Of a DNA stretch of 64,000 nucleotides, positions 1 through 64,000 are shown piece by piece. The position numbers were made by a program, and so were the translations under genes. The first letter of the stretch is position 1, and each line of letters begins with the position of its first letter. Under the pieces are notes generated by a model. The model made no database searches. It was not told where the DNA came from and saw nothing but the letters and a program-made list of their open reading frames with translations. Source of the DNA: an uncultured Candidatus Marinamargulisbacteria bacterium (GTDB lineage: Bacteria; Margulisbacteria; Riflemargulisbacteria; GWF2-35-9; DYQY01); contig CAYSAQ010000002.1 of assembly GCA_964429235.1 (NCBI GenBank), forward strand, positions 230,952 through 294,951. The letters run 5' to 3'.

Positions 1-1
1 T

Positions 2-499
2 AGGAATTATGCTGAATTAGAAAAATATATGTATGGTTCTGCTGCCGTTGTTGGTTTGATGATGAGCCATGTTATAGGGATTAGGGATCATAGGGCTTTA
101 GCATATGCTGAAAAGCTTGGATATGCTATGCAGTTAACAAACTTTTTAAGAGATATTAAAGAAGATCTTTTGTTGAGAGGCAGGATATATTTGCCTCAGA
201 ATGAACTTAGCAATAATGGAGTTACGGAAGAGATGTTGGTGGCAGAAGATGTGAACGAGGAGTTTGTTTCTTTTATGAAGTATCAGATACAACGAGCTAG
301 AGACTTATATGCTGAATCAGCTGAAGGGGTTAAATATCTAGAGAGTGGCGGAAGAAGAGCAGTAAGAACGGCAACAAAACTTTATTCTGCAATTCTGTCC
401 GAGATAGAACGCAATAGTTATGATGTTTTTAATAAAAGAGCTTCAATAAGTTTTATAAGAAAAATAATACTGTTAATAAGTGACAGAATAGTTAATTAG
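2..499 (+). CDS. squalene/phytoene synthase family protein, C-terminal part (5' end lies upstream of the window)
   Basis: Reading frame is open from position 2 with no start. Translation YAELEKYMYGSAAVVGLMM...LRDIKEDLLLRGRIYLPQNEL matches the conserved second Asp-rich region and C-terminal core of CrtB/CrtM/HpnD-type synthases. It sits directly upstream of a CrtI-like desaturase. Confidence 0.75.
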   Translation, partial: RNYAELEKYMYGSAAVVGLMMSHVIGIRDHRALAYAEKLGYAMQLTNFLRDIKEDLLLRGRIYLPQNELSNNGVTEEMLVAEDVNEEFVSFMKYQIQRARDLYAESAEGVKYLESGGRRAVRTATKLYSAILSEIERNSYDVFNKRASISFIRKIILLISDRIVN

Positions 500-568
500 G
501 GCATGACCTAGAACTATACTTGCTTTAGAGTTATTATTTTAAAAGAGTCTTTTAGTAGGAGTAGTATA

Positions 569-2077
569 ATGAGCGAAAAAATCTTAATAGTTGGCGGGGG
601 TATTGGCGGCATAGCCGTTTCTTGTCTGCTTGCAAAAAAAGGATATGAAGTAGTTTTATACGAGAAAGAAGACCGATTAGGCGGCCGTTGTAATATTTTA
701 CAAGAAAAAGGATATACTTTTGACATGGGGCCATCATGGTACTTGATGCCAGAGGTGTTTGAGCACTTTTTTGAATTATTAGGTGAAAAGGTTGAGGATC
801 ATTTAGAGCTTATTAAGCTAGAAGCGTCTTACCGAGCTTTCTATGAAACAAGTAAGAAGTTTAGCAAAGATATATATACAAATAGAGATAAGTTAAAAGA
901 AGTATTCGAGAGTTTTGAAGAGGGAAGCTCTGAAAAACTTGACGAGTATCTTGCAATTGCAGAGGGACAATATGGCATCGCAATGGAAGATTTTGTTTAT
1001 AGAAACTACGATAGTTTAGTTGATTTCCTTAATTTGAACTTATTAAAGAAAGCAAAGAAGTTTTCACTTTTTACTGCCATGGATACATATGTAAAAAAGT
1101 TTTTTGCCAATAGAGATCTCCGTAAATTATTGGAATATCAGATGGTTTTTTTGGGAGGGTCTCCCTATAGTACGCCTGCACTGTATAAAATAATGTCTCA
1201 TGTTGATATGAACCAAGGAGTGTTTTATCCAATGGGTGGGATGTATAAGCTAATAGAGGCCATGGAGCGTATTGGTCGTAATCTTGGCGTAGAGTATTAT
1301 GTGGGTTCTGCAGTTGAGGAGTTGATAGTTGAAAATAATTATGCTCAAGGGATACGGCTTGAGAATGGGCATTTCATAAGAGCTGATGAGGTTATTTGCA
1401 ATGCAGATATGGCTTATGTAGAAACAACGCTTATTAAGCAAAAGAAGTTTCAAACATATCCAAAGAGTTTTTGGAAAAGAAAAGTTTTTGCACCGTCAGG
1501 GTTGATAATCTATTTAGGAATTGATGGAGAATTGCCAGAGTTGATACATCACAATTTATATTTCTCGTTTGACTGGCAAAAGAATTTTGAGCAGATATTT
1601 AATAAGCCACAATGGCCAGCGGATCCTTCTTTTTATGTTTGCAGTCCTAGCAAAATAGATGATTCTGTGGCTCCAGAAGGTAAAGAGAGCTTGTTTGTGT
1701 TCGTTCCGATTCCTCCTGATTTGATATATAGCAGAGGGCAAGTAAAAGGGTATGCGGATAAAATAATTGATATGATTGCAGACAAGATGAAGATAAAGAA
1801 TTTGTCTAAAAGGATAGATTTTCAACAAGTGTTTTGTATAGATGATTTTAAACAGAAATATAATAGCTATAAAGGAACGGCTCTAGGGCTGGCACATACA
1901 TTGAGACAATCAGCATCAATGCGGCCAAATAATAAGAGTAAAAAAATAAAGAATTTGTACTATGTTGGAGCGAACACAAATCCAGGAATAGGTTTGCCGA
2001 TGAGCGTTATTAGTGCAGAACTTACATATAAAAGGCTTCGAGGGATTAATTCAAAAAAGAAGCTAGATAGACTGTAG
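569..2077 (+). CDS. phytoene desaturase family FAD-dependent oxidoreductase (CrtI/CrtN-like)
   Basis: 502 aa with an N-terminal Rossmann dinucleotide motif ILIVGGGIGGIAVSCLLAKKGYEVVLYEKEDRLGGR. Length and layout match CrtI/CrtN, and an SD-like aggag lies upstream. Confidence 0.85.
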   Translation: MSEKILIVGGGIGGIAVSCLLAKKGYEVVLYEKEDRLGGRCNILQEKGYTFDMGPSWYLMPEVFEHFFELLGEKVEDHLELIKLEASYRAFYETSKKFSKDIYTNRDKLKEVFESFEEGSSEKLDEYLAIAEGQYGIAMEDFVYRNYDSLVDFLNLNLLKKAKKFSLFTAMDTYVKKFFANRDLRKLLEYQMVFLGGSPYSTPALYKIMSHVDMNQGVFYPMGGMYKLIEAMERIGRNLGVEYYVGSAVEELIVENNYAQGIRLENGHFIRADEVICNADMAYVETTLIKQKKFQTYPKSFWKRKVFAPSGLIIYLGIDGELPELIHHNLYFSFDWQKNFEQIFNKPQWPADPSFYVCSPSKIDDSVAPEGKESLFVFVPIPPDLIYSRGQVKGYADKIIDMIADKMKIKNLSKRIDFQQVFCIDDFKQKYNSYKGTALGLAHTLRQSASMRPNNKSKKIKNLYYVGANTNPGIGLPMSVISAELTYKRLRGINSKKKLDRL

Positions 2078-2079
2078 CA

Positions 2080-2334
2080 TTGAAAAGGTTATGCTTGTTT
2101 GTTTTGTTTATGACCGTAGTTTCCCATGCTGGAATGTTGTCTGATATGTTAAATAATGATGGATCAAGATCTAGTATGATTGACGGACTTAAGTCATTGC
2201 TTAATATAAACAAAAAAATAACCGTGGATAACGTTTTATCTGAACGAGTTATAACAATTGAGTTTAAGGAGATTGATCCTGTTACTATTCCAGAAATAAA
2301 AGAAGTAACAATAAAAGAGGTTGTTTTGAAATGA
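2080..2334 (+). CDS. hypothetical small exported protein
   Basis: 84 aa with a hydrophobic signal-like N-terminus (LCLFVLFMTVVSHA). It is tightly packed between the desaturase and the DUF2141 gene. Confidence 0.4.
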   Translation: MKRLCLFVLFMTVVSHAGMLSDMLNNDGSRSSMIDGLKSLLNINKKITVDNVLSERVITIEFKEIDPVTIPEIKEVTIKEVVLK

Positions 2335-2741
2335 AAAAGTGTATTATGTTTGGTTTGTTATTTGTGATTACGATTTCTTTTGCCGGGCAGCTAAGTGTAA
2401 ATTTTCAGGCTAGAAGCAATAAAGGCGAAGTGTACGTTTCTGTTCATAGCAATGTTGCTACTTTTCCAATGAAAGCAGAAGAAGTTTCTATAAAAGCCTA
2501 TGTGTTGGCTTCAGAAAACGTAGTGATTATTAAGGATATTCCAAATGGCGAATATGCCGTGGCTATATATCACGATGAGAATAGCAATGGGAAGTTAGAT
2601 ACCGGCTGGTTTGGCATCCCTGCTGAAGGCGTAGGCGCATCAAATAATAAGGCTAGTTTTGGTCCTCCAAGTTACAAAGATGCATTATTCAAAATAGATT
2701 CTGAGGAGAAACGGATAATAATAGATATAAAGTATTTGTAG
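2331..2741 (+). CDS. DUF2141 family exported protein
   Basis: 136 aa with a signal peptide and the DUF2141-like core NGEYAVAIYHDENSNGKLDTGWFGIPAEGVGASNN..FGPP. Its start overlaps the preceding ORF by 4 nt. Confidence 0.75.
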   Translation: MKKCIMFGLLFVITISFAGQLSVNFQARSNKGEVYVSVHSNVATFPMKAEEVSIKAYVLASENVVIIKDIPNGEYAVAIYHDENSNGKLDTGWFGIPAEGVGASNNKASFGPPSYKDALFKIDSEEKRIIIDIKYL

Positions 2742-3521
2742 TTATTCTAAACAGTATTTTTCGTTACATAAGCGATCTTTAAAAGGGTTTGCTCTTAGTT
2801 CAAATTTAAACAAATATGGATAGTCTGCATGCAAGTGTTTAATGTAAGAAAACCATTCTATAATAATTAACTTATAGCCTCTTTGGATGTCGGTAAGAAT
2901 ATGTTTTTGGTCTTCAATAGAATTCTTGGCAAGGTTCTTTCTTCTAAGAAGCTCTTCTGTTGTATGAAAAACAGACCATAATAGTGCGGTAAAAGCGTTA
3001 TGCTCTAATAAATTTTGGTTGCCTAGTAAGTTTAAAAGAAACTTTCTTTTTGAATCTAAGAAGTCTTTCAATCCTTCTACTTTTTCTCCATTATATTCTA
3101 ATGTGCATTTATGATTTTTTAGTTCTTTTTCTATTTTAATTAGGTCTTTAGCCGTCCATTCTTTATCGTGTTCGAATTTGACTTGTAATAGATGTTTATC
3201 TGAATCCAGTTGGGCCATTCTATACATAAGTTCTGAACCTGTTTCTGTAAAGAAAGCTCCGATTAGCATATTTAGCTTGTGAAGCTTTTCTTGTTTCTCT
3301 CTTTTTTCTAGAACTTGATGAATAATCATAGAAACGAATAGTACTTCTAATGGCAAGAAGGCTATGTCGCCAAACATGTAAATGAAGATGTGGTGCGCAT
3401 CGCGGAAAATGAGATAATGCTCAAAATATAGAAGTGCGCTGGATAGCACTAACATGCATCCGAGCCAAATTTGCCAAGGAATCTTTTTTAACATGTGGGT
3501 ATTATAGCTCATTTGTTTCAT
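2742..3521 (-). CDS. hypothetical membrane protein
   Basis: 259-aa ORF with two predicted hydrophobic helices near the N-terminus. No recognisable catalytic motif. Confidence 0.5.
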   Translation of the reverse strand: MKQMSYNTHMLKKIPWQIWLGCMLVLSSALLYFEHYLIFRDAHHIFIYMFGDIAFLPLEVLFVSMIIHQVLEKREKQEKLHKLNMLIGAFFTETGSELMYRMAQLDSDKHLLQVKFEHDKEWTAKDLIKIEKELKNHKCTLEYNGEKVEGLKDFLDSKRKFLLNLLGNQNLLEHNAFTALLWSVFHTTEELLRRKNLAKNSIEDQKHILTDIQRGYKLIIIEWFSYIKHLHADYPYLFKFELRANPFKDRLCNEKYCLE

Positions 3522-3583
3522 AGGGCGAAGCCTGAGCAGGCAAATAGATGATATAATGGCATATAGAAACAGGAGGGATTGCT

Positions 3584-3763
3584 ATGCCATATGTAAGTAT
3601 AAGAGTTGCGGGAGAGCTTTCTAAGGAACAAAAGCAAAAGATAGCAGAGGATGTTTCTGGATCTTTAGAAAAAAATGCGGGTAAGCCTAAGGATACGGTT
3701 CTAATCTTTTTTGATGAAGTTGCGAGAGAAAATATTGCTAAAGGCGATAAGCTTTTATCGTGA
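3584..3763 (+). CDS. 4-oxalocrotonate tautomerase family protein (59 aa; absent from the supplied ORF track)
   Basis: ATG at 3584 preceded by aggaggga. Translation MPYVSIRVAGELSKEQKQKIAEDVSGSLEKNAGKPKDTVLIFFDEVARENIAKGDKLLS has the Pro-1 tautomerase signature, and its TGA stop overlaps the polA GTG start. Confidence 0.75.
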   Translation: MPYVSIRVAGELSKEQKQKIAEDVSGSLEKNAGKPKDTVLIFFDEVARENIAKGDKLLS

Positions 3764-6438
3764 AAAAAGCATTATTAATAGATGGCCATAGTTTAGCCTA
3801 TAGGGCTTTTTTTGCTGTTGCTGGTTTGACCACAAAAGACGGTCAGCCTACAAATGCCTTGCTTGGTTTTGCCAACATGGTGTTACAAATTATTAAGAAT
3901 CGTAATCCTGATCAGGTTTATGTTGCCTTTGATTTACCAAAACCAACATTCAGACATAAGTTATATCCAGAGTATAAAGGACACAGAGAAACACCTCCAG
4001 ATGAGTTTATTTCACAGATTCCACTAATTAAAGAGTTTGTTGAAGCGATTGGGCTTCCGATTGTTCAGCAAGAGGGCTTTGAGGCAGATGATGTTATAGG
4101 AGCGTTAGCCAATAAACTTAGCTCAGAAGGTGTACAGCCTTTCATTGTTACAGGAGATAAAGATGCCTTTCAGTTAGTAACGGAAGATATTAGAGTTCTT
4201 TTAACAAAGAAGGGGATAACAGAAATAGAAGAGTACGGCCCAGCGGAAGTTTATGACCGGTATGGACTATTAGTAGACCAGATAATAGACATGAAAGCTT
4301 TAATGGGTGATAGCTCGGATAATATTCCAGGAGTAAAAGGGGTAGGAGAGAAAACCGCAATAAAACTGTTGATAGATTATGGAACACTAGAAGACCTTTA
4401 TGAGAATGTTGGTGAAATAAAAGGTAAATTACAAGAGAAGTTAATAAACGATAAAGATAACGCATTTCTTAGTAAGAAATTGGCAACGATTGATACGACA
4501 GTAGCGTTGCAGGTGTCCCTACAGGATATAGATATTGATTTGAAATTATTAGAAGATTTTTTAAAGAAATATCAGCTATATAGCTTGATTAAGCGTTTTA
4601 TAGGAGCTGAGCAAGCAGTAGAAGAGAAACAGGTTGAAACTGCAATCATTGATAACAAAGAGTCCTTAGCTGAGGCAATAGCATATATTAAAAAGCAAAA
4701 AGAAATATCCGTGTATTGTGAGTATGATGATCGTACAGGAGACATTATTGGTCTAAGCATAGCTTTTGGAGCAGGTAATGCCTATGTTATTCCTCTTAGC
4801 TTTCTTTCAGGCAATTTGAGTTCAGGTGAACAATCTGCATTTGGTCCTATGTTCGCTACAGAAGAAGATTCAGCTTTTGAAGATTTAAAAGAAATTTTTA
4901 ACCAGAATAATCATAAAGTTTTACATGATGCAAAAAGATTGAAGCATACCTTAGATAATGAGGGTATTGAGCTTAATGGTACTTACGATGATGTTATGCT
5001 TATGGACTATTTGCTCACTCCTGATAGGAATAATAGAGAAATAGATAAAATGATGAATGTTTATTTGCACGAGAATGTATTAAGTAAAAAAGAGGTTCTT
5101 AGCAAGAGTAAAAAATATCATTTTTGTGAAATTGCTGCAGATAAAGCATTGGACTATATGGCAAAAAGGGCTGAGGCTATTCTTAGATTAAAGCCACGAC
5201 TTTTGTCTTTATTGGAGACAGAGGGTGTTCTTTTTATATATGAAGAAATGGATCTCCCCCTTATTAATGTCTTATTTAAAATGGAGCAACAAGGAATTCT
5301 AATAGACAAAAAATATTTAAAAGATATGTCAAAGCATTTGCACACAGAGCTAACTAGCATCGAAGATAATATATATATACTGGCGGGTGAAGAGTTTAAT
5401 ATAAATTCTACTAAACAACTACAAGTTATTTTGTATGAGAAATTAGGATTGCCAGCACTTAAGAAGACAAAGACAGGGTATAGTACAAACGTTGATGTGC
5501 TTGAGGATTTAGCAGGCAAATATGAGATAGCTAAAAGTCTTATTGAATATAGAAAGCTTGCTAAATTATTAAATACCTATGTAGATGCTTTGCCAAAGCT
5601 AGCAGATAAAGATGGAAGAATACATACGACATTTAATCCAACAGTTGCAGCTACTGGAAGGCTAAGTAGCAGTGAGCCTAATTTACAAAATATTCCTATT
5701 AGAGGCGATATTGGAAGTAAGATTCGCGGAGCTTTTGTTGCGAAGCCAGGGTATACACTGATAGTTGCAGACTACTCTCAGATTGAGCTGAGAATATTGG
5801 CGCATATTAGTAAGGATGAAAAGCTAAGCGAAGCTTTTTTAACGGGTAAAGATGTTCATAGTGCGACAGCAGCTTCTGTTTTTGATGTCCCGCTGGAAGA
5901 GGTTACTACCGAGTTAAGAAGAAAAGCCAAGGCTATTAACTTTGGATTAGCGTACGGCATGGGTGCTTTTAACATGGCCAATTCTTTAGGAGTTGAAATG
6001 CATGAAGCTCAACATCATATTGATGTGTATTTTAATAACTTTCCTAACATCCAGAAGTTTATGGAAGAAGCGCCAAAAAAAGTAATGGAAAATGGCTATA
6101 TTGAGACATTGTATGGCCGAAAAAGGTATTTTAAGGATTTTGCTACTGCAGGAAAAAGAGAGCAGAATTCTCAGGCAAGGATGATTATAAATTCTCCAAT
6201 ACAGGGACTTGCTGCAGATATAGTCAAGTTGGCAATGATTGAGCTGGATAAAGAAATTGCTGCATATGATGCCAATGTTTTGTTACAGGTACATGATGAA
6301 CTTGTAGTGGAAGTAAAGAATGAACAAGCAGATGAGCTTTGTAAGCTAGTTGTGGATATTATGGAAAATGCTTATAAAATAGATGTGCCATTATTAGTTA
6401 ATGCATCAGTTGGTGATAATTGGTTAGAAGCAAAGTAA
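3760..6438 (+). CDS. polA: DNA polymerase I
   Basis: 892 aa with an N-terminal 5'-3' exonuclease region (LLIDGHSLAYRAFFA), a central domain and C-terminal polymerase motifs (DYSQIELRILAHIS; QVHDELVVEV). GTG start. Confidence 0.95.
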   Translation: MKKALLIDGHSLAYRAFFAVAGLTTKDGQPTNALLGFANMVLQIIKNRNPDQVYVAFDLPKPTFRHKLYPEYKGHRETPPDEFISQIPLIKEFVEAIGLPIVQQEGFEADDVIGALANKLSSEGVQPFIVTGDKDAFQLVTEDIRVLLTKKGITEIEEYGPAEVYDRYGLLVDQIIDMKALMGDSSDNIPGVKGVGEKTAIKLLIDYGTLEDLYENVGEIKGKLQEKLINDKDNAFLSKKLATIDTTVALQVSLQDIDIDLKLLEDFLKKYQLYSLIKRFIGAEQAVEEKQVETAIIDNKESLAEAIAYIKKQKEISVYCEYDDRTGDIIGLSIAFGAGNAYVIPLSFLSGNLSSGEQSAFGPMFATEEDSAFEDLKEIFNQNNHKVLHDAKRLKHTLDNEGIELNGTYDDVMLMDYLLTPDRNNREIDKMMNVYLHENVLSKKEVLSKSKKYHFCEIAADKALDYMAKRAEAILRLKPRLLSLLETEGVLFIYEEMDLPLINVLFKMEQQGILIDKKYLKDMSKHLHTELTSIEDNIYILAGEEFNINSTKQLQVILYEKLGLPALKKTKTGYSTNVDVLEDLAGKYEIAKSLIEYRKLAKLLNTYVDALPKLADKDGRIHTTFNPTVAATGRLSSSEPNLQNIPIRGDIGSKIRGAFVAKPGYTLIVADYSQIELRILAHISKDEKLSEAFLTGKDVHSATAASVFDVPLEEVTTELRRKAKAINFGLAYGMGAFNMANSLGVEMHEAQHHIDVYFNNFPNIQKFMEEAPKKVMENGYIETLYGRKRYFKDFATAGKREQNSQARMIINSPIQGLAADIVKLAMIELDKEIAAYDANVLLQVHDELVVEVKNEQADELCKLVVDIMENAYKIDVPLLVNASVGDNWLEAK

Positions 6439-6525
6439 TAACAATACTTTCTAGCTGTTGCCCTTTTACTTTTTGAGTTTTTTTGCCATAATTTTAGTTA
6501 GTAAGCCTTGAAGGAGATAATAACA

Positions 6526-7236
6526 ATGTCAAAGTATAAAAGAGTTTTATTGAAATTAAGCGGAGAGGCATTCTTAGGAAAAAGACAATATGGTATTGAT
6601 CCTGAGTTTTTAAAGGAATTAGCAGAAGAGATAGCAGATGTGAAATCTAATAAAACAGTTGAGCTAGCGATAGTAATTGGTGGTGGGAATATTTTTAGGG
6701 GGCTGAGTGGTGCCGCCAATGGGATGAATCGCGTAAAAGGCGATTATATGGGAATGTTGGCCACAGTTATGAATGCAATCGCATTGCAAGATGCGTTTGA
6801 TCAGGTTGGTTTAGATTCTAGGGTTCAAACATCTTTTGACATTAAAGAGTTTGCGGAACCGTTTATTTTGCAAAAAGCATTGAGACATTTAGCCAAAGGA
6901 AGAGTTGTAATATTCGCCGGTGGAACAGGAAATCCATTTTTTACTACAGATACGGCAGCAGTTCTAAGAGCTGTAGAGATAGATGCAGACCTTATTCTTA
7001 AGGCTACTAAAGTTGATGGTGTTTATGATAAGGATCCTGTGCAGCATCAAGATGCAAAGATGTATAAAGATATAACCTATATGGATGTGCTAAAGAAAGA
7101 CTTGCGGGTGATGGATTCTACTGCAATAAGTTTGAGTAAAGATAACAAGTTGCCGATGCAAGTTTTTAATATGAGCGTAAGGGGTAATATAAAGAGAGTT
7201 CTATCAGGTGAGGATATTGGTACAATAATAGGTTGA
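6526..7236 (+). CDS. pyrH: UMP kinase
   Basis: [16 protein letters not shown]...[10 protein letters not shown] is the canonical PyrH N-terminus. I prefer the ATG at 6526 with aaggaga 9 nt upstream over the track's TTG at 6508. Confidence 0.93.
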
Positions 7237-7301
7237 TTCGTTGAAAATATATTTACTGCAAGCTACAATTACAACAGCTTGTTAGATAACAGGAGGAAAG
7301 T

Positions 7302-7835
7302 ATGAGTGATATAAACGAGAGAATGCAAAAAGCTTTAGATAGCTTAAAAAATAATTTCATGACCCTTAGAACAGGAAGAGCTAATACTGATATTCTTAAT
7401 AGAGTAATGGTAGAGGCATATGGTTCTCAGATGCCAATTAATCAGGTTGCTACAATGCATATTCAAGATAGTAATGTAATAGTTGTGACTCCTTTTGATA
7501 AAAGCACATTAGGTGCTATAGAAAGAGGTATCGTGAAGGCTGATATTGGACTTAATCCTAACAATGACGGAATGAACGTTAGATTGATGATTCCGCCTTT
7601 AACACAGGAGAGAAGAAAAGTGTTGGATAAGGCAGCAAAAAAGATGGCAGAGGAATCTAGAGTTGTAGTTCGTAATACGAGAAGAGATTTTATGGACAAG
7701 ATAAAGAAGAACGAAGACCTAAGCGATGATGAAAAAAAACGCGAAGAGAATGGTGTTCAGACTGTTACGGATAAGTTCATCAAGAAAGCAGATGAGCTTT
7801 TAAATCACAAAGAGCAGGAAATAATGGAAATCTAA
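7302..7835 (+). CDS. frr: ribosome recycling factor
   Basis: 177 aa with typical RRF sequence (LRTGRANTDILNRVMVEAYG...). Conserved pyrH-frr-uppS-cdsA-dxr order. Confidence 0.95.
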   Translation: MSDINERMQKALDSLKNNFMTLRTGRANTDILNRVMVEAYGSQMPINQVATMHIQDSNVIVVTPFDKSTLGAIERGIVKADIGLNPNNDGMNVRLMIPPLTQERRKVLDKAAKKMAEESRVVVRNTRRDFMDKIKKNEDLSDDEKKREENGVQTVTDKFIKKADELLNHKEQEIMEI

Positions 7836-8530
7836 TGAATCAACAGACCCTTCCTGAGCATATTGCAATTATCATGGATGGCAATGGTCGTTGGGCTAAG
7901 CAAAGAGGTATCCCTAGAACCGCTGGACACAAAGAGGGCGGGAAAGCTCTAAAGAAAATAATCCGAGCTTGTAAAGAATTAGGCGTAAAGCAGTTATCTG
8001 TTTATGCATTTTCTACAGAAAATTGGAAGAGACCAGAAGAAGAGGTCAGTTTTTTGAAGGGGCTACTCAAGAATGCTTTGCTAAAAGAAGTTAAGAAGCT
8101 TTCCAAAGAGGGTGTTCGGATAAGGTTTTTAGGGCAGTTAGATGCTTTTGAGCCAGAACTAGTAACCCAGATTAGAGAGACAGAGGAATATACCAAAGAT
8201 AATTCGGAACATCAGCTTAATATAATGCTGAATTATGGTTCAAGAGCAGAGATAGTTCAGGCAGTTAATAAAGCAGTGGCGAATGGCGAAGAAATTACAG
8301 AAGAGATTTTCTCAGAGTTACTTTATACAAAAGATATTCCAGACCCAGAGCTTATTATTAGGACAAGTGGAGAGCAGAGATTGAGTAACTTTTTGTTGTG
8401 GCAAGCAGCTTATTCAGAGTTTTATTTTACTGACACATATTGGCCAGATTTTGATAAAAAGGAATTAGAGAAAGCAATAGCAGATTATTCTTCTCGCAAG
8501 AGAAGGTTTGGAGGATTAGATGGTTCTTAA
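7835..8530 (+). CDS. uppS: undecaprenyl diphosphate synthase
   Basis: HIAIIMDGNGRWA...FSTENWKRP are cis-prenyltransferase signature motifs. TAATG overlap with frr. Confidence 0.93.
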   Translation: MNQQTLPEHIAIIMDGNGRWAKQRGIPRTAGHKEGGKALKKIIRACKELGVKQLSVYAFSTENWKRPEEEVSFLKGLLKNALLKEVKKLSKEGVRIRFLGQLDAFEPELVTQIRETEEYTKDNSEHQLNIMLNYGSRAEIVQAVNKAVANGEEITEEIFSELLYTKDIPDPELIIRTSGEQRLSNFLLWQAAYSEFYFTDTYWPDFDKKELEKAIADYSSRKRRFGGLDGS

Positions 8531-9389
8531 AAGAAAATTATCAATTAGAAAGTTGTTTACTAGAGGGACAACAATCCTTATAGCTATACCCTTAGTAGTA
8601 TTAATTTTAGACCCGGTATTGCTTATAAAAGATCCTAATTTCTTGCCTTATGAGGGTCTTCCTTTTCTAATATTTGTTTTGAGTATAGCTATTTTAATGC
8701 TGAATGAGTTTTTTCAAATGGCAGACAAAGAAAGCAATGATCCATTGTTCTTGTCTGGACAAGCTATCGTAACAACTTTGATAGTTTTAGCATTTTTTAA
8801 GGAATTATCTTTTCTTTGGAATAACTTGTTTGCCTTTATTGCATCCATACTAGTTGTAATTATTTCTTTATATGAGCTCAGAAAGAAAAAGCTGCTTTTT
8901 TTCAAACAAAAAGAGTTAGTTAATTTTAGAGCAATTATGTATATTGGCTGGTGTGTTACCTTTCTAGTGCTTATTCGTAATCTCGAATTTGGAAAAGTGT
9001 TAGTATTTTATTTTGCTTTTACAGTTTGGTTTATGGATATATTTGCCTATCTTATTGGCATGACTATTGGCCGACATGAACTTAATGAAATTAGCCCCAA
9101 AAAATCCATAGAGGGTTCTGTTGGAGGTTTTGTGGCTGCCGTTGTTGCTTCGTATATAATGTTGTCTAGCGTAGGAAGTGTAGATGCGATTCATAGTATT
9201 ATTCTGGGAGGGATAATTGGTATTATTGGTCAGACAAGCGACTTGTACGAGTCTCTTATAAAGCGAACATATAATGTAAAAGATTCTAGTAATATTTTGC
9301 CTGGTCATGGTGGGATATTGGATAGGGCAGACAGTTTTATTCTGCTAGCGCCAATTGTTTATTATTATTTACTTTTCTTAGGGCTATAA
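8520..9389 (+). CDS. cdsA: phosphatidate cytidylyltransferase
   Basis: Polytopic membrane protein with the C-terminal CdsA signature SIKRTYNVKDSSNILPGHGGILDRADS. Confidence 0.88.
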   Translation: MVLKRKLSIRKLFTRGTTILIAIPLVVLILDPVLLIKDPNFLPYEGLPFLIFVLSIAILMLNEFFQMADKESNDPLFLSGQAIVTTLIVLAFFKELSFLWNNLFAFIASILVVIISLYELRKKKLLFFKQKELVNFRAIMYIGWCVTFLVLIRNLEFGKVLVFYFAFTVWFMDIFAYLIGMTIGRHELNEISPKKSIEGSVGGFVAAVVASYIMLSSVGSVDAIHSIILGGIIGIIGQTSDLYESLIKRTYNVKDSSNILPGHGGILDRADSFILLAPIVYYYLLFLGL

Positions 9390-9390
9390 G

Positions 9391-10527
9391 ATGAATAGAC
9401 TTGTAGTTTTAGGCTCAACAGGAACTATTGGAGAGCAGTGTTTAGCGCTTGTTAGCGCTTATCCAGATAGATTCAAAGTGATTGGGATGAGTTGTCATTC
9501 TAATATCGCAAAATTCAAAGAGCAGTTAACAAAATATCAACCAAAATATGCTGCAGTAAGTTCTGATAATGATATTTCAACACTAAAAAAAGAATTTTCT
9601 AATATAGTCTTCTTTGATGGTAAAGGTGCTTTAACAGATTTAGTTTCCGTAGATGAATATGACATGGCAGTTGTTTCAATAGTTGGGGTAGCGGCATTGT
9701 TGCCAACGCTTAAGATAATTCAGCAGGGTAAGGATTTAGCTATTGCCTCAAAAGAGGTTTTAGTTGCTGCTGGACACTTAGTATATGAGGCCTTAGCAAT
9801 ATCAAAATCAGAGTTATATCCAATTGATAGTGAGCATGTAGCTATTTCTTTATGCCTGAGGGGTTATGAAAAAAAGGATATAAAAAAGATAATTATTACT
9901 GCATCAGGAGGACCATTCTGGAATAAAGATGATTTATCGAAAGTAACAATTAACGATGCATTAGCTCATCCTAATTGGTCTATGGGCAGCAAGATAACAA
10001 TAGATAGCGCAACAATGATAAATAAGGGGCTAGAGGTAATTGAGGCACATTGGTTGTTTAATGTGAATTATGACAAAATAAAAGTGTTGGTTCATCCACA
10101 AAGCATTGTTCATGGAATGGTTGAGTATGTAAATGGAGCATTAGTATCACAATTGAGCATGCCAGATATGAGTATGCCTATTTTGTATGCAATCGCTGGT
10201 GGAGAGATAGCCGATTATAATAATAATGACTTAGAGCTGGCAGGGAAAAGTCTTGATTTTATGGAGCCAGATTTGAAAAAATTCAGAGGTTTAGCTCTAG
10301 CTTATGAGGTTGGAAAGCAAGGTGGCAGTATGCCAGCAGTCTTTAATAGTGCAAACGAAGAGGCAGTTAGTTTGTTTCTTGCTGGCAAATGTAGTTTTCT
10401 TCAGATAACTGAATTGGTAGAAAAAGCTTTGGCAAAACATAAGCGGATTTTAGCGCCAACATTAGATGATATTTTACAGATTGATATAACTTCCAGAGAA
10501 ATAGTACAAGAACTTTCCAATGGATAA
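9391..10527 (+). CDS. dxr: 1-deoxy-D-xylulose 5-phosphate reductoisomerase
   Basis: 378 aa with VVLGSTGTIGEQCL N-terminus and the conserved SANEEAV region. Positioned after cdsA as in many genomes. Confidence 0.93.
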   Translation: MNRLVVLGSTGTIGEQCLALVSAYPDRFKVIGMSCHSNIAKFKEQLTKYQPKYAAVSSDNDISTLKKEFSNIVFFDGKGALTDLVSVDEYDMAVVSIVGVAALLPTLKIIQQGKDLAIASKEVLVAAGHLVYEALAISKSELYPIDSEHVAISLCLRGYEKKDIKKIIITASGGPFWNKDDLSKVTINDALAHPNWSMGSKITIDSATMINKGLEVIEAHWLFNVNYDKIKVLVHPQSIVHGMVEYVNGALVSQLSMPDMSMPILYAIAGGEIADYNNNDLELAGKSLDFMEPDLKKFRGLALAYEVGKQGGSMPAVFNSANEEAVSLFLAGKCSFLQITELVEKALAKHKRILAPTLDDILQIDITSREIVQELSNG

Positions 10528-11542
10528 GCTAGATTTATTTATTGCAACATCACTAGGTTCCATAAAAGAAAGAAGAGAGTTTCAACTTGCATATTGTGAG
10601 GGTGGAAGCCTCGATAGATTTCATGAAAAACTAAAGAAGAAAAGATCAGAAGTAGAATCTATAAAAGAATATTGCGAGTGTTCTGGAGTGGAAATAGTAT
10701 TATATGATTCTCAGATATATCCATCGCTTCTAAAGCAAATACCCGATGCTCCGTTATTATTGTATGCAAAGGGCAACGTGGATTTGCTTAAAGTTAGCAC
10801 AGCAATATCAATGGTAGGAACAAGAGGTGCTACTCAATATGGAACAACTATGGCTTTTGAACTTGCTAAAGAATTAGCTGGTTATGGGACAGTAATAGTA
10901 AGTGGGCTAGCTGATGGTATAGATGCTGCATCTCACAGAGGCGCATTGTCAGCGGGGTCAACAATAGCCGTGATTGGTTCTGGGTTGAAGTTTGAGTATC
11001 CTGCTGTTAATAGAGATCTTTATCAGCAAATATATGCGGAGGGTTTAGTTCTTACAGAGTTTGCTCCAGATATTTCTCCTGACCGGCACACGTTCCCAGT
11101 AAGGAATAGAATAATAGCCGGATTATCTAGAGGTGTAGTTGTTGTAGAGTCGAAATCGTCAGGTGGTTCAATGATTACGGCTCAACTAGCACTAGATTAT
11201 GATAGAGAAGTATTTGCAGTTCCAGGTAGAGCAACAGATGTGACAAGCAGAGGGACTAATAAACTGATAAAGCTAGGCGCGAAACTTGTAGAAAGCTCTT
11301 CAGATATTACTGAAGAACTGAATTGGTTGATACCAAAGGATGCTGTAAAGCAGGAGGTTAAGTATAAGCTTAGCGAAGAAGAACAATTGGTTTTCGATAA
11401 GATGAGCTTAGAACCTATTTATATTGATAATTTAGCAGAGCAAGTAGGATTAGAGCTTAAAAAAGTATTAACAATACTTACGTTTTTAGAGATGCAAAGT
11501 ATAGTTCGTCAGATACCTGGTAAGTATTACGTAAAAGGTTAA
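10520..11542 (+). CDS. dprA: DNA processing protein DprA (Smf)
   Basis: Rossmann-like DprA core VGTRGATQYG...VSGLADGIDAASHRGAL...VVVESKSSGGSMITAQLALDYDREVFAVPG. Confidence 0.88.
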   Translation: MDKLDLFIATSLGSIKERREFQLAYCEGGSLDRFHEKLKKKRSEVESIKEYCECSGVEIVLYDSQIYPSLLKQIPDAPLLLYAKGNVDLLKVSTAISMVGTRGATQYGTTMAFELAKELAGYGTVIVSGLADGIDAASHRGALSAGSTIAVIGSGLKFEYPAVNRDLYQQIYAEGLVLTEFAPDISPDRHTFPVRNRIIAGLSRGVVVVESKSSGGSMITAQLALDYDREVFAVPGRATDVTSRGTNKLIKLGAKLVESSSDITEELNWLIPKDAVKQEVKYKLSEEEQLVFDKMSLEPIYIDNLAEQVGLELKKVLTILTFLEMQSIVRQIPGKYYVKG

Positions 11543-11607
11543 TTTAGCTGGGAATTTTTTCATATAGTTTCGATAACTAATCACAACTAATAATTTAGGA
11601 GATATAT

Positions 11608-12687
11608 ATGAAGAACAAAGTAGTTTCTATGAATAATAAAGAAGGTACTGTTGGTGTATTGCAAAAGATAGCTGGTTCTGTGAAAGACTTCTTAGGGTGG
11701 GTTTCAATTGACGATTCGTCTAATGTTCACGGTTTGGGGTTTTCTGCGACGGTATTATATCCACAAGGTCATGATGGTAAAACTGTGCTGCTTTCTAAAG
11801 CTAAGAAGCAAGCGTTAGCGGCTGCGCTTGATAAGACTTTGTCAAAATCTGGGTTTAGAAAATTGCTATTAAAAGAATGTCCGAACAAGTATTCTAATAT
11901 AGAAATCATTTCTTTGCCAGAAGGAAAAGTCTATAAGTCTGCTGGAACAGGGACTATAGCTTTTACTGTAAATAGAATTATTGAAGATGCTACATTGGAA
12001 ATAACAGGGTTGTTTTTAGAATATATCCTTACTCAGATTAATTTAATGAAAGGTGAAAGCTTTTGTATGTATTCGAATGATGAAAAGAATAATGGATTTT
12101 TTAGATCGACGCAGCAGATTAATGGACTTATTAATTTTGATAAAGTGCCTACTCCTGAATTGAATATTGATTGGACAATAAAAGGAGCTGTTTGTAACGG
12201 TAATGTTACGTATAATCGAACTTCTGAGTTTTATGTGGAAGGAATAACACTTCAGCTTAAATATTGCCATAGAACAGAAACAGATTATGTGGATTATGCT
12301 GCAGGTGAAAAAGATAAGTTTATATCTATATTGCTGGATAGGTTTAACAGTGAAGAGGGAAGAGATTTTATTAAGTATTGTAAGAAGTTAGGTTTGGATT
12401 ATATTGCGTTTTATCCCGATAATGATGGTAAGGGTGTCCACCCTAAAGAGATGTGTGCCGGCAAACTTAATATTACTGTTTCGGCATTTCTTTCGCTAAG
12501 TTGGGATGAGCTAAAGGCAGGGATAGCGAGTATAGCCAGACAGGTTAAGGAGACTCTTCCAGATAAGGATACAACATACGGGAAATTCTCAAAAGAAGAT
12601 AGGGTTGGATTTATTATGGGCGCAAATTATAACAATTTAAGGATTTATCCAAAACCTGACAATATAGTTTTTGAGAAAAATTGGTAG
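11608..12687 (+). CDS. hypothetical protein (no family recognised)
   Basis: 359-aa ORF with ATG preceded by aggag. No signal peptide and no recognisable catalytic motif. Confidence 0.5.
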   Translation: MKNKVVSMNNKEGTVGVLQKIAGSVKDFLGWVSIDDSSNVHGLGFSATVLYPQGHDGKTVLLSKAKKQALAAALDKTLSKSGFRKLLLKECPNKYSNIEIISLPEGKVYKSAGTGTIAFTVNRIIEDATLEITGLFLEYILTQINLMKGESFCMYSNDEKNNGFFRSTQQINGLINFDKVPTPELNIDWTIKGAVCNGNVTYNRTSEFYVEGITLQLKYCHRTETDYVDYAAGEKDKFISILLDRFNSEEGRDFIKYCKKLGLDYIAFYPDNDGKGVHPKEMCAGKLNITVSAFLSLSWDELKAGIASIARQVKETLPDKDTTYGKFSKEDRVGFIMGANYNNLRIYPKPDNIVFEKNW

Positions 12688-12688
12688 C

Positions 12689-13273
12689 TTATTGGCCTTT
12701 TAAATAAAGAACATTCTTTTTATTTTTAAATATTTGTAATAGTTTTTTGTTAGTTTCCTTTAAGATGCTGAATTCATCTGGCGAATAGTATGATAATTCA
12801 TATTCCCTGTTAAAGATTTCCATAGTTGCCTTAAGGTATTCTTCAACTATTTCTTCCGCTAATAATCCAACAACTAATAATTGTATGGGTTTCGTGAAAT
12901 CCAGTGGATGCTTTACTGTATGTCCGTGTAACAATACAATTTCTAATGATTTAGTTTTAATTAGTAGTTTGAATATGTCTTTTGGTTCAGTAGTAGCCTT
13001 TAGTATAAGTCTTTTTAAATCGTCAAAAAAAGGATTTTGAGTGTTAACAAAGTAGTTAACTTGGTTTCCTTGAGGGAATCGACAAATTACTTGTGCTGCT
13101 ACAAGTTTTTTTGTTTCACGTTGTACTGCAGAAATTGGCTCATCGATTATTCTGCTGAGTTCCCTGGTATGATATTTTTTATTAGTGTTAAAAAGAAATA
13201 GCTCTAATAGCTTTCTTTTTACTTTTGATTGAATAAGATTTTCGAGTATTTGCGACATATTCTCATGGTACAT
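12689..13273 (-). CDS. hypothetical protein, possible winged-helix DNA-binding N-terminus
   Basis: 194 aa. The N-terminal segment YHTRELSRIIDEPISAVQRETKKL resembles a wHTH recognition helix. Last gene of a four-gene minus-strand operon. Confidence 0.45.
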   Translation of the reverse strand: MYHENMSQILENLIQSKVKRKLLELFLFNTNKKYHTRELSRIIDEPISAVQRETKKLVAAQVICRFPQGNQVNYFVNTQNPFFDDLKRLILKATTEPKDIFKLLIKTKSLEIVLLHGHTVKHPLDFTKPIQLLVVGLLAEEIVEEYLKATMEIFNREYELSYYSPDEFSILKETNKKLLQIFKNKKNVLYLKGQ

Positions 13274-13303
13274 AAAAAGTGGTCATAAAGTCAATGGCTT
13301 TTG

Positions 13304-14131
13304 CTAGAACAGCTCTTTCGCTTGTTTAAGCGTTCGGCAGCCTATTAGCGTGAAAGAGGATTTCGAAAGAGATTGTGTTTCTTGAAGTATTTGCTGAGGC
13401 AGAGAAAGTTGCGACTTGCTAGCAGATTCTTTTTGAGTGCTGATAGTATTTTGTAGCTTTCCCCAGTTATGATTGTTTTTCCCTTGATAGAAAAAGTTTT
13501 TAGCAGATTTATTTGGGATATCTTCCGTGGTTTTAAATTTATCTAAGAGTAATCCTCCTTGAAAAGTTCCATAAGTAATTGTTTGTATGTTTTTTTCTTT
13601 GCAAAAAGATAGGATATTGTATGTTTCTTCTGTGCTTATAAGAGAGAATTGCAGCTGAACTGTATCTATATGGCTTAATAGCTCAAGATTTTGAAGTTCT
13701 TTTAGTGATAAGTTGCAGACTCCAATTTTTTTAATAATCTTTCGTTCCTTAAATGATAAAAGAGTTTCTATTGCTTTGTCCGTTGAATAGTTTGGATCTG
13801 GCCAATGAATTTGATATAAGTCTATTTGCTCTTTTTGTAGTCTGCGAAGTGAATCAATCAGCTCTTTCTCTAATGATTTTTTTTCAAGGTTATGAAAGAA
13901 GCCTTTTTTTGTATGAATAAGCCCGCATTTTGTGGCGATCTTTATGTCGCCTGTATTATCTTCTATCGCTTGCCCAACTATAGTTTCAGAGTGACCGTCA
14001 CCATAGACAGGAGCAGTGTCGATAAGAGGGATGTTCTTTTCTATAGCATATCGAATAACATTAAGGCTTTCAGGGTCTTTAACATCACCCCAAAAGTGTT
14101 TTCCAAATTGCCAAGTACCTAGTCCAATCAT
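13304..14131 (-). CDS. aldo/keto reductase family oxidoreductase
   Basis: MIGLGTWQFG...IDTAPVYGDGHSETIVG...IHWPDP are classic AKR motifs. Start overlaps the upstream gene by 4 nt. Confidence 0.85.
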   Translation of the reverse strand: MIGLGTWQFGKHFWGDVKDPESLNVIRYAIEKNIPLIDTAPVYGDGHSETIVGQAIEDNTGDIKIATKCGLIHTKKGFFHNLEKKSLEKELIDSLRRLQKEQIDLYQIHWPDPNYSTDKAIETLLSFKERKIIKKIGVCNLSLKELQNLELLSHIDTVQLQFSLISTEETYNILSFCKEKNIQTITYGTFQGGLLLDKFKTTEDIPNKSAKNFFYQGKNNHNWGKLQNTISTQKESASKSQLSLPQQILQETQSLSKSSFTLIGCRTLKQAKELF

Positions 14132-15213
14132 AAATGGGTAAAGACCTTTTCATTGAACCACTTTTCAAATTCTTCATTATCTTTGAAGTTGAATCCAAAC
14201 ACATTTTTCCAAATGGTTGGTGATTCCATACATAAATATACAAATTGATCTGGGTGGTGATTCTTGATAGCATCAATTAGTTCTTTATATGCTTTTTCTC
14301 GACGAAATCGAAGGTACCTGAATTTCTGGTCATCAGCCAAAATAAACTCATCCATATACAAGGGGCTCTTCCTTATGAAGGTTGGTTTTAGTCCTTTTGT
14401 GAATCTAAGGGTTCCTATGCTAATCCATCTTATTTTTTCTTTAGGGATTATTTTATAAATTTTATTTATTGTATTTTTGTAATCATCTGTATAATCCTTA
14501 TAAAGAATTACTGGGTCAAAATGAAAAGCAACATCATAACCATGGTCAGTGATTTTTTTAGCTGCTTTTAATCTTTCATCAAGAGAGGGAGTGTCTTTTT
14601 CAGAAGAGTTTGTCACAAGTTCTGAGTTTACAGACCAAGCAACTATAATGTTATTGGCTGGTTCTATTTTAAGTAGATTTTCGATGCTAACTGATTTTGT
14701 TTTAAGTTCTAGTATAACATTTTTGTGATCCTTAAAGACATTCACTAAGTCTGTAGAAAGTTCGCTTATTTCATCAGCAATAAGGCTGTCTGTAAATTCT
14801 CCAGTGCCAATCCTGTATAGTTGTTTGCTGTTTATGTAATTTCCAATTATGTTTTTCTGCATATAGCTTGTGGTATCCGTAAAAACTGATATTGATTCTG
14901 TTTTTAAGTAGTCTTGAAGAATGCAATATGTGCAGCCAAAGCTACAATTGTGACCAACATTAAGTATTCTGTAGTTGCAACAATGATATTTCGTTGTGCC
15001 AGGGCACATAACAACAGGATCCCCTTTTAGTTTGGTAAGAAGTAGTGTGTTTGGTGAGTCATGGAGTGCTAATATTTCTTTTAGATTATTATCCTCAAAA
15101 TATATCTTTTCTGCATTGGGTAATTTATTCAGCACCCTTTTAGTAATGACATCATTGACTACAAAATTGTTAATTAATAGTTTCGTGAAGTTATGAATAT
15201 TTTTATTTATCAT
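14128..15213 (-). CDS. spore photoproduct lyase family radical SAM protein
   Basis: 361 aa with a CxxxCxxC cluster (NCSFGCTYC, Cys 90/94/97), the same spacing and position as SplB. Overlaps both neighbouring genes by 4 nt. Confidence 0.8.
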   Translation of the reverse strand: MINKNIHNFTKLLINNFVVNDVITKRVLNKLPNAEKIYFEDNNLKEILALHDSPNTLLLTKLKGDPVVMCPGTTKYHCCNYRILNVGHNCSFGCTYCILQDYLKTESISVFTDTTSYMQKNIIGNYINSKQLYRIGTGEFTDSLIADEISELSTDLVNVFKDHKNVILELKTKSVSIENLLKIEPANNIIVAWSVNSELVTNSSEKDTPSLDERLKAAKKITDHGYDVAFHFDPVILYKDYTDDYKNTINKIYKIIPKEKIRWISIGTLRFTKGLKPTFIRKSPLYMDEFILADDQKFRYLRFRREKAYKELIDAIKNHHPDQFVYLCMESPTIWKNVFGFNFKDNEEFEKWFNEKVFTHL

Positions 15214-15620
15214 AGCCCTACCTTTCCGGTAATTAACAATGACAGTTCTTCAAGGTAGTTGCTTTTTTCTTCTAACATGTTTTTTGCTTTAGCCATTTCG
15301 CTCGCTGAGTTGCATAGGTAGTTAATGGTATATGCATCGCTTTCAAAGTTATCATTATAGATGATTCTAAAGTATGTATTTTGGTTATGAATTGATTTTA
15401 ATAGAGATGACAACTTTTTCTTGTACCTTGAATATTCCGGGTATCTTAATTCTCGAATATAGGTGATGAATGCGTCAGATATTTTATTGGCATCAGATTC
15501 AAACTTTTTAAAAGATTCTAGCGTTAATGTTCTATCTTGCAGCATTAATTCTTCTATAATTTCTTTTGCTTCTTTTTTTTGGTTATGATTAAGCCTAAAA
15601 TTCTTATAAATATTTTCCAT
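15210..15620 (-). CDS. hypothetical small protein, first gene of the SPL-family operon
   Basis: 136-aa ORF translationally coupled to the downstream radical SAM gene. No signal peptide. Confidence 0.5.
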   Translation of the reverse strand: MENIYKNFRLNHNQKKEAKEIIEELMLQDRTLTLESFKKFESDANKISDAFITYIRELRYPEYSRYKKKLSSLLKSIHNQNTYFRIIYNDNFESDAYTINYLCNSASEMAKAKNMLEEKSNYLEELSLLITGKVGL

Positions 15621-15678
15621 GTGCTTATTTTAACACTATAGCAGGATAAAATATGTTTCTTTAGTTAGCGACCATAAT

Positions 15679-15742
15679 CCCCCTTCGCCGAAAGGCTCTT
15701 ACCCCTTTGATAAAGGGGGCGCTGCTCCCTCGTCGAGGGAGC
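15679..15742. repeat. GC-rich palindromic element (two or three adjacent hairpins) in a divergent intergenic region
   Basis: Hairpin ccccttt-gat-aaagggg at 15702-15718 and gctccctcg-t-cgagggagc at 15724-15742, with a small gcc-gaaa-ggc stem-loop upstream. Sharply GC-rich against AT-rich flanks. Confidence 0.5.
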
Positions 15743-15950
15743 CTTTTATTAATTTATTTGATTATGAAAAGAAGGTATATTCCAAAGTGATAGGGGGAGT
15801 TAAGAAAGTGCCTAGTTGGTATATAATTAAATTATGAATTTTGAAGAAATAATAGAAGAACTAAAAAGTTTTGAGGATTCATAACTGCTATACTAGACAA
15901 AGAAGATTCAGTAAAATGGATAGCAAGAGATGCGAGGAGAGAGTTAGTAG

Positions 15951-16553
15951 ATGTTAAAATTCTTCAAAGGCTCAAAAAAAGAGCAGGAAAATAACAAGAT
16001 AATTTTTGTAGGATTGGGAAATCCAGGCAAACAATATGCGAATACACGACATAATGTAGGGTTTATGGCTATTGATGAACTTATTAAACATTGGAACGCT
16101 ACAGAAAAAGGTTCTAAAAAGGGTTCCTATGATTGTTTTGAGTGCTCTGTTTCAGGAAAGAAAGTTTTTTTGGTTAAGCCACTAACGTTTATGAATCTTA
16201 GCGGAAAAGCTGTTCAAGGCATATGTGCGAAAGCAAGAGTTCCAATAACTTCAGTAGTAGTAATGTTTGATGATATTGCTATTCCCTTTGAAAAATTAAA
16301 GATACGAAAACAAGGGTCTGCTGGCGGGCATAATGGGCTGAAGTCTATTATTGCTGTTCTAGGACAGAACTTTCCAAGAATAAAAATAGGCATTGGTGAT
16401 GAAAGAGCAGGTAAAGACCTAAGCGACCATGTGCTTAGTAAGTTTAGCAAAGAAGAAAAAAAAGAACTCGATTTACTTATAGAGAGTATTCCGAATATTG
16501 CCAAAAGTATTATTGAAGATGGTCTTGATGTGGCTATGAATAAGTTTAATTAA
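15951..16553 (+). CDS. pth: peptidyl-tRNA hydrolase
   Basis: IIFVGLGNPGKQYANTRHNVGF...GGHNGLKS is the Pth signature. ATG preceded by gaggagag. Confidence 0.9.
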   Translation: MLKFFKGSKKEQENNKIIFVGLGNPGKQYANTRHNVGFMAIDELIKHWNATEKGSKKGSYDCFECSVSGKKVFLVKPLTFMNLSGKAVQGICAKARVPITSVVVMFDDIAIPFEKLKIRKQGSAGGHNGLKSIIAVLGQNFPRIKIGIGDERAGKDLSDHVLSKFSKEEKKELDLLIESIPNIAKSIIEDGLDVAMNKFN

Positions 16554-17787
16554 TACTGCCAACCCAAGCTTCTATTTCGAATAACCAATCTACTCTACAA
16601 ACATTAGCATTTACAAAGATAGTCGGAGTGTTTGGGAATTTCTTTTTTACAATATCGTAAGCAATATCACGTGCTTCTTCAAAGTCAGCCTGTGTGTATC
16701 CTTTTGGCTTGGCAATATATGCTCTAGTAGAGAAAAATTGATCTAAAGTCATTTTGCGTTGTTCTGCAACTCTTTGCATGTTTTTTATTGCTAAAAGAGT
16801 TTGTCTTTGTGTGTCACCAAGATATCTAACCTTTTCACCTGTAACAGCTGCAGTACCAGAAATCCACTCTGTTTCTCCCTTAGGATTAACTACTGAAAAG
16901 CCCCTTGAGAAAGCCGGCGGTGCCTTCTTGCCGGGCTCAGCTGCTTTTTGTAATACAGCTTGGTGATACTCAAAAGGGTTTGTTTGAAAAGGATTGGATA
17001 CAGGATAGCCTTTTACTGCTTTGTTTTTAGTTCTAACGGCAACTCCTTCTAGTAGTATTGATCCATCATGCATATCAATTCCAGTAGAAGCTGGCGGAAC
17101 TTTTTCGTTCCATAATTCACTGTTTGGGTTTCCTATTTTAAAAGAGAGGCTTTTAAAAAAATCAGCTCTAGCATTGTTCATGTTTTGATAGTTTTCGCCT
17201 ACTTCACCATTAATAGTAATAATATCCTTTTGGTATATCCAAGTTCTAGCAACCTCACCAAAAGAAAACCCGTTTTCTTCAAGAAGAGTATTTGCATGTT
17301 GAAACACATCCACGGACTCAGCATATGGCCCCACAATGCCGCCTCTTGGCGTTATCCCAGAGAAGAAAGCCCATTCCATGTCCTCAAACTCTAAGATGCT
17401 TAAATTGTTGTTTATGCGTTTAGGAGTAAGTTCACTAATTAAAATCTCTATTAAGCAATCTTCGCCAAATGCCGGTGGCTGAGGGATTATGCTAAAAGCA
17501 GGTGTTTTTCCGCCATAGTAAATAGCTAGTTCTGTTTCAATTTCTTTTGCTTTGGTTAGATTTTTTGTGAAGATTTGAGTTCTTATTACATTGTCAGCAG
17601 ATAGGTTGTTGTCAGCTAAAAGTTTATCAAGCTGTTTTAGGTTGTTGCGAAGCTGAGCTATTACGCCTTGTCCAGCAGTTGGAGCAATAGCTGCATTTAT
17701 AGCTTTAGTTCCACACAGATTCCCTATAGAAGAAAGCGTGTAGTTGCCTGTTAATAAGCTAGAAGTTGATATAATTTTGTGTAACAT
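16546..17787 (-). CDS. tandem RidA/YjgF-like domain protein, possible FkbO/Hyg5-type chorismatase family
   Basis: 413 aa with two RidA-like segments, each ending in an IEIL/EIEAWV-type motif (NVIRTQIFTKNL...CLIEILISE and PTIFVNANVCRVDWLFEIEAWV). Length and tandem layout fit chorismatase-like enzymes. Confidence 0.55.
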   Translation of the reverse strand: MLHKIISTSSLLTGNYTLSSIGNLCGTKAINAAIAPTAGQGVIAQLRNNLKQLDKLLADNNLSADNVIRTQIFTKNLTKAKEIETELAIYYGGKTPAFSIIPQPPAFGEDCLIEILISELTPKRINNNLSILEFEDMEWAFFSGITPRGGIVGPYAESVDVFQHANTLLEENGFSFGEVARTWIYQKDIITINGEVGENYQNMNNARADFFKSLSFKIGNPNSELWNEKVPPASTGIDMHDGSILLEGVAVRTKNKAVKGYPVSNPFQTNPFEYHQAVLQKAAEPGKKAPPAFSRGFSVVNPKGETEWISGTAAVTGEKVRYLGDTQRQTLLAIKNMQRVAEQRKMTLDQFFSTRAYIAKPKGYTQADFEEARDIAYDIVKKKFPNTPTIFVNANVCRVDWLFEIEAWVGSIN

Positions 17788-17852
17788 TCAGAAATATATC
17801 GAAACCTAGTTCAATATATTGCAGTAAAAAATATTAATAAATAAAGTTTTTT

Positions 17853-18659
17853 TTAACTTCCCCAAGTATAAGCAAATGAGTAGATTAGCTCATCAGAGAT
17901 AGAATAAGGAACCTCTACCGCGTATTTTACTGATCCAAGATAAGATTGAGTTCCTATCATAAAAGGTAAATCAAATCCTAATGCATATCCGTTTTCGTTG
18001 GCACCAACATTAAGCATTGTTGTATCATTTATTAGCAGTGAAAGTCCTGAACTATATTTTATTTTTTCTCCAGCAAGTCTTATGAAACTGATTTTGTTAG
18101 ACCACATTACTTTATTCCAAGGGATAAAGTTTAGACCAAAACCAATTGTTGGAGGGAAATCATTATCCAAGATATTATCGTTATCCTTAAAGAAATGTTC
18201 CAAGGTAACTCCCGAGTAGACTTTGTTGCGAAGGTCCATATAGCTTACGCCTAATAGTGTTGACCAGCCATTGCTTTTGACTCCAGCGGCATCTAATGCA
18301 ATTGTTTGATAAGTTATGCCCCAGGAGAAAGATTTGTTTATTTTTGACCCATAACCGAAGAGCGCTATTGTTGCATTTTCACTGATAGATTTTTCTTCAA
18401 GTTTCATTTCTCCAGCACCAAACCCGTTATAAATAACATAACTAAGGGTTTGTTTGGCTGTTCTTTGTTTTGTTGTGTCGATGTTTTGGTTGCTAATAGC
18501 AAACCGTGTTTGAGGCAAAAAGGCAGGATTAACAACAAAGGCTTCGTGGTTCATGATAAGCGCAATATTAGATTTTGCTACACTTAAATCAGATACACTT
18601 GTCAAATTGTAAGCAAAACTAATGTAAGTTAAAAATAGAAATAGAACTTTGATTTTCAT
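17853..18659 (-). CDS. hypothetical outer-membrane (beta-barrel-like) protein
   Basis: 268 aa with an N-terminal signal peptide and alternating hydrophobic and aromatic-rich segments. Coupled to the upstream lipoprotein gene. Confidence 0.5.
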   Translation of the reverse strand: MKIKVLFLFLTYISFAYNLTSVSDLSVAKSNIALIMNHEAFVVNPAFLPQTRFAISNQNIDTTKQRTAKQTLSYVIYNGFGAGEMKLEEKSISENATIALFGYGSKINKSFSWGITYQTIALDAAGVKSNGWSTLLGVSYMDLRNKVYSGVTLEHFFKDNDNILDNDFPPTIGFGLNFIPWNKVMWSNKISFIRLAGEKIKYSSGLSLLINDTTMLNVGANENGYALGFDLPFMIGTQSYLGSVKYAVEVPYSISDELIYSFAYTWGS

Positions 18660-27844: not shown

Positions 27845-29332
27845 ATGAAAATATCTTTTATATTCACACCTTTTTGTGCACCAACTTTTGTTCCTTATTA
27901 TCTTTGTGAGTTGATTGGTTATTTGTACGCAAGAGGTTTGGATGCTGACTGTTCTATTTTTGATTGGAATATCGAACAGTTTCAAAGAAGTTTGGGAGAT
28001 TTGGCTGAGGTAAAAAGAATAAAGTCCGGTGATTGGAGTAGTTATCTTGATGATAGCTATAGGGTCGCTCATCAGTGGCAAAGAATACAGGAGAAAACAG
28101 AGCTGGAGCTGGAAGCATATTTGAGAAGAGCAGGAAGTGTTCCATCAATTTTTGCCATGGTTGATGAAGAGATAGAATTTTCAGAGTTTGTTTGTTTGTC
28201 GCTTACATTTAACCACAGAGGTGGTGCATCACAGTTTTACCCAACAATTGCGTTAGCTAAATACATAAAAAATAAATGGCCAGAAAAGAAAATAATTCTT
28301 GGAGGAGCATATTTAAACCATATTGGCCGAGAGCAATTAATTAAAATATTTACCGAAATTGACTTTGTTTTATATAGAGAAAGTGAAGAAAGTTTGTTTT
28401 TATTACTTAACGAGACGGAAACAAACAAACAATTAATCCCTAATATGGTTTTCCGAGATAAGGGCAATATTATTACAACCGAACAAGTGGATAATGTTCA
28501 GCGGCAATTAGACTATGTGCCAATATTTGAGGGCATAGAGTTTGATAAATATTTGTCGCCAGAAACTAGTGTTGCTATTCAATATAAAAGAGGTTGTGAT
28601 TGGGGAAAATGCACTTTTTGTTCGCAGAATAATACATATTTCTTGAAACCAGAAGTTAATCAACAAGGCTTTACTAAAAGAGTAGAGGCTTTAAAGAAAG
28701 AAGGGGTTAAGTTTTTGTTTTTGGCAGATCAGATGATTTCACCCAAAGACCTAGCGTTTATTAATTCTGTTTTGGGCGATAGCTTTTTTTGGGCGTGTAT
28801 GATGATGCCGCAGAAGGGCATATCCGGGCAATTGCTAGAAGAAATGTATGCGTCTGGATGCCGGTGGATATGTTGGGGAATAGAATCCGGCAGTAAGGGT
28901 GTTTTGAAAAGCATGAATAAGCCAATGGATATAGAAGTAGCGAAGGCAAATATTATAAATGCTAGCCAATCAGGGATAAAGAATGTTCTTCTGATGATAG
29001 ATGGATTTCCCACAGAGACAGAAGAGGATAGAAAACAATCGTTAGATTTTTTAAAAGAAATGAAACCATATTATTATGATAATTCGCTTAGTCCTTTTCA
29101 TGTATGTCAGGGTTCTTATGTGCAAAATAACCCTGCAGAGTTTGGCATAGAGAAATTATCACGTGTTCCTATCTATAAAGATGATGAGAAAATATTATAT
29201 TCAGAACTGTACTCGTATTCCCCAATGAAAAACATTGAAGTTAATAATGAGGATAGGCGGACAATCCCTTATGCAGAACATATGCTGATTGCTTGCACTC
29301 TTTATAGTGATTTGGCAGTATTAGAACTATGA
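27845..29332 (+). CDS. B12-binding domain radical SAM protein
   Basis: 495 aa. N-terminal about 240 aa has a B12-binding-like layout, followed by the radical SAM cluster CDWGKCTFC. Confidence 0.75.
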   Translation: MKISFIFTPFCAPTFVPYYLCELIGYLYARGLDADCSIFDWNIEQFQRSLGDLAEVKRIKSGDWSSYLDDSYRVAHQWQRIQEKTELELEAYLRRAGSVPSIFAMVDEEIEFSEFVCLSLTFNHRGGASQFYPTIALAKYIKNKWPEKKIILGGAYLNHIGREQLIKIFTEIDFVLYRESEESLFLLLNETETNKQLIPNMVFRDKGNIITTEQVDNVQRQLDYVPIFEGIEFDKYLSPETSVAIQYKRGCDWGKCTFCSQNNTYFLKPEVNQQGFTKRVEALKKEGVKFLFLADQMISPKDLAFINSVLGDSFFWACMMMPQKGISGQLLEEMYASGCRWICWGIESGSKGVLKSMNKPMDIEVAKANIINASQSGIKNVLLMIDGFPTETEEDRKQSLDFLKEMKPYYYDNSLSPFHVCQGSYVQNNPAEFGIEKLSRVPIYKDDEKILYSELYSYSPMKNIEVNNEDRRTIPYAEHMLIACTLYSDLAVLEL

Positions 29333-30027
29333 AATTATTTTTTACTAGGTTAGGGAAACGAGAACGTCATGTTTTAGACGGAATAACTTCTTTAGAAGTA
29401 CGGGAAGCTAGAGTTTTAAAGACATCAACATATTCAAAAGTTCTAGTGAGTAAAAAATTACGTATAGTTTTAAAGGTTTATAAAGATAAGAGCATGGCCC
29501 ATAAAGTACTTAAAAAATATAGATATCTTGAAAGAAGAAGATTAGATAAGTTTTTTGTAAAAATGTATGGACTAGTTGAGATAGATAACGAGTGGATAAT
29601 TGTTATGGACTATTTGGGAATAAGCTCAAGTAGTGAAAGCTTGAAGTCGATGTATGATATGGATCAGAAGAAATGCATAAGGATGATAAGTAAGGCAATA
29701 AGGGCAACGAATAGTAGTGGCTTTTTTCATGGTGATTTAGATCATTTTGGCAACTGGTTTGTTTATGAAGGTATGCCAGTTTTTATAGATATAGATAGAT
29801 CACAGATAGTTAGGTTTAATGTTTTTAAGCGCGTGTATTTTTCTGTTGAGGATAGGATAGGAATTTGTTTAGCATTTCTTATTATCTTTGGTAAAAATAA
29901 AGGTTTCAGGTATGCGAAGCAACTGATCCTTAGATACAGTTTGTTCTCTTTTATTTGGTGGCCATTAGTAGCTGAGTCGCTTAAAAGGTGGTTAATTAGT
30001 CAAAGGTTTTTTAAGATAGAAGACTAG
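29329..30027 (+). CDS. small atypical kinase-like protein (Kdo kinase / RIO / Bud32-like fold)
   Basis: 232 aa with IVLKVYKDK (beta-3 Lys-like), WIIVMDYLG (hinge-like), FFHGDLDHFGNWFV (catalytic-loop-like) and FIDIDRS (DFG-equivalent). ATGA overlap with the radical SAM gene. Confidence 0.5.
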   Translation: MKLFFTRLGKRERHVLDGITSLEVREARVLKTSTYSKVLVSKKLRIVLKVYKDKSMAHKVLKKYRYLERRRLDKFFVKMYGLVEIDNEWIIVMDYLGISSSSESLKSMYDMDQKKCIRMISKAIRATNSSGFFHGDLDHFGNWFVYEGMPVFIDIDRSQIVRFNVFKRVYFSVEDRIGICLAFLIIFGKNKGFRYAKQLILRYSLFSFIWWPLVAESLKRWLISQRFFKIED

Positions 30028-30126
30028 CTTCCCTTTTTACTATCATATCCGCAGATGTTTAAAAATCACTAATGTGGGCTTAATATTTAATGTTAAGAAG
30101 ATATATATGTTAAAGGGGACAAAATT

Positions 30127-31317
30127 ATGACAGGAGCATTATCATTAGATTCAGCAGCATCTAGCAATAGTGTAGCTAGTGTAAACTTACCTACATCAAA
30201 CCCTAAAGATGAACTTTTTGAGAAAAGTGATATTCCATTTGTTCCATCTGGTAGTTTGCCGAATACAAGTCCACCAAGCACTTCAGTAATTGAGCAAACA
30301 AAACCAGAAGTATTGGCGTTTAAAGAAACTAATAAAACACCAGAAGAGTTTAAAGTTACTATTCACAATAGTGCCAGTGAAGAGACGGCAAAGAGTTTTG
30401 TTGATGTGAAAGTAAAGAATGGGTATAAAGCTGGAGAGTGGAAGGAATGGAATAGAGATTTTGCTGAAAATATTTTGGGCCTGCATGATTTGACAGATGA
30501 GGAAATTATGGATGTTGTTAAGCATTTCCAGACGTTACTATATGGGTCTATTAAAGTAGATGGGAAACTAGGGCCAGTGACTTTGATTGCCTTATCAAAA
30601 CTAATGGACATTAAAATACCAGATGATGACTGCTTTAGGTTAGCATATGACCAGAGCAATGATAGTACTCTTGAGAGTCTCACGGCAGAAGATATTCAAG
30701 CGTATGCAAGCAGAAACTATAGTAAGGCATTGGCTTCTTATTTGATAGAAGAAGAAGGGTTTGATGCAAGACCTGATAATCCAGGCGTTGCAAGTGGAGC
30801 TACTATTGGCCATGGGCTTGATTTGAAGTTTGCAAGTTTAGGAGATTTAGCATTAATCAAGAAGTTAGGGCTATTGCCACCAGCAAAAGCAGACTGGCTT
30901 ATATCTTATAAAAAAGGAGAGAAATCTTTGGAAGGGTTTGTATTAACAAGGTCGGAAGCAAGGGCAGTATTGGATAAGATTACTATTCCTAAATTTACTA
31001 GGTTAGCTGAAAACTGGATTGGCAAAGAAAATTTTGATGTATTACCTCAAGAGAAAAAAATTGCGTTGATTGGGTTAGTTTTTAATAGAGGGACTAGGAT
31101 ATCAGGTTCAACTAGAAAAGAAATGGCAGCAACTAGAGGGATTCTAGGAAATCTTTCATCGCTTGATTCGTCAGGTAAAGCAGCTGCATATAAAGAAGTT
31201 TCGTCACAAATAAAACAAATGAATGTCACCATGGCCTCAAGATGGGCTAAGGCAAGAGGGCTGTTTGCTAGAAGAAATAGAGAAGCCTCAATGTTTAATT
31301 TAAACACATATACTTAA
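30127..31317 (+). CDS. peptidoglycan-binding domain plus GH24 (phage-type) lysozyme-like protein
   Basis: 396 aa. Ser/Thr/Pro-rich N-terminus without signal peptide, a PG_binding_1-like segment (VKHFQTLLYGSIKVDGKLGPVTLIAL), then T4-lysozyme-like motifs EEEGFDARPDNPGVASGATIGHG, KKIALIGLVFNRG and SRWAKARGLFARRNRE. Confidence 0.55.
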   Translation: MTGALSLDSAASSNSVASVNLPTSNPKDELFEKSDIPFVPSGSLPNTSPPSTSVIEQTKPEVLAFKETNKTPEEFKVTIHNSASEETAKSFVDVKVKNGYKAGEWKEWNRDFAENILGLHDLTDEEIMDVVKHFQTLLYGSIKVDGKLGPVTLIALSKLMDIKIPDDDCFRLAYDQSNDSTLESLTAEDIQAYASRNYSKALASYLIEEEGFDARPDNPGVASGATIGHGLDLKFASLGDLALIKKLGLLPPAKADWLISYKKGEKSLEGFVLTRSEARAVLDKITIPKFTRLAENWIGKENFDVLPQEKKIALIGLVFNRGTRISGSTRKEMAATRGILGNLSSLDSSGKAAAYKEVSSQIKQMNVTMASRWAKARGLFARRNREASMFNLNTYT

Positions 31318-31426
31318 CTATACAAGTTTCCTTCTATAAATCACGTTATCTAATATGGGTATAACTATGTTTAAAATCAGAGTATTTTGGGCACAATAAC
31401 TATATAAGATAAGGAGGTTGGATAAG

Positions 31427-32512
31427 ATGGCAGTAGGTATGAATACAAACACACTAACTTCGGCGAAGTTTAGAAAACCATCAGAAACCACTATCGAAAG
31501 TCTAGCGACGGTAAAGCCCGGGCCAGCAAATAAGGGGCTTGGAGCAACTAGTGCAGGAGCCGTATTCCTGCCAGTGCCTGGATTAAAAATTGCACAAACA
31601 ACTCCTCAAGAATTGCAAAAGCATGAAACAGTTACAAAAATAAATGCAGGAATTGAAGGTCTATGGGATGGCTCTAACGAAGTTGGGCCAAATGTAAAAG
31701 CATTTATAGCATCTAAAGTTGATGGATTTAAAGGAGCGGCTGGTCGTGAAGAGTGGCAGAGTTGGGGCAAAGAGTTTGTAGAAGCGATGGCTGCAGATTT
31801 AAAAATGTCTCCTGCTGAAGTTGAGGCGCTATCTCCTGCCGATATCTCTAAGTTGGTTGAAACGTTACAATCACAAATTAGCGCAACATGGCAGGTCAGT
31901 TTGTTTGGTCCTGATACATTGATGCATTTAGCTAAAAGGTTAGATAGTACACATGACGGTTTCTTAAATAATCTTAAAACAGACTTAAGCTCAGAAGCTG
32001 CAAAGACTTTTGATAGCAAATGGACAAAGATAACAAATTTTTATAAAGAGATAACAAAATTTGATAATCATTCAAAAGAGGATTTAGTAAAGTTTAATAA
32101 AGCAACTGTTCCATCTACAGATAAAGGTAGTCGATTAGCAAGCGTAGCTAGGCAAGTAGCCTCAGAAATGCCTGGTATTGGAAGATGTAAAAAGGGAGTT
32201 CGATTAGCTTTTGAAAAAGCAGGATTTGGAACAATTGCTGGATTGTCAGCGTATATGGCAGCCCCACAGTTAGCAAAAAGAGGTGGTTTTTCAGAGGCGT
32301 CTGTTAGTAGAAACCAATTGAAACAACTTCCAGCTGGAGCTGTTATTGTTTGGAATAAAGGAAGAATAGGCGGGGGCCGTTTGTCCTCTGCAGGGTTAGA
32401 GCACGGTCATATAGAAATATCATTAGGCAATGGTGGCGAGTTTGCATGCGATTATCAAGGAAGTGTTAATCCACAAAGAGCTCAAAGCTATAGAGTATTT
32501 ATTCCTAAATAA
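31427..32512 (+). CDS. hypothetical protein with C-terminal papain-fold (CHAP/NlpC-P60-like) amidase or peptidase domain (tentative)
   Basis: ATG at 31427 with aaggagg 9 nt upstream, preferred over the track's TTG at 31418. C-terminal GRCKKGVRLAFEKAGFG...AGAVIVWNKG...EHGHIEISLGNGG matches a Cys...His papain-like arrangement; N-terminus is S/T-rich with no signal peptide. Confidence 0.4.
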   Translation: MAVGMNTNTLTSAKFRKPSETTIESLATVKPGPANKGLGATSAGAVFLPVPGLKIAQTTPQELQKHETVTKINAGIEGLWDGSNEVGPNVKAFIASKVDGFKGAAGREEWQSWGKEFVEAMAADLKMSPAEVEALSPADISKLVETLQSQISATWQVSLFGPDTLMHLAKRLDSTHDGFLNNLKTDLSSEAAKTFDSKWTKITNFYKEITKFDNHSKEDLVKFNKATVPSTDKGSRLASVARQVASEMPGIGRCKKGVRLAFEKAGFGTIAGLSAYMAAPQLAKRGGFSEASVSRNQLKQLPAGAVIVWNKGRIGGGRLSSAGLEHGHIEISLGNGGEFACDYQGSVNPQRAQSYRVFIPK

Positions 32513-33025
32513 CTATCCGCTATAGGTCGGAGCAGCTTTAGGAGATTTCATCTTTTTCACATTATGATAATAATCGTAAGTAAGCGTTGTCGCATCAGAT
32601 AAAGTCTTACAGCTTTGTATTTCTCCAATAAACATAGTATGAGTCCCTATATCCATCTGATTCACTACCTTGGCATCCATTACAGAAACTGTGTTTTCTA
32701 AAACAACAGGAGAGCCGGTACAAGCTATTTCATGTTTTGTGTCTGCAAATTTATCAATATCTCTACCACTCTTGAATCCAAATTTACCAATAAAAGGAAC
32801 TGGGGTTTCTTGATCTAATACTGAGATTCCAAAAGAACCAGTTTTAGATATATATTCGTGTGTTAGGTTTTCTTTGTTGATGCAGGTAGCTATCCTTGGT
32901 GGTTCAGCTGTTACCTGGAACACAACAGTTGCTATTTGTCCGTTTATTTTGCCTTCGCCATTTGCGGCTCCTACAATATAGACGCCGTATCCTAATTTAA
33001 ATAGAGCACTATGATCCATTTTCAT
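32513..33025 (-). CDS. flavin reductase family protein
   Basis: 170 aa with flavin-reductase-like core (YGVYIVGAANGEGKINGQIATVVFQVT...). Confidence 0.75.
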   Translation of the reverse strand: MKMDHSALFKLGYGVYIVGAANGEGKINGQIATVVFQVTAEPPRIATCINKENLTHEYISKTGSFGISVLDQETPVPFIGKFGFKSGRDIDKFADTKHEIACTGSPVVLENTVSVMDAKVVNQMDIGTHTMFIGEIQSCKTLSDATTLTYDYYHNVKKMKSPKAAPTYSG

Positions 33026-33540
33026 TATATTGTAACTCCAGCAGGAGGATTGAAGATTCTTGAAGCTAGTTCTTTGTCTATCATGAACAGGCCTCCACTA
33101 TCTTTGCCGATAAGTTTTAGGCTTTGTATAATACCGTCTGCAGTAGACTCTTCTTCTACTTGTTCATCAATAAACCATTGAAAAAAGCTTGTGCTTGCAT
33201 GGTCCTTAAGCTCAATAGCTAAGTTCATAAGGTTATTGATTTTTTCTGTTACTATTCTTTCATGGGCCAAAGCGTCTTCAAAAGCAGCAAGAGGAGATTT
33301 CCATTTGTTTTGTGGACCGTTGATTCCCGTTAAAGTTATTTTTCCACCACGTTCTAGAACATAGTCATAGAATTTTTTAGCATGAGACTGTTCTTCCATT
33401 ACTTGTACTTTCATCCAATTGGCAAAACCGTTTAGGTTTAAACTTGAGAAGTATGCTGCCATTGCAAGGTAAAGATAAGCTGAAAATAGCTCGAAGTTTA
33501 TTTGGTCATTAATGGCTTTTTCTATTTTTTTATCTAACAT
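33025..33540 (-). CDS. ferritin (non-heme)
   Basis: Ferritin-like di-iron helices (NFELFSAYLYLAMAAYF...VMEEQSHAKKFYDYVLERGG). I prefer the second Met (MLDKK, at 33540) because a ggagg SD precedes it on the coding strand; the track start is 33561. Confidence 0.85.
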   Translation of the reverse strand: MLDKKIEKAINDQINFELFSAYLYLAMAAYFSSLNLNGFANWMKVQVMEEQSHAKKFYDYVLERGGKITLTGINGPQNKWKSPLAAFEDALAHERIVTEKINNLMNLAIELKDHASTSFFQWFIDEQVEEESTADGIIQSLKLIGKDSGGLFMIDKELASRIFNPPAGVTI

Positions 33541-33567
33541 TTTTTGTTCCTCCAGCCTCACCCCCGG

Positions 33568-33589
33568 CCCCTCTCCTTCAGGAGAGGGG
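33568..33589. repeat. GC-rich perfect hairpin (9-bp stem) in a divergent intergenic region
   Basis: cccctctcc-ttca-ggagagggg lies immediately upstream of the ferritin start and is not a terminator by position. Confidence 0.5.
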
Positions 33590-33653
33590 GGAGAGAAAGT
33601 TCTTTTTCTTTTATTGTAGTGATTTAAATTTGAGATTCAAGTAAATTCTTTTA

Positions 33654-33695
33654 GCTCCCTCACTGAGGGGGATGTCGCAAAGCGACAGGGGGAGC
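33654..33695. repeat. compound GC-rich palindromic element
   Basis: gctccct...ccctca-c-tgaggg (33657-33669) and tgtcgc-aaa-gcgaca (33672-33686) are enclosed by gctccc/gggagc arms, about 45 nt upstream of the mfd-like start. Confidence 0.45.
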
Positions 33696-33739
33696 TATTA
33701 TTTGCCATTCACCCACATAACATATACAATAATTCAGCT

Positions 33740-35815
33740 ATGAAACTTCAGGTAGGCGTAAATGTAGATGTAGATTTAATAATAGAAGAGCTAGAGAATT
33801 ATAAATATTCTAGAGTTACCTTGGCTCTTAGTCCTGGTGATTATGCTATTAGAGGAAGCATTATAGATGTATTTCCTTCTAATCAAAATGTTCCTATTAG
33901 AATCGAGTTGTTTGATACAGAGATAGAAGATATCAGAACATTTGAGCCAACATCACAGCGATCCCTGACAAAGCTTAAAAATATTGAGATCAACCCTTTT
34001 GATAAGAATGTAAAGCATCATGATCATATTATCCCGCATGAAATATTATTTGATTTGAATCAAGGAGATAAGGTTGTTCATATCAACCATGGTATCGGTA
34101 TTTATCAAGGGCTAAAGAGGCTAAAGTTTGGTAAATATGAAGGCGAATATGCGGTAGTTGAGTATCAAGAAAATGACAAAATATATATCCCAATAGAACA
34201 GCTTACAAGAATTTATAAATTCTCTGGCGGGGTAGACCCTAAGGTTAATTCTTTAAGAGATAAACAATGGGAGAAGACTCAAAAAAAAGTTAAGAAGGTT
34301 GTAAAAGATGTAGCCAAAGACCTTTTTTATTTATATAAGAATCGTAAGCTTAATGAAGGGTTTTCTTTTGCTGAGGATAGCGAGATGTCTATACAGCTTG
34401 CAGAATCTTTTCCATTTAAGGAAACCAGAGACCAACAAAAGGCAATTGATGATGTTAGAAAAGATATGGAGTCTGCCAAAGTAATGGATAGGCTTATTTG
34501 TGGAGATGTTGGGTTTGGTAAAACAGAAGTAGCAATACGAGCAGCACTTAAAGCAGTAGAGAGTAGAAAGCAGGTCGTATTATTAGCGCCAACAACTATT
34601 CTTTCGAAGCAACATTATGAAGTGTTTAATAAGCGGCTAGGCATTCTCGGAGTTAATGTGGAGTTTCTTAATAGGTTTAAAACACGCAAGGAACAGAGAG
34701 ACACCTTGCAGAGGCTTCAGCAGGGATTAACAGACGTAATCGTGGGGACACATCGTTTGTTGCAAAAAGACGTAGAATTTGCAGATTTAGGGCTAGTGGT
34801 TATTGATGAAGAACAAAGATTTGGAGTGATGGCAAAGGAGCGATTAAAAAAGTATAGAAGCCATGTTGATGTGTTAACTCTTTCAGCGACACCGTTACCA
34901 AGGACGTTATATATGTCTATTTCTGGAATCAGAGATATTAGTGTTATTAATACCCCTCCGTTAGAGAGATTGCCGATTATTACAGAGGAACATGTATTTG
35001 ATATAGATTTTATTAAGAAGAAGATAAATAAAGAGACGCGTAGAAATGGACAGGTGTTTATCTTGCACAATCGTATTCACGACATTATTCACTTAAGGAA
35101 TCAGATACACAATGTGATGCCAGGTTTGGATATTAGAATAGGGCATGGGCAGATGAAGCCAAGAGAGCTTGAGCAGTTGATGGTTGAGTTTTATGAGAAT
35201 AAATTCCCCGTGCTTATAGCTACAACAATTATTGAAAATGGAGTAGATATCCCTAACGCTCATACTATTTTTGTAAATAACGCAGAGCATTTCGGGTTAG
35301 CACAATTGCATCAGTTGAGAGGGCGTGTTGGACGAAACCAGGTGCAGTCTTATTGTTATTTGATGTATAAAAATGCTGATAAATTTACTGATGAGGTTAA
35401 GACCAGGTTTGAGGCACTTATGGAATTCTCAACATTGGGTTCAGGGTATGATATAGCACTTAGAGATTTAGAGTTAAGAGGTATTGGGAATATTTTGGGC
35501 ACAGAGCAAAGCGGTTATATGGAAGCTGTTGGGTTTGAGTTCTATATGCATTTGCTAAATAATGCGATTGCTAAAGAAAAGGGAGTTCAGCAAAAAGAAC
35601 GACCATATATAACTATTTCATCCAAGATGCAGGCATATATTTCAGAAGATTATATTCCAGATATGAATATTCGATTGGCATTATATAAATCTATTGCGGA
35701 GCTAAGTAGTCAGAAACAGGTAGAAAGTTTGAAGCAAGAGTGTGTGGATAGGTTTGGTCCATTGCCGCATAACCTTGTTATTATGTTACAGGTTATTAGC
35801 GAAGAAGTAGTGTGA
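33740..35815 (+). CDS. mfd: transcription-repair coupling factor (Mfd)-like helicase, short form lacking the N-terminal UvrB-homology module
   Basis: 691 aa. Has the Mfd RNAP-interaction segment (GDKVVHINHGIGIYQG...KIYIPIEQL), SF2 motifs (GDVGFGKTEVA; VVIDEEQRFG; HQLRGRVGR) and the start of the C-terminal TRCF domain (LALYKSIA...DRFGPLP), then stops. Canonical Mfd is about 1150 aa. Confidence 0.8.
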   Translation: MKLQVGVNVDVDLIIEELENYKYSRVTLALSPGDYAIRGSIIDVFPSNQNVPIRIELFDTEIEDIRTFEPTSQRSLTKLKNIEINPFDKNVKHHDHIIPHEILFDLNQGDKVVHINHGIGIYQGLKRLKFGKYEGEYAVVEYQENDKIYIPIEQLTRIYKFSGGVDPKVNSLRDKQWEKTQKKVKKVVKDVAKDLFYLYKNRKLNEGFSFAEDSEMSIQLAESFPFKETRDQQKAIDDVRKDMESAKVMDRLICGDVGFGKTEVAIRAALKAVESRKQVVLLAPTTILSKQHYEVFNKRLGILGVNVEFLNRFKTRKEQRDTLQRLQQGLTDVIVGTHRLLQKDVEFADLGLVVIDEEQRFGVMAKERLKKYRSHVDVLTLSATPLPRTLYMSISGIRDISVINTPPLERLPIITEEHVFDIDFIKKKINKETRRNGQVFILHNRIHDIIHLRNQIHNVMPGLDIRIGHGQMKPRELEQLMVEFYENKFPVLIATTIIENGVDIPNAHTIFVNNAEHFGLAQLHQLRGRVGRNQVQSYCYLMYKNADKFTDEVKTRFEALMEFSTLGSGYDIALRDLELRGIGNILGTEQSGYMEAVGFEFYMHLLNNAIAKEKGVQQKERPYITISSKMQAYISEDYIPDMNIRLALYKSIAELSSQKQVESLKQECVDRFGPLPHNLVIMLQVISEEVV

Positions 35816-35827
35816 TTATTCTACTGC

Positions 35828-36553
35828 TCAGGTTCTTGGCTTAAGGTCATTTTTTAATGCCATAAAAGCTTTTAGTGTATCTTTATCAAAAGCAGATAAG
35901 CATAGTATGCTAGAGAGCATGAATTCGCCTGCTACAAAAAATTTGTTTGTATTCCATAACATCATGGCAGGAGTAGATAAAAATAGATGTAAAAGCACAA
36001 ACAATCTAATGCCATAATTTATATTTTTTAGTATGTCGGAAGAATGCAGCCGTTGTACCTTTATTTTTGGTCGTAGTTCCTCAGGTACATTTTTGATTTT
36101 AGATTCATTGCGAATCAATATTTCTTTAATGTCAGATGACGGAACATTCTCTATTCCTACTTGGTATACTGCATGAGGTTGTAAAAACCATTTTTTCCAG
36201 ATACCCGGTTTGGTCAATTGTTTTGATTCTGCTTCAATTGTTATATAGACTTCAGGTTTTTCAGAATGGCCCATGAAAAAGTGCTCTAGTTTTGAGATCT
36301 TTTCTGGATGTGTATTTAGTCCCCAAAGTCTAAGCCATGATGGAGATTCTTTTAGTAATGTTCTGTCTAGATAAGTGATTGATCGAGACTTTACTTGGTC
36401 AGTTTCCGTAATTGCTCCTACTAACTTGTCTGCCAGTACAGTGCTTGAGCGAGATGGAATAATGCCACCACTTTCTGCGATTTTGTGTAGTCGCTCAAAG
36501 CTTGTTCCAAGATATATATTTGTAGTAGTATTCGCAATAATTTTTGTACGCAT
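35828..36553 (-). CDS. hypothetical protein
   Basis: 241-aa ORF with a hydrophobic C-terminal segment and no recognisable motif. Confidence 0.45.
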   Translation of the reverse strand: MRTKIIANTTTNIYLGTSFERLHKIAESGGIIPSRSSTVLADKLVGAITETDQVKSRSITYLDRTLLKESPSWLRLWGLNTHPEKISKLEHFFMGHSEKPEVYITIEAESKQLTKPGIWKKWFLQPHAVYQVGIENVPSSDIKEILIRNESKIKNVPEELRPKIKVQRLHSSDILKNINYGIRLFVLLHLFLSTPAMMLWNTNKFFVAGEFMLSSILCLSAFDKDTLKAFMALKNDLKPRT

Positions 36554-36612
36554 AGTTATTCCTATAATTGTTTTGCTAAGTTATCGGAGTAATATTAAGA
36601 AAGTTGCAGTAG

Positions 36613-37728
36613 TTAGCGAGAGAGTAAGTTTTTCAGAAGACCTAATTTATTGGATTTTTCAGAGAACCAAAAGCATAGCGCATAGTGCAAGAATGTAGCT
36701 AATTTGCCTTTTACTTTTATTCCTTCAGCAAGCCCAATACTATTATTGTTAGCCATAGGGATAATGTATCCTGGGTCATGCGATTTAAAAGTAATTAGAG
36801 GTTTTTTGCTTATGCTATTAATTATATTCTTTGCAGCAACCTTTGCGGCATCCACTGCAAAACGGACACTCATTCTAAGTGGCATATCTTTTTCTATAAA
36901 CTGACAGGAGTCGCCACAGGCAAAAACATTATCAGAGATATGCATATTTTTATCCACAAGCACTCTTTCTTGTCTGTCTTTTTCTCCATTAAGTTGCTTG
37001 ATTATATCAACAGCTTTCACGCCAGAGCTCCATACTAACATTGCTCTTTCATAAGTATCCTTTTCGTTAATAGTAATAGTTGTTTCTTCAATGTTTGTTA
37101 CTTGAGAATTAATAAGACAATTAATCTTTAAACTGTATAAATTTTTCACAACATGTTTCCTGATCCATTCCGGCATAGGCCTTAAAAGTTTAGGAGAGAA
37201 CTCTACAATGGATATTTTCTTATCAAGCCCTTGTTTATCAAATAATAGCCTAAGATGCGTAGCAGTTTCTATCCCAGTATAGCCTCCACCAGAGACCAGA
37301 ACATGGTCGATGTTGTCAGAAAGAGCGGCTACTTTGATAGTGGAAGCATCTCGCACATCATCTAGTTTCAGAGAATTATTAGTAATAAGCTTGTTGCCAT
37401 AATAATTTGTTTCAGATCCTGTAGTTATAAGAAGATAGTCATAGTCTATTTGCTGGGTTGGAGTTTTTATTATATTTTCATTGGAAAGGACCTCTATTAC
37501 AGCTTCATTTATAAAGTTGATTTTTCTTTTTTTGCACCAATGAGTTAATGAGAAAGTTATGTTTTTTATTGCTAGGTTGCCACTAATAATATCCGGTAGC
37601 AAAGGAAGAAAAGTGGAGTCATCCTTGTAGTCGAGTATGGTTAGCTGAATGTCATGGTTTTTATATAGCTTCTTTGCAGCCTGAATTCCTGCAAAGCCAC
37701 CACCGATAATAACTACTTTTTTTTGCAT
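36613..37728 (-). CDS. type II NADH:quinone oxidoreductase-like FAD/NAD(P)-binding oxidoreductase
   Basis: N-terminal KVVIIGGGFAGIQAAKKL and a second dinucleotide-binding motif VLVSGGGYTGIETA. Length fits the NDH-2 / sulfide:quinone reductase family. Confidence 0.75.
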   Translation of the reverse strand: MQKKVVIIGGGFAGIQAAKKLYKNHDIQLTILDYKDDSTFLPLLPDIISGNLAIKNITFSLTHWCKKRKINFINEAVIEVLSNENIIKTPTQQIDYDYLLITTGSETNYYGNKLITNNSLKLDDVRDASTIKVAALSDNIDHVLVSGGGYTGIETATHLRLLFDKQGLDKKISIVEFSPKLLRPMPEWIRKHVVKNLYSLKINCLINSQVTNIEETTITINEKDTYERAMLVWSSGVKAVDIIKQLNGEKDRQERVLVDKNMHISDNVFACGDSCQFIEKDMPLRMSVRFAVDAAKVAAKNIINSISKKPLITFKSHDPGYIIPMANNNSIGLAEGIKVKGKLATFLHYALCFWFSEKSNKLGLLKNLLSR

Positions 37729-37766
37729 GGTTTCATTGTAGCATAGGTCTCTAGTATAATAGTGGC

Positions 37767-38660
37767 ATGAAAAAGAATATAAAAGTTTGGATTCAGGCTA
37801 TAAGAGCATACTCTTTTACGGCATCGGTTGTTCCTGTTCTCATATGTTTTGCAATAGCAATTATGAATGGAAATAAAGTTGGTTTGTTGGACTTTTTTTT
37901 GATGTTGCTGGGGGTTCTTTGTATTCATGCAGCTACGAATTTAGTTAATGATTTTTATGATTATATAAAGGGTGTAGACAGGAAAGAAACAAAAGGCTCT
38001 AGCATGGTTTTAGTAGATGGCTTGTTGAAGCCTGCCCAGCTGATACCAGTTATAGCTATTTTTTATTCTATAGCATTAATTATTGGCACATATTTTATCT
38101 ATACCGCAAGTTCTCAATTATTGTGGTTTATTCTTATCGGATTGGGCGGAAGCTATTTTTATACAGCAGGAAACAAATCTTTAAAATATTTAGCACTGGG
38201 TGAACCTGCGGTGTTTTTATTAATGGGTCCTTTTTTGTTTTTAGCTATTTATTTTGGATTTACAGCAGAGTTCTCATTGGATGTTTTGCTATTCTCATTG
38301 CCTGTTGGATTACAGATTATGGCCATAATTACCGCTAATAATATCAGAGATATTGATGACGATAAGGCTTCTGGAATTAAGACAATAGCAATGCTTTTGG
38401 GTAAAAAGAAAGCTAAGTATTTGTACTATGCAGAGTTAGACTTTTCTTATTTATTACTAGGAATATATACTTTCTTTTACTATAAGAACTATTGGCTGTT
38501 ACTGCCAATGATTAGCTTGCCAATAGCTTTTAAATTAGTTAGAACTTTTTTAAAAGAAGAAACTTTGCCAGAAAATATAGTTGAAAATACTGCAAGGTTT
38601 CAGATGATATTTGGCTTATTATTATTTGCGGCACTAATGCTAACGTACCTTTTAGGATGA
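37767..38660 (+). CDS. UbiA-family prenyltransferase (MenA-like)
   Basis: Polytopic membrane protein with NDFYDYIKGVD and ANNIRDIDDDKASGIKT Asp-rich motifs typical of MenA/UbiA. Confidence 0.75.
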   Translation: MKKNIKVWIQAIRAYSFTASVVPVLICFAIAIMNGNKVGLLDFFLMLLGVLCIHAATNLVNDFYDYIKGVDRKETKGSSMVLVDGLLKPAQLIPVIAIFYSIALIIGTYFIYTASSQLLWFILIGLGGSYFYTAGNKSLKYLALGEPAVFLLMGPFLFLAIYFGFTAEFSLDVLLFSLPVGLQIMAIITANNIRDIDDDKASGIKTIAMLLGKKKAKYLYYAELDFSYLLLGIYTFFYYKNYWLLLPMISLPIAFKLVRTFLKEETLPENIVENTARFQMIFGLLLFAALMLTYLLG

Positions 38661-39652
38661 TAGAAGATTTTTCTAAAGAGTTAGCCGATGAGTATGCAAA
38701 GAATATTGCAGATCTTTTAAATATACATAAGCAAGATATTGGTCAGGATGCTTTTAATCAATTAACAAAATCAATGGCAGGTAAAGGGAAGATGTTTCGT
38801 TCGCTTCTAGCATTATTGGTTTTCTTGGGATATTCAAAGCAAGAGTCTCTAACAGAATCATATAGATGGGCAATTTCTTTTGATATTTTGCAGAGCTTCA
38901 TCTTGTTTCATGATGATATTCTTGATAAGGCAACAATAAGAAGAGGGAGCCCTGTTCCTTCCAAAGAGTTGGCATTAGTTTGGGGTGATATATTGTTTGC
39001 CTCTGGCGTAAAACAGTTTATGAGTATACCTGTAAATGAAGAAAAGAAATCGCTAGCATTAATGGAGCTAATGCAAATAGCAATTGATACAGGAATAGGC
39101 GAGATGGCAGATCAACGATTAGCTATTGGCAGAATAAAAGATATTACGGAAGAAGAGATTGCGCAGGTGTATATGAAAAAAACAGCCATGTATTCTTTTG
39201 TATCACCATTTGTTTGTGCTGCAATTATCGGTGGTGCAAGTAGCAAAGACATAGAATTATTGAGGACAGCAGGAAGTAAAATAGGAGTTGCGTATCAATA
39301 TTTAGATGATTTGATAGACGTTTTCATGAAAGAAGGAGATTCTGGGAAAACAAGCATGAATGATGTGCAGAATGGTAAATTGAATATAGTTTTATTTAAA
39401 TCATTAGCGTGTATAACAGAAAAAAAGGAACAAGAAAGATTTTTAAGTTCTTTGGAAATAGGGGACATTAAAAGCGTAAAAAGCTTTATAGAGAGTATTT
39501 CAGTAAAAAGAGATATTATTTCTAGTATTAATGCTTTAGTTCTGGAAGGCATACAGTGTATCGATAGTTTAGAAATAGATTTGCAATATAAAAAAAATAT
39601 TAAAAACATAATCTCTAGTTTATTTGAAAAGTACTTAATAAAGTTTATATAA
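38657..39652 (+). CDS. polyprenyl diphosphate synthase (trans-isoprenyl diphosphate synthase family)
   Basis: Two DDxxD motifs (FHDDILDKAT; YQYLDDLIDVF). Overlaps the MenA-like gene by 4 nt. Confidence 0.75.
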   Translation: MIEDFSKELADEYAKNIADLLNIHKQDIGQDAFNQLTKSMAGKGKMFRSLLALLVFLGYSKQESLTESYRWAISFDILQSFILFHDDILDKATIRRGSPVPSKELALVWGDILFASGVKQFMSIPVNEEKKSLALMELMQIAIDTGIGEMADQRLAIGRIKDITEEEIAQVYMKKTAMYSFVSPFVCAAIIGGASSKDIELLRTAGSKIGVAYQYLDDLIDVFMKEGDSGKTSMNDVQNGKLNIVLFKSLACITEKKEQERFLSSLEIGDIKSVKSFIESISVKRDIISSINALVLEGIQCIDSLEIDLQYKKNIKNIISSLFEKYLIKFI

Positions 39653-39683
39653 TAGGGCTAATAAGTATCTAGGAGGTAATAAG

Positions 39684-40064
39684 ATGGAATTTGCAAAGAA
39701 GAATGCACATTGGTTATTAAGGGCTGCCTTTGCAGCGGTATTTTTATTTCATGGTTTAAGTAAGTTTCCAGTTGCTGGAGCAATGGCTGGTATGATGGGC
39801 ATGCCTGTTATCGCGGTATATATGCTGGCGTTAATGGAAACAATGGCAGGGGTGTTGGTGCTGTATGGCGGGTTAGGTAATGGTTTAGCAACTAAGGTTG
39901 GTGGAGCATTAATAGTTCCTGTTATGTTAGGAGCAATCATGATGTTGCATGCTGGACAGTGGAGCTTTATGCCTACTGAACAATTTCCTGCTGGTGGCAT
40001 GGAATTCCAGGTAGTATTAATAGGGCTTTCTTTATATTTCTTATTTAAGGGAAATGATATTTAA
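39684..40064 (+). CDS. DoxX family membrane protein
   Basis: 126 aa with four hydrophobic helices and a DoxX-like N-terminus (LLRAAFAAVFLFHGLSKF). SD aggagg upstream. Confidence 0.7.
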   Translation: MEFAKKNAHWLLRAAFAAVFLFHGLSKFPVAGAMAGMMGMPVIAVYMLALMETMAGVLVLYGGLGNGLATKVGGALIVPVMLGAIMMLHAGQWSFMPTEQFPAGGMEFQVVLIGLSLYFLFKGNDI

Positions 40065-40074
40065 TAAGTTAATC

Positions 40075-40101
40075 TTCTCCCTCGCCATTGGCGAGGGAGA
40101 A
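40075..40101. terminator. bidirectional terminator hairpin (12-bp GC-rich stem) between convergent genes
   Basis: ttctccctcgcc-att-ggcgagggagaa followed by tcgtttt. It lies between the stops of the DoxX gene (+) and the RND gene (-). Confidence 0.7.
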
Positions 40102-40106
40102 TCGTT

Positions 40107-43100
40107 TTAGATAGTTTTTACTTCACATCCAGTACACATCTTTTTAACGCGAGCATTAAAGTTATGCTGTATAACGTATAAAGATGGCACCAAAATTAGC
40201 GTAATAATAGTTGCAAAGACAAGCCCCCATGCAATCGTAAGAATCATTGGTACTATGAATGGGTTATCTCCACCAAATGCATATGCAGTAGGAAAGAGAC
40301 CAGCTGCAGTAGTAGTTGTAGTTAGCAGAATTGGGCGCAGTCTTCTTTTTGCTCCAGCTGCCATACTCTCGATACTGGTTCCGGCTTCATCTCTCTTAGT
40401 ATTCAAGAAACTTATCATTACTAATGAATCATTTACGACAATCCCTGTTAGTCCGATAAGTCCAATCATTGCTGGAAAACTCATTGGTAAATTGTGAGAC
40501 CAGAATGTGAAGATAACACCAGATAAACTGAAAGGAATAGCAGTCATTACTAAGAATGGCTGAGTGAAGCTGTTAAATAGAACAACAAGAATAAAGTAGA
40601 TACCAACTAATGCAAGGATAAGAGCAGAGAAGAGGCTAGACATAGCTTCCTGTGTATCTTGTTCTTCACCACCAAATTTTACTCTTAAGGCAGGATACTG
40701 TTTTGTTAGAGGTTTTAATTCTTTTTTGATTTTCTGGTTTGCTTCAAAAGAAGTTATTTTATCTAAATCAACATCAGCATAGATTGTAACTGATCTATCT
40801 GCATCAAAGTGATTTATTTTAAGCAAATCATCTTTCTCTGTAGCTTTAATAAGCTGGCCAAGAGGGATTAGTTTCCCTTGATGATTTTGAACAGTTAAAG
40901 ACTTAATTGTTCTTAATGTTGCTGCTTTTTTGTTGGAACCAGCAGTTCTTGCTTCTTTGTTTAAGATAACCCTATAGTCTATATCTTCTCCGTTCCATCG
41001 AAGTTCAGATACAATGATGCCCTGGAAAGCTGTTCTAATAGTATTTGCTACAGATATGGCATTTAGTCCTAGCCTAGACATAAGGTCATAATCTAGTGAT
41101 ATATCGATTCTTTTTTTGCCTTTCCCTTCATTGTCTACGATATCTTTTACTCCATCTAGATTTGCTAAATAGTTTTTAAGATGTTTGAAAACAGCATTAC
41201 GAGAATCATCATTGTCGCTAATAAGAGTAACCGTGATAGGCTCTCCAACTGGAGGTCCGTCAGATAGAATATCAGCATCAAGTTTGGTAAACCCTTTGAT
41301 GCCTTCAATATCTTTTTTGATGTCAGAAACTATGTCTGTTGCTGTTCTGTTTCTGCTTCCCATTGGAGTAAGGTGAATCATAATGTTCCCTACAAACCCT
41401 GCACTATAGTTTGTTCCAAAATCAGCCACTTGAGGGATATGTTCTCCTACAGTAGTTACAAATTTTGATACACCTTGTGTTAGATAAGGTTTTAATGCTT
41501 CTTCAATAGCTTCTGCTTTCTTAGATGTTTCCTCTAAGCTTGTTCCCTGTGCTGTTTCATAAGTAATGTATGCATACATACCATCATCAGAAGGGAATAG
41601 AACGAATTTCATACTTGTTATCATTACGATGATAGATAAGATGAATATTCCTATAAAAGTTAGTGTTGTTTTATATTTATTGTTTATCGTGAATATAATA
41701 AATTTTTCATATTTATTTTCAAAGCGACCAAACCATGTTTTCTTCTTTTTATCTTTCTTTTTAATTTTTGTATGAGAAATATGAGAAGGAAGAATGAATA
41801 AACATTCTGCCAAAGAGCTGAATAGTATCAGCGCAACAGCAATCGGCATTTGGAACATGAACTTCCCAAGGATACCTTTCATTGCCATCATAGGCAGGAA
41901 CACTACAACTGTTGTTAAAATAGTTGTTATAACCGGCCACAGTACTTCTTGAACTCCTTTTTGCGCTGCTTCCATTGGAGGAAGTCCCTCTTCTCGGTAG
42001 TGGTAGATGTTTTCGCCAACAATAATGGCATCATCGACAATCATTCCAAGTACAAGGATAAGCCCCATTAAGGAAATAAAGTTTATTGTTACTCCGAAAA
42101 CAGGGAAAAGACTCAGTGAAAGCATTATGGAGATTGGTATTCCAAGTGCAGTCCAAAATGCTATTTTAAAATTAAGCAGAACAAGCAAGGTTAGTAGAAC
42201 AAGCACAAACCCTAGCCAAGCATTGCTTATTACCATATCTAGTAAGCTTTTTACTTCAACCGAAAAGTCGACTACAAGTGATATTTGTACGTTTTCTGGA
42301 AGATCTTTTTGGAAGTCTTTTATGATTTGTCGCATTTCTACAGAAGCGTTCATTATGTCAGCGGCAGGTTTTTTCTTAACAGTCATGTTGATGGACTTAT
42401 TTCCATCAGTTTTAATTATAGTTCCTGCTTTTTCATATCCATCTACAATGCGAGCAACGTCAGAAACAATAACTCTGTTACCTTCAAATCCACTACGGAT
42501 TATTACTTTTCCCACATCTTTTGGGTTTTCAAATTCTGACATGATTAAGAATTTTTTCTCATTGAATTTGCTGTTAAGATCGCCAGCACTCATTCTAAAG
42601 TTATGCGCCTCGATAGCTGACATGACTTCACCAAGAGATATATAGTTCGCTAGTAGCTTCTTTTGGTCTACTTCTATTTTGATTTCTTTTTCTAGGTAGC
42701 CGAATTTATCTATGCCTCCTACAAGTTTGTTTTCTCTAAACTTGTTTTCTAGTGCTTTTGCATAAACTCTTTTTATTCCATAGTTAGCAGTCCCTGTAAT
42801 TGCAACTTCTACTAAGGGTAGTGTGTCGCTGTTAATTTCTATAATATATGGTTTTGCTTCAACTTCCTTTGGTAAATCTTGAACCCGGTCGACTGCTTTT
42901 TTGATATCTTCCTTGGTTTTTTTATAATCAACGGAATCATCAAGTTCTACAGCGACTATAGAAAAGCTCTCAAGTGATCTTGATGTAAGCCTTTTTATGC
43001 CATCAACACTTTTTAATTCGTCTTCTATTTTGTTTGTTACTTTTAGCTCGACATCTTCTGGAGAAGCGCCTGGGTAGACTGTAGAGATTCTTACAAACCC

Positions 43101-43229
43101 ATAATCTACAGAAGGGGCACCTTGTTTTTGTAGGTTTTTAATAGTTAGAGCGCCCATTAATAGTATAAATACTAATATAAGGTTTACTACCTTTGGTCGT
43201 TTGATAAAGAATTCAACGATTTTCATCAT
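40107..43229 (-). CDS. RND family efflux transporter permease (AcrB/AcrD/AcrF-like)
   Basis: 1040 aa, 12-TM architecture with two large periplasmic loops and typical RND N-terminus MMKIVEFFIKRPKVVNLILVFILLMG. Confidence 0.92.
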   Translation of the reverse strand: MMKIVEFFIKRPKVVNLILVFILLMGALTIKNLQKQGAPSVDYGFVRISTVYPGASPEDVELKVTNKIEDELKSVDGIKRLTSRSLESFSIVAVELDDSVDYKKTKEDIKKAVDRVQDLPKEVEAKPYIIEINSDTLPLVEVAITGTANYGIKRVYAKALENKFRENKLVGGIDKFGYLEKEIKIEVDQKKLLANYISLGEVMSAIEAHNFRMSAGDLNSKFNEKKFLIMSEFENPKDVGKVIIRSGFEGNRVIVSDVARIVDGYEKAGTIIKTDGNKSINMTVKKKPAADIMNASVEMRQIIKDFQKDLPENVQISLVVDFSVEVKSLLDMVISNAWLGFVLVLLTLLVLLNFKIAFWTALGIPISIMLSLSLFPVFGVTINFISLMGLILVLGMIVDDAIIVGENIYHYREEGLPPMEAAQKGVQEVLWPVITTILTTVVVFLPMMAMKGILGKFMFQMPIAVALILFSSLAECLFILPSHISHTKIKKKDKKKKTWFGRFENKYEKFIIFTINNKYKTTLTFIGIFILSIIVMITSMKFVLFPSDDGMYAYITYETAQGTSLEETSKKAEAIEEALKPYLTQGVSKFVTTVGEHIPQVADFGTNYSAGFVGNIMIHLTPMGSRNRTATDIVSDIKKDIEGIKGFTKLDADILSDGPPVGEPITVTLISDNDDSRNAVFKHLKNYLANLDGVKDIVDNEGKGKKRIDISLDYDLMSRLGLNAISVANTIRTAFQGIIVSELRWNGEDIDYRVILNKEARTAGSNKKAATLRTIKSLTVQNHQGKLIPLGQLIKATEKDDLLKINHFDADRSVTIYADVDLDKITSFEANQKIKKELKPLTKQYPALRVKFGGEEQDTQEAMSSLFSALILALVGIYFILVVLFNSFTQPFLVMTAIPFSLSGVIFTFWSHNLPMSFPAMIGLIGLTGIVVNDSLVMISFLNTKRDEAGTSIESMAAGAKRRLRPILLTTTTTAAGLFPTAYAFGGDNPFIVPMILTIAWGLVFATIITLILVPSLYVIQHNFNARVKKMCTGCEVKTI

Positions 43230-43231
43230 GG

Positions 43232-44692
43232 TTATTTGGCTCCTTTGTTGATGATGCTCATTAATAATGGTGTTTTTTGATATGTATCCAATAGTGATGA
43301 CAATTTGTTTATTAGTAGCATTTTGCTGCTTTTTAATGAAGCAAGATGCATCTTTGTTCCAAGGAGTTTGTCTTGGGCATTAATAAGAAAATACAAAGAG
43401 CTTCTTCCTTGCTTAAACTTCTTTTCTTCAAGTGCTGCAAATTCTATGGATAAGTTTACTAGTTCTTCGTTTTCTCTAATCATTTCATCTAAGGATTTAA
43501 TGTTTTGGTAAATAGTAAGAAGTCCATCAACACTATCTTTCATTATGTTTTCATTTTCTTTTTGTATTTTAGTTAATCTTTCTCTGGCTGCTTGTTCTTC
43601 TTTATTTGCAGCAGTGTTTTGCAAAGGAGTTTCAATTTGTAATCCGATACTAAATGGAGACTGAGATCCTAGATTATTAGCCATGTCCTCTTTTGTGTTT
43701 TCTGCAGAACCAACAGTTTTAGATAGGAACAGTTCGGCTGATGGTTTTGACTTGTTTTCTTGGTAAAGCAAAGTTTCTTTTTGCATTTTTTCTTGTATTT
43801 TTAATAGCTTTGCAAGTTTCGATCTTGTTTGAAGGTAATTAACAGAGTCTGCTACTCGGCCATCTACACCTAGTTGAATGTTGTTTTGAGGTAATAATGA
43901 TGTAGCGTCTTTGTTTTTTGCATCACCAATTCGGGAAGCAATGACCAATCCTTTATTTTCTAAGCCTTGCTTTGCCGATAGAAATTGAACCGATTTAGAT
44001 TTCAAGCTTTGGTTTGCTTGTACAAGTTCTAGTTTTTCAGAAGCACCTCTTTTGTATTGTTTTTCTACAAATGATACTTGGTCTTTAGCTTTATTATATT
44101 GTTCTTTGGTAATAACCATTGTGATATAAGCAAGCTGCCACGAAAGATAATCATCGATTAGTGTTTTATAAAAATTCTCTAAATCTTCAGAGTATTTAAT
44201 TGAAGCGAGTTCGTTGCCGAATTTAGCAAGTTGTAATGGATATCTGTCCATTTGTCCAAAAGCATTTTTCAGTAATGGTTGCACGATACTAATGTTTAAA
44301 TTCGCGTTGTAAATAGTAGAAGTTCCACCATTGAACCCAGGGATTGCTTTCATGCGAGTAGCTTCAGATGTTAGGTTTAGCCTCGTTCCTGTATCTGCTA
44401 ATAAAGAAGATAGCCCTGCTTGTGCTACAAGTATCTCGGTGTCACCACTGTACATTGTTGTTCCTTGCATGGAGTATCCTTTTGTATAAGAAGAAGACAT
44501 GAAAAGGTTCCAGTCATTTATGCCCTTTGCCATGTCGTTGGCATTCAGTTGTGCCATATATTCTGCTTGGCTTTTCTCAACCAATGGATGGTTATTTAGT
44601 GCTAGTTCTAGGTAATCATCTAAAAGCAGAACTTGTGGTGTTTGAGCAAAAGACACACACAGTATTCCTAGTAGTATTATTATTCTTTTCAT
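43232..44692 (-). CDS. TolC-family outer membrane efflux protein
   Basis: 486 aa with signal peptide, TolC-like start (LLLDDYLELALNNHPLVEKSQAEY) and coiled-coil-rich repeats. Immediately upstream of the RND gene on the same strand. Confidence 0.75.
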   Translation of the reverse strand: MKRIIILLGILCVSFAQTPQVLLLDDYLELALNNHPLVEKSQAEYMAQLNANDMAKGINDWNLFMSSSYTKGYSMQGTTMYSGDTEILVAQAGLSSLLADTGTRLNLTSEATRMKAIPGFNGGTSTIYNANLNISIVQPLLKNAFGQMDRYPLQLAKFGNELASIKYSEDLENFYKTLIDDYLSWQLAYITMVITKEQYNKAKDQVSFVEKQYKRGASEKLELVQANQSLKSKSVQFLSAKQGLENKGLVIASRIGDAKNKDATSLLPQNNIQLGVDGRVADSVNYLQTRSKLAKLLKIQEKMQKETLLYQENKSKPSAELFLSKTVGSAENTKEDMANNLGSQSPFSIGLQIETPLQNTAANKEEQAARERLTKIQKENENIMKDSVDGLLTIYQNIKSLDEMIRENEELVNLSIEFAALEEKKFKQGRSSLYFLINAQDKLLGTKMHLASLKSSKMLLINKLSSLLDTYQKTPLLMSIINKGAK

Positions 44693-44801
44693 TTTAGTCT
44701 CCTTTTGTATAATCTGTATAATATATTTGATTTCTACTTTTTAAGTAGTAGCATTATATTATAGTATATTGAGAATGAGTAGAGAAAGGGCGGAGTTACC
44801 T

Positions 44802-45557
44802 ATGGAACAAATAACTAGTTTTCAAAATCCAAAATATAGAAACCTTGGCAAGCTTCATAGCAAGAAGCATCGTGATGCCATGTCATTATTTATTGTAGAG
44901 GGCGAAAAAGAAATAACTTTTGCTTTGCGAAACGGCTATGTTTGCCAGGAACTATGGGGCACAGAAGAAAAGTTAGAAGTAATAAATGTTGAGACTGCTA
45001 AATACCTTATTAATAGGGGAATGTTTGAAAAGATTGGGTACAGAGAAAAAACAGAGTCAATCTTGGGTGTTTTTCAAAAAAAAGATGAGCAGATAGACTT
45101 GTCTGGCGCAGAGAATATTCTTGTTTGTGAAAAAATTGAAAAGCCTGGGAATATTGGGGCCTTATTTAGAATAGCTGACGGTGCTGGCGCCGATTTGATT
45201 GTTTTTACGGAACAAGACACTGATATTTATAGCCCAAATGTTATAAGAAATAGTGTGGGAACTTTTTTTTCAACAAAGTTTGGCTGTATAGATAAAGAAA
45301 ACTTATATATAGGATTAAAGAAACATGGCGTTGAAATTATGGTGGCAACTCCAGAAGCTACGAATCCTTATTATAAGGAAAATCTATCTGTGAAAAGTGC
45401 GCTTGTAGTAGGAAGTGAGCATAACGGTGTTTCTGACTATTGGAAAGAAAAAGCTGATATAAAGTTATCTATTCCAATGCTGGGCGAAAATGATTCCTTA
45501 AACGTAGGTATAAGCGTAGCAGTTGTTATGTATGAGAAGGTTCGTCAGTTATCGTGA
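44802..45557 (+). CDS. TrmH/SpoU family RNA 2'-O-methyltransferase
   Basis: SPOUT motifs (NIGALFRIADGAGAD; LVVGSEHNGVS; LNVGISVAVVMYE). I prefer ATG at 44802 with ggag upstream over the track's TTG at 44769. Confidence 0.8.
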   Translation: MEQITSFQNPKYRNLGKLHSKKHRDAMSLFIVEGEKEITFALRNGYVCQELWGTEEKLEVINVETAKYLINRGMFEKIGYREKTESILGVFQKKDEQIDLSGAENILVCEKIEKPGNIGALFRIADGAGADLIVFTEQDTDIYSPNVIRNSVGTFFSTKFGCIDKENLYIGLKKHGVEIMVATPEATNPYYKENLSVKSALVVGSEHNGVSDYWKEKADIKLSIPMLGENDSLNVGISVAVVMYEKVRQLS

Positions 45558-45718
45558 AGCGTCCTGCAGTAGCTTCTGTATTGTTGTTGGTAGTTATCAC
45601 GGTTTTACTTATGGTTGCAAATTATTATATAGAGTCATTGTCTATTCAAAAGCAACAATTGCAATTTATGAAGGATAGTCTTATAAAAGATGTTGAAGAA
45701 TTTAACAGTCTGCAATAA
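45554..45718 (+). CDS. possible small membrane protein (54 aa, GTG start; not in the ORF track)
   Basis: Translation VKRPAVASVLLLVVITVLLMVANYY... has one hydrophobic helix. Start overlaps the trmH stop. Could be spurious. Confidence 0.2.
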   Translation: MKRPAVASVLLLVVITVLLMVANYYIESLSIQKQQLQFMKDSLIKDVEEFNSLQ

Positions 45719-45750
45719 TATCATACAAGCGAAAAGAGGATGAAAGTTTT

Positions 45751-46248
45751 ATGCAAGTAGATGTAACACCATTATTATCAGAAATAGGAAATTCAGAAGA
45801 ATATTCTTTGGATGAGCCGTTTAAATTAGATTTAGGCGAAGATATGTCGCTAAAGGATAATGTAGTGCTAGAAGTGACAGTAGTTAATTCTGGAATGGGT
45901 TTGGTTGCAAAGGGAAGGATTTCGACAATTGTGAGCTTAGAATGCTCAATATGTTTGAAGCAATTTGACGAGAAAATTTCTTTTGAGTTTGAAGAGCGTT
46001 TTGTAGATGAATCCAAAAAATATTTTTCTGATGAGAAAGATTACGAAGTTCAGAATGATGACGTATTCTTCACGTATAGCGCAGATTTAACGATAGATTT
46101 CTCTGAAATGGCACGTGAACTTATTATTTTAAATTTGCCAATAGCACCTAAATGTGATATAAATTGTCAGGTTCAGAAACAAGAAGAGAAAAAGACAATA
46201 GATCCAAGACTGGCTGTTTTGGAACAACTAAAAAAGACGGAGGACTAG
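45751..46248 (+). CDS. yceD: YceD/DUF177 family protein
   Basis: 165 aa with CxxC...CxxC pairs (ECSICL; PKCDINCQ), located immediately upstream of rpmF as is typical. Confidence 0.8.
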   Translation: MQVDVTPLLSEIGNSEEYSLDEPFKLDLGEDMSLKDNVVLEVTVVNSGMGLVAKGRISTIVSLECSICLKQFDEKISFEFEERFVDESKKYFSDEKDYEVQNDDVFFTYSADLTIDFSEMARELIILNLPIAPKCDINCQVQKQEEKKTIDPRLAVLEQLKKTED

Positions 46249-46249
46249 A

Positions 46250-46438
46250 ATGGCAGTACCTAAAAAGAAAACCACTAAGATGAAGAGAGATCAGCGTAGA
46301 GCGCACTGGAAAGTTAAAATGCCAGAAATCTCAACTTGTCCTAATTGTCAGGCAGACGTTAGACCTTATCATGTTTGCACATCCTGTGGTGAATACCAAG
46401 GGCGTCAGATTTTGAATAAAACAGCAGTAGCTGAATAA
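46250..46438 (+). CDS. rpmF: 50S ribosomal protein L32
   Basis: MAVPKKKTTKMKRDQRRAHWK...CPNCQ...CTSCG is the L32 signature with a zinc ribbon. Confidence 0.9.
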   Translation: MAVPKKKTTKMKRDQRRAHWKVKMPEISTCPNCQADVRPYHVCTSCGEYQGRQILNKTAVAE

Positions 46439-46448
46439 TAAACCCCTA

Positions 46449-47444
46449 ATGAAAATAGCATTGGATGCAATGGGAGGAGATTTCGCCCCGAAGAACGAAG
46501 TTCTTGGTGCGATTGATGCTGTCCGCAAAAATTCAAAAATAGAAGTTGTTTTAGTCGGTGACGAAAAAGCAATAAACGAGGAGCTAGCAAAATATAAAAC
46601 GCGAAAGCGTATTTCTGTTGTACATGCTAGTGACCGAATAAGCATGAATGAACATCCTACAAAAGCAATTAAGAATAGCGACTCATCATTGATGGTTGCT
46701 ATTAAGATTTTAAAAGAAGGTAACGTAGATGCACTTGTATCTGCTGGAAACACTGGCGCAGTATTAGCTGCTTCTATATTTAAGATTGGAAGAATCGAGA
46801 ATGTAGAGAGACCAGGCATCGTTGCCGTATTCCCAACAATAGGCAAGCCAATAGTCGCACTAGACCTTGGTGCGAATGCTGATTGTAAGCCAAAGCACTT
46901 GGTTCAATTTGCAAAAATGGGATCTATATATTCGCAGCATAGATTTGGCATAGAGAAGCCAGAAGTAGCAATCCTTAATATAGGCGAAGAAGAAAAAAAA
47001 GGTAACGAGCTTACCACTGAGACATATCAAATATTAAAAAAAGATAAAGCGGTTAACTTTGTTGGCAACCTAGAGCCACAATATATATTTTCAGGTAAAG
47101 TAGATGTTGTTGTTTGTGATGGGTTTGTTGGAAATGTTGTCTTGAAGCTAGGAGAAGGACTTGTCTCTATGGTGTTTAAACTAATAAAAGCAACTATTAA
47201 GAAAAGCCTAATGGCTATGTTTGGCGCTGTGTTTATGGTTCCTGCATTAAAAAAGATTAAAAAGAAATTCGATTATGATGAGTTCGGAGGAACATTGTTA
47301 TTAGGAGTAAAAAAACCAGTAATAATTGCTCATGGATCAGCTAGCCCAAAAGCATTAAGAAATGCAATTGGCGAAGCAGCTATTATGGTTGAGGAAAATG
47401 TTGTTGATGATATTAGAAATATTTTAGTTGAAGAAGAAAAATAA
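46449..47444 (+). CDS. plsX: phosphate acyltransferase PlsX
   Basis: MKIALDAMGGDFAP N-terminus with the rpmF-plsX-fabH arrangement. Confidence 0.93.
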   Translation: MKIALDAMGGDFAPKNEVLGAIDAVRKNSKIEVVLVGDEKAINEELAKYKTRKRISVVHASDRISMNEHPTKAIKNSDSSLMVAIKILKEGNVDALVSAGNTGAVLAASIFKIGRIENVERPGIVAVFPTIGKPIVALDLGANADCKPKHLVQFAKMGSIYSQHRFGIEKPEVAILNIGEEEKKGNELTTETYQILKKDKAVNFVGNLEPQYIFSGKVDVVVCDGFVGNVVLKLGEGLVSMVFKLIKATIKKSLMAMFGAVFMVPALKKIKKKFDYDEFGGTLLLGVKKPVIIAHGSASPKALRNAIGEAAIMVEENVVDDIRNILVEEEK

Positions 47445-47455
47445 GAGGGGTCAGA

Positions 47456-48448
47456 ATGTCAAATAACAGTTATGGAATAATAGGCTCAGGTAACGCAATT
47501 CCAAAAAAGAAATTTATGAATGATGATTTTGTTAAGCTAGGGCTTGAAACAAATGATGAGTGGATAGCTTCACGAACAGGGATAAGACAAAGATTTATTG
47601 CAGAAGAAGAAACATCTGCAAGTTTGGCTATAGAAGCAGCAAGTAAAGCAATTGATAATGCGGGTATTGATAAAGATGATGTCGACCTTATTATAGTTGC
47701 CACAACAACTCCAGATTATCAATTGTTTCCATCTACTGCTTGTTTGGTTCAAGGCGCATTAGATATAAAGGAGACAGCAGCTTTTGATATTAGCGCTGCT
47801 TGTACTGGTTTTATTTATGCACTTGATACAGCAGTAAAGATGATGAAATCAGGGTTATATAAGAATGCATTAGTAATTGGGACGGACACATTAAGCAAAT
47901 ATTGCGACTGGAAAGATCGTTCTACAGTTGTTCTTTTTGGTGATGGCGCAGGCGCTGTCGTTTTAGGTAAGGTAGAAGATGGATATGGTTTGCTTTCTTC
48001 ATATCTTGGCGCTAAAGGTCAGGACTATGATAAATTGATTATTCCAAAGGGTGGATCAAAGGAAAAACTAACCAAAGAGACAGTTAACGACCCACTAGCT
48101 TCCATCCAAATGGATGGCCGAGCAATTTACAAATTCGCAATAAATATTATTGTGAAAATGATGGATGAAGCTTTAGCTACTGCTGGGCTGAAGAAAGAGG
48201 ACGTTACCTTCTTAATACCGCATCAAGCGAACAAAAGAATGATCGATTATGCGCAAGATAAGTTAGGATTGTCGGATAATCAGGTGTATGTTAACATTGA
48301 CAAATATGGCAATACATCCGGCGCATCAATCCCAATAGCAATCACTGAAGTAATGAGCAAAAACCTCCTTAAAAAAGGAGATATAGTGATAACTGTGGGC
48401 TTTGGCGCAGGGCTTACCTACGGGGCAAATGTTATTAAATGGATATAA
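47456..48448 (+). CDS. fabH: 3-oxoacyl-ACP synthase III
   Basis: 330 aa with active-site Cys context FDISAACTGFIYAL and the C-terminal HQANKRMIDY / GNTSGASIP motifs. Confidence 0.93.
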   Translation: MSNNSYGIIGSGNAIPKKKFMNDDFVKLGLETNDEWIASRTGIRQRFIAEEETSASLAIEAASKAIDNAGIDKDDVDLIIVATTTPDYQLFPSTACLVQGALDIKETAAFDISAACTGFIYALDTAVKMMKSGLYKNALVIGTDTLSKYCDWKDRSTVVLFGDGAGAVVLGKVEDGYGLLSSYLGAKGQDYDKLIIPKGGSKEKLTKETVNDPLASIQMDGRAIYKFAINIIVKMMDEALATAGLKKEDVTFLIPHQANKRMIDYAQDKLGLSDNQVYVNIDKYGNTSGASIPIAITEVMSKNLLKKGDIVITVGFGAGLTYGANVIKWI

Positions 48449-48479
48449 AAAAAACATATAAAAAAATAGGAGGAAAAAA

Positions 48480-49640
48480 GTGGAATATTTCTTAACAGAC
48501 GAACAAAAAATGATCGTTGATCTATCAAAAAAGATTACGGACGAATATATCATTCCAGAAAGAGCAAGATTAGATAAGGAAGAAATCTTCCCAACAGAAA
48601 TCTTAAAGAAGATTGCAGAAGCTGATCTTTATGGACTATATATCCCAGAAGCATATGGTGGCTTCGGTGGTGGAGTTATGGACTTCATATTAGCAGTAGA
48701 AGAATTTAGTAAAGGATGTATCGGCGTATCTGTGTCTTTCGCAGCAAACGCTCTTGGTATTTATCCTGTTCTAGCTTTCGGAACTGAAGAACAAAAACAA
48801 AAATATTTACCAGCTATAGCAGCTGGTACAAGCCAAGCAGCTTTCGGCCTTACAGAAGCTAACGCTGGGTCAGACGCAGGCGGAGTTCAAGCTACTGCAG
48901 AACTAAAAGGGGATCATTATATTCTTAATGGTACAAAACAATGGATAACAAATGGCGCAGAAGCTGATACTTATACTGTTATTGCTATGACAGATAAGAA
49001 CAAAGGTGCTCGCGGAGCATCTGCTTTCATCGTTGAAAAAGGATGGGAAGGTTTTACTTTCGGTAAGAAAGAAGACAAGTTAGGTATTAGAGCTAGTTCT
49101 ACTACTGAGCTTATTTTCCAAGACGTTAAAGTTCCTAAAGAAAATTTATTAGGTAGAGAAGGAGTGGGTTTTATCATTGCTATGAAAAACTTAGACCATT
49201 CTAGACCAGGTATCGCAGCTCAGGGTGTAGGACTTGCACAAGGAGCTATGGAAGCAGCTGTTAAATACTCTAGAGAAAGAGTTCAGTTTGGTAAGCCAAT
49301 ATCTTCTTTCCAAGCTAACCAACATAAGTTAGCTAATATGGCTACACAGATTGAAGCATCAAGAGCTCTTTTATATCAAACAGCTAAGAATATTGATTCT
49401 GGTGTAAAAGATTTTTCAAGAGCATCAGCTATGTGCAAACTTATGGCTACAGACGTATGTATGGCTACAACAAATGAAGCACTACAGATTTTTGGTGGAT
49501 ATGGTTATATGAAAGAATATCCTATCGAAAAAATGTTTAGAGATGCTAAGATTCTTCAGATTTATGAAGGCACAAACGAAATTCAGAGAAATGTTATTGC
49601 TTTGGATGTAATCAAAGAAAGCGCAAGAAAAGACAAGTAG
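48480..49640 (+). CDS. acyl-CoA dehydrogenase (butyryl-CoA dehydrogenase-like)
   Basis: 386 aa with ACAD motifs (GLTEANAGSDAGG; QIFGGYGYMKEYPIEKMFRDAKILQIYEGTNEIQR). Confidence 0.9.
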   Translation: MEYFLTDEQKMIVDLSKKITDEYIIPERARLDKEEIFPTEILKKIAEADLYGLYIPEAYGGFGGGVMDFILAVEEFSKGCIGVSVSFAANALGIYPVLAFGTEEQKQKYLPAIAAGTSQAAFGLTEANAGSDAGGVQATAELKGDHYILNGTKQWITNGAEADTYTVIAMTDKNKGARGASAFIVEKGWEGFTFGKKEDKLGIRASSTTELIFQDVKVPKENLLGREGVGFIIAMKNLDHSRPGIAAQGVGLAQGAMEAAVKYSRERVQFGKPISSFQANQHKLANMATQIEASRALLYQTAKNIDSGVKDFSRASAMCKLMATDVCMATTNEALQIFGGYGYMKEYPIEKMFRDAKILQIYEGTNEIQRNVIALDVIKESARKDK

Positions 49641-49660
49641 TCTTTAGGAGGTAGAGTTAA

Positions 49661-50446
49661 ATGAATATTGCAGTTTGTATTAAACAGGTGCCTGACTCAG
49701 ACAAGGTTACTATCGATAGAGAGACTAACCGTCTAAATAGAGTAGGTGTTCCTAGTGTTATCAATCCATTCGATGAGAATGCATTAGAAATGGCACTTCA
49801 AATGAAAGAACAGTATGGAGCGAAGGTAACAGTTATTACTATGGGACCTCCTCAAGCAGAGCAAGCTTTGAGAGAAGCTATTTCTGTTGGAGCTGATGAA
49901 GCTATTCTTGTTACAGATAGAAAGTTTGCTGGAGCAGATACTTGGGCAACTTCTTATACTTTGAGCATGGTTGTTAAAAAGGCTGGAGATTTTGATCTTA
50001 TTCTTTTTGGTAAGCAAGCAATAGATGGTGATACTGCACAGGTTGGACCTGGCGTAGCGCACTTCCTTGATATTCCTGTTGTTACTTATGTTAAAGAAGC
50101 AGAGAAAACAGATACAGGATATAAAGTGAAAAGAGTAACTGAAGAAGGTTATCAGATTTGGGAAGTAGATGGTACCGCTGCATTTACTATAGTAAAAGAG
50201 GCAAACACAATGAGATTGCCTTCTTTAAAAGGTAAAATGAGAGCAAAGAGTGCGCCAATTACAACTTGGGGTGCGGAAGATATAGGAGCAGAAGATGCGA
50301 AGATCGGTCTTAACGGTTCTCCTACTATCGTAAGAAAAGTATTTGCTCCACCAATTAAAACAAATAGAGAAACAATTGATAACGAAGACGTGACTCAAGC
50401 AGTTAAAGAACTGGTTGGGAAGCTAAAGGAGAGGAAGATACTATGA
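49661..50446 (+). CDS. etfB: electron transfer flavoprotein subunit beta
   Basis: 261 aa with MNIAVCIKQVPD N-terminus typical of EtfB. Confidence 0.9.
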   Translation: MNIAVCIKQVPDSDKVTIDRETNRLNRVGVPSVINPFDENALEMALQMKEQYGAKVTVITMGPPQAEQALREAISVGADEAILVTDRKFAGADTWATSYTLSMVVKKAGDFDLILFGKQAIDGDTAQVGPGVAHFLDIPVVTYVKEAEKTDTGYKVKRVTEEGYQIWEVDGTAAFTIVKEANTMRLPSLKGKMRAKSAPITTWGAEDIGAEDAKIGLNGSPTIVRKVFAPPIKTNRETIDNEDVTQAVKELVGKLKERKIL

Positions 50447-51432
50447 GCGAGATTTGGATTTTTGCAGAACAACGTGACGGTGTAATAACTAAAGCGACTT
50501 TAGAATTGTTAAGCGAAGGACAGATATTAGCTGACAAGTCTGGCTATACTTTATGTGCGGTTCTATTATCAGCTGATGATAGTGACTTACTACAGCTTCT
50601 ATATAACTATGGAGCAAAGAAAGTATATTCAGCAGTAGATCCTAAACTGTCTTATTATCAGAATGATTATTATGCAAAGGTAATTGCTGACCTTGTGAAA
50701 GAAAACAAGCCAGAGATTATTCTTTATGGTGCAACTAGTGTTGGCAGAAGCTTAGCCCCAACAGTTGCCGTAATGGTAGATGCTGGACTTACAGCAGACT
50801 GTACTGAATTAGATTTTGATACAGAAGAAATGTTACTTACACAGACTAGACCTGCTTTTGGTGGAAACATCATGGCAACTATTCTTTGTCCTAACCATAG
50901 ACCACAAATGTCTACAGTTAGACCTAATGTTTTTAAGAAAACAGAAATAGGCACAAAAGAAAAAGGTGAAAAAATTGCTGTTAAAGCAGATCTTTCATCC
51001 ATAAAAGATAGAATGAGAATGATTGAAGAGACTCATGAAGAGTCTGATGCTATTGATCTTAGTGAAGCAGAAATTATTGTTTCTGGTGGCAGAGGAGTAG
51101 GTTCTAAAGAAAACTTCGCAATAATCGATGCCTTAGCTAAAGAAATAGGCGCAGGAGTAGGCGCTTCAAGAGCCACTGTTGATGCAGAGTGGATTGCTCA
51201 CTTTCATCAGGTTGGTCAGACAGGTAAGACAGTTTGTCCTAAGATTTACATTGCTTGTGGAATATCTGGTGCTATTCAGCACTTAGCAGGTATGCAAAGC
51301 TCTGATTTAGTCATTGCTGTTAATAAAGATCCTGAAGCACCAATTTTTGGTGTAGCAGATATCGGAGTTGTTGGCGATTTGCATGCGATAGTTCCGGAAC
51401 TAACAAAACAAATAAAGGCATCTAAGAGCTAA
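50443..51432 (+). CDS. etfA: electron transfer flavoprotein subunit alpha
   Basis: 329 aa with the C-terminal FAD-binding region (IVSGGRGVGSKENF...YIACGISGAIQHLAGM). Overlaps etfB by 4 nt. Confidence 0.9.
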   Translation: MSEIWIFAEQRDGVITKATLELLSEGQILADKSGYTLCAVLLSADDSDLLQLLYNYGAKKVYSAVDPKLSYYQNDYYAKVIADLVKENKPEIILYGATSVGRSLAPTVAVMVDAGLTADCTELDFDTEEMLLTQTRPAFGGNIMATILCPNHRPQMSTVRPNVFKKTEIGTKEKGEKIAVKADLSSIKDRMRMIEETHEESDAIDLSEAEIIVSGGRGVGSKENFAIIDALAKEIGAGVGASRATVDAEWIAHFHQVGQTGKTVCPKIYIACGISGAIQHLAGMQSSDLVIAVNKDPEAPIFGVADIGVVGDLHAIVPELTKQIKASKS

Positions 51433-51433
51433 A

Positions 51434-52351
51434 ATGAGCAGTACAGCTTTTATATATCCAGGACAGGGTTCTCAATTTGTGGGTATGGCTAAATCTATGG
51501 TTGAATCAAACCTAGATTTCTTTGCTGACCATATTGAGGTTATTAATGAAATTTGTGGAGAAGACTTTTTAGAGCTTATGTTCGAAGGTCCGATAGAAGA
51601 CCTTAGTGTAACTACAAATACTCAGCCTGCATTATTTATTGCATCTGCTTTAGTAACGGACCTTTTAAAAGAGAAGGGTGCTAATCCTAAGTTTGTCGCA
51701 GGACATAGTTTAGGAGAGTATTCCGCGTTATATGCAGCAGAAGTTTTCAATTTTCGCACAGGGCTCACTCTTGTTAAACAAAGAGGCGATATGATGAACA
51801 AAGCAGTTCCTGCTGGAGTAGGAACAATGGCAGCAATTATTGGACTAGCTCCTGAGAAAATCGAAGAGATTTCAAAAGACGCTGGTATTGAAGTTGCTAA
51901 CTATAACAATGCATCACAAATAATTGTTTCAGGTGAAAAAGAAAAAGTTGTAGCTAGTTTGGTAGCATTTAGTGAAGCTGGAGCAAAGAGAGCCATGGAG
52001 CTTAATGTAAGTGGACCATTTCATTCATCATTAATGAAACCAATGGCAGATGAATTTTCTCAGTTTTTGAGTGATATGGATTTTGTAGATGCAAAGATTC
52101 CCGTAGTTACAAATGTAGATGCTATGATTACAACAGATGCGAATGAAATCAAAAAAAAGCTAGTAAAACAATTGTACTCTTCAGTATACTGGATGCAGTC
52201 AGTTGAAAAACTAACAGCAAAAGGCGTGGACTCATATATTGAGTGCGGAGCTGGTAAAGTATTAACTGGGATTACAAAAAGAATTAGTAAAACTTCTCAA
52301 TTCACAGCTATTGATAATAGCGATGATTTGATAAGATATATTGAAGGATAA
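51434..52351 (+). CDS. fabD: malonyl CoA-ACP transacylase
   Basis: FIYPGQGSQFVGM and the active-site GHSLGEYSALYAA motif. Confidence 0.93.
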   Translation: MSSTAFIYPGQGSQFVGMAKSMVESNLDFFADHIEVINEICGEDFLELMFEGPIEDLSVTTNTQPALFIASALVTDLLKEKGANPKFVAGHSLGEYSALYAAEVFNFRTGLTLVKQRGDMMNKAVPAGVGTMAAIIGLAPEKIEEISKDAGIEVANYNNASQIIVSGEKEKVVASLVAFSEAGAKRAMELNVSGPFHSSLMKPMADEFSQFLSDMDFVDAKIPVVTNVDAMITTDANEIKKKLVKQLYSSVYWMQSVEKLTAKGVDSYIECGAGKVLTGITKRISKTSQFTAIDNSDDLIRYIEG

Positions 52352-52364
52352 AGAGGAGGAGCTT

Positions 52365-53099
52365 ATGAGTTTAAAAGGAAAAGTTGCCGTAGTTACTGGC
52401 GGTTCAAGAGGGATTGGGAAAGCAATCGCTTTAGAATTAGCAGGAAAAGGCGCAGATATTGCAATTTTAGATATGATGACAAGCGATACACCAGCAGAAA
52501 TAGAAAAGTTAGGCGTAAGAGCTATAGAAGTAAAGTGTGATGTTTCTGATGCAGAAAAAGCAGATGCCTCTATTAAAGAAGTAATAGAAAAGCTTGGCGC
52601 TGTAGACATTCTTGTTAATAACGCAGGAATCACAAGAGATAATTTAATGTTAAGAATGAAGATTGAAGAGTGGAATGCAGTTATTAACATTAATCTTACT
52701 GGTGTATATAACATGTCTAAGGCAGTTGTTAGACCAATGATGAAAGCTAAAAGCGGGAAGATAGTAAATATCGCTTCAGTTGTTGGGCAGATGGGTAATG
52801 CTGGACAAGCAAACTATTCTGCTGCGAAAGCTGGTGTAATTGGCCTTACAAAAACAATAGCAAGAGAGTTTGCAAAGAAAAATATTCAAGCAAACGCTGT
52901 TGCCCCAGGATTTATAAAAACAGAAATGACAGAAAAATTATCACAAGATGTTATTGATCATTTCAATAACAATATTCCTTCAGGTACATTTGGTACTCCT
53001 GAGGATGTTGCAAAAGCTGTAGCATTTTTGAGCTCAGCTGATTCCCAATACATAACCGGTCAGGTCATCAATGTTGATGGCGGACTTGTAATGAGTTAG
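52365..53099 (+). CDS. fabG: 3-oxoacyl-ACP reductase
   Basis: SDR motifs (VVTGGSRGIGKAIA; NNAGI; YSAAKAG). I prefer ATG at 52365 with aggagga 6 nt upstream over the track's TTG at 52341. Confidence 0.93.
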   Translation: MSLKGKVAVVTGGSRGIGKAIALELAGKGADIAILDMMTSDTPAEIEKLGVRAIEVKCDVSDAEKADASIKEVIEKLGAVDILVNNAGITRDNLMLRMKIEEWNAVININLTGVYNMSKAVVRPMMKAKSGKIVNIASVVGQMGNAGQANYSAAKAGVIGLTKTIAREFAKKNIQANAVAPGFIKTEMTEKLSQDVIDHFNNNIPSGTFGTPEDVAKAVAFLSSADSQYITGQVINVDGGLVMS

Positions 53100-53127
53100 T
53101 TTTTAAATAATAAGGAGGTGAATAAGA

Positions 53128-53367
53128 ATGAATGAACAAGAAATTTATGAAAAAGTTAAAGCAGTTGTTGTAGAACAATTAGGTGTTAGCGAAAGTGAAG
53201 TAACGAAAGAAGCTTCATTCGTTGATGATCTAGGAGCTGATTCTCTAGATAGCGTTGAATTATTAATGGCGTTAGAGGAAGAATTCGGTACTGAGATTTC
53301 TGATGATGATGCAGAAGGACTTAAGTCTGTATCTGATACTGTTACTTATATCGGCGGTAAGCTGTAA
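53128..53367 (+). CDS. acpP: acyl carrier protein
   Basis: 79 aa with the phosphopantetheine attachment motif [20 protein letters not shown]. Confidence 0.93.
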
Positions 53368-53384
53368 AAATAATAATTTTTAAT

Positions 53385-53403
53385 AGGAGGACTCAGTCCT
53401 CCT
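53385..53403. terminator. intra-operon stem-loop after acpP (possible attenuator or partial terminator)
   Basis: Near-palindrome aggaggact-c-agtcctcct lies 18 nt after the acpP stop and about 20 nt before fabK, followed by tgtt. The stem contains an SD-like aggagg. Confidence 0.4.
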
Positions 53404-53423
53404 GTTAAAGAAAGAAAATAATT

Positions 53424-54383
53424 ATGGAATTAAAACTAGTTAAGATAAAAAATCACAAGAAAGTACTCCCGATTATTCAGGGAGGAATGGCCATTAGAAT
53501 CTCTACCGGTAATTTAGCCGGTGCAGTTGCAGCAGAAAATGCAATTGGACTCATCGCAGCGTCAGGAATGTCGATGGATGAAGTAGTTGAAGAAGTAGAA
53601 ATAGCAAGAGAAAAATCACAGGGAAATGGGCTCGTAGGCGTTAACATCATGGTAGCAGCTACTGAATGTCTTGACCTGGTAAGAACATCGTTAGAAGCAG
53701 CTGTTGACCTTATTGTTGTAGGAGCAGGGTTTTCTAAAGACGTATTTAAAATTATTAAAGAAAGCAATTCGAAGACAGCAGTAGTTCCTGTTGTATCTTC
53801 TGCAAAGGCAGCCAGATTGTCTTATAAACTAGGTGCAGACGCAATAGTAGTTGAAGGCACAGAAGCTGGAGGGCATCTTGGAACAGATCGTCCTATGAAA
53901 GAGATTTTACAAGAAGTTCTTGTTGAAATTGATGGTAGGATTCCTGTGTTTGCTGCAGGTGGAGTATTGTATGGAAAAGATATTTGCGAAGTTATTAATA
54001 TGGGCGCCAAGGGTGTTCAGATGGGTACTAGATTTGTAATGAGTGAAGAATGTAATGCTGATATTAAATTTAAAGAGATGTATTTAAGGTATGGGGAGAC
54101 AGAAACTGTTAAGTTTTTGAGTCCAGCCGGATATCCTGGCAGAGCAGTCCCAAATAAATACATCGATAGAGTTAATGCTGGAGAGATAACGGATAGATGT
54201 ACGCATCTTTGTTTGAAATCATGTAGTAGAAAGTTTTGCATCATTGAGTCTTTAATAAGAGCTCAACAAGGTGATGTTGAGAATGGAATAGTTTTTGCCG
54301 GTAAGAGATTTAATGAAATTAAAGATATTCTTCCAGTTAAAACAATAATAAATAATTTAGTAACTGAAATTGCAGAGTGCTAA
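53424..54383 (+). CDS. fabK: enoyl-ACP reductase II (FabK; nitronate monooxygenase family)
   Basis: 319-aa FMN-dependent TIM-barrel with PIIQGGMA and GTEAGGHLG motifs. Its position between acpP and fabF supports FabK over a generic NMO. Confidence 0.85.
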   Translation: MELKLVKIKNHKKVLPIIQGGMAIRISTGNLAGAVAAENAIGLIAASGMSMDEVVEEVEIAREKSQGNGLVGVNIMVAATECLDLVRTSLEAAVDLIVVGAGFSKDVFKIIKESNSKTAVVPVVSSAKAARLSYKLGADAIVVEGTEAGGHLGTDRPMKEILQEVLVEIDGRIPVFAAGGVLYGKDICEVINMGAKGVQMGTRFVMSEECNADIKFKEMYLRYGETETVKFLSPAGYPGRAVPNKYIDRVNAGEITDRCTHLCLKSCSRKFCIIESLIRAQQGDVENGIVFAGKRFNEIKDILPVKTIINNLVTEIAEC

Positions 54384-54395
54384 GGAGGAATTATA

Positions 54396-55640
54396 ATGAC
54401 TAAAAAAAGAGTAGTAGTAACAGGATTAGGGATGATTTGCCCATTAGGACACGATGTAGATACAACTTGGGAGAATTTGTTAGCAGGAAAGAATGGAATC
54501 GTTTATCTTGAAGATGAAGGTTTTACCGATTTTCCAACAAGAATAGCTGGAACTGTAAAAGATTTTGACCCTGTTGAGTTTGGTATAGCACCAAAAGAAG
54601 CTAGAAGAATGTCAAGATTCTTACAGTTTGCAATTGTTGCTGCAAAAGAAGCAGTTTTAGATTCAGGATTAGATATTGAGAAAGATGCTGATTCAATTGG
54701 TGTTGGTATCGGTTCTGGTGTTGGTGGAATAGATGTAATGGCAGCTAATGCTATAGCACTTCACGAAAGAGGAGTAAGAAAAGTATCTCCTTTTACTGTG
54801 CCAATGATGATTAATGATATGGCAGCTGGAATTGTTAGTATTGAGCTTGGTGCAAAAGGACCAAACTTCTGTACAACAACAGCTTGTGCATCTGGAACTC
54901 ACACAATTGGTGATTGTTTCAAGCTTATCCAAGATGATAGAGCAATTGCTATGGTTGCAGGCGGTGCGGAAGCGGCTGTAACTCCATTAGGGATGGCTGG
55001 ATTCTGTGCAGCAAAATCTCTTTCAACTAGAAATGATGAGCCAGAAAAAGCAAGCAGACCATTTGATGCAGATCGTACTGGATTTGTAATGGGTGAAGGT
55101 TCTGGAATTATTATTTTAGAAGAATTGGAACATGCAAAAGCAAGAGGCGCAAAAATTTATGCTGAGATGATTGGCTATGGCCTATCAGGTGATGCCTATC
55201 ACTTAACAGCTCCGCCAGCTGATGGTAATGGTGCTGCTAGAGCAATCAAAATGGCTCTTAAAGATGCTGGGCTAGCCCCAACAGATGTTGATTATGTAAA
55301 CGCACACGGAACATCTACTAAGCTTAATGACCAACAAGAAACTAATGCAATAAAAACTGTATTTGGCGATCACGCTCATAACTTGATGATAAGCTCTACT
55401 AAGTCTATGACAGGTCACCTTCTTGGTGCAGCTGGTGCAATAGAAGCAATATTCTTAGCAAAGACTATTCAAGATTGTATAGTTGCTCCAACTATCAATT
55501 ACGATACTCCAGACGAAGAGCTGGACCTTGATTATGTTCCTAATGTAGCAAGAGAGGCTGAAGTTAATGTAGCTATTTCAGATTCTTTTGGATTCGGCGG
55601 ACATAACGGTGTAATTGCTATGAAGAAGTTTCTTTATTAA
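54396..55640 (+). CDS. fabF: 3-oxoacyl-ACP synthase II
   Basis: 414 aa with active-site Cys context (TTTACASGTH), His motifs (NAHGTST; GHLLGAAG) and the C-terminal NSFGFGGHN. Confidence 0.93.
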   Translation: MTKKRVVVTGLGMICPLGHDVDTTWENLLAGKNGIVYLEDEGFTDFPTRIAGTVKDFDPVEFGIAPKEARRMSRFLQFAIVAAKEAVLDSGLDIEKDADSIGVGIGSGVGGIDVMAANAIALHERGVRKVSPFTVPMMINDMAAGIVSIELGAKGPNFCTTTACASGTHTIGDCFKLIQDDRAIAMVAGGAEAAVTPLGMAGFCAAKSLSTRNDEPEKASRPFDADRTGFVMGEGSGIIILEELEHAKARGAKIYAEMIGYGLSGDAYHLTAPPADGNGAARAIKMALKDAGLAPTDVDYVNAHGTSTKLNDQQETNAIKTVFGDHAHNLMISSTKSMTGHLLGAAGAIEAIFLAKTIQDCIVAPTINYDTPDEELDLDYVPNVAREAEVNVAISDSFGFGGHNGVIAMKKFLY

Positions 55641-55666
55641 CATAAAAATATACTTATAATAGAAGC

Positions 55667-56233
55667 ATGTATGTAGCAGGCGTAGATGAAGCAGGTCGTG
55701 GAGCATTAGCTGGCCCAGTTGTGGCAGCAGCAATTGTGTTTTCTAAAGGTCAGGATATTTCTAAGTTCAGAGATTCTAAGAAACTATCTGCAAAACAGAG
55801 AGAAGCAATTTTTCAAAGTATAATCGACGAGTCGGAATCAATAGGTATTGGTGTAATACATCACGATATTATAGATCGGGTTAATATATTGCAGGCAACC
55901 TATCAGGCGATGAATAAAGCAGTGCTTCGGCTGCACCTAATGCCAACGCTGGTACTTGTTGATGGAAATCGCGAAATACCGCAATTAGAGCTCCCTCAGA
56001 AGACTATAGTGAAGGGCGACGATAAGATTCCGCTTATTTCAGCAGCATCTATTATTGCTAAAGTTGTTAGAGATAGAATTATGCTTGGATATGCTAAAGT
56101 TTTCCCTGAATATGAGTTTGAGAAACATAAGGGATATGGTACCAAGTTACATATGGAAAATATTGAGATTGCAGGGCTTAGCAGGATACATCGTAGGAGT
56201 TTTAATATTTCCAAACAGTTGGTTTTGTTTTAA
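55667..56233 (+). CDS. rnhB: ribonuclease HII
   Basis: 188 aa with the catalytic start YVAGVDEAGRGALAGPVV and the central DSKKLS motif. Confidence 0.9.
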   Translation: MYVAGVDEAGRGALAGPVVAAAIVFSKGQDISKFRDSKKLSAKQREAIFQSIIDESESIGIGVIHHDIIDRVNILQATYQAMNKAVLRLHLMPTLVLVDGNREIPQLELPQKTIVKGDDKIPLISAASIIAKVVRDRIMLGYAKVFPEYEFEKHKGYGTKLHMENIEIAGLSRIHRRSFNISKQLVLF

Positions 56234-56247
56234 CCCTTCCGTCTGCT

Positions 56248-56268
56248 AGCGCAGCCACCTTCCCTTCG
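56248..56268. repeat. GC-rich hairpin (9-bp stem) after rnhB; terminator-like but with no T-tract
   Basis: ccttccctt-cgt-aagggaagg, with a smaller ctgc-tagc-gcag hairpin at 56233-56244. Same pyrimidine-arm/purine-arm style as the other intergenic hairpins. Confidence 0.5.
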
Positions 56269-56332
56269 TAAGGGAAGGAGAATTCAGAGTGGTAACTTCA
56301 CAAAGATGTAATAATTTTGTTATAGTTATTAA

Positions 56333-64000: not shown

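What the first reader, a model, noticed from the sequence alone, without database searches (positions are those of the whole stretch)
48480..51432. Acyl-CoA dehydrogenase and etfBA inserted inside the FAS II operon between fabH and fabD
The operon reads plsX-fabH-acd-etfB-etfA-fabD-fabG-acpP-fabK-fabF with short spacers or overlaps. Bcd-EtfAB normally belongs to butyrate or crotonyl-CoA metabolism and acts on CoA thioesters, not ACP thioesters. Embedding it in the biosynthetic operon suggests co-regulation of an enoyl-reduction step with fatty acid synthesis, possibly an electron-bifurcating reduction feeding short-chain primers, or a rearrangement.
Basis: partly seen in the sequence, partly recalled or inferred. 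Interest (0 to 1): 0.45.

Follow-up and report, generated by a model that had tools for sequence, protein, structure and literature searches.

The report
Acyl-CoA dehydrogenase–Etf cassette replacing FabK
In this uncultured anaerobe (probably Margulisbacteria) the fatty-acid synthesis operon carries a butyryl-CoA-dehydrogenase-like enzyme and its bifurcating-type electron-transfer flavoprotein exactly where related operons carry the enoyl-ACP reductase FabK, so it is probably a new, possibly energy-conserving enzyme for that step.

Summary
yceD-rpmF-plsX-fabH-ACAD-etfB-etfA-fabD-fabG-acpP-NMO-fabF lie on one strand with spacers of -4 to 56 nt. No same-strand terminator-like site lies next to the ACAD-etf genes.

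It is not a chance insertion.
- The same order recurs in relatives with 85, 79, 70 and 69% ACAD identity, and in a Saganbacteria contig.
- ACADs at least 55% identical to this one are fab-linked in 18 of 53 loci, in at least six arrangements. For other Bcd-like ACADs the figure is 1 of 91 (p = 2.5e-8), and those sit next to thiolase and Hbd instead.
- Collinear Firmicute operons (Acetohalobium, Heliobacterium, Sporomusaceae) carry a true FabK between fabH and fabD. Here that slot holds ACAD-etfBA.

The Etf is of the bifurcating type: Gly123 is kept and the best solved-structure matches are CarDE and C. difficile EtfAB. It is a conserved paralogue with four cysteines, closest to H. pylori FabX.

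Published gene tables show no thiolase or Hbd in the related Margulisbacteria genomes (thiolase in 2 of 26 Saganbacteria), so "Bcd" has no obvious CoA substrate there.

Best reading (about 0.5): an ACAD-EtfAB enoyl-ACP reductase, probably coupling NADH oxidation to ferredoxin reduction. This is untested biochemically, and I found no description of it in the literature.

The parts
45751..46248 (+). yceD (first gene of the conserved yceD-rpmF-plsX-fab block)
   Evidence: PF02620, E 1.9e-18. It holds the same position in L004, L006, L172, L174, L175 and L176.
46250..46438 (+). rpmF (ribosomal protein L32)
   Evidence: PF01783, E 1e-22.
46449..47444 (+). plsX (phosphate acyltransferase)
   Evidence: PF02504, E 1.7e-111.
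47456..48448 (+). fabH (beta-ketoacyl-ACP synthase III)
   Evidence: TIGR00747, 386 bits against a cutoff of 292.
48480..49640 (+). Bcd-like acyl-CoA dehydrogenase of a distinct, fab-linked clade; proposed catalytic subunit of an enoyl-thioester (enoyl-ACP) reductase
   Evidence: It has all three ACAD domains. The best solved-structure matches are A. fermentans Bcd 4L1F (2.4e-123) and C. difficile Bcd 5OL2_C, with the catalytic YEGT glutamate kept. It falls below every NCBIfam equivalog cutoff; the best is AcrC at 456 against 640. Clade signature: a one-residue deletion after N90, S241-R-P243 and K351. A GTG start with an AGGAGG ribosome-binding site lies 31 nt after fabH.
49661..50446 (+). 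etfB, bifurcating-type small Etf subunit
   Evidence: PF01012. Best PDB matches are CarD 6FAH (1.3e-72), C. difficile EtfB, A. fermentans EtfB, T. maritima EtfB and LctB; 5OW0, the only weaker ETF match (type not checked), scores only 1.5e-29. Gly123 in D-G-D-T is kept here and in all 40 clade-linked EtfBs. The marker is taken from PMC12630350.
50443..51432 (+). etfA, large Etf subunit (no N-terminal ferredoxin domain in this genome)
   Evidence: PF01012 + PF00766. The best PDB match is CarE 6FAH (1.2e-104), starting at CarE residue 71, that is, after CarE's first ~70 residues. Relatives L006, L007, L172, L173 and L170 carry a 394-404 aa EtfA with Fer4 domains. It overlaps etfB by 4 nt and ends 1 nt before fabD.
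51434..52351 (+). fabD (malonyl-CoA:ACP transacylase)
   Evidence: TIGR00128, 324 bits against a cutoff of 261.
52365..53099 (+). fabG (3-oxoacyl-ACP reductase)
   Evidence: TIGR01830, 329 bits against a cutoff of 298. The start is as called on the identical contig L002.
53128..53367 (+). acpP (acyl carrier protein)
   Evidence: TIGR00517, 107 bits against a cutoff of 70.
53424..54383 (+). NMO-family flavoprotein 'NMO#2' with a four-cysteine motif (C259, C263, C267, C272). It is FabX-like, not canonical FabK. It is a candidate FMN/[4Fe-4S] acyl-ACP dehydrogenase/isomerase or a second reductase.
   Evidence: It scores 175 bits against FabK TIGR03151, cutoff 453. The best PDB sequence match is H. 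pylori FabX, 2e-39, with the four Cys aligned to FabX's cluster ligands; C. difficile FabK lacks them. All 120 best homologues carry four Cys. The AF2 model has pLDDT 92.6; the top fold match is FabX with TM 0.88, against 0.79-0.84 for FabKs. It is 45-69% identical to the second NMO gene of collinear operons and 30-34% identical to their true FabK.
54396..55640 (+). fabF (beta-ketoacyl-ACP synthase II)
   Evidence: TIGR03150, 617 bits against a cutoff of 494.

Best explanation
The ACAD and EtfBA genes form the enoyl-reduction module of this organism's type II fatty-acid synthase. They took the place of FabK by non-orthologous displacement.

Proposed mechanism, by analogy with Bcd-EtfAB and CarCDE:
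1. NADH reduces the bifurcating FAD of EtfB.
2. One electron goes uphill to ferredoxin or flavodoxin.
3. The other goes through the EtfA FAD to the ACAD FAD.
4. The ACAD reduces trans-2-enoyl thioesters, most simply enoyl-ACP, to acyl thioesters.

The large free-energy drop of each elongation cycle would then be partly conserved as reduced ferredoxin instead of being lost.

The neighbouring four-cysteine NMO protein is a separate, conserved component. It may be a FabX-like acyl-ACP dehydrogenase/isomerase for unsaturated fatty acids.

Shown here: gene identity, operon architecture, conservation, occupancy of the FabK slot, the bifurcating-type Etf, and the absence of butyrate-pathway neighbours.

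Inferred: the substrate (ACP versus CoA thioester, chain length), the direction of the reaction, and the coupling to ferredoxin.
For: 1. Tight same-strand packing with ribosome-binding sites and no internal terminators.

2. The same order plsX-fabH-ACAD-etfB-etfA-fabD-fabG-acpP-NMO-fabF is found in:
- Margulisbacteria relatives (L004, 85% ACAD identity; L006, 79%, where fabD is missing),
- a Firmicute-like genome (L007, 70%),
- a MAG labelled Actinomycetota (L172, 69%),
- with a few interposed genes, Saganbacteria (L173)
.

3. In Acetohalobium arabaticum, Heliobacterium undosum and a Sporomusaceae genome the operon is collinear (yceD-rpmF-fapR-plsX-fabH-X-fabD-fabG-acpP-NMO#2-fabF-rnc). There X is a true FabK (TIGR03151 500 and 506 bits in two of them, cutoff 453; the third is 60-61% identical to those two). 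Here X is ACAD-etfBA.

4. ACADs at least 55% identical to this one have core fab genes within 10 kb in 18 of 53 loci, against 1 of 91 for more distant Bcd-like ACADs (Fisher p = 2.5e-8). At least six different arrangements occur: plsX-ACAD-fabD, fabG-ACAD-acpP, fabF-ACAD-etfBA, fabF-rnc-ACAD, ACAD-etfBA-yceD-rpmF-fabD, and the window type.

5. Neighbour census.
- Clade: FabG 9, KAS 7, FabD 6, PlsX 4, FabH 4; thiolase_C, 3HCDH and ECH are not among the 25 commonest families.
- Outgroup: thiolase 12, 3HCDH 10, ECH 3, CoA-transferase 3; no FAS family among the 25 commonest.

6. No FabI or true FabK lies in the window or in any clade locus.

7. The Etf is of the bifurcating type (marker from PMC12630350).

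8. KO tables of PMC6349859:
- Riflemargulisbacteria and 26 Saganbacteria lack FabI.
- Saganbacteria have no KO-annotated FabK.
- 23 of 26 Saganbacteria have 'Bcd' and 25 of 26 have EtfB.
- The aerobic Marinamargulisbacteria have FabI and lack Bcd and Etf.
- Thiolase is absent from all five Riflemargulisbacteria and from 24 of 26 Saganbacteria. Hbd is absent from all but one genome.

9. The ACAD clade differs from Bcd at positions where it resembles medium-chain ACAD. This MCAD comparison rests on my recalled MCAD sequence, not on a tool result. The positions are helix E length, S/T-R-P and K351.
Against: - There is no biochemical or genetic test.
- The ACAD is still about 55% identical to genuine butyryl-CoA dehydrogenases. 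It shows no obvious clade-specific gain of a basic patch for ACP docking. It does not match the carrier-protein-dependent ACAD models (MbtN, PigA, RedW are all below cutoff).
- 35 of 53 clade loci are not fab-linked. Many Omnitrophota and Planctomycetes members sit next to MarC, an NTP-transferase and a GNAT instead.
- The four-cysteine NMO protein could itself be the reductase. In F. nucleatum, overexpressed FabX partly offsets FabK inhibition (PMC11091888). Having two enoyl reductases in one genome is also common (my background knowledge).
- The KO absences come from MAGs. The same tables also miss FabZ, so they under-call genes. They do not list FabV or FabL.
- PMC6349859 stated that the Etf of these lineages has an AMP-binding domain and probably does not bifurcate. 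My reading of Gly123 and of the closest solved structures disagrees with that, but neither view has been tested.
Confidence: 0.5

Rival explanations
1. Primer supply. The complex is a true enoyl-CoA reductase that makes butyryl-CoA or another short or branched acyl-CoA, which FabH then uses as a starter.
For: The ACAD is closest to CoA-dependent Bcd enzymes. The gene lies directly after fabH in the window type.
Against: - No thiolase, Hbd or crotonase lies in the 64 kb window, and these families are not among the 25 commonest next to sampled clade members.
- KO tables show thiolase and Hbd absent from the related genomes.
- In L010 and L011 the ACAD sits in a fab cluster with no fabH beside it. 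In L020, L103 and L106 it follows fabF.
- In collinear operons the slot is FabK's, not a primer enzyme's.
Confidence: 0.12
2. Oxidative role. The ACAD dehydrogenates acyl-ACP, as in FabX-type backtracking, to start unsaturated fatty-acid synthesis or another modification, and Etf carries the electrons away. Alternatively, EtfAB serves as redox partner of the four-cysteine NMO protein.
For: - ACADs normally dehydrogenate.
- Backtracking desaturation exists in H. pylori (PMC8626469).
- The NMO protein's predicted [4Fe-4S] site would need a one-electron partner, and most relatives' EtfA carries a ferredoxin domain.
Against: - The Etf is the NADH-linked bifurcating type, whose ACAD partners (Bcd, CarC) work reductively.
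- The FabX-like NMO#2 already covers a backtracking role. It also occurs without ACAD-Etf in Firmicute operons.
- Clade ACADs occur in fab clusters without NMO#2. The two modules are therefore independent.
- The cassette replaces a reductase, FabK.
Confidence: 0.13
3. An ordinary fermentative or redox-balancing Bcd-EtfAB. Its position in the fab operon reflects only shared expression of housekeeping genes, or a neutral insertion inherited by descent and operon transfer.
For: PMC6349859 treated it as a generic Bcd/EtfAB. Two thirds of clade loci are not fab-linked. The whole window-type operon could have spread by horizontal transfer, which would inflate the apparent recurrence.
Against: - At least six independent arrangements within fab clusters occur in different phyla.
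- The contrast with other Bcd-like ACADs is strong: 18 of 53 against 1 of 91.
- Neighbour families differ completely between the two groups.
- No route to crotonyl-CoA appears in the related genomes.
- The clade has its own sequence signature.
Confidence: 0.1

Closest known systems
Bcd-EtfAB, the electron-bifurcating butyryl-CoA dehydrogenase complex (C. difficile 5OL2, A. fermentans 4KPU/4L1F, C. kluyveri)
   Same: - Three-gene ACAD-etfB-etfA cassette.
- About 55% ACAD identity, with the catalytic Glu in YEGT kept along with the Tyr and Gln of straight-chain ACADs.
- EtfB with Gly123.
- The best or near-best solved-structure matches for all three subunits.
   Different: - It is embedded in the FAS II operon rather than next to thl, hbd and crt.
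- The related genomes lack thiolase and Hbd.
- The ACAD belongs to a separate clade with a helix E deletion, S/T-R-P instead of G-R-I, and K351 instead of R.
CarCDE, the caffeyl-CoA reductase-Etf complex of Acetobacterium woodii (6FAH)
   Same: It is the best solved-structure match for EtfB (1.3e-72) and EtfA (1.2e-104). Most relatives' EtfA carries the same kind of N-terminal ferredoxin domain as CarE.
   Different: The window's own EtfA lacks the ferredoxin domain. The ACAD is nearer to Bcd than to CarC. The context is fatty-acid synthesis, not phenylacrylate respiration.
FabK, the FMN- and NADH-dependent enoyl-ACP reductase II
   Same: The cassette occupies the same place in the operon, between fabH and fabD, and is proposed to do the same step.
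   Different: The protein family is unrelated: an ACAD plus a two-subunit Etf instead of a single TIM-barrel flavoprotein. The proposed stoichiometry is 2 NADH per double bond with ferredoxin reduction.
FabX, the H. pylori FMN/[4Fe-4S] acyl-ACP dehydrogenase/isomerase (relevant to ORF 53424-54383)
   Same: It is the best sequence and fold match. The four cysteines align with C300, C304, C308 and C320. The catalytic His in GGH is kept.
   Different: - Only 29-32% identity.
- It is 319 aa against 363 aa and lacks FabX insertions.
- FabX's ACP-contact residues T130 and R164 are K and S here.
- It forms its own large family in anaerobic Firmicutes, Saganbacteria and Margulisbacteria, always next to fabF in the operons examined.
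Carrier-protein-dependent ACAD-family dehydrogenases (MbtN, PigA, RedW, AnaB 4IRN)
   Same: They show that the ACAD fold can act on ACP- or PCP-tethered thioesters. They give weak matches to the window ACAD.
   Different: All fall far below family cutoffs (82-257 bits against cutoffs of 500-700). They are oxidative tailoring enzymes of secondary metabolism with no Etf partner in the operon.

Membership tests
Bcd-EtfAB bifurcating butyryl-CoA dehydrogenase complex | ACAD with three domains and a catalytic glutamate in the YEGT motif | tested here: met
   Pfam PF02771/02770/00441. The alignment to 4L1F and 5OL2_C shows Y362-E363-G-T and Q248 conserved.
Bcd-EtfAB bifurcating butyryl-CoA dehydrogenase complex | EtfB able to bind a second (bifurcating) FAD: Gly123 (A. 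fermentans numbering) and closest similarity to bifurcating ETFs | tested here: met
   D122-G123-D-T is present. The top five PDB matches are ETFs of bifurcating or confurcating complexes (per PMC5691135, PMC9232219, PMC10734219, PMC12630350) (1e-57 to 1e-72), against 1.5e-29 for 5OW0, the next ETF match. All 40 clade-linked EtfBs have DGDT. The criterion is taken from PMC12630350.
Bcd-EtfAB bifurcating butyryl-CoA dehydrogenase complex | Association with enzymes that make crotonyl-CoA (thiolase, 3-hydroxybutyryl-CoA dehydrogenase, crotonase) | tested here: not met
   None is found in the 64 kb window. None is among the 25 commonest families of 125 clade neighbour ORFs, whereas outgroup neighbours have thiolase 12, 3HCDH 10 and ECH 3. 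KO tables for Riflemargulisbacteria and Saganbacteria show thiolase and Hbd absent.
Bcd-EtfAB bifurcating butyryl-CoA dehydrogenase complex | Bcd-type sequence signature (S-A-H-x-S-L helix E, G-G-R-I-G, E-R before the catalytic loop) | tested here: not met
   The clade has A-A-(gap)-S/N-A-L, S/T-R-P-G and E-K. K351 is found in 100% of the clade, against R in 100% of the outgroup.
Bcd-EtfAB bifurcating butyryl-CoA dehydrogenase complex | NADH- and crotonyl-CoA-dependent ferredoxin reduction | not testable with these tools
   This needs an enzyme assay.
Enoyl-ACP reductase (functional class), for ACAD-EtfAB | Encoded within the FAS II operon at the position held by the reductase in collinear operons | tested here: met
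   L174, L175 and L176 carry FabK between fabH and fabD. The window, L004, L006, L007, L172 and L173 carry ACAD-etfBA there.
Enoyl-ACP reductase (functional class), for ACAD-EtfAB | No other enoyl-ACP reductase in the genome (phyletic complementarity) | tested here: inconclusive
   No FabI or true FabK is found in the window or the clade loci. KO tables show FabI absent where Bcd and Etf are present, and the reverse in Marinamargulisbacteria. However, NMO#2 is present, FabV and FabL are not tabulated, the genomes are MAGs, and whole genomes could not be scanned here.
Enoyl-ACP reductase (functional class), for ACAD-EtfAB | Reduces trans-2-enoyl-ACP | not testable with these tools
   This needs complementation of fabI(ts) or an in vitro assay.
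FabK (enoyl-ACP reductase II), for ORF 53424-54383 | Reaches the curated FabK model cutoff | tested here: not met
   TIGR03151 scores 175 bits against a cutoff of 453. True FabKs of L174 and L175 score 500 and 506.
FabK (enoyl-ACP reductase II), for ORF 53424-54383 | C-terminal region without an Fe-S site (the NAD(P)H-binding region of FabK) | tested here: not met
   The ORF has C259-x3-C263-x3-C267-x4-C272. C. difficile FabK and the three operon FabKs have a gap or no Cys at these positions.
FabX (FMN/[4Fe-4S] acyl-ACP dehydrogenase/isomerase), for ORF 53424-54383 | Four cysteines that ligate the [4Fe-4S] cluster, and the catalytic histidine | tested here: met
   The four Cys align with FabX C300, C304, C308 and C320. 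H151 in GGHLG aligns with H182. These residues are invariant in 39 homologues and four Cys are present in all 120.
FabX (FMN/[4Fe-4S] acyl-ACP dehydrogenase/isomerase), for ORF 53424-54383 | Close sequence relationship (the authors used more than 50% identity) and the FabX-specific ACP-contact residues R164 and T130 | tested here: not met
   Identity is 29-32%. T130 aligns with K and R164 with S, and the insertion that precedes R164 is absent.
FabX (FMN/[4Fe-4S] acyl-ACP dehydrogenase/isomerase), for ORF 53424-54383 | Converts decanoyl-ACP to cis-3-decenoyl-ACP | not testable with these tools
   This needs an assay or complementation.
Carrier-protein-dependent ACADs (MbtN, PigA, RedW) | Reaches a family model cutoff | tested here: not met
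   MbtN 82 against 700, PigA 257 against 500, RedW 249 against 650.

The most novel reading that the evidence does not exclude
ACAD-EtfAB is a new class of bacterial enoyl-ACP reductase that works by flavin-based electron bifurcation (2 NADH + oxidised ferredoxin + enoyl-ACP gives 2 NAD+ + reduced ferredoxin + acyl-ACP). Membrane-lipid synthesis in many uncultured anaerobes (Margulisbacteria, Saganbacteria, Omnitrophota, some Planctomycetes, Syntrophorhabdaceae, some Firmicutes) would then return energy as reduced ferredoxin. The neighbouring four-cysteine NMO protein would be the long-sought double-bond-introducing enzyme of anaerobic Firmicute-type FAS II.
Probability: 0.35. Interest if true: 0.9.

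Novelty: new variant of a known kind. Interest (0 to 1): 0.72.

Why it matters
Enoyl-ACP reduction is the pacemaker step of bacterial fatty-acid synthesis and a validated drug target. Each new reductase family (FabK, FabL, FabV) was first spotted by the same kind of gene-neighbourhood argument used here.

An Etf-dependent, ferredoxin-reducing reductase would be the first case of electron bifurcation built into a core anabolic pathway. It would change energy and redox budgets drawn for anaerobes known only from metagenomes. It would also explain an "orphan Bcd/EtfAB" already noted, but not explained, in Margulisbacteria, Saganbacteria and Melainabacteria.

It further shows that the gene annotated FabK in these genomes is a different, FabX-like iron-sulfur flavoprotein. 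That protein is conserved next to fabF in many anaerobes whose route to unsaturated fatty acids is unknown.

Tried and rejected
- **Literature.** Eight full-text searches found no description of an ACAD-Etf cassette in a fab operon or of an Etf-dependent enoyl-ACP reductase. The only mention is a generic "Bcd/EtfAB" in PMC6349859. The Garcia Costas 2017 paper that classifies ETFs is not held, so I took the Gly123 criterion from PMC12630350.
- **FapR operator.** A scan for a FapR-type box gave one match, far from the operon and at chance level. No convincing palindrome lies upstream of yceD. No fapR gene lies in the window, although the Firmicute operons have one.
- **CoA versus ACP from sequence.** I looked for clade-specific residues. 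There are 16 signature positions but no clear new basic patch. I could not map CoA-contact residues without coordinates, and PMC5691135 does not list them. This question stays unresolved.
- **Search coverage.** The pattern-based scans of genome and metagenome collections did not return the closest Margulisbacteria relatives, because the peptide patterns were too specific. I reached those relatives by exact-protein look-ups instead.
- **Gap genes.** I checked whether the roughly 0.9 kb gene between fabF and the ACAD in several loci was a hidden reductase. It is RNase III.
- **Organism name.** The Margulisbacteria assignment rests on the nearest named homologues: 79% identity for the ACAD and 64% for the NMO protein.
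- **Chance or foreign insertion, rejected.** Composition is flat across the cassette and the linkage is conserved.

Full report
**1. What is in the sequence**

Between 45.7 and 55.6 kb the + strand carries twelve genes:

| Gene | Coordinates |
|---|---|
| yceD | 45751-46248 |
| rpmF | 46250-46438 |
| plsX | 46449-47444 |
| fabH | 47456-48448 |
| acyl-CoA dehydrogenase (ACAD) | 48480-49640 |
| etfB | 49661-50446 |
| etfA | 50443-51432 |
| fabD | 51434-52351 |
| fabG | 52365-53099 |
| acpP | 53128-53367 |
| NMO-family flavoprotein | 53424-54383 |
| fabF | 54396-55640 |

The fab genes reach their curated NCBIfam cutoffs.

The junctions around the cassette are 31 nt, 20 nt, a 4 nt overlap and 1 nt. 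AGGAGG ribosome-binding sites precede the ACAD (GTG start) and etfB.

A consensus scan finds no + strand terminator-like site between 46772 and 54638. Promoter-like sites are fewer than in shuffled sequence. G+C is flat at 0.37-0.39.

Downstream follow rnhB, yraN, pta and ackA. Upstream, on the other strand, lie an AcrB/OEP efflux pair.

The rest of the window holds no thiolase, 3-hydroxyacyl-CoA dehydrogenase, crotonase, FabI or FabZ.

**2. Whose genome**

The nearest named homologues of the ACAD (79% identity) and of the NMO protein (64%) come from Candidatus Margulisbacteria MAGs. LptF/G and outer-membrane efflux genes fit a diderm.

**3. The linkage is conserved, and it is specific to one ACAD clade**

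Exact-protein look-ups show the same order in four other genomes, and with a few interposed genes in a Saganbacteria (WOR-1) contig:
- L004, 85% ACAD identity.
- L006, 79% identity, Margulisbacteria GWF2_35_9; fabD is missing there.
- L007, 70% identity, a genome with a Firmicute-like surrounding (fakA-degV-recG ... rnc-smc).
- L172, 69% identity, a MAG labelled Actinomycetota.
- L173, the Saganbacteria contig.

I then surveyed 160 loci fetched purely by ACAD similarity from genome and metagenome collections. I annotated them by tblastn with the window's proteins.

ACADs at least 55% identical to the window's group together in a neighbour-joining tree. They have core fab genes within 10 kb in 18 of 53 non-redundant loci. 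The more distant Bcd-like ACADs do so in 1 of 91 (Fisher p = 2.5e-8). One of the 18, L173, was fetched through a fab-operon gene; without it the count is 17 of 52.

The arrangements differ among phyla:

| Arrangement | Loci |
|---|---|
| plsX-ACAD-fabD, with no fabH or etf alongside | L010, L011 (Syntrophorhabdaceae and a related deltaproteobacterium) |
| fabG-ACAD-acpP | L096 |
| fabF-ACAD(-etfBA) | L020, L103, L106 (Omnitrophota and others) |
| fabF-rnc-ACAD | L024, L025, L109, L110; the gap gene is RNase III |
| ACAD-etfBA-yceD-rpmF-fabD | L107 |

A Pfam census of ORFs within 3.5 kb makes the contrast plain.
- Clade neighbours (125 ORFs): FabG 9, ketoacyl synthase 7, FabD 6, PlsX 4, FabH 4. 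Thiolase_C, 3HCDH and ECH are not among the 25 commonest families.
- Outgroup neighbours (127 ORFs): thiolase 12, 3HCDH 10, TetR 9, ECH 3, CoA-transferase 3. No FAS family is among the 25 commonest.

A second recurrent clade context, in Omnitrophota and Planctomycetes, is MarC, an NTP-transferase and a GNAT upstream, with SMC downstream. In a Negativicute-like Firmicute the cassette lies inside the lipid A cluster, between lpxL/kdsC-like genes and lpxC-fabZ-lpxA.

**4. The cassette sits in FabK's slot**

Homologues of the window's NMO protein led to three Firmicute genomes, two of them from named isolates:
- Acetohalobium arabaticum (L174).
- Heliobacterium undosum (L175).
- A Sporomusaceae genome (L176).

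Their operon is (pta-)ackA-yceD-rpmF-fapR-plsX-fabH-NMO#1-fabD-fabG-acpP-NMO#2-fabF-rnc.

NMO#1 is a bona fide FabK. It scores 500 and 506 bits on TIGR03151 (cutoff 453) in L174 and L175. The L176 copy is 60-61% identical to those two.

NMO#2 scores only 203-230 bits. It is the orthologue of the window's NMO ORF: 45-69% identity within NMO#2, against 30-38% between NMO#1 and NMO#2.

Gene for gene, then, the window's operon equals the Firmicute operon, except that the fabH-fabD slot holds ACAD-etfB-etfA instead of FabK, and fapR is absent. This is the classical signature of non-orthologous displacement. FabK was itself first recognised by its place in a fab cluster (my background knowledge).

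No true FabK or FabI occurs in the window or in any clade locus.

**5. What kind of Etf and ACAD**

*Etf.* EtfB's five best solved-structure matches are all bifurcating or confurcating ETFs:
- CarD 6FAH, 1.3e-72.
- C. difficile 5OL2.
- A. fermentans 4KPU.
- T. maritima 7KOE.
- LctB 7QH2.

The next ETF match (5OW0) scores 1.5e-29. EtfA behaves likewise; its best match is CarE at 1.2e-104.

Gly123, which is invariant in bifurcating EtfB and replaced by bulkier residues in canonical ETFs (PMC12630350), is present. All 40 EtfBs next to clade ACADs have it.

PMC6349859 had noted a "Bcd/EtfAB" in Margulisbacteria RA1A, in all Saganbacteria and in many Melainabacteria. It judged bifurcation unlikely because of an "AMP-binding domain", and it did not mention the fab linkage. 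My residue-level check points the other way.

The window's EtfA (329 aa) lacks the N-terminal ferredoxin domain found in most relatives (394-404 aa). Both forms exist among known bifurcating ETFs.

*ACAD.* It is about 55% identical to A. fermentans and C. difficile Bcd. It keeps the catalytic Glu (Y362-E363-G-T) and Q248. It reaches no NCBIfam equivalog cutoff.

Against 97 outgroup sequences the clade has 16 signature positions. They include:
- a one-residue deletion in the helix E segment (AA-SALG against SAHxSLG);
- S/T-R-P against G-R-I;
- K351 (100% of the clade) against R (100% of the outgroup).

At these positions the clade matches what I recall of medium-chain ACAD (E-A-N-S-L-G, T-R-P, E-K). 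That comparison rests on my memory of the MCAD sequence and is only a hint that the acyl pocket differs from Bcd's. I could not decide between CoA and ACP thioesters from sequence.

**6. The "fabK" ORF**

Its best solved-structure match, by sequence and by fold, is H. pylori FabX, the FMN/[4Fe-4S] acyl-ACP dehydrogenase/isomerase.
- Sequence: 2e-39.
- Fold: AF2 model with pLDDT 92.6; Foldseek TM 0.88, against 0.79-0.84 for FabKs.

C259, C263, C267 and C272 align with FabX's cluster ligands C300, C304, C308 and C320. C. difficile FabK and the three operon FabKs lack them.

All 120 best homologues carry four Cys, as C-x3-C-x3-C-x4-C or C-x2-C-x3-C-x4-C. They come from Halanaerobiales, Heliobacteria, Negativicutes, WOR-1 and Margulisbacteria.

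It is nonetheless not a close FabX. Identity is 29-32%, it is shorter, and FabX's ACP-contact residues T130 and R164 are K and S.

A FabK plus FabX pair is known in F. nucleatum, where FabX overexpression partly offsets a FabK inhibitor (PMC11091888). NMO#2 is therefore best described as a third, uncharacterised branch of the FabK/FabX family. It could be a FabX-like enzyme for unsaturated fatty acids, or a second reductase fed by a one-electron donor.

**7. Independent phyletic evidence**

The KO tables of PMC6349859 cover 46 genomes.

| Group | FabI | FabK (KO) | Bcd | Etf | Thiolase |
|---|---|---|---|---|---|
| 5 Riflemargulisbacteria | absent | present in 4 (presumably NMO#2) | present | present | absent |
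| 3 aerobic Marinamargulisbacteria | present | absent | absent | absent | present |
| 26 Saganbacteria | absent | absent | 23 of 26 | EtfB 25 of 26 | absent in 24 of 26 |

Hbd is absent from all genomes but one. These organisms therefore have a FAS II set plus an "orphan" Bcd-Etf with no evident route to crotonyl-CoA.

Caveats:
- These are MAGs.
- The same tables miss FabZ in most genomes.
- FabV and FabL are not tabulated.
- Saganbacteria do carry NMO#2.

**8. Interpretation**

The most economical reading is that ACAD-EtfAB supplies the enoyl-reduction step of FAS II in these lineages. Because the Etf is the NADH-linked bifurcating type, the reaction would also reduce ferredoxin.

- Shown: architecture, conservation, slot replacement, Etf type, absence of butyrate-pathway context.
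- Inferred: substrate, direction, coupling.

I put this at about 0.5. The rivals are:
- Primer supply, 0.12. It is weakened by the missing crotonyl-CoA route and by arrangements without fabH.
- An oxidative or backtracking role, or service as redox partner of NMO#2, 0.13. It is weakened by the independence of the two modules and by the reductive precedent of bifurcating Etf-ACAD pairs.
- A generic fermentative Bcd-EtfAB sited in the operon by chance, 0.10. It is weakened by the recurrence statistics and the clade signature.

The main reasons for caution are four. The ACAD remains close to CoA-dependent Bcd. Two thirds of clade members are not fab-linked. NMO#2 is an alternative reductase. There is no experiment.

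**9. Novelty**

Eight full-text searches found no description of this arrangement or of an Etf-dependent enoyl-ACP reductase.

The parts are known kinds: a Bcd-like ACAD, a bifurcating Etf and FAS II. The proposed recruitment is a new variant, which would amount to a new enoyl-ACP reductase class if the substrate is ACP-bound.

Noticed in passing
window 53424-54383; L174:10001-10975, L175:10001-10945, L176:10001-10954, L173:10001-10954: A large family of NMO-type flavoproteins with four conserved cysteines (FabX-like, predicted [4Fe-4S]) sits between acpP and fabF in fab operons of Halanaerobiales, Heliobacteria, Negativicutes, Saganbacteria and Margulisbacteria. In the Firmicutes it occurs in addition to a true FabK. 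It is a candidate for the unknown anaerobic route to unsaturated fatty acids. Databases name it 'nitronate monooxygenase' or count it as FabK.
   Followed up: partly
L008/L009 8001-11315 (contigs carrying P0043, 'Firmicutes bacterium'): In a Negativicute-like Firmicute the same ACAD-etfB-etfA(Fer4) clade cassette lies inside the lipid A/Kdo cluster (kdtA-lpxK-kdsB-kdsA-kpsF-lpxL ... lpxC-fabZ-lpxA). This is another lipid-synthesis context.
   Followed up: no
L016, L017, L097, L099, L101, L119, L170 (upstream of the ACAD): In Omnitrophota and Planctomycetes the clade cassette is preceded by a conserved MarC, NTP-transferase/LbH (about 405 aa) and GNAT (about 150 aa) trio. It is often followed by SMC. 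The meaning is unknown.
   Followed up: no
window 56729-58916, compared with L174:1164-3397, L175:2078-3268 and L176:1938-3140: pta and/or ackA lies next to the yceD-rpmF-fab block in both the window (downstream) and the Firmicute operons (upstream). Acetate/acetyl-phosphate genes and FAS genes are conserved neighbours across these phyla.
   Followed up: no
window 29-2741: A squalene/phytoene synthase fragment, an amine-oxidase/phytoene-desaturase-like flavoprotein and a DUF2141 protein lie together. This suggests squalene or carotenoid-type isoprenoid synthesis in this anaerobe. uppS, cdsA and dxr follow at 7835-10527.
   Followed up: no
window 37767-40064: A UbiA-family prenyltransferase, a polyprenyl synthase and DoxX lie together just upstream of the AcrB/OEP efflux genes.
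   Followed up: no
window 11608-13273, 17853-20227, 21713-23486, 26133-27755, 29329-32512, 35828-36553: Several sizeable ORFs (194-540 aa) have no Pfam match at E <= 1e-5.
   Followed up: no
window 50443-51432 compared with L006:9979-11166: The N-terminal ferredoxin (2x[4Fe-4S]) domain of EtfA is present in most relatives, including a 79%-identity Margulisbacteria relative. It is absent in the window and in its 85% relative. This looks like a recent domain loss.
   Followed up: partly
PMC6349859, main text and Supplementary Data 2-3: The published statement that the Etf of these lineages is non-bifurcating (AMP-binding) conflicts with Gly123 and with the closest solved structures. The KO tables also miss FabZ in most genomes, which suggests under-annotation or a fused or divergent dehydratase.
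   Followed up: partly
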